From IMG/VR virus record IMGVR_UViG_3300045988_096784: a stretch of 64,000 nt of DNA. One strand, 5' to 3'. Positions within the stretch are counted from its first letter, which is position 1. Every line of letters begins with the position of its first letter. Source of the DNA: a virus. Under the pieces are notes generated by a model that had not been told where the DNA came from, searched no databases, and saw only the letters and a program-made list of their open reading frames with translations. This document shows, in pieces, positions 1 to 64,000 of the stretch. A program made the translations under genes and the position numbers.

Positions 1-165
1 AAGAATGGAATAATCACAAATATAAACATTTGTGTTACCAACCTTGCGAAGCGGGTTTCCGCAATTAGAACACTTACGTTCCTTTTCCACATTCTGCGGA
101 ACCTTAATCCCGAGAGCCTTACCAAGCTCTGCGAAAGAGTTGAACTTCCCGTGAACATTCTTCAT
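1..165 (-). CDS. hypothetical protein, 5' part only (MKNVHGKFNSFAELGKALGIKVPQNVEKERKCSNCGNPL...), CxxC motif; runs off window start
   Basis: ATG at 165-163 (minus) preceded by AAGGAG 9 nt upstream; open frame to position 1. Confidence 0.5.
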   Translation of the reverse strand, partial: MKNVHGKFNSFAELGKALGIKVPQNVEKERKCSNCGNPLRKVGNTNVYICDYSIL

Positions 166-193
166 AATAGCAATCTCCTTTTCTATTGTTTAA

Positions 194-268
194 TGGTACT
201 CGGTACGGGAGTCGAACCCGTGTTTCTGGCGTGAAAGGCCAGCGTCTTTACCACTTGACTAACCGAGC
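194..268 (-). tRNA. tRNA-Glu (anticodon TTC)
   Basis: Hand-folded cloverleaf: 7-bp acceptor with one G-U, D arm with GG, anticodon loop CTTTCAC, T arm ACGGG-TTCGACT-CCCGT, CCA encoded. Confidence 0.75.
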
Positions 269-520
269 ATATCTGCACTTTTAATAATCTCTTTCTGTCT
301 TATTTAATAATAGCCATTGTTTATTATAAGCTATACTGTCATTACTATATATAAAGAGAATATTAACTTATCTTCTAGTTGGTGAACAGCGGCGTCACTG
401 AAAACCACCTATTTCTATTAAGGACGGAAATAGGAATGCCCTATTGTTCTTATGGCAATGAAATCAATAAAAACCTGTAATCATTAGACGGTATCATATA
501 TAATTATTAGTAGATACCTA

Positions 521-596
521 TGGTGGAACATACGAGGGTCGAACTCGTGACCTCCTGCTTGCAAGGCAGGCGCTCTCCCAACTGAGCTAATGCCCC
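521..596 (-). tRNA. tRNA-Ala (anticodon TGC)
   Basis: GGGGCATTAGCTCAGTTGGGAGAGC...CTTGCAA loop...GGTTCGA; classic tRNA-Ala features, CCA encoded. Confidence 0.85.
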
Positions 597-775
597 ATAT
601 TGTGATTAAGATGATTGGTCGTGTCAATCAAGGAGAACTACGCTCTAATTTATCGGCTACTACAGTCCAATGTGCCAGGCATCAACCTAAAAGGGACACC
701 GCATTGCTGATTCGCTTGCGCGCTATCGCTGCCTATATACGACTTGCGATACTTTGTTCTTTCTTAACCTTACAT

Positions 776-810
776 AAATATTATACAATATTTTTTATTG
801 TTTTTCAAAT
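776..810 (-). promoter_or_regulatory. class-A early promoter (minus orientation TTGAAAAA-N-TATAAT); one of about 14 copies
   Basis: Minus-strand reading TTGAAA-17 nt-TATAAT. Identical >35-bp copy at 1595-1630. Related copies at about 1851-1893, 2205-2250, 2452-2500, 6941-6985, 7895-7950, 8235-8285, 10421-10460, 13405-13450, 21330-21365. Each sits 30-60 nt upstream of a minus-strand start or tRNA. Confidence 0.6.
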
Positions 811-887
811 TGGCGATGACGACGGGGTTTGAACCCGTGACCTTCGGCGTGACAGGCCGACGTTCTAGCCTACTGAACTACGCCACC
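811..887 (-). tRNA. tRNA-Asp (anticodon GTC)
   Basis: Acceptor GGTGGCG/CGTCATC with two G-U pairs, anticodon loop CTGTCAC, T arm ACGGG-TTCAAAC-CCCGT, CCA encoded. Confidence 0.8.
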
Positions 888-991
888 GTATAAGGCGAGG
901 AAGGGTCGTACGCACCCCGTGTGCTTTGCGCCTCGTCGTTCACATATATCACACTTCTGACTTATTGGGCATGGGAAATCAGTAGAAACCA

Positions 992-1078
992 TGGTGCGCA
1001 TGATGGGACTTGAACCCATACGCTCTTACGAACACGAGCACCTCAAGCTCGCCTGTCTGCCGATTCCAGCACACGCGC
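992..1078 (-). tRNA. tRNA-Leu (anticodon GAG), long variable arm
   Basis: Acceptor GCGCGTG/CATGCGC, anticodon loop TTGAGGT, 16-nt variable arm, T arm TGGG-TTCAAGT-CCCA, CCA encoded. Confidence 0.8.
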
Positions 1079-1235
1079 ATATTTCTATGGTATTGATCGA
1101 GTTCCAAGGCTTCCTCTTTTAATACTGACTAGCCATCATAAATGCTTGGCCATTTACGACAAGAAATCCAGTCTTCAACTACGGGCCATAGCTCCGCCGG
1201 TTATATGGGTTTAAGACAATGTCACCGGAACCATC

Positions 1236-1312
1236 TGGTGTTCCCGGCGGGAGTCGAACCCGCAACATCATGGTTCTAAACCACGCGTGTCTGCCTATTG
1301 CACCACGAGAAC
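1236..1312 (-). tRNA. short-variable-arm tRNA with anticodon TAG (reads CUA); identity unclear
   Basis: Acceptor GTTCTCG/CGGGAAC, anticodon stem CGTGG/CCATG, loop TTTAGAA (U33 and A37 present), 5-nt variable region, T arm GCGGG-TTCGACT-CCCGC, CCA encoded. Plus strand cannot fold as a tRNA. Confidence 0.6.
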
Positions 1313-1438
1313 ATAAAAGAGCAACTATTTGTTTCAGAACTACCCGTCGCTCTATTGGGCCAGCCTATTATTTTAGTTCGCAGTGGACGAATTGAGAGTT
1401 TAGGGTTAAAGTCGCGGCACTACTCACAAACTCGACTT

Positions 1439-1515
1439 TGGCGGGAAGGGTGGGGCTCGAACCCACGACATCTTGCTTAACAGGCAAGCGCTCTACTCTT
1501 CTGAGCTACCGACCC
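1439..1515 (-). tRNA. tRNA-Asn (anticodon GTT), acceptor stem with two internal mismatches
   Basis: D arm GCTC-AGAAGAGTA-GAGC, anticodon loop CTGTTAA, T arm GTGGG-TTCGAGC-CCCAC, CCA encoded; acceptor GGGTCGG vs CCTTCCC mispairs at positions 4 and 5. Confidence 0.5.
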
Positions 1516-1594
1516 AAACTCAAGGCAGAATAAATAAACTTTCTTAAACCAAAAATAAGTGTTTTATTTAATAAAAGATTTGCTGTGTCTGCCT

Positions 1595-1630
1595 TATATA
1601 AATATTATACAATATTTTTTATTGTTTTTC
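1595..1630 (-). promoter_or_regulatory. class-A early promoter, exact duplicate of the 776-810 element
   Basis: ataaatattatacaatattttttattgtttttcaaa identical at both sites, flanking the tRNA cluster. Confidence 0.6.
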
Positions 1631-1835
1631 AAAAAAGATTCAGTTGTTTAGCTTCATCATAAGAAATACCAAAGGTATCCTTGAAAGTTGCGTTAAAGTT
1701 CTCCCACTGTTCCTCGGGGCCACCAACTCCACCATTCATAAGCCAAATAGCATCACAAATACTATCCTCATTTTTATAACAAGAAAGAGCCTCGGCCGCG
1801 AGTTGTGCAAGATATAACTTCTTATCCATATGCAA
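1629..1835 (-). CDS. hypothetical protein (68 aa)
   Basis: ORF with AAGGAAG ribosome-binding site and class-A promoter at 1851-1893. Confidence 0.55.
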   Translation of the reverse strand: MHMDKKLYLAQLAAEALSCYKNEDSICDAIWLMNGGVGGPEEQWENFNATFKDTFGISYDEAKQLNLF

Positions 1836-1914
1836 CTTCCTTTCTTACTTTCTATAAATATTATATCATATTTATAAAAATTTTTCAAATGTTTTCAAGA
1901 CGCTAGCTATTTAG

Positions 1915-1987
1915 CTCCGGAAATCGGATTCGAACCGATAATTTTTCACTTTGAGTTGAAATGTCTTAACCATTTGACTATTCTGGA
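1915..1987 (-). tRNA. atypical tRNA-like gene with 8-nt anticodon loop (ACUCAAAG); anticodon ambiguous (CAA or UCA depending on register)
   Basis: Perfect T arm ATCGG-TTCGAAT-CCGAT, acceptor with one A-C mismatch, perfect 5-bp anticodon stem TTTCA/TGAAA enclosing 8 nt, CCA not encoded. Confidence 0.4.
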
Positions 1988-2049
1988 AATAGATTTGCTG
2001 TATGCGTCTTATAGCAAGAGGGCCCTCCTATTGGGTCTGTCCTCTTAAA

Positions 2050-2125
2050 TGGTACTCCGAGCTGGACTCGAACCAAGCATCAAGCGATTATAAGTCGCCC
2101 GTTCTAACCTTTGAACTACCGGAGT
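2050..2125 (-). tRNA. tRNA-Ile (anticodon TAT)
   Basis: Acceptor ACTCCGG/TCGGAGT, anticodon stem GGCGA/TCGCT, loop CTTATAA, T loop TTCGAGT, CCA encoded; T stem slightly imperfect. Confidence 0.6.
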
Positions 2126-2253
2126 ATAGATAAAGTGAGTATTTTATTTAACGCATATCAGCCCCACTCACGCCTTACCTGTGCAATTATTTATAGTTAC
2201 TGTCGATAACTTATATAAATATTATATAATATTTATTTTTATTTTTCAAATAA

Positions 2254-2427
2254 TCAATAAGGAGTAGGTGTTCCATAAAGACCAGTAATATCAATATCAT
2301 TACATAGATCTCTAGTCACACAAGTTTCAAGTTCTGCCTGAGAAATAATCTCTTCCTCCGCTAGAGGTTCATCACTCTCAATAGTAGCAAGGATAGTGAA
2401 AGAAACTGCATAAGTATATTTACTCAT
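2254..2427 (-). CDS. hypothetical acidic protein (57 aa, MSKYTYAVSFTILATIESDEP...)
   Basis: ATG at 2427 preceded by AAGGAAAGGAAG and class-A promoter 2452-2500; below ORF-track size cutoff. Confidence 0.45.
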   Translation of the reverse strand: MSKYTYAVSFTILATIESDEPLAEEEIISQAELETCVTRDLCNDIDITGLYGTPTPY

Positions 2428-2602
2428 AAACTCAAAACTTCCTTTCCTTAACTTTCTATATATATTATATAATAATTTTTTTTATTTTTCAAGGAAGCGT
2501 AAGTTCTAGAAAATATTTCTCTTACGCTTCTCTTTTAGTAAGGAAGTTTGTACTATTATTAAACTTTATATTAAATATCTTAATTACCCATACCCAAAAT
2601 TT

Positions 2603-2911
2603 TTAATCAGTAATTCCCAACTTGGCTTTAAGTTCCTCAATCTTAGCTTTATCCTCTGGAGCCAACTCAGTTGGAGTAAAACTATTTGCGGATGGAGTAT
2701 CAGAACTTGATGTAGAGAGCGTACTATCTCCTCCGCCCGCAATCGGTGTCTTAGGCATTGTAAGTGATACAGCAATCTGAACAACTTCTCCACTCGCTCC
2801 ATCTTTTACTGAAATGTAAATCTTTTTATCCGAAACAAAAGAGCCTTCAAATGTTGAAAGAATTGTCTTTGTAATTAGGTCTTTCGCGGCATCTCCTCGT
2901 CTAACTGCCAT
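2603..2911 (-). CDS. hypothetical protein (102 aa)
   Basis: ORF abutting the next gene; S/T-rich central region. Confidence 0.5.
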   Translation of the reverse strand: MAVRRGDAAKDLITKTILSTFEGSFVSDKKIYISVKDGASGEVVQIAVSLTMPKTPIAGGGDSTLSTSSSDTPSANSFTPTELAPEDKAKIEELKAKLGITD

Positions 2912-4215
2912 TATTCATCGTCCTCCTCGATTAATCTATCCTCTTGTTTCATTAGATTATGGCAAGTCTTACAATACGGCCTACCATCCATCCAATAAAT
3001 TTTATCTTCATCATATATTCTACGATAACAACTATTACAAGTCAAGAAGAAATCTTCATCTGCCTCTTTCTCTGATATGCAGAAATTACATAAAAATGAA
3101 TCTTCTCTATTTATATGTTCTGTTCCACAACAGGGGCAAATTGGTCTTTCACCAATTTTGATTTGAAAAACATCATTAAAATATAGTTCTTCCACATATT
3201 TATTTTGATCTAAATGCTTTGTATAATCCTCATACTTTCCATTATTTACTGATATAATCGGTGCGTACGTACTAGAAATAACTAAATCGGAATATCCTAA
3301 ATAATCACTCATATCAATTACATCTCTCGTATCATGAATACGTCCACCTGCATTTATTTGATTATATATAAGTTGCTCACTACCCCATTGAGTTTGGATT
3401 ACTTTAAATCCATAATCAAGAGGAAGAGACATATCAAATTTAATCAATTTAAGTAACATATTATGTACACAAGCGAGTAAATCTCTTGATTCATATGGAT
3501 ATTGTCTATTATAATAAATATTTCTGATACCATCTGTATGGACTAACATTCTCCATTTTTTGCTATTCCATTTCATTCCTAATGGAAGACATTTTAGATG
3601 CTCTTGTTTACCATTAGATAAATAAGCAACAATAGTTGTTTTATCTACTAAATAACTAAGATTTCCACTTCTATAATCTCCATCAAGAGACTGACATGAC
3701 CACCAATTTTCATTGTTTTCTGAAATAGTTAAGAAATCAAGAGGATGAATAGAAAGATATAAATATCCTTCTATTTTATTTTCTTGCATATATCTTGAAG
3801 CAGTATCTTGTGCCCATCTAACAATCTCTTGACTGTTAATAAATCGCTTAAAAGATTTGGATAATTTAGAGCCTAGTGGAATATTAAAAGAAGGATATGG
3901 TAATAAAACCCTGTTATCAAAAAATCCTCCTTTATTATCTCTCAAAAATAATTCGAGATCAGTGGTTAAGATTCCGTTTTCATCAAGAGCTTGAATAAAC
4001 TCTTCAAATCTTTTATTCTTCTGCTCTTCTGTCAAAAGAATTTTAATTGGTTCCTTGCTTCTTAATATCAATTCTCCGCCAAAAAGATTTATTATATCTT
4101 TTTTCGCTTCTGCCCATTGTTCGATTAAATTTTTTGAATCGAGATAAAATGGATAATCTTGAGAATGAACAAGTACAGATTCAAAATCATTTTGTAACTT
4201 CTGTAATTCTATCAT
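2911..4215 (-). CDS. hypothetical protein (434 aa) with C-terminal multi-Cys zinc-ribbon-like region
   Basis: Long ORF without TAG; C terminus CPCCG...CNFC...CNSC...CKTC. Confidence 0.6.
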   Translation of the reverse strand: MIELQKLQNDFESVLVHSQDYPFYLDSKNLIEQWAEAKKDIINLFGGELILRSKEPIKILLTEEQKNKRFEEFIQALDENGILTTDLELFLRDNKGGFFDNRVLLPYPSFNIPLGSKLSKSFKRFINSQEIVRWAQDTASRYMQENKIEGYLYLSIHPLDFLTISENNENWWSCQSLDGDYRSGNLSYLVDKTTIVAYLSNGKQEHLKCLPLGMKWNSKKWRMLVHTDGIRNIYYNRQYPYESRDLLACVHNMLLKLIKFDMSLPLDYGFKVIQTQWGSEQLIYNQINAGGRIHDTRDVIDMSDYLGYSDLVISSTYAPIISVNNGKYEDYTKHLDQNKYVEELYFNDVFQIKIGERPICPCCGTEHINREDSFLCNFCISEKEADEDFFLTCNSCYRRIYDEDKIYWMDGRPYCKTCHNLMKQEDRLIEEDDE

Positions 4216-4236
4216 CTATATATTATATCTCCCATC

Positions 4237-4950
4237 TTATAAACTCCAATCAATCGGTTCTCCACCCATAGAAAGCAGTAAATTATTTGCTGTTGAAAAC
4301 GGTTTACTACCTTTAAACGCAGGAGTTCCTTTACATGGTTTACTTACACTAAAAGGACTTGGATGGGAAGATAAAATATAAGCCTTCTTAATCAAATTCT
4401 CTCTGGCAACTCCAGGTCCATCCCATACCATAGGACTAGAATTTAAATCTTTTAATAAATTCTGAGCATTAGCTCCCCATAACATAAAAACAATAGGTTG
4501 TGGCAAATGAGTTGCAGCTTTCAACACCGCTGTCGTAAACCTGTTCCATCCCCAATTAACACAGCTATTGGCTTGATGTTCATAGACAGTTAAACTTGCA
4601 TTAAGAAGCAATACTCCTCTTTCTGCCCAAGATGTTAAATCTCCAGACTGCGGAATTGGAATCCCTAAATCGCTATTAAGCTCGCTAAAAATATTTCTTA
4701 AAGATGGTTGAATGGGGCTCCCATCAGAAATAGAAAATGCTAACCCGTTTGCTGCGCCTGGGGTATGATACTGGTCTTGTCCTACAATACAAACTTTTAC
4801 ATCTTCTGGATGCGTAAGATTAAGCGCTCTAAAGATTTTATCCTATTCTGGAAATAAAATCTTTCCTTTAGAGCGCTCTTCTAAAGCATGATTTTCAAGT
4901 TGAACACTTAAATCCAGTGCCTCTTGAGGAAGAATTTCCGACCATTTCAC
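4237..4950 (-). CDS. ung: uracil-DNA glycosylase (family 1), reads through one in-frame TAG
   Basis: Motifs GQDQYH (GQDPYH), GVLLLN and HPSPFS match the UDG fold along the whole length. N-terminal two thirds only contiguous if TAG at 4843-4845 is translated. GTG start with AAGGAG. Confidence 0.8.
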
Positions 4951-5015
4951 TTTAGAAACACTCCTTTTATTATCTTTATAATAATATTATAATATATAAA
5001 AATAATAAAATCTAA

Positions 5016-5792
5016 TTATTTCTTTTTGCTAAGTCTAGCAAGTTCATGGAAATGCGAGATTACTGAAAAATAAGTATCACAATAATGACAAGAATGACCG
5101 GGTATATTACATTTTTGCCCACAGTTTAAACGAGTTTTTGCAAATGTTTCTTTAAATGTTAGATTATTTCTTGCCGGTAAGCCATCAATAAGAAGATTTA
5201 TGTCATAATTAAATGAACCTCTATTATAGATATTAAACAGAGTATCTTCTTTTTCTAAATTAGGTTGCTTAAAATCTATTACATCAATAGCAGAATATAA
5301 ATGGAGATCCTCTGGACGAATAAAAAAACTTGAAGGTTTTCTTTCTGCGGATAGGGAGACATTAGGGGAAATGGTGGGTGATACTCTTATCTTAATATCT
5401 CCTTTAACCTTTTCTAATAACTCCATTTGAAATCCTAGTGGTCCATCTATATAGATGTCACTAACCTTGGCCTCCCGCAATTCTTGAAAAGTTTCCCAAT
5501 CAGTAACCGGGAACCGCAAATATCTATTATATCCCATATCTTTTAAATCATTTAATTGATATATGTTTCCGCATTGAATAGTGTAATCATTTGCTATTGT
5601 TTTAATTATCTCAACCTGCTCAGCCAATCTTGTTAATTGCACCTGAGTTAATTCATCTGGAATAATTATATTACACCTTTTATTTGGATTTTCTTTAAGA
5701 AATTTAATGATTGTTCCTAATTGATTGTAGGGGCAACGTATCTCTCCAGCTATTTTTATATTGCCGGAATGATAATTTACACTAAATATCAT
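5016..5792 (-). CDS. hypothetical protein (258 aa), Cys/His-rich C terminus
   Basis: ORF, no TAG. Confidence 0.55.
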   Translation of the reverse strand: MIFSVNYHSGNIKIAGEIRCPYNQLGTIIKFLKENPNKRCNIIIPDELTQVQLTRLAEQVEIIKTIANDYTIQCGNIYQLNDLKDMGYNRYLRFPVTDWETFQELREAKVSDIYIDGPLGFQMELLEKVKGDIKIRVSPTISPNVSLSAERKPSSFFIRPEDLHLYSAIDVIDFKQPNLEKEDTLFNIYNRGSFNYDINLLIDGLPARNNLTFKETFAKTRLNCGQKCNIPGHSCHYCDTYFSVISHFHELARLSKKK

Positions 5793-5865
5793 TAAATAAG
5801 CCCTCCTTTATTTATATATTTATTATAGCATATAATAAAAAATCCGTCAATCTTGAGATGAAAAT

Positions 5866-5894
5866 GCCAAATTGACACATCCTTTTGCTTTTGT
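5866..5894 (+). promoter_or_regulatory. plus-strand sigma70 consensus promoter (TTGACA-17-TATAAT)
   Basis: TTGACAcatccttttgcttttgtTATAAT, followed by AAAAAGGAG and a GTG-initiated small ORF. Confidence 0.5.
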
Positions 5895-5941
5895 TATAAT
5901 AAATATATAAATAAAAAAGGAGTTTTAACTGTGGTTTTTAT

Positions 5942-6088
5942 TATTATCGCTATTTGCGTAATATTATTCGCGGCATTTCATATTATGAATTTTCCAGGTG
6001 GCCCTTCTGGATTTGCAATTTGTACTAAAGTATGGCTAAAAAGAAAGGTATCTACTTTTCGTAGATACCTTTCTAAAGGTTTTAATTA
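5942..6088 (+). CDS. possible small membrane protein (MVFIIIAICVILFAAFHIM...), lone plus-strand ORF in the early block
   Basis: GTG 8 nt after AAAAAGGAG; hydrophobic N terminus; first TAG at 6086-6088. If TAG is sense it would extend to TAA near 6105. Confidence 0.3.
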
Positions 6089-6526
6089 GCCAATTCTGCG
6101 GTAAGCAGAGAGCTTCTTAGACTTTCCACCCTCAGTGGAAGCAGGAACACTTACGGTCTCCTTAGCAACACGATTGACCTCAGGAGAAGCAAGCTGGGTT
6201 AGACGAGCAGTAACCATCTGAGCAGAAATGTCCTCGTCGTTCAAAACCTTTACAATATCATTGATAGTCATAGGCTCATCACCAAGGACTTCATAAATCT
6301 TCTCGCGAAGAGCATCTCCCTCGACCTTCTTAGCAGCAGCTCTCTTAGCGGCAGCAGCAGCCTTATTGTCAAGCAACTCTACCTCGTGCTCGACGAACTC
6401 GCGCAGGCTGTCATAAGTAATTTCACTGGACTCGAGGACAAGACCCTCGTTCTCAGCGACAGACAAAATGCTCAAAATAGCATTATAATTGGCTTTCTTT
6501 GTGGGCTTCTTTACAGTGTTAGACAT
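6086..6526 (-). CDS. hypothetical protein (146 aa), Ala/Lys-rich central segment
   Basis: ORF. Confidence 0.5.
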   Translation of the reverse strand: MSNTVKKPTKKANYNAILSILSVAENEGLVLESSEITYDSLREFVEHEVELLDNKAAAAAKRAAAKKVEGDALREKIYEVLGDEPMTINDIVKVLNDEDISAQMVTARLTQLASPEVNRVAKETVSVPASTEGGKSKKLSAYRRIG

Positions 6527-6608
6527 AATTTAATCAATTCCTCTCTTGTTTTATTGTATTTATATTATATGATATTTTTTGAGTAAAGTCAAGAAAATTT
6601 CTTGTAAT

Positions 6609-6917
6609 TTACAAAACACAATGGACTACATACCATTTAGGTTCTCGCATAATGTTTAACGCGCCCAAAATGTTTTTAAGTTCACTGGTTTCAAGATTGT
6701 TATTAGAGAAAGTGATTTCTCTAATTGTCCCTTCTTCAACGTCATCGCCTACTTGAATACCAATTACAATATCTTCATCATTATCATAGTAGTTAGCTCT
6801 GTGAATAAAATCGCAATTTTTATCACAAAATTCATCATCCTTCTGATTTAAGACATTGATTTCGTCATTTTCAAGACGAACTCCATAGACGATTTTAGTA
6901 AAATAGCTAACGCTCAT
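6609..6917 (-). CDS. hypothetical protein (102 aa)
   Basis: ORF with class-A promoter 6941-6985. Confidence 0.5.
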   Translation of the reverse strand: MSVSYFTKIVYGVRLENDEINVLNQKDDEFCDKNCDFIHRANYYDNDEDIVIGIQVGDDVEEGTIREITFSNNNLETSELKNILGALNIMREPKWYVVHCVL

Positions 6918-7164
6918 TACAAGAAATCTCCTTTCCTACTTTCTATATTTATTATAACTTATTTTTTTGTTTTTTGCAAACCGATTCCTTGACTAAAGTG
7001 GTAATTTTTATGTCAAATATCTCTAATGAAAAGGATTAGATTTGTAATCCAACAAGTTGCGGAGATGCTATATAAGACTGCGTGAAGCATTGTTGGTGAA
7101 GAATACAGAAGTATTAGAGACGAAAAGACAAGGAACATATATAGTATTAGCAGCAGAGTAGTTT

Positions 7165-7647
7165 TCATTTCATTTTAACCCATTCCTTATTTCTAGCTTT
7201 TTTATCGAGTAAGGTAGACAAATCCGCAGGTTTCTTCATATGACGGTCATCTCCATCGCGGAATTCATCCCAACCGAGCAGGAGATACTTTAGATGTTCA
7301 GGAGCATCATCAGGGAAAATATCGGTAGAAGCGATATACCAACCAATCCCTACGGCATATCTAGCTACGGACTCCCGCAGCCAATCTTCATCAGCAGCCT
7401 TATTCCCACGAATTACAAGAATAGGCCCATTGTCAAAGCCGCGAGCATGCTTTAGACCATCATAGCCTTTATCGATATCAACAATCTTCTTACCATAGGC
7501 TTTTGCATATTCTGCATCGCTGTAGTAGCGAACATCTCGATGATTCTTAGTATTTGGATGCTCTACAGTAACATAATATTTACCATTTTTAATAAAAGGC
7601 TCTTCAGTAATGCGCTTATAGGACTGAAAACTAGGTGCAACAGGCAT
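7165..7647 (-). CDS. hypothetical protein (160 aa)
   Basis: ORF. Confidence 0.5.
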   Translation of the reverse strand: MPVAPSFQSYKRITEEPFIKNGKYYVTVEHPNTKNHRDVRYYSDAEYAKAYGKKIVDIDKGYDGLKHARGFDNGPILVIRGNKAADEDWLRESVARYAVGIGWYIASTDIFPDDAPEHLKYLLLGWDEFRDGDDRHMKKPADLSTLLDKKARNKEWVKMK

Positions 7648-7660
7648 AATTTAAACCTCC

Positions 7661-7882
7661 TTAATGATTTTCACGAAGTTCATCAAGAGCGTTCTTGCTC
7701 AAAGCAATACAGCCTTCGCAATCCCAGGGGATAATTTTTACAGAATTTAAATCTTCCTCGCCGTAGTAATCAGTTACATTTCTGAGGGCTTCAGCGAAGT
7801 TGTTACCATAGGTAATGCCCTGATAAGTCTTTACCTGAAACTCTTCAAACATTTCTACCTCGTATTCGTAGTAATTCTTCAT
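7661..7882 (-). CDS. hypothetical protein (73 aa)
   Basis: ORF with class-A promoter 7895-7950 (TTGCAA-17-TATAAT). Confidence 0.5.
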   Translation of the reverse strand: MKNYYEYEVEMFEEFQVKTYQGITYGNNFAEALRNVTDYYGEEDLNSVKIIPWDCEGCIALSKNALDELRENH

Positions 7883-7992
7883 CTTTTGATACTCCTTTCC
7901 TCATCTTCTATAATTATTATATCATTATTTTTTAATTTTTGCAAAAGAAAAAGAGCTTCCTTTAAGGAAGCTCTTTGCTAGTTAATAAAGTT

Positions 7993-8223
7993 TTAAGATG
8001 CCTCTTCTTTGATTTTATAATCATAATCAAGGTTTTTGAGAAATTCGCCAAAATCATATCCAGAAATAATTCTACCGAATTTTGCGATGAACTGAGTCTG
8101 CGCGAAAAGAATAGCAAGTCTATATGCCTCGTCCGCAATCATATACTCAGGAGTTTCTCTATCAATAGGGAAATGGCTCTCGAAAGTTTTATTTTCGATA
8201 GAACAAGTAATAATAGCAGTCAT
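7993..8223 (-). CDS. hypothetical protein (76 aa)
   Basis: ORF with class-A promoter 8235-8285. Confidence 0.5.
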   Translation of the reverse strand: MTAIITCSIENKTFESHFPIDRETPEYMIADEAYRLAILFAQTQFIAKFGRIISGYDFGEFLKNLDYDYKIKEEAS

Positions 8224-8349
8224 GGCATTTACTTCCTTTCTTATTTTATATATTTATTATATATTATAATAAATATAATTGCAACAAGAGAAAAATAGAA
8301 GATGCGTGTGTAGGCGAGATTGGAAATTCTCCAATCTCGCCTATTAGGA

Positions 8350-9213
8350 TTACTTAGATGTGTCTCCAGTGAGGAAGCTAAAAGGATTAGAGTTGCCCAT
8401 CATAGCAGAAAGCATAAACATTTTACCCATATCGTTTCCATTATTGCCATCATTATCGCCAAACACCATGCTTGCCATCATCATAGGCATGAGATTGCCA
8501 AAAGGCTGGTCAGGAGAAGGTGCAGTATTACCAAAGTTTACGATAGGCATAATCTTGGTAATAAAGTTAAAGCCAAAGGGATTAGAGGTGGGAATTACAG
8601 TTTTAACCTCAGACTCAAGGATATCAATGACTTCAATGTTACCTTCAGAAATTGACGAAACGAACATGGGGTGATGCTTATGGATAATCATGTCGCCTTC
8701 CTTTACAGCAGAAGCCGCGACAGGCATACGATATACCATATTCTGGAAGGTGAAAGTAAAACCAGTCACATCAATGGTCTGCTTAGAGGTAGGATTATAG
8801 GTAAAATATTCACCCTTAGAATTACGAATAGCCAAGCCATAAGGAGAAAAAGCTACCTCGTCCCCGCAAGGGCCGAAATCAATATTCATATTAAAAGAGG
8901 ACTTATTGGGCTTAGGATTAGTAGTAGCAGAATTAGAGTCAGTATACATTGCCTTTGTCAACCTTTCTTTCATAATACTTACAAAACCGTAAGTGACGGG
9001 AATGTCATAGTGAAAAGAGCCACTATTTAAGAGTAGAAAAATTTCTCCACAGCGAATTTTAGTTTCAACTTCAAAAGTTAATTCTGAGGAAGCTAATTTC
9101 TTTAATAGTCTCCACGAATCATACGGAATTTTATAATATCCTGTTTTGGAATTAACTTTTTCTGTATATTTGTCAAGAATTGGGTCAATATCTTTAGAGC
9201 TAAGGCGATACAT
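8350..9213 (-). CDS. hypothetical protein (287 aa), Met/Gly/Asn-rich C-terminal tail
   Basis: ORF. Confidence 0.55.
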   Translation of the reverse strand: MYRLSSKDIDPILDKYTEKVNSKTGYYKIPYDSWRLLKKLASSELTFEVETKIRCGEIFLLLNSGSFHYDIPVTYGFVSIMKERLTKAMYTDSNSATTNPKPNKSSFNMNIDFGPCGDEVAFSPYGLAIRNSKGEYFTYNPTSKQTIDVTGFTFTFQNMVYRMPVAASAVKEGDMIIHKHHPMFVSSISEGNIEVIDILESEVKTVIPTSNPFGFNFITKIMPIVNFGNTAPSPDQPFGNLMPMMMASMVFGDNDGNNGNDMGKMFMLSAMMGNSNPFSFLTGDTSK

Positions 9214-9215
9214 AA

Positions 9216-9752
9216 TTATACCTTCAATCTCTTGTTAAGTTCAGCAATTAGCTCCTCATTAGTAAAGTCACTAAGAGACTTCTCATTTTTATCAAGAATG
9301 AAAGCCGGCGCGAGCCCGTTGCTGTAGTTGCAGCCGTAGTAGCTCGCAGATCCATCGCTGTTGACATAGCAAACGCTGTTCGAGGCCCAATTATCTTTCT
9401 CAGGAGATCCCCAAGGGGTAACAAGCCAGAACCAATTCTTGATATGAGGAGTTAGAATATGATTATACTTGCGATATTCGTCGAAGGTAAGGGGTGCAAC
9501 AGCGGTATTTAGTGAACCATATCCTTTATATCCATCCATTGCAGTCAGGTCGACATCGCGCGGAATAGCCTTAATGCCAGTTTTCTTAAGCCAAGCCTCA
9601 GCGCCCTTCCGCAATGTACTCTCTTTATAGTTATTAGAATTTCCAAAGACAAAATCAATTCCTACTTCAAGTGCAATTACGAAGGGGTTACCATCAATTT
9701 CGTCAAGAACAAGGCACTTTACTCCATTTACAGTAATAGTCTCACCAATCAT
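9216..9752 (-). CDS. hypothetical protein (about 178 aa)
   Basis: ORF; start moved to internal ATG preceded by AAGGAAGAG to remove overlap with the upstream gene. Confidence 0.5.
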   Translation of the reverse strand: MIGETITVNGVKCLVLDEIDGNPFVIALEVGIDFVFGNSNNYKESTLRKGAEAWLKKTGIKAIPRDVDLTAMDGYKGYGSLNTAVAPLTFDEYRKYNHILTPHIKNWFWLVTPWGSPEKDNWASNSVCYVNSDGSASYYGCNYSNGLAPAFILDKNEKSLSDFTNEELIAELNKRLKV

Positions 9753-9768
9753 ATTTCTCTTCCTTTCT

Positions 9769-9960
9769 TTAATTAGAATACTCTTCAACCATTTGAGAAA
9801 GCATATCAATTTCATCATCTGTTATGTTATCAAAAAAGATGCCGTATTTTGCGCAGATTTGAACTTGCTGAGATGGATCATTCATAGCCCATGGCTTTGA
9901 AGCTAATTCTCGAGCGGCCAGTTCAAAAGCGCCAGTGTATGCGAGAAATGACATATCCAT
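9769..9960 (-). CDS. hypothetical protein (63 aa)
   Basis: ORF. Confidence 0.45.
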   Translation of the reverse strand: MDMSFLAYTGAFELAARELASKPWAMNDPSQQVQICAKYGIFFDNITDDEIDMLSQMVEEYSN

Positions 9961-9963
9961 ATT

Positions 9964-10398
9964 TTACACCTCCTCTACAGAATCAAATTCATGAATTAAG
10001 ATTGCTCCATCGCTGATTTTTTCTGCGCAAACAATGTGTTTAATTTCATATTTATTTTCATTAGGACAATAAACAATGTGTCCACTTTTTAGCAAGGAAA
10101 GAAAGTCACTTTGATAGTAAGTACGACCTCCGAACTCGTTGCAAATTTTAAGGCGAATTTTATATCCTTCATCAACAGAATAGAGATCTCTTACATTATT
10201 ATCTACTTCGCATAACCGCCAAGTTGGGTCTCCATTATTAATGCTGACTCCAAGAACCGGAATAGGACTATAAGTTTCTTGAATAGCGAAAAATTTAGCT
10301 CTTTTGAGTTGGTCTGTATCAGAAAAGCCGAGGAACTCGCAGATTCTTACAGTGGAGTTCTTATATCCTTCTGATTTAATCAGTTCACTAATCTTCAT
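9964..10398 (-). CDS. hypothetical protein (144 aa)
   Basis: ORF with class-A promoter 10421-10460. Confidence 0.5.
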   Translation of the reverse strand: MKISELIKSEGYKNSTVRICEFLGFSDTDQLKRAKFFAIQETYSPIPVLGVSINNGDPTWRLCEVDNNVRDLYSVDEGYKIRLKICNEFGGRTYYQSDFLSLLKSGHIVYCPNENKYEIKHIVCAEKISDGAILIHEFDSVEEV

Positions 10399-10458
10399 AA
10401 CTTTTACTTCCTTTCCTTAACTTTCTATATATATTATATAATAATTTTATAAAAAAAT

Positions 10459-10484
10459 AAAGACGCTCTTTTAAGAGCGTCTTT
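10459..10484 (-). terminator. rho-independent terminator hairpin aaagacgctctt/aagagcgtcttt
   Basis: 12-bp perfect stem followed by a T run in the minus orientation, directly after the stop of 10488-10994. Confidence 0.6.
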
Positions 10485-10487
10485 ATT

Positions 10488-10994
10488 TTACTCAAGGTCG
10501 ATTACATAATTCTCTTGGATAAATGAATCTTCTGGAATATAGATGGTATACTCGGTAGACCAGGGTCCAAGCAAGAAATTCAAAACTGGGTTTTTAAAAC
10601 GGATTTTGTTTTCTTCTATGTATGGGGCATCATCTGTATTCTTAATATAGGACTGATCTGCCTCAATAGATTTGGCGGTTATACCTTTATCTGTTTGATA
10701 CAGGAATGAGTAATAGAGCCCATCTTCTGTATAATAACGGCCTACGTAAGAACTAAAATTATCACTCAAAGCAGTAATAGAATATGTTTGAGTGGTTTTT
10801 GCAGAATAAGTTGCAGGTTCAACAAAAATAACAATACCACAAATTATAATCGCAAATAAGAAAGCGATAAATGCTGAAAGTACAACTCCGAGAATTGTAG
10901 AGAATAGATATTCTGCAAAAGAGTCACAGTCTTTATATAATACTATAAGAGATGTAACCATGAGTAATATAAAGAATCCAATAGCTAATGGCAT
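10488..10994 (-). CDS. membrane protein (two N-terminal hydrophobic helices)
   Basis: ORF; N-terminal 60 aa strongly hydrophobic. Confidence 0.55.
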   Translation of the reverse strand: MPLAIGFFILLMVTSLIVLYKDCDSFAEYLFSTILGVVLSAFIAFLFAIIICGIVIFVEPATYSAKTTQTYSITALSDNFSSYVGRYYTEDGLYYSFLYQTDKGITAKSIEADQSYIKNTDDAPYIEENKIRFKNPVLNFLLGPWSTEYTIYIPEDSFIQENYVIDLE

Positions 10995-11298
10995 AAGTAA
11001 AACCTCTTTTCTTATTTATATAAATATATTACCATATTTTATTAAGATACGCAAGTAAATCTTATGGATTATAACGAACCGTCATAATTTCTCACTGACG
11101 CGGGAATTTTTTAGGCAGAGAAATTGGCAATCCCGCGGTAATTTTAATAAAATGGTCATAGAGGTATTTTTGTCCAAAATTTTCTAATGTATTGATTGTT
11201 CTATTGTTTATAATTTTAGAAAAAAGTTTAACAAATTTTAGGACAAAACCAGAAAATTATGTTATAATAAAAGTAAAGAATAGTAGAGAGGTGATTTT

Positions 11299-11442
11299 AT
11301 GAATTATTCCACTGTTTCTGTTAGATTAACAGAGGAAGAGAAGAAAGATTTGGAAGTCTTTGCTAAGAGTTGTGATTTAACAATGTCTTAGGTAATTAGA
11401 AAGGCTGTTAAAGAATATATTGAGAAAAATAAAATAGACTAA
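11299..11442 (+). CDS. ribbon-helix-helix (CopG/Arc-like) DNA-binding protein, one in-frame TAG
   Basis: MNYSTVSVRLTEEEKKDLEVFAKSCDLTMS-TAG-VIRKAVKEYIEKNKID; GAGGTGA ribosome-binding site; ends TAA. Confidence 0.6.
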
Positions 11443-11457
11443 AGGAGATTAAACTAA

Positions 11458-11679
11458 ATGACTAATGATACTTATAAAGTTTTTACGGTAAAGTTAGCAC
11501 GCAAACTCTGTGATCTTGGTTTTATTATTGTTGGAACTGTTCCTAATGTTTAGAAACCTTGGTTAAATGTTTATCTTTTTGAAGATAGTTAGGATTTAAG
11601 GGATGCAGTTTAGAAGTATAAAGGGATAAGTTCGCTATTGGAGGATGATTGCCATGGCAGACAAAAGAAGAAGTCCTAA
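11458..11679 (+). CDS. hypothetical protein (73 aa) with 3 in-frame TAG
   Basis: AAAGGAG ribosome-binding site, ATG, frame open through 3 TAG to TAA. Confidence 0.45.
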
Positions 11680-12043
11680 TTAGCGAACTATTAATCATAT
11701 TCATAAGGAACCATGTGATACTAATAATATATATGCTAGGATTAATAAGGAAGCGTTATTTGCGGCCCGTAGAGAGTTGACAGATGGAGAGTTCTCTTTG
11801 TGGATATTTTTTGCTAGTCAATCTGAGAGGTTAACTGATTATGATTTTGGGCCTACTATTATAGAAAAAGAGCTTGGTATAAAGAGAGCGAAATATACAA
11901 GTGCAGTAGATGGATTGGTAAAAAAGGGATATTTAGTTCCAGTTGAGAGAAAAGGATATTACGATTTTTACGAGATTCCTATTGATAGTGACGACGATAA
12001 ATATAATTATATAGCTCCAGACGGAGAGAAATTTTCTTTTTAA
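11654..12043 (+). CDS. putative iteron-binding replication initiator (winged-helix-like), one in-frame TAG
   Basis: GGAGGA ribosome-binding site, ATG; C-terminal AKYTSAVDGLVKKGYLV helix-turn-wing motif; immediately followed by iteron array. Confidence 0.5.
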
Positions 12044-12380
12044 TCGTATTTCTGCAATACTATGAAAAATTTCATGTATTTCTGAGAATACTATGATTTC
12101 ATCATATTGTGAAAAAGCTATGAAATTTTCATGTATTTGTTGGAAAGCGATGAAATTGTTTTCATAGTATTATCAGAATACTATGAAATTAATTGAAAAG
12201 GATTTTCATAGCTTTTTCACAATACCATGTCATAGTATTCTGACAATACCATGAAAGTAAATAAAAATCCATTTCATGGTATTCTGACAATACAACAAAT
12301 ATAACATATATTAGATAACAGAGTTAAGATAACAGTCGCGACTTTTTCATGTATTTGTGAAAAAGCGATGAGTAGGAGGA
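12040..12380. repeat. iteron or origin-like array: 6 or more imperfect palindromic copies of TTTCATGTATT...GAATACTATGAAA
   Basis: Direct and inverted copies (tttcatgtatttctgagaatactatga, tttcatagtattatcagaatactatgaaa, tcatagtattctgacaataccatgaaa and others) read directly from the sequence. Confidence 0.65.
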
Positions 12381-12387
12381 TTAAGGC

Positions 12388-12564
12388 ATGGAAGTATTTA
12401 AACCGATTAAGGTAGAAAATTATCAATTCATGAAGAATGGATTAAATTAGTATGAACCAGTATTAGTTTACTTTAAAGATGATGAAGAAGAAGGCAAGGT
12501 ATATTTTGTAATCTTATGGGGGAGAATAGAGGAGATTAATATGGCTATGAAGTAGCCATATTAA
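12388..12564 (+). CDS. hypothetical protein (58 aa) with 2 in-frame TAG
   Basis: AGGAGGA ribosome-binding site, ATG, ends TAA. Confidence 0.4.
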
Positions 12565-12609
12565 GGAAGGTTTTAGAAATTTCGATTTAAAAAATCCTAA
12601 GAAGAAGGG

Positions 12610-12720
12610 ATTTAGAATTTCAAATTAAAAAAATAGGAGATAAGAGAGAGAATAAGGATATAGGAAGAGAGAGATAGAGAGATGGATAGAGAAAGAAATA
12701 ATAATAGAGTTTTAGTAAGA
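12610..12720. repeat. polypurine (GA-rich) low-complexity tract
   Basis: ggagataagagagagaataaggatataggaagagagagatagagagatggatagagaaagaaataataatag. Confidence 0.5.
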
Positions 12721-12852
12721 ATAATAGAAAAAAAATAATAGAAATTGATAAAATAGGGAAGAGAGGTGCCGATCGGGTCTAGGTACAACCATCACAACAC
12801 TCGTCACAATGATCGTAAACCTAGCCTTCCGCGATTATAATATATATAAAAA

Positions 12853-12885
12853 GGAGAGAAGCTACAACACTTCTCTCCTTTAATC
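12853..12885. terminator. bidirectional terminator hairpin ggagagaag/cttctctcc
   Basis: 9-bp perfect stem, 8-nt loop, between convergent plus-island and minus gene 12904-13347. Confidence 0.55.
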
Positions 12886-12903
12886 TTTTTCCTCTTGTTT
12901 ATC

Positions 12904-13347
12904 TTACTTCAAATGTCTCAAAAACTCCATGATATTGCCCTCATCAGTCTTAGCCTTATTCATACTACCTGCAAGAGCATCAGAAATAGAATCAACAGCA
13001 ATGTCAATTACTTCATCAAGACTCTCTGCATTAACAACCTTAGCGGAAGTCTTAGCAGTTACAGTCATAGCCTGCATAAACTGCTCAATATCCTTAGCTG
13101 TCCACTTAGGATTGCTCTTGCTATAAACCAACGCAGCCACACGGCCAACGTCATCCTCAGTAAGAGACAAGTCATCAACATTTTCATAGAAAGTAGACTC
13201 AATCTCATCCAGAAGAATATCTCGCTCACGGTCTGCGGCGTTAGCCTCGGAGATTCTATTCATAGCATCGGTAAATGCCTTTGCAATCTCCTCCTGAGTA
13301 GAACCATTCTGCATTGCATCACGAATCATAATCTCATAACTATTCAT
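12904..13347 (-). CDS. hypothetical acidic protein (147 aa)
   Basis: ORF with class-A promoter 13405-13450. Confidence 0.5.
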   Translation of the reverse strand: MNSYEIMIRDAMQNGSTQEEIAKAFTDAMNRISEANAADRERDILLDEIESTFYENVDDLSLTEDDVGRVAALVYSKSNPKWTAKDIEQFMQAMTVTAKTSAKVVNAESLDEVIDIAVDSISDALAGSMNKAKTDEGNIMEFLRHLK

Positions 13348-13453
13348 AATAAGTTCTTTTAGTTAGAAAAAGCGTTATGATGCTTCTTAACTAAAATCCT
13401 CCTTTTCTTTATCTTATATATATATTATATTATATTTTTTATATATTGTCGAA

Positions 13454-14110
13454 CCGATCGGGTCTAGATAAAAAGATCGCTTTAACGGAATCCCGCGGAA
13501 AAGATTTTTACTTTTTAAATTGTTAGCAACATCTTTGCTATTGTTTGCTGTATCTTTAATAGTTTTAATTCTGTGAATATCAAGAAATTTTGAGAAAAAC
13601 GAGGCATTTTTTGCTTATTTTTAAGTAAATTTGTTAGAAAAACGCGTATTTTTGCAAGATTTTAGAGGTTTTTCGTTATATTTTGCGATAACAAGAGGTA
13701 AAAGATCGCGGGCCGATCGGTTTATCTAGCTAAAATCTCTATTTTTGAGCTATTTTTATCATAAAATCGTGTTAAACCGATCGGTTCCGCGAAAGAAATC
13801 TCTGGTCGTATTTGTTTTTCATAGCTATATCTTTGCTATTGCTAGTTGTATCTTAGAAAGTTTTGGTACTGTGAATACTTGACAATTTTAAGATTTTTAT
13901 TATAAAAAATTGGACGAGAGAGCCAATATCGCTGGACCGATCGGAACTGGATAAAGGAAGAAGTAAAGTAGGGCCGATCGGTGTTTGGAAGAGGGCGTTA
14001 TGAATTTTGGGAAAATTGCTATGAAGTTGCGTTATGGCCAAGTTGCTATGAAAATTTTGCGCTATGGTCCGATCGGGGAAATTCGGGCCGAGTCGCCCGC
14101 GACCGGCCCG
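13454..14110. repeat. gene-free repeat zone: about 7 copies of palindrome CCGATCGG (one more at 12769), 14-bp repeat ccgatcgggtctag, two about 70-bp direct repeats and tandem 30-bp units
   Basis: CCGATCGG at 13454, 13712, 13776, 13936, 13974, 14069. Direct repeats 13521-13595 and 13826-13897. Tandem ttgctatgaa...gcgctatgg units 14015-14070. Confidence 0.65.
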
Positions 14111-14132
14111 TCGAGTTTAGAAAATATAAAAT

Positions 14133-14160
14133 AAAAAGAGAGGCCGAAGCCTCTCTTTTC
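14133..14160 (-). terminator. rho-independent terminator agagaggc-ttcg-gcctctct
   Basis: GC stem plus T run in minus orientation just after stop of 14161-14412. Confidence 0.55.
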
Positions 14161-14412
14161 TTAATCCTCGTTTTCTAAATTGATTTCTCCTATACAGTTA
14201 CACCGTATCGGAGATTCAAGAACAAATTCATCTCCATATCCAACGATAGTTATTTCTCCATACTTTTTACAATACTCGTCTATCTTTTCGATTATACTAT
14301 TCCAATCTTTCTCTTGCGCTTTTTGTTTTCTAAGTGCCACTTCTTTATAGGCGGTAGCACTCAACCATTGCAACTCCTCGTCATTCAGTTTGTTGAAATC
14401 AATATCAACCAT
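14161..14412 (-). CDS. hypothetical protein (83 aa)
   Basis: ORF. Confidence 0.5.
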   Translation of the reverse strand: MVDIDFNKLNDEELQWLSATAYKEVALRKQKAQEKDWNSIIEKIDEYCKKYGEITIVGYGDEFVLESPIRCNCIGEINLENED

Positions 14413-14429
14413 CTAAAAATCTCCTTTCT

Positions 14430-14918
14430 TTAATGAAAAATCTCAGCCGGAATTTCACTAAAAACTTGCTTAAATTGCTCCATAGTCAGTTCTCTTGCCG
14501 CTCTCTCGACCCTTTCTTTTGCCCAGTCGCAAACCATTTCACAAGAAATAAATTTAATTTCATACCCGGTAATGGCGTAGATTTTAGGCGACCACTCAAA
14601 TCTTTTTGTATCAGCCATATTTCCAGTTAAAATCATATATTCGCCGGTGGCTTGATTTTCTTCTGACTGTTCAACCCAACATTGAACTATATTTTCAACA
14701 TAGTTTTTCCCCGTTTTAACCGCTTCTTTTTCGGTTCGAGCATTGATTAAAAAGGTAGAAAGCATAATATCATCACGAAATGATACCGTAAATTTATAAG
14801 GCTTCTTAGAGAAGATACCCTTGCGACCTTCACACCAAAAGGTAACTTGAAAATTAACACGAAATTGTTTCAGACTTTCCATTTCTTTTATCTCCTTTCC
14901 ATGGTTAAATGATACCAC
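14430..14918 (-). CDS. hypothetical protein (162 aa)
   Basis: ORF; class-B promoter TTGACT-17-TGgTATCAT immediately upstream. Confidence 0.55.
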   Translation of the reverse strand: MVSFNHGKEIKEMESLKQFRVNFQVTFWCEGRKGIFSKKPYKFTVSFRDDIMLSTFLINARTEKEAVKTGKNYVENIVQCWVEQSEENQATGEYMILTGNMADTKRFEWSPKIYAITGYEIKFISCEMVCDWAKERVERAARELTMEQFKQVFSEIPAEIFH

Positions 14919-14946
14919 ATTTTTGGGAGAAAGTCAAGCTGTCAAG

Positions 14947-14977
14947 TTGCACAAATTTTCAATTCAAAATTGTTGAA
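14947..14977. promoter_or_regulatory. inverted-repeat site TTGCACAA-N15-TTGTTGAA upstream of -35
   Basis: Member of the TTGCACAA/TTGTGCAA family. Others at 16696-16773 (4 half-sites), 18168-18199, 19053-19084, 20705-20736, 22147-22178, 23838-23878. Confidence 0.55.
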
Positions 14978-14998
14978 AATGACAATAGAAGAAAAAAT

Positions 14999-15025
14999 CG
15001 GACCGCGGCGCACGCAAGCGGTCCG
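14999..15025. other. GC-rich hairpin cggaccgc-GGCGCACGCaa-gcggtccg (REP-like family)
   Basis: Related hairpins with GGCGCACGC-type loops at 22200-22226 and 19105-19134; further GC hairpins at 16795-16830, 18223-18250, 20760-20790. Confidence 0.5.
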
Positions 15026-15041
15026 CCCAAAATTTTGCGTA

Positions 15042-15071
15042 AAAAAATCTCCCCCATAAGGGGAGATTTTT
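15042..15071 (-). terminator. rho-independent terminator aaatctcccc-ataa-ggggagattt plus T run
   Basis: Directly after stop of 15074-15424. Confidence 0.6.
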
Positions 15072-15073
15072 CT

Positions 15074-15424
15074 TTAATTGAGAATTATCGGGTATGCCTT
15101 GCGAATAACCACCGTAACCATGGCCGGGGGAGTGTCGCACAAGAAACGGTCATTTCTGATAAAACGACCAATTCCCATACTCTGCCACAAAGTTCGGTTT
15201 ACATCCTCGTATCGTAGGGTATTATACTTGGAAAGTTTGATATGCCAATCATAGATAAAGGAACCATCTTCCGGCATGGTATAATCTAGCGCCCGCTTAT
15301 AATTTCTCGTATGTTCTGCGGCTCTGCGCTCAAGGTCATTTGTCGTACCAATCTTGAGAATATAGCGCCCCTTTTTGTCGATATAATGTCCGACATATAG
15401 GAACTCTTTTCCCCTTGTCTGCAA
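15074..15424 (-). CDS. GIY-YIG domain protein (free-standing nuclease-like)
   Basis: EFLYVGHYIDKKGRYILKIGTTNDLERRAAEHTRNY matches GIY-x10-YIG...R...E arrangement. Confidence 0.55.
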   Translation of the reverse strand: MQTRGKEFLYVGHYIDKKGRYILKIGTTNDLERRAAEHTRNYKRALDYTMPEDGSFIYDWHIKLSKYNTLRYEDVNRTLWQSMGIGRFIRNDRFLCDTPPAMVTVVIRKAYPIILN

Positions 15425-15480
15425 ACTAACTATAACTTGCCTCTTTTCTGGTAGGGCCGGGGTAGGCCGACCCTACCCCG

Positions 15481-15798
15481 TTATTTCTTCGGCTTACGCT
15501 TTTGCACAAGCGTCAACTCGAAACTATCCCCACCAATAGAAAACGCAATCTGTCTTTCCTTATTAGTAATAGACAAATCAGCGATAGAGAATTGACTGTT
15601 TTTTTCCAAAAACTCTGCCAATTCCGCGATTATACCGCCTTTCGTGGCGTTTGGCTTGCGTTGCCGTGTAGTGAACTTATATGCGGTTGGCTGTTTGCGC
15701 GTTCCAGCATGGGCAAACTTTTGAGCGATTTTCGCCTTTTCTGGCGGTAAATCGTATTCAGTCTTTTTATCAGCCTCTACCGCTTTATCATAGGCCAA
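15481..15798 (-). CDS. hypothetical basic protein (105 aa)
   Basis: ORF. Confidence 0.5.
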   Translation of the reverse strand: MAYDKAVEADKKTEYDLPPEKAKIAQKFAHAGTRKQPTAYKFTTRQRKPNATKGGIIAELAEFLEKNSQFSIADLSITNKERQIAFSIGGDSFELTLVQKRKPKK

Positions 15799-15936
15799 TA
15801 AATCTGCCTCCTCTTCCGGCGTTAATTGTAGGGCTTTATACCTTGCAATCCGTTCAGCGTCACTAATACGACTGGATATAATATCACCCCCATATTATAA
15901 GTTAGGGCGGGGATTTTCACCCCGCCCTATACGGGG

Positions 15937-16347
15937 TTACGCCATCTTAAAAAGGGACTTGCCCTTCTTTTCCGTGCAGACCACTCGACCATCGAGTTTC
16001 AACTGCCGCACAAGGGCGGCGACCTTCTGGTTAGAATAGGCCGTCAGATCAGGAATAGCCTTAAAAATTTCCGTGCAAGTCACGCCATCGGTATCGGCAT
16101 CCAGATCAGCCAGATACTCCATAATCTGCTCCTTAAAATTCTCGTTCTCCTGTTGGGTGGGAGTCAGCTTCTTGTCACCGCTAGAGCTATTCTTCTTACG
16201 CAGAAGCTCCAGCTCATGGTCAATGACAGTAATAGCCACCTCGATGGTAGTGCCATACTTTACCTCGCCGTCAGTCAAGAGGGTCTTAATGTCTTCAAAA
16301 CGCTGGGCCTTAGTAATGCGGATTTTCTTCTCGTCCATAATATACAT
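15937..16347 (-). CDS. hypothetical protein (136 aa)
   Basis: ORF; promoter TTGACA-17-TGgTACAAT in minus orientation at about 16395-16425. Confidence 0.55.
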   Translation of the reverse strand: MYIMDEKKIRITKAQRFEDIKTLLTDGEVKYGTTIEVAITVIDHELELLRKKNSSSGDKKLTPTQQENENFKEQIMEYLADLDADTDGVTCTEIFKAIPDLTAYSNQKVAALVRQLKLDGRVVCTEKKGKSLFKMA

Positions 16348-16439
16348 CCTTTCTGGTTTTTAGGACTGTCCTTGTCCTTTGATTATATTGTACCACACTA
16401 TTTGGTACTTGTCAAGAGGTTTTTCAAACTTTTTTCAAG

Positions 16440-16640
16440 AACTTTTGCCCTTTACTTGTTTGCCCTCTCAACCTCCCTTATAGTGTAACACACTTTGGAA
16501 AGTTTGTCAAGCCCTTTTTATTTAATTTTCAAGGTACATTGCCTTGTTTTCTGTACTTATTATAGCACATCTTCAAAGGCTTGTCAAGAGGTTTTTAAAA
16601 GATTTTTGAGAAATTCGCTGTCACTGTCTGCCGTTCGTCT
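16440..16640 (-). promoter_or_regulatory. two additional tandem consensus promoters without a downstream ORF
   Basis: Minus orientation: TTGACAagcctttgaagatgtgcTATAAT and TTGACAaactttccaaagtgtgtTACACT; no coding frame of any size before the next promoter. Confidence 0.45.
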
Positions 16641-16837
16641 CTCTCACTTTCTGAATGTATTTTACCACAAGCAAAAGCAGATTGCAAGCGTCAAATTGCA
16701 CAAAAAATCGGAATTTTGGGAGAGAGTTTTTGTGCAAAATTCTGCACAAAAACGGGACGAAATTTTTGTGCAACATTACCATTGAAAAATTCGGCCCGCG
16801 TCAGCCATCCGCGGGCCGTCGACCTTTTAGATATAAA

Positions 16838-16862
16838 AAAAAATAAGAGGGCTGTAAAGCCC
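16838..16862 (-). terminator. rho-independent terminator aagagggc-tttaca-gccctctt plus T9
   Basis: Perfect stem followed by 9 T in minus orientation after stop of 16865-17050. Confidence 0.65.
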
Positions 16863-16864
16863 TC

Positions 16865-17050
16865 TTAAATATCAATCATATAACTATAAACCATATCCCA
16901 AAGCGGCATATCATTCAGAAGGATATTTACAGTCAAAAGTCCGGTTTCTGTCGGCCCATCAACAAACCATCCCAGCCGCTGCATAAGGTGAATAACCTCA
17001 TAGACATAATCGGGGTCAAGATGGTTAGTGGTAAACTGTCTTGAAAACAT
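16865..17050 (-). CDS. hypothetical protein (61 aa)
   Basis: ORF with AAAGGAAAAG ribosome-binding site. Confidence 0.45.
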   Translation of the reverse strand: MFSRQFTTNHLDPDYVYEVIHLMQRLGWFVDGPTETGLLTVNILLNDMPLWDMVYSYMIDI

Positions 17051-17077
17051 TTCTTTTCCTTTCTATCGGGCGGGGCT

Positions 17078-17902
17078 TTAAGCCCCTACCCGAATTGTCG
17101 GATTATTTTTCAAACTTGCGGAAAGTTGACGCTGAAAATCTGTCATAGGCGGAAACTCTCTTTTATTCTCATACAGGGCCTTTCTCATGGGCTTATGCTG
17201 ACGCATACAATACCACATGATTTCCGCCTCAATCAGAACATCCTCAAGCCCCGTATGACTTTCTTCAAAATCGGTATTGCCAGAGATAAACCGCCACACG
17301 ATTTCCGCAGTCTTGCGGGGGACACCATTAGCCTGGACATATCCGTTTTCCTGACAGAATTTCTTATAAGTGGGCATATTGCAGATAACATCCTGTGTCA
17401 TCTTCATAATATCCCAAATCTCCACGCTGTCAAACGGGAACCAATAACGCCACTTGGAGTAGGTCACATAACGCTGTGTAACTCTCAAGGCATTATCGTC
17501 AAATCTGGCATTATAAGCCGCAACTTCCTTAATGCCGTATCGCTCAATGGTATTGAGCATAGCTTGGCGGATTTCATAAGTGGTAGCCATTTTACGAGTG
17601 CCGGCCCGCAGTTCCTCAATATAGCGGGGAATTTTCCAATTATAATAAGCAGTCCGCATGAGATCCCGCTCGTCATTGAAAATGTCCCGATTTACAAAAC
17701 TTGCAGTTTCGTAAATATTGCCCTTGGTATCTACCACGGCCCAGCCGCAGTCATATACCAATACATTTGACATATCCATACGGACACGCTCGGGGGTGAT
17801 AATCTCCCCATCTTCCCCGATTTCAGCGGGAACGGTTTCGGTTAAAGTGTTGGCGGTTTCAGTGTCAACCACCAGCACATAATGTCTACGCTTATCAATC
17901 AT
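17078..17902 (-). CDS. DnaQ-like 3'-5' exonuclease (DEDDh family)
   Basis: Exo I motif VLVVDTETAN and Exo III motif HTGLEDVLIEAE; perfect promoter TTGACA-17-TGcTATAAT in minus orientation at 17945-17975. Confidence 0.65.
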   Translation of the reverse strand: MIDKRRHYVLVVDTETANTLTETVPAEIGEDGEIITPERVRMDMSNVLVYDCGWAVVDTKGNIYETASFVNRDIFNDERDLMRTAYYNWKIPRYIEELRAGTRKMATTYEIRQAMLNTIERYGIKEVAAYNARFDDNALRVTQRYVTYSKWRYWFPFDSVEIWDIMKMTQDVICNMPTYKKFCQENGYVQANGVPRKTAEIVWRFISGNTDFEESHTGLEDVLIEAEIMWYCMRQHKPMRKALYENKREFPPMTDFQRQLSASLKNNPTIRVGA

Positions 17903-18290
17903 AATCTATCAAGTCCTTTCTTCTCTTCATGGTATTATTATAGCACAATTAAGGCTTGGTGTCAAGAGGAAAAGGAAATTTCGTTGCGATTTATTGCAAG
18001 CTACTGGACGATGGAACGGCCTATTCCAAAGGCGCTCACTCGACTTACGACACAATATAAATTTACTTCCTTTACTTTCTAAGAGTTCGCGACCTCTTGA
18101 TTTCTTGGCCTTCCCCTCTTGACAAATATATAATACCATACTTTCGGGATAATTACAAGATGGCAAATTGCACAAAATTTGCAAGCCAAAATTGTGCAAC
18201 ATCGACAAAAACAAAAACTCGGCTAGCCGCGTGCGCCAGCGAGCCGCCCAAACGATATTAAAGAGTAAAAATAAGAGGGCCGAAGCTCTC

Positions 18291-18479
18291 TTAATATCCA
18301 AGATATTCTTTATTGATAATCTCGTCAAGCCAATAGCTCAAATCTTCAAGCGAAATATCGTCATCAATTTCATGGTCGGCCATAACCTGATCAATTTGAC
18401 CAATGAGAATGAACGCATTTTTCAATACTTGTCGCTCTTCCTCGCTGAGGATAAGCCTATTAACCTTTCTAATCTTCAT
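18291..18479 (-). CDS. hypothetical protein (62 aa)
   Basis: ORF followed by terminator aagagggccgaagctctctt 18275-18294. Confidence 0.45.
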   Translation of the reverse strand: MKIRKVNRLILSEEERQVLKNAFILIGQIDQVMADHEIDDDISLEDLSYWLDEIINKEYLGY

Positions 18480-18519
18480 TTACAAAACTTCCTTTCTTAT
18501 TTTAAGATTGACTGGTGGA

Positions 18520-18984
18520 TTACTCTACCAGTCGCCATAAGGCCGTAGGTAAATCTTCATGTGGCTCGATTGTTTCCCCTAAATGCCAACCATCCCGCAC
18601 ACTTTTATTATCGTCAATCAAAATAAAATTGCTAACCCCCGGCTCGAAGTATTTTCGCACACAGTTTGCTTTTGTTGTGCCATATTCCACAAGGTGGACT
18701 TTATGTGCGGGGAAGTTGTATTTTGCAAGCCAAGTGCGCTTTGCGTCACGGACAGCGGTTTTATATGAGTTAGAACTGTCTTTTGCAAGCCAACTGATAA
18801 CCCGAATTTCCCAGCCCTGTTCAATAAGTTTATTGAGAACGGTATTCAATTCTTCCATATCGCAAAGAGGTTTAGCGACTGTATATGGATAGGGGTTTTC
18901 ATTCATTAAATCTTTCAGCCATCCATCTACGCCGTACAGGTCAGCGATTGTTCCATCCATATCAAAGCAGAGCATCTTTTTCAT
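18520..18984 (-). CDS. HAD-superfamily hydrolase (5'-nucleotidase-like)
   Basis: N-terminal motif I LCFDMDGTIAD; length and C-terminal D-rich motif consistent with HAD phosphatases. Confidence 0.6.
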   Translation of the reverse strand: MKKMLCFDMDGTIADLYGVDGWLKDLMNENPYPYTVAKPLCDMEELNTVLNKLIEQGWEIRVISWLAKDSSNSYKTAVRDAKRTWLAKYNFPAHKVHLVEYGTTKANCVRKYFEPGVSNFILIDDNKSVRDGWHLGETIEPHEDLPTALWRLVE

Positions 18985-19183
18985 TTTGATTTACTTCCTT
19001 TCTTTAGGTTGATTAAAGTATATCAGATTTCGGGATAGAAAACAAGAGGCAAAATACACAAAATTTCGGTTGGAAAATTGTGCAACTTCTACAAAAGAGA
19101 AAATTCGGCGCGCCACGCACGTTAGCGCGCCGCCGAGAAACCTATTCAAAAAATGGGATAAAAAAGAGGGCTTCGGCCCTCTT

Positions 19184-19645
19184 TTAACTTTCACATATAT
19201 TTGCAAGAAATCTTGCAGAAAGTTTAACCATGTCATGGACAGATTCTTCGTTATTGCTATTTTTATAGCAAATAAAACCAACCTGGTCGCCATTCACAAG
19301 AATTGGTGTAATAAACATACTTTCCCATTTTGTCGCCGAACTGCGAATATCAATCCAGTCATCGGGAACCCTTGTAATTCCAAATGAACGCGGCCCGCAT
19401 AAAATTCCATCATTGTCAAAAATAGCCGCGGCGATTCTGTTAGATGAAAGGGCATTTTGCATTTGTTTAGCGTAAGAGGAAAATTCTCCCATTATAGAAT
19501 ATTTCTTAAAAACTACGCCGCCATCTTCTTCAAGAAAAATCTCTAATGGGTCGCCTTCTCTAATATGAAGGTTTCTACGGATTTCCTTTGGAATTACTAT
19601 CCGGCCCAAATCATCAATACGGCGCACAATTCCAGTAGCTTTCAT
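19184..19645 (-). CDS. AbrB/SpoVT-family transcriptional regulator (swapped-hairpin domain plus C-terminal domain)
   Basis: N terminus MKATGIVRRIDDLGRIVIPKEIRRNLHIREGDPLEIF is the AbrB/MazE/SpoVT barrel signature. Confidence 0.65.
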   Translation of the reverse strand: MKATGIVRRIDDLGRIVIPKEIRRNLHIREGDPLEIFLEEDGGVVFKKYSIMGEFSSYAKQMQNALSSNRIAAAIFDNDGILCGPRSFGITRVPDDWIDIRSSATKWESMFITPILVNGDQVGFICYKNSNNEESVHDMVKLSARFLANICES

Positions 19646-19697
19646 TTTTATCTGCGGGAGTGCAAGATTTATAGTCTTGCACTCCCTTCCTCCCTTC

Positions 19698-20090
19698 TTA
19701 ATCCAGTTCTTTCAACATCCGTTCGAGGTCAGCTTTAGTACCACCCAACTCAAGCGTAAGAATAATTTCCGTTACGGCATTTTTCTCCCAGTCGCTAACT
19801 TCCCGCATGGCCTTTTTCTTCTCGTTCTCCATAGCGGGGTAAATACAATCCTGGCAAGCCTCTACCAGCCGGTCATTATATCTGCGGAAACTCATCCCCT
19901 TGTTTTTAACCTCCGAAAGAAGTTCGTCGTTAAGGGCTTTTACCGCCTGCTTAACTTTCTCCTGCATGATTTTACACTCTGTCTCATAAGCGGAAAAGGT
20001 TTCATGGACAGCCTGCCTCTTGATTTCAGCCTTTACTCCAACTTCCTTTTCAATATACTCCCGAACAACCTTACTAACACGCATTTCCAA
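19698..20090 (-). CDS. hypothetical protein (130 aa)
   Basis: ORF; promoter TTGACA-17-TACAAT in minus orientation at about 20150-20185. Confidence 0.5.
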   Translation of the reverse strand: MEMRVSKVVREYIEKEVGVKAEIKRQAVHETFSAYETECKIMQEKVKQAVKALNDELLSEVKNKGMSFRRYNDRLVEACQDCIYPAMENEKKKAMREVSDWEKNAVTEIILTLELGGTKADLERMLKELD

Positions 20091-20179
20091 AACTTCCTTT
20101 CTTAATTTTAATTTTTATTTATCGGGGTCGCCCCTTCCATGGTCTTATTGTACCATAGTTGGGGCGATTTGTCAACCCC

Positions 20180-20332
20180 TTACATCAAAGTTTTTGCAAG
20201 ATACGCAAACATTAAAATCTCCGCCGCAAACATGATTTCAAGTCCTATGCAATCTCTTTCAATAGCGGCTACAAATTGCCATACCAGACATAGAACAAAA
20301 GCAATCAGAATTATCATGGTAAAAGTTGTCAT
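20180..20332 (-). CDS. small hydrophobic membrane protein (about 50 aa)
   Basis: Internal ATG with GGGGTGA ribosome-binding site; MTTFTMIILIAFVLCLVWQFVAAI. Confidence 0.4.
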   Translation of the reverse strand: MTTFTMIILIAFVLCLVWQFVAAIERDCIGLEIMFAAEILMFAYLAKTLM

Positions 20333-20336
20333 ATAC

Positions 20337-20594
20337 TCACCCCGCAAAGGAAACTTCCGCAAAGTTGATATTGAAACGCTCCCATTCACTTTCCATACCT
20401 AACATCATATCATGGAAAAGGTCATCACGATTTTCATATCCATCTTCTTCCAGAATAGCCTCCCATTCTCCATCGTCATATTGATTTTCCAGATAATCCA
20501 AAGCAGACTTGCGGGCGGCGATGGTATTAGACGCTACGCAGATAGGTTTATCGTCGTATCCGTCCGTGACCAAAATCATTTTCTTTTCTTCCAT
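20337..20594 (-). CDS. hypothetical acidic protein (about 85 aa)
   Basis: ORF trimmed to internal ATG with AAAGGAAAG ribosome-binding site. Confidence 0.45.
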   Translation of the reverse strand: MEEKKMILVTDGYDDKPICVASNTIAARKSALDYLENQYDDGEWEAILEEDGYENRDDLFHDMMLGMESEWERFNINFAEVSFAG

Positions 20595-20806
20595 GATTTT
20601 TTCTTTCCTTTCTTTCGAGGTGTTTCTGTCTCCCTCTTTCTGATAATAATATACCACAGGCAAAGCAGAAAGTCAAGCGATTTTAGGAAAAAATCTTTCG
20701 TCAGATTGCACAACAATTCGAGCCTAAAATTGTGCAAATTGCCTCTTGATAAAAAATTCCGGCCGCGCCTGTGGTGCACGGCCGGGCGAACGAATAAAAA
20801 AAAAGA

Positions 20807-20831
20807 ACCTCCTGAATTTCAGGAGGTCATT
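20807..20831 (-). terminator. rho-independent terminator aacctcctgaa-att-tcaggaggtt plus T9
   Basis: Stem followed by 9 T in minus orientation after stop of 20870-21103. Confidence 0.6.
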
Positions 20832-20869
20832 AATTTCTGCATACCAACAACTTCCTTTCTTTTGAGAAG

Positions 20870-21103
20870 TCAATCGGCATCTTCAACAATCTTTAATCCG
20901 TTTGCTTGGATAATTTTCATAGCTTCTTCAAGCGAGGAATCAACCGATCCGCAGTCGATACAGATATATTTTCTGCCATCTTTTACCATAGTAGTAAAAT
21001 AGTATTCTTGGCCAGAAACAAGGCCCATCTACTCTCGCAGTCTTACTGGAATCATGATACGCCCACTTGAATCTAATTTCCTTGAGAAAGTAGTTTCTTG
21101 CAT
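20870..21103 (-). CDS. second AbrB/MazE-type small DNA-binding protein (77 aa), one in-frame TAG
   Basis: MQETTFSRKLDSSGRIMIPVRLRE-TAG-MGLVSGQEYYF matches the swapped-hairpin motif; start without clear SD. Confidence 0.5.
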
Positions 21104-21509
21104 TTTGATAAATAAATTCTAGTGACCTAGGCTCGTGCGAAAAACGACTCCATCACGGGAATCGCCGATTTAGAACAATCGGAAGGAACATTTACCACTC
21201 GCAAGGCATTTTCTGGCAGAACTGAGACATAGGATAATTCTTGCAAGAATCCTAGTTCAAACAGAACTCCAAAATAACCGCAAGCGCTTTCAGCACTTCT
21301 AAGGTCATTAGAAAAACTCCTTTCTTTATTTTTCTATAATTATTATAATATATTTTTTTGAAAAAATCAATAGGGCCGGCATTACGCCAGCCCTAATCTC
21401 TGCAACCAAACCAGATGGTATTTACCAATGTGAAGTAGAACTGTGCCATATCCCTTATCCGTCCAGACAGTGGAGCCGATAGGATATGTGTGCGGTAAAC
21501 GCTCAATAC

Positions 21510-21725
21510 TCACTTTAGTTCCACCTCCTCGAAAGCTCCAATTTTTAGCAGATAATTATATAAGGCTCTATCTTGCTTGTCACCGGTATTAAAATCAAGT
21601 GTACGAACACAGCCGGTAACATTGGAATTGAGAGGATGACCCAAACACCAGCCAACCATATTACAAATTGTGTTTCCAAACTCCACAGACTTTTCTGCAC
21701 TTTCAAATTTAATAACAGCAATCAT
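21510..21725 (-). CDS. hypothetical protein (71 aa)
   Basis: ORF. Confidence 0.45.
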   Translation of the reverse strand: MIAVIKFESAEKSVEFGNTICNMVGWCLGHPLNSNVTGCVRTLDFNTGDKQDRALYNYLLKIGAFEEVELK

Positions 21726-21787
21726 ATTTATTCCTCCTTTTTATCGTGGGGAGTAGAGGTTTGTGGCCTCCACTCCCGCAAGTTTTC

Positions 21788-22027
21788 TTAATCATCTACA
21801 TAAATGATTAAATTGTTATCTCTTGCCTCAATGCCGGTTACCTGAAGTCCTAGAACCCATTCCTTAGATACCTCGATTACGTCTCCTCCCAGAGTTATTC
21901 TACCATCAGGTAATTCATGGTAATGAGCTTGGGTATTCTTATTGATAATTTCAAATCCCTCCCCGTCAAAGAACATAGTATCTTCTGCAAGCGGAGAAAG
22001 TAACCAAGCAACCATATCTAAAGTCAT
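21788..22027 (-). CDS. hypothetical protein (79 aa)
   Basis: ORF; promoter TTGACA-17-TGtTATTAT in minus orientation 22040-22075. Confidence 0.5.
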   Translation of the reverse strand: MTLDMVAWLLSPLAEDTMFFDGEGFEIINKNTQAHYHELPDGRITLGGDVIEVSKEWVLGLQVTGIEARDNNLIIYVDD

Positions 22028-22294
22028 TTTTTTTACTTCCTTTCAAATTCTTTTTGTGGCCTGTCCCTTTGGACAAGTATATAATAACACATGGCAAAAG
22101 GAATGTCAAGTAATTTCGGGAGAAAAACTTTCGTCGAATTGCACAGACTTTCGGTCATATAATTGTTGAAATTGCCGAATAAATAAAAATTCGGGCCGCG
22201 GCGCACGCTGGCGGCCCGGCGAAAAGTCAATATGGAAAAGTGCATAAAAATGACTGGCAATCTTTGTGTAGATTGCCAGTCAAGTATTATTCCT

Positions 22295-22528
22295 TTACAG
22301 CTCCATGGTTTCCATGAGATAGCCCGTGCCCATCGGCACCTCCCGCAGATTGCTGGGACTTATACGCAACTTATATTTCCTATTGATTTTATTCGCCGCA
22401 CTTGTCTTATCTCTTGCTTGGACAATTACTGGTATATGGAGTTTATTCAGAGTGGGCTTATTAAGACTGAAATATCCCATCTCTCTGCGCTTGCGGCCCA
22501 TGGCGTCGATATAAGTCCCTCTATACAT
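22295..22528 (-). CDS. hypothetical basic protein (77 aa)
   Basis: ORF followed by 12-bp hairpin terminator 22230-22262. Confidence 0.5.
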   Translation of the reverse strand: MYRGTYIDAMGRKRREMGYFSLNKPTLNKLHIPVIVQARDKTSAANKINRKYKLRISPSNLREVPMGTGYLMETMEL

Positions 22529-22684
22529 TTTTTTCCTCCTATTATTTAGTCATGAGAACGAACATATTATATTCGCTGTGCTGTGGGTTTGGCTCACAGT
22601 TATCCGCCACTATATCAGCCCAACTAAGAACTGCCCAGAGTAGGAGAGCGGCACAAATGCCGCCTCCTATCCGCTTAATAATTC

Positions 22685-22987
22685 TCATTTCCATTTCTTT
22701 GCCTCCTGTTCTTTAACCCATTCAGTACCGATTGTATCTCCGACCATAGCAACCTTATATTCGTCTTCGCTTGCAATTCTGGTATGCAGATTGCTATTGA
22801 TAAACTTTCTATTGATATAAGCCCAGTGTGGCATATAGGCCACTCGCATGGCATTAAAAGCATCCAGGTCTAAGATAATGCCGTCCTCTACCTCTGCGGA
22901 ACGCACATTCATCTTATACCGCAAAAGTTTAATAAATTCACGCTTTCTAAAAGTAGGCCCAACGAACCACTTAATATAATTGTTCAT
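22685..22987 (-). CDS. hypothetical protein (100 aa)
   Basis: ORF. Confidence 0.5.
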   Translation of the reverse strand: MNNYIKWFVGPTFRKREFIKLLRYKMNVRSAEVEDGIILDLDAFNAMRVAYMPHWAYINRKFINSNLHTRIASEDEYKVAMVGDTIGTEWVKEQEAKKWK

Positions 22988-23254
22988 AGTCTTTTATCCT
23001 TTCTCCCCGTATAGCCGTTAGGTCAGCTTCTTTTTAATCTACGATTTCTCCACTGGATAAATCCACAATCCAATGATTAGGATTGACTATCTCGTGACTG
23101 ACCTTCCATCTTGCCATTGAAAGGGTGGATGGTTCATAATAGCGCATTTTCTCATTGGCTAAAACTTGTAACTGATACATATAGTATGCCCCTTTCTTTT
23201 AATTATTATAACCCTGCCTTGCCTTGTGTTTTGCAAGGCAGGGTTTATAAACTG

Positions 23255-23629
23255 TTATCCTCTAATTTCTTCTTCTTGGGTCTTTGTCGCCCAATCAAAA
23301 GAGGTACGAACATCGGAAGGTCTGCGGAATTGCTCTGCTTCGGCTTTCGTTCCACCTAATGCCATAGCATAGGCTTTCCAGTCAACCGTTCCTTTTGCGG
23401 TAGTTTCTTTATATACCACCGCTTTCGCCTTACCCTGTATTTGTACCGTGCCATATAGATAACTTGTTTTGTCCGTAGCCTTAAAAGCCTTACCTAATCT
23501 GGAGAATAGCTCTTTAGCCTTAGCCTTAGCTGCTTTCTCCGCCGCCTCCGCCGCAGACTTAGCCATCTTAGCCGCCATATACTCCATAATAATGGCTCGA
23601 TCTTCATTGGTAAAATCAATCTTTTTCAT
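23255..23629 (-). CDS. hypothetical Ala/Lys-rich protein (about 124 aa)
   Basis: ORF trimmed to ATG with AAAGGGAG ribosome-binding site. Confidence 0.5.
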   Translation of the reverse strand: MKKIDFTNEDRAIIMEYMAAKMAKSAAEAAEKAAKAKAKELFSRLGKAFKATDKTSYLYGTVQIQGKAKAVVYKETTAKGTVDWKAYAMALGGTKAEAEQFRRPSDVRTSFDWATKTQEEEIRG

Positions 23630-24122
23630 ACTCTTTTGACTCCCTTTCTTTTTGTGGTGTGGTTCTCTTTTGTTCTGTCTGTATTGTATCAAACCTTTAG
23701 CAGTTTGTCAATACCTTTTTTGAAATTTTTTAATTTTCAAAGTGCCGTGCTTTTGTCTCTGTCCTACTGGACAAGTCCAGTTTACCACCAAAACACTCAC
23801 TTGTCAATAGTTTTTTTGAAATTTCTTTCTCTCTCTCTTGCACAAAATAAATAACATCTTGTTGTGCAGTTTGCACAAACCCTTTACGCGCGTATTCCTT
23901 TAGGGGCGTGCTTTCTTGCTTTCGTACTTTAACGAGTGAAAGAGGCCAACTACACTTCAATACTTTACCATGTGAAAGAGGGGCGCGTATTTTGGGAAAA
24001 ACTGGAAATTTTTTTGTAAAATCGTTCTGCCACGCCATTTCAAAATCTAAATCGACTTTTCAATCTCAATAACGAAAAAGAGAGAAGAACTCACTTCTTC
24101 TCTCCGCATTTACAATATAATC

Positions 24123-24365
24123 TTATCCATCGTCGGTTGCTTCAAAATTAAAAATCAAATTATATCCATCCTCAGTTTCTATCATTTCATATCCTTTTAA
24201 GATATATCCATCCTCTAGTTTAATATTAGTCGCATCAGATCTCCACATTGTAGGAATATACTCTAGCCTTGGATAACGATCGTTCTCCTTTCCGCAAGCA
24301 GTTAACAACAATACGATTAATATTATGTTAATTATAAAGCTGATACTTCTTCCCAATTTTATCAA
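24123..24365 (-). CDS. putative lipoprotein (signal peptide with lipobox LLTAC)
   Basis: TTG start after GGAGG; MIKLGRSISFIINIILIVLLLTACGK. Confidence 0.5.
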   Translation of the reverse strand: MIKLGRSISFIINIILIVLLLTACGKENDRYPRLEYIPTMWRSDATNIKLEDGYILKGYEMIETEDGYNLIFNFEATDDG

Positions 24366-24765
24366 TTTCTTCCGCCTCCATTGGCCTAAATCCAATACAC
24401 GTCAAAGTCCCTTCCGGGCCTTCACGCTCTAACTCCGTCCTACAAGCATCATAAATAAGCCAGTAGTCTTTATTCTCTTCCCATCCTAATTCTTTAGCCA
24501 TTGCAACAGCTTTTAGCAAATCATTCTTATTCTTCGCTCTACAAACTACTTTGGTCTCCGCTTCCGCTATCCAGTTATGGAATAAGTCTCTATCGAGGCT
24601 TATTCCTATATGATACATAAGACCGTCTCTTTCTTTAACAACTTCTTTACTTCCCCAATATAACTTTTCCAAAAGAAAAGCAATAGAAGCATGGGAAACT
24701 TGTGCGGCAAGTTTCCCTGGAGACATATTTAAATCTCGTCTTGCGATAATTAATTGCTTGAACAT
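24328..24765 (-). CDS. peptidyl-tRNA hydrolase, PTH2 family
   Basis: Signature MSPGKLAAQVSHASIAF near the N terminus and about 115-aa core typical of PTH2. Confidence 0.6.
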   Translation of the reverse strand: MFKQLIIARRDLNMSPGKLAAQVSHASIAFLLEKLYWGSKEVVKERDGLMYHIGISLDRDLFHNWIAEAETKVVCRAKNKNDLLKAVAMAKELGWEENKDYWLIYDACRTELEREGPEGTLTCIGFRPMEAEEIDKIGKKYQLYN

Positions 24766-25517
24766 TTTTCCAAAACCTCCAAGAAAATTCTAAAATTGCG
24801 GGAATTGCGGTCTGGAATTGCAAAATAAATATTTGGAATATTATAATTGCGGGCTGCGTTTACGAGCAAGGTAGCGACCGTTGATGGATCTTGCATAAAA
24901 ACACCACAACCCCAGGCTCCCGCGATTAAATTTTCCACTCCTTTAGCCTCGGCAATTTGATACATAAAATTAATTCTCTCTTCCATTATCCTATTGTTTA
25001 GAGAAAGAGGAACTTGCTGATAAGTATGTGCTGTTCTATAATTAGGAGAAGCACAAGTAATTACATCAGCTAATTTTCTACTATCGTCTTTTTCAAAGAC
25101 TACATCAGGAGTATAGATAGCTCTATCAAGATATAGGGCTCGATTCAGTCTCTGTCTATTCCATGCGTAATAAGTATCATCAAAAGCAAGAAGAATAGGG
25201 TAAAGGTTGCTTTCGTGACACAATGCCTCTTCTTGTGCAGAGCTGCCTCCAAGGAAGTAACCACCTGGATGTTTATAGCTTGCATAATTTAAGATCGCAG
25301 TCTTGCTCCGATCGGTTAAACCGAATAGACAGGATACACTATCTTGGTCTTTAAGATAAAAGGTATTATGGTGGGTTTCTCGCGGTTTTTGCGGAAAAGG
25401 AAGATTGGGGCCAAAAATTTCAGAGTTTATAATTGCGCGATCTGTATCTTCCTTGAGTCTCACTTTAATGTCTGCGTAATGCGATTGCGCGTGTTGTTTG
25501 AGCTCTTCTCGTTTCAT
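24750..25517 (-). CDS. bacterial-type poly(ADP-ribose) glycohydrolase-like macrodomain protein (DUF2263/TIGR02452-like)
   Basis: PARG signature GGYFLGGSSAQEE (GGG-X6-8-QEE) plus downstream AGAWGCGVF glycine-rich macro motif. Confidence 0.6.
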   Translation of the reverse strand: MKREELKQHAQSHYADIKVRLKEDTDRAIINSEIFGPNLPFPQKPRETHHNTFYLKDQDSVSCLFGLTDRSKTAILNYASYKHPGGYFLGGSSAQEEALCHESNLYPILLAFDDTYYAWNRQRLNRALYLDRAIYTPDVVFEKDDSRKLADVITCASPNYRTAHTYQQVPLSLNNRIMEERINFMYQIAEAKGVENLIAGAWGCGVFMQDPSTVATLLVNAARNYNIPNIYFAIPDRNSRNFRIFLEVLEKCSSN

Positions 25518-25742
25518 TTGCAGTTTCCTTTCTTCCGTGCGGTTGGGCAGAAGTGGATAATTTAATTATCCCAATCTTCAAATAAAGTGTGTAAACTATT
25601 TGTTTCCGCCGCCAATCTCTTTAAATATTCTTTAAGAATTTTATTTTCTTTAACTTTAATTGCATAATCGCAAGTATTGTCGCAGTCTGGTGTGTACTAC
25701 CGACCGAATCTATTATAACAATAATCAATACAAGGACACATT

Positions 25743-26183
25743 TTACTCATATTTACACCCATTCATTCTACAGTCTATCGTGCATTGCCCTGACGCTCCT
25801 TCACAAGGAATAGCATCAGGATAGTATTCAAAATAAGACGAGGTTAATAGAACTTCATACCCAAGTTCCCGCAGTATTCTCTCTGCGACATACCTATCTC
25901 TTAACTTAATCCATTCTTCTCTGTTTACTTTTGTTTCTCTATCTATTTGATTTGAGGTGTCTACATCCACAGTTATAGTTCCATCACTAATAGAGATGGC
26001 CTCATCCAACCTTCTAAACCATTTTTTAAAGGGATTTTGAATATGCAATATATCTTCAGCATATTTGTCAAAATCTTCCGAAAATTTCATTATCTTTGTG
26101 CCTGTTTCGCTAACTATAAACAATTTTTCATCAACCCCAATCTTGTTAATAGACCTACTCCTCCGGGGACAGGAGTTGACCAT
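25743..26183 (-). CDS. hypothetical protein, C-terminal Cys cluster; true start uncertain (overlaps folD end)
   Basis: ORF; C terminus CEGASGQCTIDCRMNGCKYE. Confidence 0.4.
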   Translation of the reverse strand: MVNSCPRRSRSINKIGVDEKLFIVSETGTKIMKFSEDFDKYAEDILHIQNPFKKWFRRLDEAISISDGTITVDVDTSNQIDRETKVNREEWIKLRDRYVAERILRELGYEVLLTSSYFEYYPDAIPCEGASGQCTIDCRMNGCKYE

Positions 26184-26875
26184 ACCTTATTTTTACTTGC
26201 AATTTCATCAATTTCTACAAAGTCTCCAAGAATAATTCCTGCTTCATTTCTACGAATACCAACATCTATAACAATAGCATTAGGACAGGCTTCTCTTGTT
26301 AAGCTAAATTTTCCTACCGCAGAGATAATTAAATCCGCTTGTCTTGTTAAATAGAGTTTTGTGTTTATATCTGTTTTACTGTGACACATTGATACGGTCA
26401 TATTTCTATCTAGAAGAGCTTTAGCCATTGGCTTTCCTACAATATCGCTTCTTCCCAAAACAACAGCAGATTTACCTTCGTAGTTAAAGCCACATTTATC
26501 CAAATAATCTATAATTCCTCTTACTGTTGCTGGAGTAATATTACTCATTGGATTTAATCCATCTGCATCTTTAGAAACAGGTATTTGATTATAATTGAAA
26601 TCAATCCCGTCTGCTATTGGCATTTGGACTATTACAGCATCCCAATCTTTCACATGGTCTAAGATCAATCTTAACTCTACTGAACTATTAGCTCTAAACA
26701 CTTCTGCTTCCCAACCAAGAGCGTTAAAGTCTTTTATTTTATTACGAATATAAATTTGATTTGCGGGATCCTAGGCTGTTGCGTCGATAATCATGAGTGA
26801 TGGAACATTACCACTAATCTCCCGCAATTTGTTTACCTATTGTTGAAAATATTCTTTTATATTAATCTATTGCAT
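26114..26875 (-). CDS. folD: bifunctional methylene-THF dehydrogenase/cyclohydrolase FolD, reads through 3 in-frame TAG
   Basis: C-terminal domain matches FolD throughout (GKSAVVLGRSDIVGKPMA, TPVPGGVGLLT). N-terminal 58 codons (MQ-TAG-INIKEYFQQ-TAG-VNKLREISGNVPSLMIIDATA-TAG-DPANQIYIRNKIK) align to the FolD N terminus only if the 3 TAG are sense. ATG 10 nt after GGAGG. Confidence 0.75.
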
Positions 26876-27194
26876 CTGGATCAAGCCTCCAAGGATCACT
26901 AGTATCGTAATCAATCATTTCATAGAAAGATATTTCATTTTCATTAACTTCTAATACCTAGTGAGGAATACACTATACTTCATAATCAAAATCTTTATTA
27001 ATATGGTAAGAAGTATATATATGAATAGCAATAGGTCTAGGATCATTAACTCCCTAAATATCCCATAAACTTATTGCTTTATTTTGGAAGATTTCCTAAG
27101 CATACTATGGAGATATAGCAATACTGATTATTAAGATATTAAAATAATACTATGCTTTTTCCGGTAAATCTAAATATGGTTCGTCAAAGAACAT
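26862..27194 (-). CDS. hypothetical protein (110 aa) carrying 8 in-frame TAG; first gene of the leftward transcript, stop overlaps folD start
   Basis: ATG after AGGAG; minus promoter TTGATT-17-TATAAT at 27232-27260; frame open only if TAG is sense; ends TAA within ATGCAATAG of folD. Confidence 0.45.
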
Positions 27195-27231
27195 TGGCAA
27201 ACAAATCTCCTATCTTATTTTTTATAATTAT

Positions 27232-27296
27232 ATTATAGCATTTTTAAATAAATTAATCAAATAAGATTTGACAATCTAGTTTTTTTTTGTTATTAT
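27232..27296. promoter_or_regulatory. divergent promoter region: leftward TTGATT-17-TATAAT and rightward TTGACA-17-TATTAT
   Basis: Back-to-back consensus elements separating the minus-strand block from the plus-strand late operon. Confidence 0.55.
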
Positions 27297-27320
27297 ATGA
27301 GTATAAAAGGAGATGACAGT

Positions 27321-28367
27321 ATGATAAAATTAGATTATACTATTGAGTCTCCAGAAGAACGGAAGGCGCTTGTCGAAAAAATAATCGCAGAAAATCCGAA
27401 CCTTAGTTCGAGTTATTTAGAAATATTAGCAGATTATTTAGTTCTATGTATGGAAAAGCAAGAGAAGAAAGAAAAGAATATATTAACAGATAATAGAATG
27501 GCTACTGTTAATAAAAGAGAATGTTCTTTCGAAGGGCTTGCGTCATAGATGGAAAATGGCGAGGATGGCATTTATGGTTTAATGTCAGAAAATAAAAATG
27601 TTATATTTTAGCCAAAGATTTCTATTACACAGAAAGATTTAGATACTATACCATGTTTAAAATAGTTGAGAGAAACCATTAATGTCTGGGAGGGCGCTTT
27701 AAAACGCGCTGCTGGGACAAAATAGGCATATATGATGAAAAAAGCATTAATAGAGATGCGAAAAGATTAGTATATCATTAAGCAAGCATATTAGAAACCT
27801 ATTATACCATGTAAATTAACGAGATCCGTAAGAACTCATATTCCTCTTGATGATTAGAGTTATCTTAATGGACAGGAGGTAGTAGTAAAGGGTATTTCGC
27901 TAATGGACGCCAATGTTGTTTCTGCTATTTTATGCAATTATTCAAAATTAAAAGAAGATAGTTATGATTAGTTTGAGGGAGATACATGGTATTTAATTCA
28001 ATCATTTGAAGAAATATGTGATAAAGCTCTTAAAGACTTTCCAATCTATTTACGAATTGTTGAACTCAAAATTGATAAAAAGTAGAATAACGAAATATAG
28101 GAAATATTAAAAAATGAGTTTGGTAAAACATATAGTGTTGAATATATTTCTAGCCTATGGAGAAATAAGATTCCTAAACTCATTGCGGAAGAGGCTTTAG
28201 AAGATTTTTTACGTTGGTAGTATAAACAAAAAGGATACCCAATGAAAAAATGTTCTAAGTGTGGGCAATTAAAGCCAGCCCATAATCAATTCTTTTCAAA
28301 GAATAAGACAAGCAAAGATAACTTATATAGTATCTGTAAGCGCTGTCGCAATAAGAAAAGAGGTTGA
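27321..28367 (+). CDS. hypothetical protein (about 348 aa), 12 in-frame TAG, C-terminal CxxC...CxxC zinc ribbon
   Basis: AAGGAG ribosome-binding site, ATG; one frame through 12 TAG to TGA. Confidence 0.55.
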
Positions 28368-28373
28368 TTATAA

Positions 28374-29543
28374 ATGAGCCATTATTGTAAAAAATGTGGT
28401 AAAACTATGGATGATACATAGTTTTATACATCAAAAAATTTAGAGAAGTATCCTCCAGATGGAAAGATGGATATTTGTAAAAAGTGTCTTACTATGCACG
28501 TAGATAACTGGGATCCAGAAACTTATAAATGGATTTTATAGGAGATTGACGTTCCATATATTAAAGAAGAATGGAATGGTTTATTGGAGAAATATGGAAA
28601 AGATCCAAAGAAGGTTACTGGATTAACTATTATTGGACGCTATTTATCTAAAATGAAATTAAAGCAATGGAATAAATACACTTGGGCAGATACAGAAACG
28701 CTAGAGAAAGATTCCATTGATAAAAAAGTTCTTAATATGAAAGCTCAAGGATTTACAGAAGATGAAATCCAAGAGCAGTTGTCTATTGATAGAACTCCTC
28801 CAAAACCAAAAGAATTAGAGGATGTTTAGGCCCCTGTAGGAACTCCAGAATATGAAGATCCAGAGGAAGATGATGATTTTGGTGATTAGCTAACCGAAGA
28901 AGATAAATTAGTATTACGTCTTAAATGGGGCCGCGGATATTCTTGGGAAGAAAGAGTAAGAATGGAGCAGCTTTACAATGATATGATGAGTTCTTATGAT
29001 ATTCAAGGAGCAGGCCATAAAGATACTCTTATTATGGTATGTAAAGCTAGTTTAAAAGCAAATTAGTTAATTGATGCTGGAGATATTGATGGCTTTTAGA
29101 AGATGCAAAAAGCCTATGATAGTTTAATGAAAAGCGGCAAATTTACGGCTGCTTAGAACAAAGGCGAATCCGGTGAATTTGTAGATTCAATAGGTGAATT
29201 AGTAGCCCTTTGCGAAAGAGAGGGTTTTATTCCTAGATATTATACGGAAGGACCCCAAGATAAAGTAGATAGAACTCTTTAGGATTTATAGCAATATACT
29301 CATACTCTAGTTACAGAGGAAATGAATCTTGGTAATATGATCGAAGCTTCGTTAAGAGAAATAGTTAAAGACAGAGAACGCGAGGCAAATATTGATGTTG
29401 AAGATAGCGATGAGGATGAAGATTTATTTAATTACGAGCATCCAGAATTAACAGAAGAAGATTATCAAGAGTATGAAGATATGAAAGAGTCGGAAAGAGA
29501 CAAAGATGAGGAAATGTTAAATAATATATTAAAGGAGGTTTAA
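28374..29543 (+). CDS. hypothetical protein (about 389 aa), N-terminal zinc ribbon, acidic C terminus, about 8 in-frame TAG
   Basis: Single frame to TAA at 29541-29543; last fragment matches ORF-track 29322-29543. Confidence 0.55.
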
Positions 29544-29546
29544 TAT

Positions 29547-31292
29547 ATGGCATTAAAAGATTTATTAAACCTTTCAAATAATAATAAGAAAATTGGTCTT
29601 TCCGAAGAAAGAGTTCGTGCGATAATTCCAGCAGCAAGATAGTATATAGCTTTTTGGAGAGAATATCCAGATATGTTTATTGACTTTTTGTAGACCGGCG
29701 GAGACGAGACAAGAAAAAAAGAAATTAATTTTTATTTTTATTAGAGAGTTTTCTTGCGGGCGGCCATGAGATATAAGTATGTATACATGGTATTTCCCCG
29801 TGCCTATTCTAAGTCATTCTTATCAGTAATGGTGCTTATGTGTAGATGTATATTATATCCTGGATGTAAGCTATTTATTACTTCTGGTGGAAAAGAACAG
29901 GCAGCAGGTATTGCAAAAGAAAAAGTCTAGGAAATTTGTAATGCGATTCCCGCACTTTAGAGAGAGATTGATTGGCGAAGAGGTAAGACTTAGGAAGGAA
30001 AAGATTATTGTAAGTATATCTTCAAAAATGGATCTTATTTTGACAACGTCGCGGCTAGAGAATCTTCTCGTGGTAAGCGTAGACATGGAGGATTAATTGA
30101 GGAGTGCGTTGGTGTAGATGGAGATATTTTAAATGAAGTTTTAATCCCTCTAATGAACGTTGATAGAAGATGTTTAGACGGATCTGTTCATGAAGAAGAA
30201 ACACTTAATAAATCTTAGATTTATGTAACTACTGCGGGGTGGAAAAACACATTCCCATATAATAAGTTGATTACTTTGCTAGTGCGCATGATACTAGAAC
30301 CCGAAAAGAGTATTGTAATGGGCGGAACATGGAGAATTCCTGTGCTAGTGGGATTGCAATCCCGCAACTTTGTATAGGAGTTAAAACAAGATGGTACATT
30401 TAATGAAGCATCATTTGATAGAGAGTATGAATCTAAATGGAGTGGCACCGTAGAAGATGCCTTCTTTAATGGTGATGCTTTTGATAGAAGTAGAAAATTG
30501 CTTTAGCCTGAATATGAATCTTCTGGGCGCTCTTCTGCTCAAGCATATTATGTTCTTTCTGTTGATGTAGGAAGAAAGAAATGTCAATCTGTTGTATGTG
30601 TATTTAAAGTAACCCCTCAGTCTCAAGGACCAGCGATTAAGTCTCTTGTTAATATATATACTATGGATGATGAACATTTTGAAGATTAGGCAATTAAGCT
30701 AAAAAGATTATATTATGATTATAAAGCTAAAATTATTGTTATTGACGGTAATGGACTTGGTGCTGGATTGATGGATTATATGGTTAAACCACAAATAGTG
30801 CCAGATACCAATGAAGTTTTTCCTGATTTTGGTGTAGCTAATGATGAAGATGGAGAATATAAACGATTTAGAACAGATAATACAGAATATGATGCTATTT
30901 ATGAAATTAAGGCAAATGCGCCAATTAATACCGAAGCCCATAGCAATGTTTAGACATAGTTGCGGGCTGGAAAGTTAAGATTTTTAATCGACGAAAAAGT
31001 TGCTAGAAATAAATTACTTGGTACCAAGAAAGGTCAAGCCATGAAACCAGAAGAGCGGGCAGAATATTTAAAACCATTCACTTTAACTTCTATATTAAGA
31101 GAAGAAATGCTAAATTTGCGAGAAGAAAATGAGGGTGTAAATATTATTTTAAAACAGGCAAATAAGTCTGTGCCCAAAGATAAATTCTCTGCGCTTGAAT
31201 ATGGATTATATTATATTAAATAGGAAGAAGATAGTAAACGCAAGCGTAAAAGTAGAAGATTTTCAGATTTTATGTTTATGAGTGAGGTGTAA
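29547..31292 (+). CDS. terL: terminase large subunit, about 12 in-frame TAG
   Basis: AAAGGAGG ribosome-binding site; ATPase motifs FPRAYSKSF (Walker A-like) and ESSRGKRRHGGLIEEC (Arg finger/Walker B). C-terminal nuclease region VIDGNGLGAGLMDYM; continuous frame to TAA. Confidence 0.75.
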
Positions 31293-31295
31293 GAT

Positions 31296-31652
31296 ATGAA
31301 GGCTAGTCGTGGAGAAATTAAAATTCATGAGATATTAGAGCAAAATGGCATGAACTTTAAAGAAGAGTATGAGTTTCCTGGGCTGAAAGCACCAAGTGGC
31401 AGGCCACTTCGTTTTGATTTTGCTGTTTTTGATGATGATGGAAATCTTGATTTTTTAATTGAGTATCAGGGTAAATAGCATTATTAGGCTGTTAGTAAAT
31501 TTGGTGGAAATAGAGGATTATACCAATAGAAATATAATGATAATCAAAAGCGTAGATTTTGTGCATTAAAAGGTATTACCCTCATTGAAGTTCCCTATAC
31601 GGAGGAAAATATCATCTCTTATGATTATTTAATGAGTAAAGCTGGATATTAA
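31296..31652 (+). CDS. DUF559/Vsr-like PD-(D/E)xK endonuclease-like protein (118 aa), 3 in-frame TAG
   Basis: RPLRFDFAVFDDDGNLDFLIEYQG-K-TAG-HY resembles the DUF559 core; sits between terL and portal. Confidence 0.45.
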
Positions 31653-31669
31653 CACCTGGAGGTGATATT

Positions 31670-33295
31670 TTGTTAAAACGTCGATAGGAAGAAATAAGAG
31701 CTAAAGGTTTTGATCTATTAGATCGAGGTATTATTACTCGTTATCAATAGGAAGAAGATTTTTTGAATTATGATACTGTTGATTATGCAAAAATGCGAGT
31801 TGGATTACGGTCTGTGGATGATGCGCTTATTAATCTAGGTACATATAAAAAGATAAATAGAAATTATGGAGATAAAAAGTTTGTATTAAATGCTATTTAT
31901 AAACATGATTACAAGACTTTAAGAGAGATTTCTAATTACTTTTATGAAAGTAGCGGTATTTATTATAGATTATGTAAATATTTAGCCTTCTTATATAGAT
32001 TTGATTGGTATATTACTCCATACACAGTAGATGCGTAGAAAGATAAAGATAAGTTATTAAAAGATTTTTCAAAGGTCTTGCTTTACCTTGATAAATCTAG
32101 TGTGAAGAGAATGCTTGGAAATATATCATTAGATATTATTAAAGAAGGAGCTTATTATGGTGTAATTGTTGATTTTGGAGATAGATTTGCAATTTAGAAA
32201 TTACCAGCTTCATATTGCAGAAGTAGATATTTCTAGGGCCCTAATCCAATAGTAGAATTAAATCTTTAGTTTTTTGACACTTATTTTGCCAATCCGCAAT
32301 ATAAAATCTAGATATTAAAGATTTTTCCACAGGATATTCAAAAGGCATATATTCTTTATAAACAGGGAAAATTAAAAGGGGATTATCCAGGTGATACTAC
32401 TGTATGGTATCCACTAGATCCTAGTATTTCTGTAAAGTTTAGTCTAAATGATAATGAATTTCCTTTTCTAGCTGGGGTTATTCCTTCTATTATTGATTTG
32501 GATCAAGCGCAAGAATTAGATCGTCAAAAGACAATGCAACAATTATTAAAAATTATTATTTAGAAGTTGCCTCTTGATAAAAATGGAGATTTGATTTTTG
32601 ATGTTGATGAAGCAAGGGATATTCATAATAATGCTGTAACTATGTTAAAACGAGCTATTGGTGTAGATGTATTAACAACTTTTGCAGATATTGAAAAAAT
32701 TGATACAAAAGATAATAATTCTAATACAACGACAGACGATTTAGAAAAAGTTGAACGTACAGTTTATAATAACTCAGGTGTAACTCATAATTTGTTTAAT
32801 GCAGATGGCAATATTGCAGTTACAAATTCTATTTTGACAGATGAATCTAGCGTAAGAGATATTCCTCTCATGTTTACAGATTTATTAAATCGAGTAGTAG
32901 AGAAATTTAATCGCAAAAATCATTATGAGTTTAGAGCGGAAATGTTAGAAACTACCTAGTTTAATTATAAAGAGTTATCTAAATTATATAAAGAGCACGC
33001 TCAACTGGGTTATTCTAAGATGTTGCCACAGATTGCTTTAGGTCACTCTCAATCGAGCATATTAGCTACATTAACATTTGAGAACGAAGTATTGAATTTG
33101 GCAGAAATTATGATTCCACCTATGAGTTCTAATACCAGAAGCGGAAAAGATTTGGGTAATAATAATTAGTCATCTAAAACTAATTCTTAGAATAAGTAGA
33201 CAAGTTCAACTAATACTAATGGAGCCGGCAGGCCCAAAAAAGAAGATGGCGAAAAGTCAGATAAGACAATAGCTAATCAAGAAAGTTCGTCATAA
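31670..33295 (+). CDS. portal protein, about 12 in-frame TAG
   Basis: TTG start 7 nt after GGAGGTG; about 541 codons; position after terL; fragments 31763-32038 and 32567-32959 in one frame. Confidence 0.65.
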
Positions 33296-33309
33296 AGGAG
33301 GGATTGAAC

Positions 33310-34569
33310 TTGCATATTAGTGTTCCCATTTTAAATACGATGGAATATATTTAGAACACTTAGATTTCTCCTCTAGTTAGTAAAGGTGTCTGCAAAGTTT
33401 GCTATGTTGGGTAGCAACCTAACCGCAACCATACTGTAATTACCAAAGAAGTGGCCGCGGAAATGGGACGTAAACTACCAGGAAGTCCTATTGTTGGATA
33501 TTTTAATCATGAAATAAATGATTTTGAAGGCCACAACAGAGAAATTATTGTTCGAGATGGTAAGTTTGCTATTGTTGATACCACAAGACCATATGGATTT
33601 GTTCCTACAAATGCAAATGTATGGTTTTAGAAGTTCAATGATGAAGGCGTAGAAAGAGAATATCTTGTGACAGATGTATACATTTGGACTAGCGTTTATC
33701 CAGAATCTAAAAGAATCCTGGAGAATGGCAATAACCATTCTATGGAATTGAATGAAGAAAATCAATCAGGATTTTGGACAAAAGATGATAAAACAAATGA
33801 AAGAATCTTTATCTACAATGAGGCATTGATTGAGAAATTATGTGTTCTCGGAGAAAATGTTGAGCCTTGTTTCGAGGGAGCTCAATTTAGTTCTCAATTT
33901 TCTTTAGAGAATAATCAAGAGTTTTAGAAACTTAAAACTATGATGTATTCTATGATGGATCAATTAAAAGAAACTTTAAATAAAGGAGGCTCTCAAGAAC
34001 CTATGGAGAATGAGAAGAAAGTACCTACTGATTTCGAGAAAAATACTCCAAATCCCGAAGAGGATAAGAAGAAAAAGACTTCTGAAAATCCTGCTCCAGC
34101 CCCAGAGGGAGAAAAAGAAAAGAAAAAGGATACTCCTCAAGGTAAGAAGTATAATCTTGAAGAAGTAACAGAATATACAGAGTTACTTACAAAGTTTACC
34201 GATTTAGAGACTAAATATTCTGCTCTTGAGCAAGAAAAAACTAATCTAGATAATGAAGTTACAGCACTAAGAGAATTTAAACTTAATGCTGAACGTCAAA
34301 GTAAACAACAAATGATTGATAGTTTCTATATGTTAAGTGATGAGGATAAGAAAGATGTCGCTGAGCATATTGATACTTATTCTTTAGATGATATTGAAGC
34401 TAAATTATCTATTCTTTGTGTTAGAAATAAAGTAAATTTCAATCTTGAAGAAAAGCATAAAGAAGAAGATAATACCCCAAAGGGACTTTTTAATTTAAAT
34501 AATCCAGAAACTGACAACGTTCCTGATTGGGTAAAAGCAATTCGTGAAACTGCTAAAAGCAGTATTTAA
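33310..34569 (+). CDS. putative prohead protease/scaffold fusion (coiled-coil C-terminal half), 6 in-frame TAG
   Basis: TTG after AAAGGAGGG; C-terminal half is charged heptad-like (ELLTKFTDLETKYSALEQEKTNLDNEVTALREF). Confidence 0.5.
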
Positions 34570-34582
34570 GGAGGATTAAAGA

Positions 34583-35272
34583 ATGGCTAAGAGTTCTAAA
34601 AGATTAGGTAATGCCACTTTTGTCCAGTATGGATATGGTCAAGTGGAGCCAAACCATCTTTCCGCTCCAAGAAATGGTCAAGTATATGCTCAGCTTCCCG
34701 CAGCTAGCGCTATTGAGATTCTTGAGAACGGTCAATTTGTAAAGTATGATTATGCAAAAGGCGTATGCGATTTTAGTACGGAAGCTACTTCTGGCGCCTG
34801 GATGATGGTATTTAATGAAGTAAAGATTTATAGAGATCGCGAAACTGATGCTGATTTTGCTATGATTAAGGATAATTATAATGCTCGTGTATATAGTCCA
34901 ATTGGACAAACAGTTTCTACACTTGCTACAATAAGTGATTATACCGGAGAAGCTGTACGCGAAGGTAGTGATGTAGCATATAAGAAAAATATGGAGACAT
35001 TTACTTATCCTGCATTGATGCCAGAAGGAACTAAAATGGTACCTCGCGTAATTAAGATTAGTATTGGTGATATTTGGACTACTAATACCATTAAAGCTAA
35101 TGCCGGAGAGCTTGCAGTAGGCGATCGTCTAAAGATTGATACTGATGGATATTTAACTAAAGATACTGAAACTTCTGCTAAAGGTGGAGATTTAGATCCT
35201 ATCTTTGCAGTAGTAAAAGTGTATACTATGCCAGATCTTCAACCTGGTGTAAAAGTACAGCGTGTAGGTTAA
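34583..35272 (+). CDS. capsid-associated structural protein (229 aa), no TAG
   Basis: AAGGAGG ribosome-binding site; codon usage of a highly expressed gene; between scaffold and major capsid protein. Confidence 0.6.
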   Translation: MAKSSKRLGNATFVQYGYGQVEPNHLSAPRNGQVYAQLPAASAIEILENGQFVKYDYAKGVCDFSTEATSGAWMMVFNEVKIYRDRETDADFAMIKDNYNARVYSPIGQTVSTLATISDYTGEAVREGSDVAYKKNMETFTYPALMPEGTKMVPRVIKISIGDIWTTNTIKANAGELAVGDRLKIDTDGYLTKDTETSAKGGDLDPIFAVVKVYTMPDLQPGVKVQRVG

Positions 35273-35291
35273 TTGGAAGGAGTGAAGAAGA

Positions 35292-36344
35292 ATGTTAGAT
35301 AAAGCTAATTTACTTAGTTTAATGAAAACTGTCGCTAATGCAAATCCTTCTGGTACCTATAGCTATCAAGGAGAGTCTTTTAGCTATGACGCTTTAAATA
35401 CTACTTTGCGTAATGAGCTAAATGAATTTGTTGGCACAGATGAACTTTATAGAGAAAATAAAAATACTCTATTCTCTTTAATTGAGCAGACTATGGATGA
35501 AGTTGTTCCTAATCGTTTACTCAATTCTTATGGCAATTTTGCTGAGATTAGAACTTTCGCACAAGGCGACAAGCCTGTATTTACTCGTAGAACTGGACTT
35601 ACTCGCGCTAAGCAATTCATTACTCGTGTGGGGCTTGCTGGTGTGTATGAGACCTTTAAGCTTGGTTCTGAGAGCTTCGAAGTTGGAACAAGCGCCATTG
35701 GTGGAGCTGCTCGTATCGGATTTGAGGAGTTCCTTGATGGAAGAGTAAACTTTGCAGAACTTACTCAAATTGTAACAGAGGGTATGCAAGAGCTTATTTA
35801 TAGAGAGATTGCTCAAGCTCTTATGGGTTCTATCAATCAGCTTCCCGCAGCAAACCGTTGTGCTGTTGCTGGTTTTGACGAATCAACTATGGATTATCTT
35901 GTAAATACTGCTACTGCTTATGGTCAACCAACTATTTATTGCACTCGTGAGTTTGCAGTAAAAATGATTCCAGACAATGATGCTTGGATTTCTGACAATA
36001 TGAGAGATCAGTATTGGGGAACTGGTTATCTTGCAAATTACAAGGGAACTAGAGTGGTAATTCTACCTCAAACTCTTGAGGATGAGACTAACTCCAAAAA
36101 GATGATTGATCCAGGTTATGCTTGGATTATTCCTGGTGGAGCTGAGAGCCGTCCTGTAAAAGTTGCTTTTGAAGGTACTACCCACGTGCGCGAACGCGAT
36201 GATAATGACGACTGGTCTCGTGATATTCAGGTTTACCGTAAGGTTGGTGTCGGTGTAATGATGGCGAATAACATCTTTTCTTATGTTGATACTGAACTTC
36301 AAGGCGAGCTTGATAATACTAACCCAAATCCAAATAATGGTTAA
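35292..36344 (+). CDS. major capsid protein (350 aa), no TAG
   Basis: Size, position, biased codon usage, followed by strong terminator. Confidence 0.65.
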   Translation: MLDKANLLSLMKTVANANPSGTYSYQGESFSYDALNTTLRNELNEFVGTDELYRENKNTLFSLIEQTMDEVVPNRLLNSYGNFAEIRTFAQGDKPVFTRRTGLTRAKQFITRVGLAGVYETFKLGSESFEVGTSAIGGAARIGFEEFLDGRVNFAELTQIVTEGMQELIYREIAQALMGSINQLPAANRCAVAGFDESTMDYLVNTATAYGQPTIYCTREFAVKMIPDNDAWISDNMRDQYWGTGYLANYKGTRVVILPQTLEDETNSKKMIDPGYAWIIPGGAESRPVKVAFEGTTHVRERDDNDDWSRDIQVYRKVGVGVMMANNIFSYVDTELQGELDNTNPNPNNG

Positions 36345-36350
36345 TTGACA

Positions 36351-36380
36351 GGGGATAGGGAAATATCCCTATCCCCTTTT
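36351..36380 (+). terminator. rho-independent terminator ggggataggg-aaatat-ccctatcccc plus T4
   Basis: 10-bp stem directly after the capsid gene. Confidence 0.65.
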
Positions 36381-36408
36381 ATTTATTGAGAAAAAGGAGA
36401 TAAAAATT

Positions 36409-36942
36409 ATGAAAAATAATTGCACTGTTTATAATAAGAGCGCAGGTCGTGTTGTATATAGATTGCCTGAATTGGGCGTGCGCCGTATGTTTTACCCTGG
36501 AGAACACAAGGAACTTGAAGTATCTGAACTAGAAAAGCTAGTACAAACACCTGGAGGCCGCAAATTAATTTATAATTACTTGCTTGTGGATGATAGAGAG
36601 ATTGTTGAATATCTTATTAATGGTAGGGTTGAACCAGAGTATTGGATGAAAGAAGAAGAGATTGATTCTTGGATGAATACGTGTTCTTTAGATGAATTTA
36701 AGGATGCTCTTGATTTTGCTCCAGAAGGCACCAAAGATCTGATTAAATCCCATGCTATTTCTCTTCCCTTAAATGATATGTCTAAAAGAGATGCTTTGGA
36801 AAAACAATTAGGATTTAATGTTACTAAAGCATTAGAATTAACAGCAGATGATAAAAAGAATCCTAAGGAAGAGAAACCTGTAAGAAGAGTGTCAACTACA
36901 AGTGAGGATGCTCCAAAACGCAGAGTAGCTATTTCTGATTGA
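36409..36942 (+). CDS. hypothetical structural protein (177 aa), no TAG
   Basis: ORF. Confidence 0.55.
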   Translation: MKNNCTVYNKSAGRVVYRLPELGVRRMFYPGEHKELEVSELEKLVQTPGGRKLIYNYLLVDDREIVEYLINGRVEPEYWMKEEEIDSWMNTCSLDEFKDALDFAPEGTKDLIKSHAISLPLNDMSKRDALEKQLGFNVTKALELTADDKKNPKEEKPVRRVSTTSEDAPKRRVAISD

Positions 36943-36961
36943 TATAAGGGAGGTTATAGCC

Positions 36962-37504
36962 ATGGATAATAAGAAATATCCAATTTAGGGCGATCCGACC
37001 CCCTTTGAAGAAATTTATGATAGATTTTTTGGTAAGATTACTGATGATATGTATATGGAATGGACATAGGAAGATACTGAAAAAGATTTGTATAACATCC
37101 TAATGGATGCACTTCCTGGTTTTGAGTTCCCTCGTTTTCCATTATACAGTTTTACCAATATAGAAAATAATGATGAAGAGACTGGAATAGCAACTATTAT
37201 TCCAGCCTTTTCTGCACATTTAACGACAGAAGAAATAAATATTCTTGCTATTCTAATGTATAATACTTGGTTACAACGCCAGGTGGCTTCAATAGAATAG
37301 ACGAGAATGAAATATTCTGGAACAGATTTTAAAATGACTTCCTAGGCCAATCATTTAGCCAAATTAATAGAGTTGAAAAAGGAAGCAGAACGTCAAAGTC
37401 ATCATATGCAGCGTCTCTACAAAAGAAGAAAACTAATTGATAATCAAGGCTCTTATAAATCAAACTGGTCAACATTAAGAGAGATGAGTGTTTTTGATGG
37501 ATAA
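36962..37504 (+). CDS. head-tail connector/adaptor candidate (180 aa), 4 in-frame TAG
   Basis: GGGAGG ribosome-binding site; continuous frame to TAA. Confidence 0.5.
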
Positions 37505-37805
37505 ATATGATATTAATTTCCCATTAGAAACAAAAGAGTAGGATTTAAAGAGATTGATTAATTAGTTATGGAAGTTAATTCCAATGAGAGAGAATAATGA
37601 AGACTGGGTAAATCATTTGAATGTAATAACAGAAGAAATTAGTGGATTAGTTAAAATGTATAAAGATAGAGTTGAGGGACTTATTTTATTGTCTAAACTG
37701 GAAGGGTTATCTTCAAATGTCTGTAATGATTTTATGATTTATCGAAAAACAGTCTTTAGATGTATTGATTTGTTGGCGTAGGTGATTAGAGATGACGAAT
37801 CTTGA
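37497..37805 (+). CDS. hypothetical neck protein (102 aa), 3 in-frame TAG; start overlaps previous stop (ATGGATAA)
   Basis: Frame contains ORF-track fragment 37584-37781; ends TGA. Confidence 0.45.
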
Positions 37806-38784
37806 ATTAATGCGAAAAAGATTTGAATGGTAGGGTGGTATTCACTAGGAAGATAGAATGATCAAAGATAAATGGAGAACTCTTTAGAAAGCATTATTAT
37901 ATTCTTATCAAGCCTGTACTGTTCAATTAGTCTAGAAGTCAACCTAGGTTTTAGATGCAACGTTAGATGCTGTTGATCCAGATATGAATATTTATCCTAT
38001 GTGTCGTGCGCTTATTAATCCAGATAAAGTGAAACAGGACTATGATGATAAGATAATCTCCATAGATCATATTAATCAATATGCGCCTGGAGATGTCTTT
38101 GAGTGGAAAAAAACTGGCACTCATTGGATAATTTATCTTGAAGAAATAACTGAGGACGCTTATTTTAGAGGGGAAATAAGACGTTGTAGATATAGAATTA
38201 AGTTTAAAGATTAGGAAGGGAATTGGTGTTAGACTTGGGCTGCGATTCGAGGTCCAGTTGAAACCCAAATCGAGTCTATTTAGAAGAATCAAGAAAGATT
38301 GGATAAACCTAATCTTAGCTTAAACATACTTATGCCAAGAAATGAAAAAACTATTCATGCTTTTGATAGATATAGTGAATTTTTGTTCGCTGGAAGATGT
38401 TGGAAAGTTTAGGCTCCAGATGATATAAGTATGAAGAATGTAATTGAAGTGAGTGCAGAAGAAGATTATATAAATAGAGATACTGATGATATAGAAAATA
38501 GTATGAAAGATGGTTTAATATTCGAACCAGAAGATCCTACTCCAAATAGCGGGATTATGGGAGAGACTTTTATTAAACCAATGATAGAAGAATCTTATTC
38601 TGTAGAAGAAGCTAATGGAGCTTGGTCAATATTGGAAAAGAATGTTCCTGTAACTTTATGTCCAAATGGAAATAAATCTGTTTAGTTGGTGTGGAATAAA
38701 ACTACTCATGGTCAATTCACTCTAGTATGGAAGAAGGATAATACTGTACTGGAAAAAGTTATTGTAGTAGAATCTTTATTTTAA
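37792..38784 (+). CDS. hypothetical head-tail joining protein (330 aa), about 9 in-frame TAG
   Basis: AGGTGA ribosome-binding site, ATG; frame joins fragments 37984-38214 and 38431-38685; ends TAA. Confidence 0.5.
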
Positions 38785-38799
38785 GGAGAGTGAATTGAA

Positions 38800-39336
38800 A
38801 TGAAAAAAAATACTTATGAGTATCCTAAATCTAGTTTGTTAGGTATGTAGAAAGATGCTTCTCTGATTATGGAAAGAATACTTTCTAATTAGAATGTTTT
38901 GAAATTATTAACTTATAATACTAGAGATTGGAAAAGTAAACCGACCGTTACAGGAGATATGATAAAGGAAATGATTGATACTAAGTAGATTTCTGCTGTT
39001 CCTAAGATAAAGGTTGATAGACCAGAAAAATCTTATTTAAGATTGATCTATGGCACTATGGTTAGAAATTCTACAAATCCTGAATATAGAGATAATACAT
39101 TTGGTATTGATATTATTTGTCATTATGATAATTGGGATTTGGGAGATTATGATTTACGGCCTTATCGAATCGCGGGAGAGATAGATTCAATGCTTGATGG
39201 AACTCATTTAACGGGTATAGGAGAGCTAGAATTTGTATCAGCTACGCCATATATATATGATGAAGAATTTGCTGGTTTGTCTCTAACATATCTTGCTATT
39301 CGCGGAAATGAAGATAAGGTAAATCCGCTTGCTTGA
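38800..39336 (+). CDS. hypothetical structural protein (178 aa), 3 in-frame TAG
   Basis: AAGGAGAG ribosome-binding site; C-terminal part equals fragment 39043-39336. Confidence 0.5.
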
Positions 39337-39352
39337 TTATAGACTAGCTTTA

Positions 39353-40078
39353 ATGGCCGGGATTGATATTCCCATTCCTGAATTACAACTTACTATTCAC
39401 GTTCCCGTCATTAAAGAGATAGCTCTTATGGGAGAGACAAAATTTTTTATGGCAGTTCAATATTTATGTTTAGATAAAGAATCATTAATATAGGACGAAA
39501 CTCTTTTATCATCATTAACTAATTTTCAAGTATTGATGAAGGTGTTAGAATAGTCACAGGATAAAGATAAAAAAAATGCTGTTATTATGCTACTTACATT
39601 ATTATTTCCTGATTATATACCAGTAATAACTAGAAATTCAATAATTTTAACTAAGCAAGGAGAAAATTAGCCTTTGTTAATAGATGATAATAACTTTGAT
39701 ATTTTTCAAAGCGTACTAAAAGAGATTTTGTGTGTAAACAGTCTATTTTAGGGAAATAATGTTATCTATAATCCAGCTAATGACCGAGCTAAAGAAATTG
39801 CTGAAAAGTTAATGCGCGGTAGACGAAAAGTAGCAGAAATCAAAAGCAAAGGAAATAATGAGAGTGTTCTAACACGCTATATATCTATCTTGACAATCGG
39901 ATCTAATACAATGAGTTTAGAGGATTGCTTAAATCTAAATATGTTTTAGATATTTGATTTGATGGAAAGATATAATGCGTTTATTGAATGGGATGTTGAC
40001 TTGCGGGTTCGTCTTGCGGGCGGCAAACCAGATAAACCAGTTGAATCATGGATGCGAGATATACATCCTAAAAATTAA
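39353..40078 (+). CDS. hypothetical tail-completion candidate (241 aa), 6 in-frame TAG
   Basis: Continuous frame to TAA at 40076-40078; start without clear SD. Confidence 0.4.
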
Positions 40079-40092
40079 GGAGGAATTAGCTC

Positions 40093-41484
40093 ATGCGTTT
40101 TGGTATTCGTGAGATTTGCGATGTAGTACTTCGTGCCAAAAGCTATCAGACTTTAGGTAATCGTAAGTTCTATAAAAATGAACCAGTTTTGTACTTTGAC
40201 ACTTTAAGAACCTCTACTCTTGAAGGTGCTGCAACAACTGTATACGCACAGGGCGGACGTGGATATACTAGATTGATTGCTTGGGAAGGTGAGCGTACTC
40301 TAACATTTACAATGGAAGATGCTTTACTTTCTCCAGAGAGCTTCTCTATTCTTTCTGGTGCAGGTCTGCTTGATGCAACAAAAGAAGCTCCAATTTACGT
40401 TCATCAAACTTCTCAGGTAGAAGTTGAAACAGCTAACACTATCGTAATTCCTGATAAAGCTTGCTGGAATGGATTTGCAGATCATGAAAATGAAATGTAT
40501 CATCGTTCTGCTGACATTTTTGTAATGGTATTAGGAGATGATGGTCAAGTTAATGCTGAACCATGCATTCCTGTTTCTGTTTCTTATACAGAGGACGGAA
40601 AATCAACTTTAACTTGTTATTCTCATGCGGGAGTGCTCCCATCTGGTACTATCGTTTTAGTTGACTATTATGTAAAGCGCACTGGTGGCGCCCAGATGAT
40701 TGAGATTACCGCTGATAAGTTTGGTGGAAACTATTATCTTGAAGCTTCTACTCTATTCCGCCGTGAGAGCGATGGCGTAGATATGCCTGCTGAATTTATT
40801 ATTCCTAACTGTAAGGTTCAGAGTAACTTCACATTCAGCATGGCTGCTAACGGTGATCCATCTACCTTTACATTCACAATGGACGCTTTCCCAGACTACA
40901 CTAAGTTTGATCAAACTCATAAAGTTCTTGCCGCTATTCAGGTAATTACTGATGAAACTGGGGAAACCGAAGGCTCTCGTGAGCCATGCTCTGAGAATGT
41001 TGGTACTTATGAGAGTGAAGCTGCTGATGTAACTGTAAATTTTGTTTCTAACAGTGCCACAGAGGCGGAACTTGATGTAACTGGTATTGTAACAGGAAAG
41101 GCTTATGATACTGAGGCTTATGGAGATACAATTCCAGAAGCCGCACAAATTAGCCTCCAAATTCCAGTAGAGAGCGATAGTACCAAGTATACTGTAGTAA
41201 CAACTAACCCAGCATATGAGAAATACTTCTCTACTGATGACTGTATTGAGGGCAATACAAAGACTCAAACCGTAGATGGCGCAGAATTGGCAGATGGCCT
41301 ATTAGTAATTCTTACTAAGGAGAGTAATACAACTCCTATTACAGCTAAGATTACTAAGATTAACGGAGACTTTGAGAAGAGTTATACTATTAATAATAAG
41401 CTCAGTTTTGCAGAAAGCACAAGCACTTATTCTGGCGCAAAAATGCGCAATAAGTTAGTCTCTGTTAGCGATGACACCATTTAA
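40093..41484 (+). CDS. major tail protein (463 aa), no TAG
   Basis: GGAGGA ribosome-binding site; biased codon usage; lies 1.5 kb upstream of chaperone and tape measure genes; strong terminator follows. Confidence 0.6.
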   Translation: MRFGIREICDVVLRAKSYQTLGNRKFYKNEPVLYFDTLRTSTLEGAATTVYAQGGRGYTRLIAWEGERTLTFTMEDALLSPESFSILSGAGLLDATKEAPIYVHQTSQVEVETANTIVIPDKACWNGFADHENEMYHRSADIFVMVLGDDGQVNAEPCIPVSVSYTEDGKSTLTCYSHAGVLPSGTIVLVDYYVKRTGGAQMIEITADKFGGNYYLEASTLFRRESDGVDMPAEFIIPNCKVQSNFTFSMAANGDPSTFTFTMDAFPDYTKFDQTHKVLAAIQVITDETGETEGSREPCSENVGTYESEAADVTVNFVSNSATEAELDVTGIVTGKAYDTEAYGDTIPEAAQISLQIPVESDSTKYTVVTTNPAYEKYFSTDDCIEGNTKTQTVDGAELADGLLVILTKESNTTPITAKITKINGDFEKSYTINNKLSFAESTSTYSGAKMRNKLVSVSDDTI

Positions 41485-41488
41485 TTTT

Positions 41489-41526
41489 AAGGGAGGACTT
41501 AATAAAGTCCTCCCTTTTTCTTTTTA
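41489..41526 (+). terminator. rho-independent terminator aagggaggacttt-aataa-agtcctcccttttt
   Basis: Perfect stem plus T run. Confidence 0.65.
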
Positions 41527-41543
41527 TAAGGAGATATAGGAGT

Positions 41544-42986
41544 ATGGATGTTAATATTTATGATTATGTATAGCGTTGGTCTTTAAATTATATTGTTTAT
41601 CATAGTAGTCATTTAAGAGAATATGGAGATGTAGAATCCGCAAATATTCTCTTTAGTGGATAGTATCAAGAGGCAATGAGTAAAATGAAGACTGCGGGAA
41701 TTGAGACTTAGATTGTATCAATTCAAGAATAGATGCGGTCTAAAGGTCCAGTTGCCGCGAGTGGGTTAAGAGTTTTGAGTGATTTATAGATTGGTACCTT
41801 ATTGGATTCTACTCTTGATTAGATCGCGGCAGGTATCAATGAAGGAATTGAATTAGCCGGTGGATAGGTAAATTTTGAGAATTATAATACTATATTACAA
41901 TAGGCTGGCAATTTTAATAATTTGTTGGCTAATGGGGCACCTGATATAAAAAGAGTTAATGATTTTTTTAGATTATTGATATAGGCTCTTATGAAAGCCA
42001 ATATGATAAATGTCAGTGTTCTTGATGCTTTAACCTAGATAGGAAGATCGCTAATTGGTACTAGTTTTTAGATAGATAATTCTTAGCAGCACTATGTTAT
42101 GTCCATTGAAGATGGGGATATCAATGTAGCGAAAGAAGTAATAGATTCGTTGAGTAGAGCGGTTTCAAGATTAAATGAAGGTGGAAGTGTAAACTCTAGA
42201 TCTTTTGCTAATACAATATCATATATTTTTAGAAAAGTTATTGGAAATTAGATTAGTCAAGCTATAGTCGCAGAAGGTATATCTATTGGAATTAATACTG
42301 CGGATAGTATATTAGATACTGCTATTAAGTAGTCTGGTGGAAAATTAAAGTGGGTTGATAGAGGATAGAATACTACTTCTGACAATGGAAGTAGAGGTGC
42401 TGTTAAAGTTTTTAATAATGATGTTTTTAATTTGTCAGTAACTAAGGGTAATCAAGTATTTAATATAGAAATTAGTGCTAATGTTAATGCAAAGTGGTAG
42501 AATAAAAAGAAATCTGCAAATAGAATTTAGGTTTTTTCAAATATGAATGTAGGGGATTATTTTTCTGGTTAGCCAGAAAAATATCTTGCTTATAATATGA
42601 TTGCTCATAGATTCACTGGATCAGATTTTGAAGAATCTTTTAATAATATTCGTGCATCGGTAGCCGCCTCATTTTTTAATGAATGGGTTTCTTCTGGCGG
42701 TCTAGCTTCTTCTAAAGGACATCTTGGTCAGTTACTTATTGTTAATGGTAAAGTTTTTTCTATTTAGCGTATTATAAATAATATTTGTGATGACATAGTT
42801 CGCAATAGCGGTCATGAAATAGTTTCTATTGGGGGAGAAAATTCTACTGGTAATAAGTGGTATGGAAATACTGGTCCAAATGTATTAGACGCTTTAACTC
42901 GTAGTAATATAGTTAATGAAGTTATAAGTAAATTAACAATTTCTGCTACATTAAACAATAATATATTGTCTAAATACGCATATTAA
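41544..42986 (+). CDS. hypothetical tail protein (480 aa) with about 22 in-frame TAG (invisible to a standard-code ORF finder)
   Basis: AAGGAG ribosome-binding site, ATG; single frame from 41544 to TAA 42984-42986 read by hand. Confidence 0.45.
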
Positions 42987-42990
42987 AAAC

Positions 42991-43019
42991 TTGACAATAG
43001 TTAATTTTTCTAGTATAAT
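42991..43019 (+). promoter_or_regulatory. internal late promoter TTGACA-17-TATAAT
   Basis: Perfect consensus hexamers 30 nt upstream of the chaperone gene. Confidence 0.55.
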
Positions 43020-43051
43020 AAAAATATAAATGAGATAAAGGAGTTTTTACA

Positions 43052-43591
43052 ATGAGTGAAATTACTTTTAAAGATTTGGGTTTGGAGCCTAAAATTAAAT
43101 ATACAGAAGTAAAAATTGGAGAAGATAAGATTTTATCTGTGGTTAATTATCTTCCGATTGCAGATAAAACAAATCTTATTACTTTTGTCGCAGATTTAGC
43201 GATAGATGAGATGACTGGGTGTTTTAGTCCGGTAAGAGTAGAAACTTATTTTGCTATTGCTATTTGCAGATGGTATGGTGGAATTGTTTTTGAGCAAGAA
43301 GATGTGCATGAAAATATTGCCAAAACTTATGATACACTAGAGACTAATGGTGTTATTGATGCAGTTAGAAGTGCTATTCCAGTAGATGAATTGTCTTTTA
43401 TTGAAGACTTAGTTAGAGATACTTTAAGCGATATAGCAAGATATAATAACTCTGCCGCAGGCATTATCCAAATGATGAATAAAAATGCTTCTGGATTAGA
43501 TACATATATTACTGATATAATGGAAAAAATTAAAAATGGTGAGAATCTTGAAACTTTATCAGTAATTAAAGATGTGGTTGGAAAAGATTAA
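43052..43591 (+). CDS. tail assembly chaperone candidate (179 aa), no TAG
   Basis: Acidic about 180-aa protein immediately upstream of the tape measure gene. Confidence 0.5.
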   Translation: MSEITFKDLGLEPKIKYTEVKIGEDKILSVVNYLPIADKTNLITFVADLAIDEMTGCFSPVRVETYFAIAICRWYGGIVFEQEDVHENIAKTYDTLETNGVIDAVRSAIPVDELSFIEDLVRDTLSDIARYNNSAAGIIQMMNKNASGLDTYITDIMEKIKNGENLETLSVIKDVVGKD

Positions 43592-43696
43592 TAAATCTAA
43601 TATAATTTACAAATTAGATAGAGAATTAAAAGGCTCTTGAGATATAATTCTCAAGAGCCTTATTTGTTTTATGGGTGATAAAGGAGGAAAAGGATT

Positions 43697-46600
43697 GTGG
43701 CTAATAATAGAAGATTAAATTATTAGATTGGGTTTGATGTTGATACTGCTGAACTTTACAGAGCAGTAAACGAGGCAGTTCAATCTTTAAATAAAATCAG
43801 TGCCGGTTCTAAAGTTACAGCAGAATTGCGACAAGCTTCTTAGTCTGCGCTAGAGTTATCTACTTATATGCATTAGGCATTTAATCAAGGGACTGGAAAG
43901 TTAGATTTAGTAGCTTTTGAAAATAGTTTAAAATCTAGCGGAAGAATTCTTAAAGATTATGCCAACTCGTTAATTTCGATTGGTACCGAGGGGCAAAAGG
44001 CTTTTTTAAATGTAGCAACAGCGATTCAAAAAGCGGAGCTTCCAGCATTGCGCACTGGCAAAATATTTGATTAGTTATGGATTACTATGAAAAATACTAT
44101 GAGATGGCAGATTACCTCCACCGCGTTAAATAGTTTTGTGGAAACCATAGAATCAGCTTATGGGTATGCACAAGATCTAAATGAATCATTAACAAATATT
44201 CGTATAGTTACTGAAAATTCTGCGGAAGACATGGCTAAATTTGCTCAATAGGCAAATGAAGCAGCAAAAGCATTAAGTACAACTACTGTTGAATATAGTG
44301 ATGCTGCTTTGATTTATTATCAATAGGGTCTTACTGAATAGGAAGTTTTAGATAGAACTGAAACTACTATTAAAATGGCTAATGCCGCAGGAATTAGTGC
44401 ATAGACCGCTTCGGATCAGCTGACCGCAGTTTGGAACAACTTCTATGATGGAAGTAAGAGTCTTGAATATTATGCTGATGTAATGGCGCGTTTAGGCGCC
44501 GATACAGCGTCTAGCTCTGATGAAATTTCAGAAGGTATCCAACAATTTGCCTCTGTAGCAGATACAGTTGGATTAAGTTACGAATATGCTGCTTCTGCTC
44601 TTGCTACTGTCACTGCTACGACACGTGAGTCTGCTAATACAGTAGGTACAGCATTTAGAACTTTATTTGCTCGTATCCAAAGCTTAAATCTTGGAGAAAC
44701 TCTCGATGATGGCACTACATTAAATAAATATTCTAAAGCTCTTGAAAAAGTGGGTATTGATATTTTTGATGTTAATGGTGAGATTAAAACTATGGATACC
44801 TTACTTGATGAAATGGGTTCAAAATGGGAGACCTTATCTAATGACTAGTAGATTGCTTTGGCTTAGACCGTAGCCGGAGTTCGCCAATATACTCGTCTTA
44901 TTGCACTTATGGATAATTGGGATTTCTTTTAGGAGAATTTAGCTAGTGCTTATGGAGCAGAGGGATCTCTTTAGGAACAGGCAGATATTTATGCTGAATC
45001 TTGGGAAGCTGCTAGAGATAGAGTAAAAGCATCTGCTGAGGATATTTATGATAGTGTCATAAATCCAGATTTGTATATAAATGCAGATAATGTCTTAACT
45101 CCATTTTTATCTGGTATTGCAGACGCCATTGATGCAATGGGAGGGTTAAATGGTATTTTAGCTAGTACCGCTTTGTTGATTAATGGGATTTATGGAAATA
45201 AGATTGCTGAATCAATGCGTTCTATGGTGGCTAATATAAAAGTTCTATCTGGATTAGAGTAGAATAGAGCGAGAAATTTGTAGGCATCAGCGGCTGAGAT
45301 AGCAACTCAATTAGGCTTAACAAACTCTATGTCTTAGGCTGAAAAAAATCTTTTTAATATTATGGTTGACTAGGCTAATATATAGGGCCAAATAAATAGT
45401 AACTACGACGCGATGGATGCTAATGGTCGTAGATTAATTTAGACAGAACAGTTAAAATTAAGTATTTTGCAAGATTAGTTAAAGACATATTCTTAGTAGT
45501 AGATTTAGTCTAGGGAAAATGTATTAAATCTTAGAGATACTATTTATTTTAATATAGGAATAAAAGATGGCTGGCAAGAAGAAGTTAAAGCAGAAATAAA
45601 TAAATTTAATAGTAGAAATAAAAGTAATCAAATTTAGTTAAATATAAGAGCTAATAGTAACCTTGATAAAATTTATAATGATGTTACTACTTAGTTAACT
45701 AGTTTAATTTAGCAATCTACAAAACTTGATACAGTGTATCAAGAATTTAAAAAACTTGAAAGCGCTGGAACTGCGACTAGAGACAGCCTTCGTAATTTAT
45801 TATCTAGTGTTACGGGCAAAGAACATAATTATGCTTAGATTGAATGGCTGACTTAGCAATTAGAGGGGTTAAAAAATTAGTCTCAAAATGCAAAATTGCA
45901 AATTCGTGAACTTGGGACTATTTTATAGACTATGGGAGCCGATCCAAGAGTAGTTACTTCTTATATTAATGAATTAACAAAATTGGAGTCTGTTACTGCA
46001 AGAACAACTGAACAAGAGGCTCGATATTAGGAATTGTTAGCGAAGTTCCCTAGTGTAATTATAAAAGCATTAATACCAACGAGAGATTGGGCTACAATAT
46101 TGGTTTAGGTTGGAAGTTCTCTTTCTAGTTTAACTATGATTATGAATGCTTTTTAGAGCATTGGAAGAATTTTTTCTGATGAAGATATGACTTCAACTGA
46201 AAGAATTGTAGCTTTGTTTACTTCTCTTGGTATGTTACTACCCTCTATTATTTCTGTTTATAAAACTTTAAATATGTTAACTACTGCTCATGCTGTTGCA
46301 GCAGCGGCGTCCGCCGCGGCAACATCAGTAGAGGCTTTAGCGACAGAATAGCTTGCTATGGCGAAGCAGAAAGCCGCTATGGCTTCCGGCATCTTAACTG
46401 CTGCAATTATGGTAGCAATAATAGCGATTACTGCAATAACAAGTGCTATAAAAGCATAGCATGAAGCAACCTTGGCTGCTGCTTAGGCCTCTATTGATGC
46501 GGCAAATGCAAAAAAAGAAGAAGCACAAGCGAATAGAGAGTTAATTCAATCTACTCAAAATGCCTTATCTACTTATCAAGAAACTGGGGATGGAAAAGAA

Positions 46601-49600
46601 GAGTTAGATGATTTAACTCGTTAGTTGGCTGAAGCGTATGATTTAGAAGGCAGTGCATTAGCTAGACTAAGTGGATAGTATGAAGATTATAATAGTGTTT
46701 TAAAAGCTGCTCAAGAAGCTCAAAGAAGAGAACTTTAGGAAACTTTGTAGTCCCAAGAAGAAGCGTTACGTGCGAATGAAACTCTCATTCTTGAAACCGC
46801 GAGAGAGGGCGTGGGCCACGTATATTTTGGTGGAAATTATGAGGGGTCTTTTACTGGTTTTAATGATTTTTGGAATGGCACCGAAGAAGATACTGCATCT
46901 AATATTCTTCTCAATAATGTGGACGCTTTATATAGTAGTTGGAATGACAATGTAATTGGCGGAAGAAGAAACTTAGCTTTTTCTATAGACCCAAATAATA
47001 CAGAAGAATTAATTAATTTTTATGATCAATTAAATAATGCTATTAATTTGATGAATAATAGCATGACTGTTTCGGAAAGAGGAGCATCTGGACTTTACAA
47101 TGCTGCTGTTGAGTGGCGAGATAAAATGGAAGAGGTTGTCACTCAATATAAAGAAACTAAAGAGAGTATAAATGCTATTCGGGTATAGCTTGGAGAGTTT
47201 AATAATTAGACTATTACCGATGATCAAGTATCAAGTTTAGCGTAGTATAAAATTTGGGTTAACGAAGTTACAGAGGCGCTCACTTCTGCTGGGTATGAAG
47301 GCGAAGAATTAAACGATATAATCAATGATTTAGTATCTACTTCTCTGAATCCTGATATTAGTGGCTTTAAAGATATTTATGACGCAATTTTAGAGGTTGA
47401 AGAATTAGTCAATGATGAAGAATTAAAAAGTAATCTTGAATCTATTTTTACAGATGAAAATTATGATACTTCTGTATTAAATTTATTAAATTGGGGTGCT
47501 TTAACATAGGAGACTTTTTAGGATGCCTATGACAGTGCTAAAAAATATACTGATGCTATTTCCGAAGTTGAAAACGCAACAGAATCTTTAACTACTGCAC
47601 AATCTGCCTTAGAAACTCTTGGAGATAGAGATTTAGATCGAGAAGGATTAGAATCACTTTCTAAAACTGTTGATTGGGGAAATCAAGAAAAAGGAATTAT
47701 TGATTTTAATTAGTTCCTTGCTATGACTTTGGTTGAACAATAGAGTTATTTATAGAGGATTATAAATGAGTCCTATTAGGCTGTCAATAATGGATTAATA
47801 GATTAGATTAGTGAAGCAAAAAAGAGAATAACTGAGCAATAGGATATTTTAAATCAATATAGCGATTCTGAATTAGAACGTGCAGAAAAAGTTGTTTATG
47901 CTTGGGAACAAGTTCGAGAAGCGTATAATGATTATCAAGGTAGCTTAAATAGCGGAGAAGAATTTAATCTTGATAATTATACGATTGATTGGGATTTGTT
48001 AGGTGAAAATTTTGATTGGGAATCTTTTAAAACCGAAACTGCGGATAACGTAGCTAGTGCATTTGAGTATGGGACAAAAGAAGCTCAAGATAAAATTGAT
48101 ACTGTAACTTTAGCAGAGTAGCTAATTAGTAGTTTATAGGATGATATAGATTCTAGCACAGCTTAGTTACAAATAAATGCAGAATTAAATTTTTAGAATC
48201 AATTAGATTAGATTGAAAATTCCGTTGATGGAATTGTAAGTGTATTCGATGCTATTTCTGATGGAGTAAGCTAGACTACCAATGAAGCTGGAGAACAAGT
48301 TTGGAGTTTTAGTAGAGAAGCAGCTAAGGCTATTGAATCTATCTATCCAGGTTTTATAGCTAACGCGGAATTATTAAGGGATGGTACATTTGCTTTAACA
48401 GATGAGATGTATCAAGCATTTTATAATAGTTCTTAGGGGCAATTAGCTGTTGATGCTGATACCAAATCTAATATGCTTCAAAATCTTATTTCTCTTTTAG
48501 AGGCTAAACGAGGAGAGGCTGAAGCTTCGCTTAAGATCGCTGATCAGCTAGCTTCTGGAGAATTAACTATAAACGAATTATCAGATGAGCAGAAGAGAAC
48601 TTTATTAGCGGGATATGTAAATGCTTAGAATCTTGCTAATGGAGAAATGTTAGATGATTAGGTCAATAGTTTAACCGCACAAGATACAAATTAGTAGACT
48701 TTATGGACTAATGTTAGCGAGTATTCTGCTTAGGGCGCGCAGAACATGAGTACTAATGTATAGTTAAATACTCAAAATGTTCTTGCTAATCTTGAAAAAA
48801 TTAGAGATGCGGCATATGCTACTGGAATTCAAGTATCTCAAATAGGAACTGATAATGTTACTAAGCAAGATTTTGATACTTCTGCTGTTTCTTTTGATAG
48901 TTCGGCTGCAACAACAATAGATACGAGTAACGCTGATGATTTCTTAAATTCTTTAACTGCAAATTTAGATGTAGAACCTGTAACCGCAGACGATTTAAAT
49001 ATTTATGGTGATGCTAGTGAGGCACTTGAAGCTAAGCAATCTTAGGCAGTTGGAGAAGCGCTAAGGGCCATTTATTAGGGGAGTATTGATGGGTATAATG
49101 AGGCTATAGCAGCAGCAAAAATAGCCTAGAGCAAATTATTAGATTCTATTGATGGAGCTATAGAAGGAGTAAAGGGAAGTTCAAGTGGCGGAGATAATGA
49201 AGGCACTAAGTATGACGAAGAAGATGAAAAGACTCTAAAGGATATTGAAGATAGATACCATGAAATAACTCGCGAAATTGAGAATTAGAACGATTTATTA
49301 GATGATATTGGAAATAATATAGATAGAGCCTATGGAGCCAATAAACTTCAAGCATACTAGAGAGAACTTCAAGAATTGGAGAAATAGCAAGCTAATTATA
49401 ACAAACTACTTAATGAAGCTGAAACTTATCTTACAAAAGACTAGGCAGATCTTCAAGGGTTGTTTAATAATTCTCTTATTTTTGATGAAAATGGAGAAAT
49501 TGAAGATTATCAAAGTGTTCTTCAATCTATAATAGATGATTATAATAATAATTTCTTGGCAGATTATAATGCTTTTTTAGTTACCTTTAGTAATCTTACT

Positions 49601-52423
49601 AAAGATGAATAGGAAGCTAGATAGGCAGAATATGATAGTTGGTAGTTACAAAAGGAAGCTGCTGATGAATTATTCCAAGCTCGTTAGGATGCTCTCGCCC
49701 AATATGAAGAAACTCTTGACAAAATTCAAGAAGTAAAGGATGAATAGGAAGAATTAGAAAGAAATATTGCAGATAATAGATTGAACTAGATTGAATATAA
49801 ACTTGAAGTTGTAATAGAAATAAAAGATGCTAAAGATGCTGTTCGTGAATTAACTAAAAAGATCGCAGAATCATTTGGTGACGAATTAACTCATGGTATT
49901 GAAATCGCTCATATTGATGAAAATAGTGTGAACGAAAATATAAAAATAATCAAGGATTATGAAGAAACACTTAAAAGTTATCAAGAAGAATTGGCTAACG
50001 CAACGGATGCGACTGATATTGATGGAATTATAAGTAAAATATCTGATTTATAGGGTAAAATAATTTCTACCGCAGAAGCTCTACTTGATTGGGTAGAGGG
50101 TCTTGAAGAAATGTTGCCAAATGCATTAGACGCTGCATCTGAAAGATTCGCTGAATTTACTGATCAACTTGATCATAATGAATCAGTTCTTGGACTTATA
50201 AAAGAATTGTATACACTTTAGGGGGTTACATATAAAACCGAAGAAGGATTTGAATAGCTCCAAAAAGTAAGCGAAGAAACAATGAAAGCTCAAATAGCAA
50301 ATGCGCAGTTAAATAAATAGTGGTACGACGGCATTAAATAGGAACTTTTAGAAGCCTAGAGTGCGTTAGATGCATTAGATGGTGATGAAACAGATCCAGC
50401 ATATGATGGTTTAAAAGCTAATCGAGATGCATTATTAGAAGAATATAATGAAGCTCAATAGGCGATGTTAAGTTCCGCGCAAGCCGCTATGGAAACTGCA
50501 CAAGAGATGTATACTTAGGCTATTGAAAGAGCCGTATACGAATTTGGATAGGCGGTTTCTGGCGGAGTTGGCTTAGATTTGCTACAAGACAAGTTCGATC
50601 ATTACATTGAGCAAGAAGATAGATATTTAGATAAAGTAAATGAAGCATATGAAGTATCTTCTTGGTATAATAAACTTCAATAGGATATTGATAAAGCCAC
50701 TAATTCTAAAATGAAAGATTAGTTGAAATAGTTACAAGAAGAAATTGATATTCGTAGAGAGAATAATACTCTATCTGAATATGATCTAGAAATTCTTGAA
50801 GCCAAGTATAATGTTCTTTAGGCCCAGATGGCTCTTGAAGATGCTCAAAATGCAAAGAATCAGCTTAGATTAGTAAGAGATAGTCAAGGTAACTGGAATT
50901 ATCAATACACCGCAGATGCGAGCTAGATAGCAGATGCGGAATAGAATTTACTTGATGCAGAGAATGAATGGTATAATATAGCTAAACAATAGGTTGAAGA
51001 TGTTACTGGAGAAATTATTTCTACTTGGCAGGAATGTCAGGATAAAATAAAAGAGATTTATTCTGATATGACCTTGACTGATGAGGAAAGATCTGCCCGC
51101 GCGCAAGAAATCTATTCTTATTATACGCAGAAAGTTAAGGATCTAGAGAACGAAAAACAGACCGCTATTTAGGATATGACCGAAGCCGGTAATAAAGCCT
51201 TAATTGATATGGCTATTGTTGCGGGAGACGAGGTAAGTGATCTAACTGGAATTACAAGTCAAGAAATTCAGGATATTATAGCTAACTCTGGCTCTAGTAT
51301 TATTGATTTGTTATTATCCGATAATGAATAGATTCAAGATATAGTTGGAAGTAATACAAAACTTATTGATTTATTTGATAATGTTTTTGCAAAAGATCTT
51401 GCTAATATGACTTCTAATGCTGGAAATTTTGAAGATTTTCTATCTAAAGCCATGGACGAAGCAAGTGAAGCAATGGAAGATTATCAAACTACTGTCTCTG
51501 GAGTGGCTGATTAGACTGGAACAAGCCTTGATGATTTAAAAGATTATATTGACGATGTTTCAACTTCTACTGATTTATGTTCTGATGCAGGATCGAAAGC
51601 TGCCACTTAGATGTTAGAATAGATAAGCACTATTCAAGATTTAAGTCAAGAATATTTAGACATGGCTGAATCAGTTAGAGAATATATAAGAGCTCTTGAG
51701 GAGGCTGCTAGAGCAGCTGGAAATACAATAGAAAGTGCTGGAGGAATAGATAAAGATGATTTACCTCCTGCTAATTCAGATCAATCTTCTGGTAATAACT
51801 CTAGCAATAGTAATAGCGGATCTTCCAGCGGAGGAGCTGGAAGTGGCAATGGAATCCCAGAAGTAGGAGACGAAGTCATTTATACTGGTGGAACTTATTA
51901 TCATGATTCTTATGGCACAGATCCAGCAGGTAGACGTGGGCCCGGCAAGAAAGTTAAAATAACTAATATAGCTAAAGGCAGACCATATCCGATTCATGTA
52001 TAGTCTAATAATTCTGCATATGGCTGGTTAAAAGAAAGTCAAATAAGCGGATTTGATACAGGGGGTTATACTGGAGAATTTGATAATGCTAAATTAGCTT
52101 TCTTACACGAAAAAGAGTTAGTTTTAAATCAAGAAGATACGAAAAATATTCTCGCGGCGGTTTCTGCTATAAGAGCTTTTGAACCTAGTTTTATAGCTTC
52201 TATAGAGAAAGCGCTTGATGGAAATGCACTATCTATTTCTAATCTTATGGCATCAAAATTAGGATCTAATACTTAGATTACTCCAGCAGATAACACAGTT
52301 GAACCGTATATAAATATTGAGCGAGTTGAGTTCCCAAATGCGACATCTTCTGATGAAATTCAAGATGCTATTCGTAGTTTAGCTGATGATGCTACTCAAT
52401 GGGCAAATAGAAGAAAGGGATAA
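43697..52423 (+). CDS. tail tape measure protein, about 2909 codons with far more than 100 in-frame TAG
   Basis: GTG after GGAGG. Fragments 44483-44848 (TMP-domain-like MARLGADTASSS...), 45071-45262, 46811-47188, 51662-52003 all share one frame, linked by TAG-only interruptions. Ends TAA 52421-52423 followed by hairpin. Confidence 0.65.
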
Positions 52424-52474
52424 TAGGGGAGATTTCCTCCCCTATTATCCCTATGAGAAAAAGGAGGATAAATA

Positions 52475-55400
52475 ATGAATACTGCTTCTGAATCTATCTT
52501 TTAGACGATAGATATTCTAGTTGATAAAGCACTATCAAAATTAACTTATGATAAGACTATTTCAGCAGAGATTAGTAGTATTGTTAATCTTGATAGCGGA
52601 GAGTATAAAGTTAAATATTCTGGAAATATAGTTTCTGCTTTTGCGGATGATGTAAAAAAGCAGTATAAAGTAGGGGATACTGTATATGTTACTATTCCCC
52701 AGGATGATTTATCTGCAAGAAAAAGAATTGTTTGTAAGACAAATGAACAATCATTATCATATGGAGAGATGCTGTCGCTTTCTAATTCAATAATAGAAAA
52801 AAGCCCAACATTTGATACAATGTATGATTATGACAAAGATGCAGAAAGGGGCGTCGTAGCAGGCGCACCAGCAGATAGTGATTTAAGTTAGTAGATTATT
52901 TATAGTGGTAATGAAGAAGGATATCATGGACTATTCCAATAGTATGCAAATAACAATGAGCTTATTAGAATAAAAGCCTCTTTCTTAACTACTTTCCATT
53001 GTGAACATACCAAAGGAAATTATGGTTTAGATATATAGTTTTTTACAAAGAGCGGAGATATAGTTTCTTATAAGCTTGATTTAAGTTCTTTTAATGGAGA
53101 TCCCTATCGCTTTTAGGTCTACAGCCCGCAATCTGTGGTTATTAAGGCTCAAAAAAATTATTTAACTGGACTTAAATAGATTAAGTTATTTGAAGAAAAT
53201 TTTGTCTATGATCGTTATGTGGAATCTGGTGTAGTTACAGATAAAGAGAATAGAACTGTACCTAACATTTTTGTAAAGGATATAGAGATTTAGTTTGTTG
53301 AATAGAAAGATTTAACAGATAATTTATATTATTTAGATATTTCGACCCCGCAAGGAAATTCATTTACCAACGAGATCTCTTCTCTTGATTTAGTTGGTCG
53401 ATTAATTTATTAGGGCGATAATATAATAGATGAACAAACTTGTAAATGTAAGTGGTTTGAGCGAGATGTAAGTGTTTTGTTAGGTAGCGATTCTTACGAT
53501 AAAAATGGTGGTGTAGGATGGGCTCACGTCACAGCGTCCGAGAGCAATGTGATGACACTTAAGGCTGAGCAAGTGAAACATTAGAAGTAGTATAAATTAG
53601 TGGTTATATATAATGATAGCGTAACATTGAGTGCGGAAGTAATGATATATAATTTAACAAGTAACTATGATTTTCAGCTTAAACAAACAACAGTAGGAGA
53701 AGATATTATCATTCAAATTTAGAACAATGCGGATAACACCGTTCTTATTGGAGATTGGTATATGCTTTATCCAGATGGAAGCTATACAGCAGTTGGATTA
53801 TAGCAAAATTCCATCACAGTTACTAATTTGTTATTGTACTCTTCTGTCACTTTTATTTGTGGAGTTTATAATAAAGAACATACCGAGATTATCTCTGTAT
53901 TAGAACATCTTGTCACAAATAGCTCTTCTGAAGAAGATGTAACAATTACCTATAATGGAGAAGATACATTCAGATATGATGCAAATGGAGATATAGCTAT
54001 TGAAGACGCTGAAAAAGAACGTACTCTTCAAGTTGTTTTAACTTGGAAAGATGGTGTAGGAACTTCTTATAAAGTAGAATGGATTGGTCCAGATGGAAAA
54101 GATATTACTAATTCAAGATATAATCCTAGCGAGTCTATGATTGAAAACCTCTGGGTTGACAATAGTAATATTTTACATTATACTATTAAGTAGAAGTATA
54201 AAGTTAATTTTAACAATAATACTATCTTAGTTCGTATAATCACTATGGATGAGCAAGAATATTCTTTCCGAAAAGAAATTCTGTTCTTAAAAGATGGTGA
54301 TTAGGGTACAAATGGTACTACATACGTAAGTGCTATTAGACCATTTGATCCTGACACTGGATTGAAACTATCTGGATTAACTCCATTAGTTTATAGAGAT
54401 GAATCTTGGGTAAATGAATTACCTATAAGATGCTATGTATATAAAGATGGAGAATTAATCAATAATAATGGTAATTACACCCTATCTTATAAATGGACTG
54501 GTGTTAATATTGAATTGCGGGAAGGCGAGAATGATGACCGCAAAATAGCAAGTGGTACAACATAGTTGATCTCAAATCCCGCAGGCGGATATGTAAAAGT
54601 TTAGGTAACTATTAATGACAATAAGAATAATAGAGCCTATGAAATTTACTGTAATTACCCTATTGATGTTGCTGTTAATTTTAGTGATGATGAATTAAAT
54701 AATATTGATATTAGTTCTATTCCTTCTTATATTAAATATACTGCGTCTGGTGTTAATCCATCCTTTTATAGCAATAACATTGAATTTATTGTTAATAATT
54801 AGGATTATAGTCGTAATATTTCTTCTCTTGTAAAAGAAATTTTAACAGTTGAAGAAAAAGATAATCTTTATTATCTTGAACCTGCATCTAGTTTTATTTT
54901 TGAAGATAATAATATTGCTTTATTAAAATGTGAATACGAAGGAAAATATATCTACCATCCCGTTATTTTATATCTTGATACATATGGCAATGAGCTAATA
55001 AATGGATGGGATGGCACATAGCTACAAATTGATGAAGAAAATGGTTAGTATATCTTAGCTCCATAGATTGGAGCAGGAGAGAAAGATAGTTTTAATCGTT
55101 TTACTGGTGTAGTTATGGGAAAAGATAGCGTTCAAGATAAAATAGGTTTATATGGTTATAAAGCTGGAGTTAATACTTTTGGTTTAATGGAAAATGGAAC
55201 AGCGTTTTTTGGAGCTAAAAGTGGTGGAGGATAGATCATTATTGATGGAACTTCAGCGAAGATTTATGGTGGAGGGAATTCTTCAGAAGAAGGTGGGGAT
55301 GCCTCTAATGGAATGACTATTACTCTTGCTGATCTTAAAGCAGATGGATCTACCGAAGCTATAAAGATTGGCGGAGGAGCTTTTACAGTAAAATATAATG

Positions 55401-56389
55401 GAACTGTAAAAGCAACCAATGCAGAAGTTTCAGGGACTATTTACGCCTCTTCTGGTAAAATTGGAGGAACGAAAACAGGATCTAATGGTTGGACTATTGA
55501 AACCAATAGACTATATAGCGGCTCTGGCTCAACGAGAGTTGAATTAAATAGCCAATCTCCAACCAATACTTCTACTCCTACTAATAATAATGATTTTGCT
55601 ATTTGGGCAGGAAGTGCTACAGCATCAAGTGCTAAATTTTCTGTTTCTAAAGGCGGATTAATTACTGCTAAATAGGGAAATATTGGAGGTTGGATTCTTT
55701 CTTCTAATAAGTTAACTAGTGATAATTATAGAACTGGAATAGCGAGCTCAGGCACTTATCGTTTTTGGGCAGGAGCTAGTTCTAGTAGTACAGCAGATAG
55801 ACCAGTCTTCTCTGGATCCTCTTACTTTTATGTTACTAGCTCTGGAGAAATGTAGTGTAAAAATGCAACAATTAATGGTTCAATTTACGCAGATGATGGT
55901 GAGATTGGTGGCTGGACTATCAGTTCTAATAGAATTTCTGGAGGAAGAACTACACTATATTCAAATGGTAGAATTGTGTGTGATGATTTTGAATCAGATA
56001 ATGTAGATATTAGTGGAGATATTAATGCAACTACTTTGACTTGCAATAACGGTGAGATTGGTGGCTGGACTATCACTGAAAGTGATATTAGAAATGGTGT
56101 AACAAGATTATCTGATGAAGGTCTTGAAACTAATTAGGTACAGATTTATATGGGAAGGAATTGGAACACTTATCTTGGATATTTGGGGTATGTTCCAGGT
56201 AAGGATGATGATGGAGTAACTGATAATATTGGTATTGCAACTATTGGAAGAGGGTAGAGTATTATTCTTAAATCTGCCAGAAATATTGCTTTAAATACTG
56301 AAGGAGCAGGTATTTGGGTTAATGCAAATCAATTCCATATGAATGTGCCAAAATCTGGATAGGATGGTATTTATGCCCAATTTGCGTAA
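52475..56389 (+). CDS. large tail-tip/fibre protein (about 1304 aa) with repeated G-E/K-IGGW-T/I-I motifs, about 35 in-frame TAG
   Basis: AAGGAGG ribosome-binding site; fragments 53828-54193, 54362-54565, 55313-55675 in one frame; four IGGW repeats in the C-terminal third. Confidence 0.55.
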
Positions 56390-56403
56390 GGAGTTGATAG
56401 TAT

Positions 56404-57144
56404 ATGGGTTCTGTAACTTTACATTCTCCTTCTTACTCTAGTGTTGGATAGAGATATGCTTCAATAAGTTGTACTGCGGTAGGATGGGTATATCCAAGTG
56501 ATTCTGGAACGACTACTACGGGAGATAGTAAAAACGGTTCTAGAACTACTATTTCTTATAGCAATACAGTATGGAGTTGGAGCTTTAGTGATGGAGGCAG
56601 CTCTAGTTCAAAAGAACCAACTCATAATTTTACTGGTTTAACCGCGGGAAGGGCAAACACAGTTAGAGGCACATTAAGTGCTAGATGTACGAAAACCACT
56701 ACTGTAACTCGATGGTCTACTCATAGAGAAGAAGTAGGAAAAGATGAAAATGGGAATCCAATATATGAAGATGTAACAACAACTACTGGGCCAACTACGT
56801 CTAGGACAACAGTTAGTTTAGGATCTGCATCTGATAGTGTAACTGTATATACGCAACCAACTAGCTTTTCTTTTGGATGCAGTCCTGGAGATTATATAGC
56901 AGATTATGCTACAGCCAGCAAATGGAATTAGTTAGCTGACTAGGTTGGTAAATATAAAAGTTGGAGAAACTAGTCAAATCAGTATTCTTCATACAATAAT
57001 TTAAAAGTTTCTCGTGGTGATTGGATAACTGCGAGTGTTTATAATTCTATGGCATCTGCTTGCGGGACTTCAAGAGTTACCGCAGATAAAACTTTGATTA
57101 GTGCAGCTTTATTTGAAGCTTTAGCAGATGCGGTTTCGCCATAA
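56404..57144 (+). CDS. hypothetical tail protein (246 aa), Ser/Thr-rich, 4 in-frame TAG
   Basis: AAGGAG ribosome-binding site; frame to TAA. Confidence 0.45.
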
Positions 57145-57164
57145 GAGAAAAAGGAGTCTTAATT

Positions 57165-57536
57165 ATGAAAATGTTAAACAAGGATATTTTGGAAGCAGTT
57201 GAGAATTTAAATTCTACAATACAAGATTGCTCACTTCTTCCCGCGAGCGTATCATATGCAGTAATAAGAAATTTTAAAATTCTTTCTCCTATTGCTGAGG
57301 ATATTTATAACGAACGAAAAAAGATTATTGAAAGATATGGAGAAAAAGTTGATGATATAACCTATTAGATTTCAGAGGAGAAAAGGGAAGCGGCTAATCA
57401 AGAATTAAATGCTTTATTGGCGGTTAATACTAGTGTTCCATTAGCGACTTTTTCTATTGATATTTTATAGGGGTATGATATTCCTTTAAAAGTTATGAAT
57501 ACTCTATATTTTATGGTGGAGGCTGACGAGGAGTAA
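57165..57536 (+). CDS. hypothetical protein (123 aa), 2 in-frame TAG
   Basis: AAAAAGGAG ribosome-binding site; followed by 12-bp-stem terminator 57519-57551. Confidence 0.45.
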
Positions 57537-57621
57537 AACTCGTCAGCCTCTTGGCCAATTATATTTATAAAAAATATAAGATTTTTTAAATATTTTAGAT
57601 GAGAAAAAGGAGGCGTTAATT

Positions 57622-60411
57622 GTGCCAATTAGTATTTATCCGCCTACTTTGTAGAGTACATAGCCAGCATTTCTTTCTAGCGTGAACGTATATCAGATAA
57701 ATTTTACGCTATAGTCAATTACGTCTTTTAATGATATAGGTCATGTACAAGTGCGGTTAGTTCGTTAGTCTAATAATAAAAGTATTGTAAATACAGACCA
57801 ATATCCAGATGGAACTATTTATAAAGCTCCTTCTGCGATAGGGTCTTTAGGAAATCAATATTTTGTATCAATTAATAGAAGCGAATTAGCCGAATCTTGG
57901 TAGCCAGGCTATTTATACAAAGTACAAATGCGTTTTGGTATAAATCCAATGTATACTTCATTATCAGAATTTGCCACTTGGAAACAATAGCAGATAGACG
58001 CGGGAGCCTTTTCTGAATGGTCTACTGTAATGATAATCAAGGCTATAGATACACCAATTATTAAAATAGAAAACGATGAAGCTAAACGAGAAGATGTTAT
58101 ATCTACTGAAAGAATAGAGGCAACTCTTACTCCTTTGTTTATAGGAAGCTTTAATATTAGCTCTGCTAGTAATGAATTATTGGATAGATATAAATTTGAT
58201 TTGTATGAAGGAGCCTCTAAAGATCCCAATTATTTACTTGAAACATCTGGATGGTTATAGCACAATGGTTCTATTAATAATACCGATACTTATAGATTTA
58301 AAACCGTGTTAACCAATAATAAAAGCTATACAGTAGTCTACTCTATTATTACTATCAATGAATATGAAGGAGAATCAGAGCCTTATAATTTTTCAGTTAA
58401 TAGGACCTATTTGGGAGATTTAGAGGGAGTATCTATTAGAGTTGAGGATAATGATGTATATTGTCGAGAAAATGGTTGTATAAAAATATTTTGTACTGCT
58501 AAAAATGGACTTAGTGGTAGTTATGTAATAACAAGAAGTTCTGAAAAAAGTAATTATTAGATATGGGAAGATTTAAAATATCTTAAATTTTCTAATCAAG
58601 TATTAAATGATTCAGTTATTCATGTTGATTTTACTATTGAAAGTGGTATAAGATATAAATATGCCATACAATAGGAAAATTCAGCAGGGTTGCGGACTTC
58701 TTAGGTATATGATACAAGTAACCAAGGTAGAAGTGTTGATTTCCAATATAGCTATATTTATAGGGATAATATATAGTTAAAGTTATCTCTTAATTAGACA
58801 TTATCCAGCTTTAAACATACTACTTTAAGAAGTAAACAAGATACCTTAGGAAGTAAATATCCTCATTTGGTTTAGAATGGTAAGGCTTATTATGCAGAGT
58901 TTCCAATTTCTGGATTAATAAGTTTTTAGATGGATGAAGATTAGACATTTTTCTCTTTAAAAGATGATGGACTTTATTACAATAATGAATTAGTAATTCC
59001 CAAAGACAAATTTATTAAAAACAATGTAACCAGAGGAAAATGTCAAGAGAAGTAGGAAACTTATTCTGAAGTTTCTACAGATGAAAATAAATTATCTATC
59101 TCAACTAGTTTAACAAATGATAATATTTTTATTGAAAGAATATTTAGAGAAAAAGTGGAAGAATTTTTAAATGATTTTAATTATAAGCTCTTTAAATCTT
59201 CTACCGAAGGAAATATAATTATAGGCTTGCTGAATGTATCTTTGACTCCGAATAATACGGTCGGCCGCATGATTTACTCTTTTTCTGCTACTGCGTATGA
59301 AGTTTTAGAGAATACCATAGAAAATTTAAATGAAGTTAATATAATAAATATTGGTAAATTTGAAAGTTTGGCTAGCGAAGATAGAATAAATTCTTTCGGA
59401 TAGTTAAGTGGAATTTATGGTAGAAATATAGATTTATATGCAAAGATAAGAGAGCAGGAAGAAGTTAGTATAGGCGGAGGATATAAACTTAATTTAATTC
59501 AAGTTACAGATATTTAGATTGAGCAATATCCAAAAATAGATTTGACTGCACGATTACTAGAATTAGAAGCTCTTAAATCTGAAGCCGCGGGAGATGACGA
59601 GGATACTTCTGAATATGATAGACAGATTTAGGAATGTAAAGATTTGATTCTCGCTCTTGATGGTCCTGAATCCGCAACTATCGAAATTAATGTTAATGGT
59701 TCAAGAATTTTAGTTGCTCCAAATAGAGTTTATCATTTAAATGAAAATGTAAATTCTTTATCTTTGTCCGCGTCTAGCGTTCCTATTATTGTAAATTATG
59801 TTTGCTAGTTGAATTAGGTTGAGGACGTTTCTGTTGGAGTCGTTTCTGCTATTGATGCTTCTCGCATTTGGGGATAGATTTCTGGAATTTTTACTGGTAC
59901 AGATGGAGTTTTAAAATTCTATAATTACGATTATAGAAACAGTGAAACTTATCGTATATTTAGTAATGTTCCACCAAATATGGAAAAGTTTTTAGTTAAG
60001 GATAAATAGGGAGATACTATTGTTGATAATACAACCTTTAATCTATATAAAACCATTAATATTTACGAGATAATAAAAGAAGAGACATAGAAACAAGTTG
60101 AGCTTATATACAATACTCATTTTGAATTAAATGATGATGGATAGTTGACAGATGGCGAGATTTATTATACTTTTAGTGATATTGTTTTACTTGACATTGA
60201 GGCAGATGAAGGAACTACCCTTTTAATTAGTTCTAGTCCAGATGGAAGTAATCCGTCTATTATAAAGATTGGCTCAACTGGAAGGTATACTCTTAATCCA
60301 TTAGATAATATGGTTAAATATATAGCTTTAGAAAGTGCTTAGTTTTGTGTAATAAATTATAAATGTTTAACAAATCAAATGCGCATGAAGGTGGAATAGT
60401 ATTATGTTTGA
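57622..60411 (+). CDS. large baseplate/tail structural protein (about 929 aa), about 35 in-frame TAG
   Basis: GTG after AAAAAGGAGG; fragments 58030-58260, 58306-58560, 59155-59403, 60145-60342 in one frame; ends TGA. Confidence 0.5.
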
Positions 60412-62308
60412 TTATTTAAATGATATGGATTTCCTTATAGCTCTTGATAAATTAAATATTAAAACTCATTACGCAAAAATTATTTTACTTTCTTTTGATG
60501 AAAAACCTATTAGAGAAATATAGGGCAACATAACTGCTGGTAGTTTAAGTGTTAATGGATCGTCCTCTGTTCGTAGAACAATTAACCTAACTATGTTGGC
60601 TAATGAGAATAATAGCGATATTGAAAATATAGATAATGAGATTTCAATAAACAAGAAGGTTAAAGTTTTTGTTGGATATAATAATCCGTTAAAGTCTTAT
60701 GCAAGATATGGAGATATAATTTGGTTTCCTTGTGGATTATTTGTTTTATCTAACGCATCGGCAGCAAGATCCACTTCTGGATGGACAATCTCTATAAGTG
60801 GAAAAGATAAAATGTGTTTACTTGATGGAACCGCAGGAGGGACGTTTCCAGGCTCCATAACCTTTCATGAAAGTTATATATAGAAAAAAGATGGAGATAT
60901 AGAAATTGTATATCCAACTATCTTTCAAATTATATATGAAGCAGTCAACCATTGGGGCGGAGAAGCTATAACAAATATTATTATTACTGACATAGAAGAA
61001 ACTTGTAAGATGTTGGTTAAATATATAGGAGATAAACCCATATATTTTAGCAATAATTATGAAAGTATGGACTTTTCTCCAAGCGCTGATTTTCCTCATA
61101 TGATAAGTTATGGATAGGATGCTGGATATAGAGAAACTGAATTTACTTATCCGGGAGAATTAATTTTAGATGCTGGAGATACTGTAACTACTCTATTAGA
61201 TAAAATAGTTGAAGTTCTTGGAAATTTTGAGTATTTTTATGATATAGATGGTCGCTTTATCTTTTAGTAGATAAAGAATTATCTTAATACTGGAAGTCCT
61301 TTAACAGAGTTATCTCCAGAAAATTATGTAAAGAGCTATAATAATGCTAAGTTTTTATACTCTTTAACCGATCTTGATACTACTACAGCCATAACCCGCA
61401 GTCCAAAGTTTGATAATATAAAAAATGATTTTTATGTTTGGGGAAAGAGAACCACTACATCTGGAGTAGAAGTTGATATTAGGTATCATCTTGCTATTGA
61501 TACCAAACCAATAATTGACTTAGCAGGATATTATATGTGGGCTGTGAGTGATAAAGAAACGGGATTAATTATAAGATATGATTTTAATAATATATCTTCT
61601 GATTATTCAATATCAGGATATGAAGTAGAATTAGTTGGATCTCCATGCGATGAGTGGAGAGAGGAATTATATCGTAGAGCATTAAACGCACAAGTAACAA
61701 ATAGTGTATATGATAATTATTATGATTCTGAATTAATCGCCGAATGGCGCAATTTATATAATCCACTAAATGGGAAATGGGATGAATATAATCATTGGAA
61801 TCCAGATGTATTTAATAATCCAGGAAATCTAAACTATTGGCTAGATTTTATAGATACCGGTTCAGAAATTGGAAAATATTCAATAAATGAGATAGGTAGA
61901 AGGACTAAAGTAATTAATAGTTCTGATATAACTTCCGTATATAATATAGAAGCTCCTGATATTATATTTATTGAAGGATTAGACCAGGATTTGATAGCAG
62001 AATATAGAGGAATTGGTTAGAGATTTTTTGTTCTTACTTCTGAGTATTATAATTTATTTTCAATAAGCTCCACAAATGCAAGTTGTTTTGATAAAATTAG
62101 AGAAATGTTGTATTAGAATTTAAATTATAATACAACTATATCCATTACTTGTTTACCAAAATATTATATGGAACCAAATAATATTCTTTATGTTGAAGAT
62201 AAAGACAGTGGACTTAGTGGAAATTATTAGATAACCCAATTCACTTTACCTCTTTCATATAATGGAACTATGAGTATTACAGCCACGGAAGTATTAACAA
62301 GAGTATAA
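60404..62308 (+). CDS. tail/baseplate structural protein (634 aa), about 8 in-frame TAG
   Basis: GAAGGTGG ribosome-binding site; fragments 60593-60883 and 61535-62020 in one frame; ends TAA. Confidence 0.5.
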
Positions 62309-62324
62309 GGAGGAGTAGGAGATA

Positions 62325-62915
62325 ATGCCAACTGTTGGTCAAATATATTATAATGTAATAGATAACAACAGTGGTAGTTATGTTTCTAGTGGGTAGAATA
62401 TATTCAGTGATATTGTTGTCCAAGTGGGGGCCTCTCAATTTAATAAAGTTGGAGTATAGGCTCCTGCTGGGACTAAGATAGTTATGAATGAATCAAAAAC
62501 TATTATGGTTGGTAGAACTGGAATATATGAACTAGATGATGACATAGCTATTACTAATATGTATTTTATTAGACCTAGAAAGTATGAGAAAGACGAAGAA
62601 GCATCTCAGTAGGCTATTGAACAAGGAACTGCGGGAATGCAAGCCGCAGACAAAAAAAGAAGTGAAGATTTGGAGAGATTTTATAAAGAAAATCCAGATA
62701 TGCCAGATCAAGATACCGATCCAGAAGGATATAAGGCTTATTGGGACGCATATAATAATATTTAGACTGCTTATATAGAGGCTTATTAGACAGCATTAAG
62801 CTTATATAATCAGGGGGTAAATGGCATTTATGTACTACCAAATCCTGATAATGTTGATGCTCCAGAAAATTATTAGGATTTATATAATGTCATTATTGAC
62901 TTTATTTATGTATAA
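62325..62915 (+). CDS. hypothetical protein (196 aa), 6 in-frame TAG
   Basis: TAAGGAGG ribosome-binding site; frame to TAA. Confidence 0.45.
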
Positions 62916-62929
62916 GGAGGTGTCAAACT

Positions 62930-64000
62930 ATGGAGAGTTTCTATGGAGGACCTAAAGGTATAGATTTTGAAATTAAGCAAATCTTTACTAGTAAATATTA
63001 GATGGATAGAGATTTAACAAAGGGTTGGACATCTTCTATTTTCCCTGGAGATTTCGTTATTGTATCGTATGGTTTGCCAAGTGATGCAAATTATGATATT
63101 TATAAGAATGAAGATTTATAGAATTATGGTAAAAGTTATAACTCTACCCTTTGGAAAAAAGTTTTTAATGATAAAGATGGAAGTGGGTCTGCGGGCGGCC
63201 TAAGCTATGAGATGCAGGCTTCCATGACAGGAAATACACCAAGAATTAGCTTACATGATACAGAAGTTCTTGATGCCGACAAAGATCCAAATGTAGTTTG
63301 GGATAATACAGATTTAGATAGATTGTGGCTAACTTTTTAGCTACCTTAGAGTCAAAATATTCAATTAGGTGAAACAACTGTTCTAGACTGCAATAAAAAT
63401 CCTACTGCGGAATTAGATACAACGGATATAAATAATCCAAGTTTAAAATTATCTTTACCACAATCACAAGTTATTGAAACGGCACTGGTTGAATTATTAA
63501 ATGTTGGAGAGGAACCTACAGTATCCTTAGAAACGTCTGGTTCTTATTCTATAAATAGACCGGCAATTAAATTCCAATTACCTGTATCTCAATCATTATA
63601 GGAAGGAACTACAACAGTTCTTGATTCTAATGAAACACCATATTTTGAGATAAATTTTGATGATATAAATAATCCAGTTATTAATTTCTTTTTACCTCAA
63701 AGCTAGGTAATGGGAAATCCAGAGACTATTATTGTAGGTCCAGAGGAAAACCCATCAGTTTAGATAAATAATACTAATATTAATTCTCCGGTATTAAAAT
63801 TTAGTTTACCAGAATCTATTAAGTTTTATTATGGTGAACTATTAGGGGAAAGAACTGCTGGGATTTATGAAGAAACGAATGAAGCTTTTGCAGATTATAA
63901 TATTGGTGATTATTATATTAATGCACCGACCGGTTTTATTTACAAGGTAACAAAGAAGTCGGGTACAACTTGCACTTTCCAATATGTTGCTTGTATTTAG
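62930..64000 (+). CDS. tail fibre-like protein with repeated N-x-x-(S/P)-x-L-x-F-x-LP-(Q/E)-S motif, 3' end beyond window
   Basis: TAAGGAGG ribosome-binding site; repeats DINNPSLKLSLPQS, INNPVINFFLPQS, INSPVLKFSLPES; several in-frame TAG. Confidence 0.5.

What the first reader, a model, noticed from the sequence alone, without database searches (positions are those of the whole stretch)
34583..43591. TAG codons are absent from the most abundant structural genes but saturate their neighbours
The major capsid protein (35292-36344), its upstream structural protein (34583-35272), 36409-36942, the major tail protein (40093-41484) and the chaperone (43052-43591) contain zero TAG. The tail protein 41544-42986 has about 22 in 480 codons and the tape measure gene about 5 percent of codons. 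Such polarisation suggests suppressor-limited translation: high-copy proteins avoid dependence on the suppressor while low-copy tail genes tolerate or exploit it.
Basis: seen in the sequence. Interest (0 to 1): 0.7.

Follow-up and report, generated by a model that had tools for sequence, protein, structure and literature searches.

The report
Top virion genes avoid recoded TAG
In a gut phage that reads the stop codon TAG as glutamine, the proteins needed in hundreds of copies per virus particle never use TAG, while their neighbours use it for half of their glutamines. This fits ordinary selection for efficient translation and refines a known phenomenon; it is not a new system.

Summary
The + strand module from 27.3 kb to the window end only forms long ORFs if TAG is sense. 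Twenty of its genes carry 273 in-frame TAG (52% of Gln codons). Five genes (34583, 35292, 36409, 40093, 43052) carry none among 37 Gln codons (P about 1e-12).

Out-of-frame TAG, GC3 and dinucleotides are normal in the five, so the avoidance is frame-specific and not foreign DNA. The depletion recurs in about 8 related lineages and in phAss-1.

Three of the five are the highest-copy virion proteins: major capsid, a capsid decoration protein (fold match) and the tail tube protein. They also purge other non-optimal codons, as do their orthologues in a standard-code Enterococcus phage. Capsid and tail tube genes are each followed by a strong terminator.

Corrections:
- 41544 has 19 TAG, not 22.
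- The tape measure gene is 3.5% TAG, not 5%, and is at the module average.
- TAG share is homogeneous among the 20 TAG-bearing genes, so "exploit" is unsupported.
- 36409 and 43052 have two Gln codons each; in the window alone their TAG-free state is not significant.
- "Chaperone" for 43052 is unverified.

Best reading: translational selection against a still-costly reassigned codon. This is a known kind of phage, with a sparsely documented detail.

The parts
33340..34569 (+). Head-assembly gene in the scaffold/protease position (phrog_3313, function not established). It has 5 TAG in 17 Gln codons, the lowest share among TAG-bearing genes.
   Evidence: Depleted across lineages (18 TAG observed, 41.6 expected, P = 5e-7). 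It lies 13 nt upstream of 34583, so it is probably co-transcribed with the TAG-free genes.
34583..35272 (+). TAG-free gene: probable capsid decoration/cement protein (0 TAG in 8 Gln codons).
35292..36344 (+). TAG-free gene: major capsid protein (0 TAG in 13 Gln codons).
   Evidence: tblastn finds annotated major capsid proteins of Bacillus phages and 52% identity to phAss-1. PC1 +4.09. Orthologues: 0 TAG in 135 Gln codons. Two independent CAG-to-TAG polymorphisms occur in 99%-identical contigs.
36350..36377 (+). Intrinsic terminator-like hairpin (12 bp stem plus T run) 6 nt after the capsid gene.
   Evidence: A hairpin at the same position but with different sequence occurs in lineages A, A2, B, C, E and F.
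36409..36942 (+). TAG-free gene of unknown function (0 TAG in 2 Gln codons; moderately codon-biased, PC1 +1.49).
   Evidence: Not significant in the window alone (P = 0.23). Orthologues: 4 TAG in 55 Gln codons against 15.8 expected (P = 5e-5).
36962..40078 (+). Five head-completion, neck or tail genes carrying TAG (4, 3, 10, 3 and 5 TAG). 39353-40078 is TAG-enriched across lineages.
40093..41484 (+). TAG-free gene: major tail (tube) protein with a C-terminal extension (0 TAG in 12 Gln codons).
   Evidence: tblastn of residues 1-270 finds proteins annotated major tail protein, tail tube protein or virion structural protein in Tsamsa-like Bacillus phages and 949-like Lactococcus phages. phrog_2729. 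PC1 +3.77. Orthologues: 0 TAG in 65 Gln codons.
41489..41516 (+). Intrinsic terminator-like hairpin (12 bp stem plus T run) 5 nt after the tail tube gene.
   Evidence: Hairpins at the same position occur in lineages A, A2, E and F.
41544..42986 (+). TAG-richest gene (19 TAG in 26 Gln codons; 480 codons). Function unknown and fast-evolving.
   Evidence: Enriched across lineages (67 TAG observed, 45.8 expected, upper-tail P = 2e-5).
42991..43019 (+). Perfect sigma-70-type consensus promoter (TTGACA, 17 nt, TATAAT) directly upstream of 43052.
   Evidence: the only 12/12 match in 19 kb. The motif is also visible in lineages A2 and E.
43052..43591 (+). TAG-free gene (0 TAG in 2 Gln codons): conserved helical protein of unknown function in the position of a tail assembly chaperone. 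Codon usage is typical (PC1 -0.63).
43630..43661 (+). Intrinsic terminator-like hairpin (13 bp stem) after 43052.
   Evidence: Conserved in position in six lineages.
43697..52423 (+). Tape measure protein gene (GTG start behind AAAGGAGG). It has 101 TAG in 2908 codons (3.5%), and its TAG share of Gln codons is at the module average.
   Evidence: Pfam PF10145 PhageMin_Tail, E = 3.9e-30. Binomial test against the module average p = 0.36.
27268..28367 (+). Strong sigma-A-type promoter (27268-27296, with TG extension) and the first late-strand gene (probable start 27321). The gene is labelled 'sigma factor' only by phrog_5767 and carries 11 TAG.
   Evidence: No Pfam support.
194..2125 (-). Eight tRNA genes, the end of a larger array of more than 30. 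No suppressor lies inside the window. The amber suppressor tRNA (anticodon CTA) lies roughly 15 kb beyond the window start, in an IMG/VR contig that is 99% identical to the window over 21 kb.
   Evidence: (L042:3731-3800 in contig IMGVR_UViG_3300045988_080502).

Best explanation
The window comes from a code-15 (TAG = Gln) siphovirus of the phAss-1 / SPbeta-like group that infects a gut Firmicute.

In the late module TAG has become an ordinary Gln codon. In most genes it sits at about the frequency that mutation bias alone would give. Reading it still depends on a phage suppressor tRNA that must compete with the host release factor, so each TAG carries a small risk of premature termination or delay.

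That cost scales with how often a gene is translated. Purifying selection therefore removes TAG, along with other non-optimal codons (ATA, AGA, GGG, CGA/CGG, GCG), from the genes made in hundreds of copies per virion: major capsid, capsid decoration and tail tube proteins. Low-copy genes keep TAG at the neutral level.

Shown here: the frame-specific depletion, its conservation across lineages, its covariation with general codon bias, and the identity of the three proteins.

Inferred: that the cost arises from release-factor competition or tRNA supply, and that these genes are the most heavily translated.

The TAG-free state of 43052 (own consensus promoter, typical codon usage) and of 36409 may have other causes.
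For: 1. Recoding. ORF coverage of the late half of the window roughly triples when TAG is sense. Window TAG codons align mostly with CAA, CAG or TAG in relatives, and show the same substitution spectrum as CAA and CAG do. An identical tRNA with anticodon CTA is present in the 99%-identical contig.

2. Depletion. 0 TAG in 37 Gln codons against a 52% share elsewhere, P = 1.2e-12. Off-frame TAG is normal.

3. Conservation. In 10 representatives of about 8 lineages (capsid identity 100% down to 52%) the five families have 5 TAG in 378 Gln codons, while neighbours have 13-55%. The depletion is nominally significant in every lineage (one-sided Fisher p from 2e-12 to 0.016).

4. Mutational input without fixation.
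- Ordinary late genes exchange TAG with CAA/CAG fast: 22 of 95 window TAG codons differ in a lineage whose capsid protein is 97% identical.
- The capsid gene shows two independent CAG-to-TAG polymorphisms among 99%-identical contigs.
- No TAG is found in it in any lineage representative, although capsid, decoration and tube genes of relatives mostly use CAG, the one-step precursor.

5. General codon bias. Compared with the other late genes, the five genes taken together have:
- CGT+CGC at 60% of Arg, against 22%
- ATA at 5% of Ile, against 32%
- GGT at 44% of Gly, against 28%
- GCG at 4% of Ala, against 15%
PC1 of codon usage, computed without Gln codons, separates 34583, 35292 and 40093 (+3.1 to +4.1) from all other late genes (-2.1 to +1.0). 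It also correlates with TAG share among the remaining 20 genes (rho = -0.54, p = 0.014).

6. Same genes biased in a standard-code relative. In Enterococcus phage EF1 the orthologues have ATA 0, AGA 0-0.11 and CGT+CGC 0.67-0.91.

7. High-expression architecture. Strong terminators directly follow the capsid and tail tube genes and are conserved in position. The 2908-residue tape measure implies a very long tail and hence hundreds of tube subunits (inference from the tape-measure rule).

8. Same transcription unit. The TAG-free capsid and decoration genes lie 13-19 nt behind TAG-bearing 33340, and the tube gene lies 14 nt behind TAG-bearing 39353. Transcription class therefore does not separate them.

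9. Neutral-looking usage elsewhere. TAG share is homogeneous among the 20 genes (p = 0.33), and TAG:CAG = 6.1 against TTA:CTA 5.9 and AGA:CGA 7.2.
Against: No expression, proteomic or read-through data exist for this phage, and the host is unknown. 'Optimal codons' are therefore inferred from the pattern itself, from EF1 and from general knowledge of Firmicutes.

The lineages share ancestry, so the pooled P values overstate independence.

43052 is TAG-free in all lineages yet is not codon-biased. 36409 is only mildly biased and carries TAG in two lineages.

Early genes share the same codon dialect (PC1 +1.41). The axis could therefore reflect independence from phage tRNAs rather than expression level.

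The decoration-protein call rests on a model with mean pLDDT 56.

The nucleotide after TAG shows no suppression-friendly context beyond background.

Borges et al. reported a tail tube family enriched for TAG in crAss-like phages, so the rule may not be general.
Confidence: 0.65

Rival explanations
1. Independence from the code switch (timing or robustness). The TAG-free late genes are kept readable in both codes, like the early genes. They can then be translated whenever their mRNA exists: before suppressor tRNA has built up, or in cells where suppression is weak. Abundance as such would not be the cause.
For: - All early-strand genes are TAG-free, and TAG is essentially never used as a stop.
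- Early genes and the TAG-free virion genes share the same codon dialect (PC1 +1.41 and +1.5 to +4.1, against -0.59 for TAG-bearing late genes).
- 43052 has a perfect host-type promoter and its own terminator, yet no codon bias.
- The dual-coded early block is an established idea (Mgcod preprint).
Against: - Capsid, decoration and tube genes sit 13-19 nt behind TAG-bearing genes with no convincing promoter of their own, so they are probably transcribed together with them.
- The suppressor tRNA sits in the early-strand tRNA array and should already be present when late mRNAs appear (inference).
- The three genes are more biased than the early genes for CGT, ATT and GGT. The same bias is present in a phage with no code switch.
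Confidence: 0.15
2. Lock model. TAG is positively selected as a translational lock on genes whose premature expression is harmful (terminase, portal, tail lysins, lysis genes). Capsid, decoration and tube proteins are harmless and were simply never locked.
For: - Borges et al. propose recoding as a regulator of late and lysis genes and found lysis genes enriched.
- The first TAG lies early in most TAG-bearing genes (codon 3-84), and TAG sits slightly towards the 5' end (p = 0.05).
- The sigma-like first late gene carries 11 TAG behind a host-type promoter.
Against: - One or two TAG would lock a gene, yet TAG is a uniform 52% or so of Gln codons in all 20 genes, including about 100 in the tape measure gene.
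- TAG:CAG equals other T/C first-position pairs, as expected for neutrality.
- Absence of positive selection would leave the capsid gene at the neutral level, not at zero in 135 codons. New TAG do arise in it.
Confidence: 0.1
3. Graded rheostat. The number of TAG per gene is tuned so that partial termination sets virion protein stoichiometry.
For: There is an ordering from capsid, decoration and tube (0) through the scaffold-position gene (0.29 in the window, 0.13 pooled) to the rest (about 0.5). 41544 and 39353 are enriched across lineages, and they flank the tube gene.
Against: In the window, TAG share is homogeneous across genes whose products differ widely in copy number, such as portal, terminase, tape measure and fibres (p = 0.33). 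The distribution is bimodal, not graded.
Confidence: 0.06
4. Recent acquisition of the five genes from a standard-code phage, or plain chance.
For: The total GC of 34583, 35292 and 40093 is higher (0.38-0.40 against about 0.32). 36409 and 43052 have only two Gln codons each.
Against: - GC3 (0.17-0.27) and dinucleotide distance (75-123) lie within the range of the other late genes. The extra GC is at codon positions 1 and 2, that is, amino-acid composition.
- The genes are syntenic and diverge in step with their neighbours across all lineages and in EF1.
- Joint P = 1e-12 in the window, and P from 4e-23 to 3e-4 per family across lineages.
Confidence: 0.02

Closest known systems
Code-15 (TAG to Gln) recoded gut phages with an early/late code partition (Ivanova 2014, from memory; Yutin 2021; Borges 2021 preprint 10.1101/2021.08.26.457843; Peters 2022 PMC9523058; Mgcod preprint 10.1101/2022.06.29.495998)
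   Same: In-frame TAG is confined to late structural genes. Early genes are readable in both codes. A suppressor tRNA(CTA) is present. TAG is abandoned as a stop. The genome is AT-rich.
   Different: Those studies describe block-level partition and tested only for enrichment (lysis genes; a tail tube family in crAss-like phages). Here the contrast is inside the late block, gene by gene. The tail tube gene is TAG-free, the opposite of the crAss-like result.
phAss-1 / proposed Phassvirus group (Babkin et al. 2023, PMC10607447)
   Same: Same broad clade: capsid protein 52% identical, syntenic head-tail module, large tRNA array with suppressor tRNA(CTA), human gut origin, probable Clostridia host. 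Their text implies that the phAss-1 capsid gene has no TAG while TerL and the tape measure gene do.
   Different: The window belongs to a different, much more heavily recoded lineage (TAG 54% of Gln codons against 15% in phAss-1). The paper does not analyse or discuss gene-level avoidance.
Note on a TAG-free major capsid gene in one amber-reassigned crAss-like phage (bioRxiv 10.64898/2026.08.21.746148)
   Same: It reports that the capsid gene 'shows no alternative codon usage' and suggests pressure to match host translation.
   Different: It is a single-genome remark without statistics, Gln normalisation, other genes, relatives or a codon-bias test. It concerns a different order of phages with a Bacteroidota host.
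Translational selection on codon usage of phage structural genes (Lucks 2008 and Carbone 2008, from memory)
   Same: Capsid and tail genes carry the strongest host-type codon bias. Here the reassigned codon behaves like one more non-optimal codon.
   Different: The classical work concerns the 61 sense codons. Here the disfavoured codon is a reassigned stop whose cost would include termination, not only slow decoding.
T7 gene 10 with terminator T-phi (from memory)
   Same: A terminator placed immediately after the major capsid gene marks the most abundant late transcript. Here the same arrangement follows both the capsid and the tail tube genes.
   Different: This is only an architectural analogy. 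There is no homology and no transcription data here.

Membership tests
Code-15 recoded phage (TAG read as Gln) | Conserved late genes are interrupted by in-frame TAG and become full-length ORFs when TAG is sense. | tested here: met
   TerL, portal and tape measure are restored as full-length ORFs, with family matches.
Code-15 recoded phage (TAG read as Gln) | TAG positions correspond to Gln in homologues. | tested here: met
   Against a close lineage, 86 of 95 window TAG codons align with TAG, CAA or CAG. The substitution spectrum is the same as for CAA and CAG. Caveat: the alignments were made with TAG translated as Q.
Code-15 recoded phage (TAG read as Gln) | Phage-encoded suppressor tRNA with anticodon CUA. 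| tested here: met
   It is not in the window. It is present in the 99%-identical IMG/VR contig 080502 and in four other contigs. Acceptor stem positions 2-6 and G73 match the phage's own tRNA-Gln(UUG). Overall tRNA similarity was not diagnostic.
Code-15 recoded phage (TAG read as Gln) | Early genes are free of in-frame TAG, and TAG is not used as a terminator. | tested here: met
   Stops on the early strand are TAA 33, TGA 5 and TAG 1, and that single case is a read-through ORF.
Code-15 recoded phage (TAG read as Gln) | The host uses the standard code, and Gln is actually inserted at TAG. | not testable with these tools
   The host is unknown and there are no proteomic data.
phAss-1-like group (Babkin 2023) | Homologous and syntenic capsid, portal, TerL and tail module, plus a large tRNA array. 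| tested here: met
   (L001).
phAss-1-like group (Babkin 2023) | Genus-level nucleotide identity to phAss-1 (proposed Phassvirus). | tested here: not met
   Protein identities are only 31-58% across the module. The window phage is in the same wider group but not the same genus.
Translational selection in highly expressed genes | A distinct codon usage in the putatively most expressed genes, independent of the codon under study. | tested here: met
   PC1 was computed without Gln codons. Three of the five genes are strongly separated, one moderately, and 43052 not at all.
Translational selection in highly expressed genes | Preferred codons match the host's abundant tRNAs or its highly expressed genes. 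| not testable with these tools
   The host is unknown. Indirect support: the same genes are biased in the same direction in Enterococcus phage EF1.
Translational selection in highly expressed genes | The genes concerned really are the most expressed. | not testable with these tools
   This is inferred from function and from the terminators. There are no expression data.
Recoding as lysis-timing regulator (Borges model) | Lysis genes are preferentially enriched for the recoded codon. | not tested
   No lysis cassette was identified in the window.

The most novel reading that the evidence does not exclude
TAG load is an evolved control layer and not just a tolerated codon. In this reading, a host-type promoter drives a TAG-laden sigma-like gene, so the suppressor tRNA would license late transcription. 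TAG-enriched genes (39353, 41544) flank a TAG-free tail tube gene. TAG-free, terminator-capped cistrons for capsid, decoration and tube proteins would then form a code-neutral production core whose output does not depend on the state of the code switch. Per-gene TAG number would set both the order and the stoichiometry of virion proteins.
Probability: 0.12. Interest if true: 0.65.

Novelty: new member of a known kind. Interest (0 to 1): 0.4.

Why it matters
- It suggests that a reassigned stop codon in a phage is not yet cost-free. It behaves like the worst of the non-optimal codons and is purged where translation flux is highest. This bears on how codon reassignment spreads through a genome.
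- The clade offers a ready-made series of lineages, with TAG at 14%, 30% and 54% of Gln codons and capsid and tube genes at zero throughout.
- It tempers the view that recoding is mainly a regulatory lock. In this genome most TAG usage looks neutral.
- Practical point: capsid and tail tube genes of such phages stay intact under standard-code gene calling. That would explain why marker-based tools still detect recoded phages, and it means these markers cannot be used to infer a phage's genetic code.

Tried and rejected
- Context of TAG. The base after TAG is A in 37.5% of cases, which equals the all-codon background (p = 0.67). There is no suppression-friendly signature.
- Suppressor identity by overall tRNA similarity. 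This was not diagnostic, because long-arm tRNAs score highest. Only the acceptor stem resembles the phage tRNA-Gln(UUG).
- PDB sequence searches for 36409 and for the capsid protein found nothing. Pfam found nothing for the five proteins.
- A second recoding (TGA) in the GC-richer 14-24 kb region. The apparent ORF gain is made of overlapping spurious frames. The region holds many small standard-code genes.
- Rfam finds only tRNAs.
- 'TAG adds extra Gln'. Total Gln codons per orthologue are the same in lightly and heavily recoded lineages, so TAG replaces CAA and CAG.
- Foreign origin of the five genes was rejected on GC3, dinucleotides and synteny.
- 'Sigma factor' for the 27321 gene has a PHROG label only and no Pfam support.

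Full report
**What the window is.** Under the standard code the + strand from about 27.3 kb to the window end is broken into short ORFs. With TAG as sense it resolves into 25 long, tightly packed genes behind Shine-Dalgarno sites. Family matches identify:
- a terminase large subunit, an HNH endonuclease and a portal protein;
- a tape measure protein (PF10145, E = 3.9e-30);
- virion structural proteins.

The - strand half (2.6-26 kb) holds many small genes with no in-frame TAG. Their stops are TAA 33, TGA 5 and TAG 1.

The capsid protein is 52% identical to that of phage phAss-1 and 36% identical to SPbeta-like Enterococcus phages. phAss-1 is a published TAG-to-Gln phage with suppressor tRNAs and a probable Clostridia host (PMC10607447).

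Eight tRNA genes sit at the window start, none of them a suppressor. Walking outward in IMG/VR contigs that are 99% identical to the window shows an array of more than 30 tRNAs. It includes a tRNA with anticodon CTA roughly 15 kb beyond the window, on the early strand. Window TAG codons align mainly with CAA, CAG or TAG in relatives. The window is therefore a code-15 phage of a known group.

**The observation.** The other 20 late genes contain 273 TAG, 203 CAA and 45 CAG, so TAG is their majority Gln codon at 52%.
- Given 37 Gln codons in the five genes, the chance of no TAG is 1.2e-12.
- It is individually significant for 34583, 35292 and 40093.
- It is not significant for 36409 and 43052, which have two Gln codons each.
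- TAG in the other two reading frames is as common in the five genes as elsewhere.
- GC3 and dinucleotide signatures are typical. The higher GC of three of the genes comes from codon positions 1 and 2.

41544 has 19 TAG, not about 22, and the tape measure gene is 3.5% TAG, not 5%. The tape measure gene is not special: its TAG share equals the module average.

**Relatives.** A capsid-protein scan of IMG/VR returned 31 loci in about eight lineages, with capsid identity from 100% down to 55%. phAss-1 adds one more. In one representative per lineage, the share of TAG among Gln codons in ordinary late genes ranges from 14% to 54%. The window's lineage is the most heavily recoded.

Pooled TAG counts among Gln codons in the five families:

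| Family | TAG / Gln codons | P |
|---|---|---|
| Major capsid | 0 / 135 | 4e-23 |
| Decoration-like 34583 | 1 / 95 | 1e-14 |
| Tail tube | 0 / 65 | 4e-14 |
| 43052 | 0 / 28 | 3e-4 |
| 36409 | 4 / 55 | 5e-5 |

These P values overstate independence because the lineages are related, but turnover is fast. Against a lineage whose capsid protein is 97% identical, 22 of 95 window TAG codons are CAA or CAG, and 22 of 119 window CAA or CAG codons are TAG.

Two independent CAG-to-TAG changes occur in the capsid gene of 99%-identical contigs, so the mutation does arise. It is not seen in the capsid gene of any lineage representative. This holds although relatives' capsid, decoration and tube genes mostly use CAG, the one-step precursor of TAG.

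**What the TAG-free genes are.**
- 35292 matches annotated major capsid proteins.
- Residues 1-270 of 40093 match proteins annotated as major tail or tail tube proteins in Tsamsa-like and 949-like siphoviruses.
- 43052 gave a confident helical model with no informative match. It shows no frameshift partner. 'Chaperone' rests on position only.
- 36409 has no assignment.

**Codon usage.** Compared with the other late genes, the five genes together use:
- CGT+CGC for 60% of Arg, against 22%;
- ATA for 5% of Ile, against 32%;
- GGT for 44% of Gly, against 28%;
- GCG for 4% of Ala, against 15%;
- more CTT, GCT, TCT and C-ending two-fold codons.

A principal-component analysis of synonymous codon usage was run without Gln codons. 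It puts 34583, 35292 and 40093 at +3.1 to +4.1 and 36409 at +1.5. All TAG-bearing genes fall between -2.1 and +1.0, and 43052 sits at -0.6. Among the 20 TAG-bearing genes the axis still correlates with TAG share (rho = -0.54, p = 0.014).

In the standard-code Enterococcus phage EF1, the orthologues of the same three genes show the same bias: no ATA, almost no AGA, and CGT+CGC at 67-91%. These genes were therefore codon-optimised regardless of recoding.

Early genes of the window lie on the same side of the axis (mean +1.41 against -0.59, p = 5e-6). The phage tRNA array is rich in U34 tRNAs that read the A-ending codons typical of TAG-bearing genes.

**Transcription signals.** The three strongest terminator-like hairpins in 19 kb lie directly after the capsid gene (36350-36377), the tail tube gene (41489-41516) and 43052 (43630-43661). 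The only perfect sigma-70 consensus promoter lies directly before 43052.
- Hairpins at the same positions but with different sequences occur in other lineages.
- Capsid and decoration genes follow the TAG-bearing 33340 by 13-19 nt, and the tube gene follows TAG-bearing 39353 by 14 nt. TAG-free and TAG-bearing genes therefore appear to share transcripts.

**Interpretation.** The data fit translational selection. In ordinary late genes TAG behaves as a neutral synonymous codon:
- its share is homogeneous across 20 genes (p = 0.33);
- TAG:CAG = 6.1, which matches TTA:CTA 5.9 and AGA:CGA 7.2.

In the three highest-copy virion genes TAG is removed together with the other non-optimal codons.

A tape measure gene with about 100 TAG can only be expressed if read-through per codon is near 98-99% (0.98^101 is about 13%; inference). 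The cost per TAG must therefore be small, and would matter only where flux is very high or where truncated subunits could disturb assembly.

It does not support 'exploit'. It also does not cover 43052, whose own promoter, terminator and ordinary codon usage point to a different reason, possibly expression outside the late programme.

The main rival, that these genes are kept code-neutral for timing or robustness, is not excluded. It is weakened by co-transcription with TAG-bearing genes and by the same bias in a phage without recoding.

**Relation to the literature.**
- The early/late partition of recoded codons is well known.
- Borges et al. tested for enrichment only. They found lysis genes and, in crAss-like phages, a tail tube family enriched, the opposite of the tube gene here.
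- The phAss-1 paper implies a TAG-free capsid gene without comment.
- A 2026 preprint remarks that the capsid gene of one crAss-like phage lacks TAG and suggests host translational bias as the reason.
- Cook et al. found capsid proteins in 407 of 715 code-15 genomes even under the standard code, against 475 with code 15. That is consistent with capsid genes often being TAG-poor.

The phenomenon is thus expected and has been noted anecdotally. In the literature I searched I found no quantification, no demonstration of conservation across a clade, and no link to general codon bias.

**Verdict.** The explanation is an ordinary evolutionary force acting on an unusual codon. Interest is moderate.

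Noticed in passing
L035:2025-2340 (IMG/VR contig 091188, 99% relative; outside the window): ARAGORN calls a tmRNA gene (tag peptide DNDYFENYLAA*) inside the phage tRNA array. It was not called in the corresponding stretch of another near-identical contig (L034). A phage-borne ribosome-rescue RNA in a phage that suppresses a stop codon could be meaningful.
   Followed up: no
window 26090-27194, - strand: A FolD-like methylene-tetrahydrofolate dehydrogenase/cyclohydrolase gene (Pfam PF02882, E = 2.5e-38) carries 4 in-frame TAG. An adjacent 111-codon ORF carries 6. TAG-bearing genes therefore exist on both strands around the divergent region at about 27.2 kb.
   Followed up: partly
window 42991-43661: 43052-43591 is a self-contained unit inside the tail module. 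It has a perfect TTGACA-17-TATAAT promoter, a strong SD, double TAA stops and a 13-bp terminator. The arrangement is conserved in several lineages. This is a moron-like architecture for a conserved gene of unknown function.
   Followed up: partly
window 27268-28367: A strong host-type promoter with TG extension sits directly before the first late-strand gene (probable start 27321). The gene is labelled 'sigma factor' by PHROG only and carries 11 TAG. If it is a late transcription factor, suppressor tRNA would gate late transcription.
   Followed up: partly
window 39353-40078 and 41544-42986: The two genes that flank the TAG-free tail tube gene are the only families significantly enriched for TAG across lineages (upper-tail P = 4e-5 and 2e-5).
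   Followed up: partly
window 14000-26000: This stretch is GC-richer (0.41 against about 0.32) and holds many small - strand ORFs without recognisable function. An apparent ORF gain with TGA as sense is spurious.
   Followed up: partly
window 31296-31652; L039 (Enterococcus phage EF1) 2680-5788: An HNH homing endonuclease gene with 3 TAG lies between the terminase and portal genes. In EF1 the terminase gene is split around an HNH gene annotated as a phage intron.
   Followed up: no
L002-L032, L001: Across the clade the TAG share of Gln codons in ordinary late genes rises from 14-17% (lineages C, E, F and phAss-1) through 30-34% (B, D) to 54% (the window's lineage). This is a natural series of stages of codon takeover.
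   Followed up: partly
window 1-4111 versus L033: The 99%-identical IMG/VR contig differs from the window by an insertion of about 690 bp next to tRNA-Glu and by sequence replacing the window's tRNA-Asp region. The tRNA array therefore varies between near-identical genomes.
   Followed up: no
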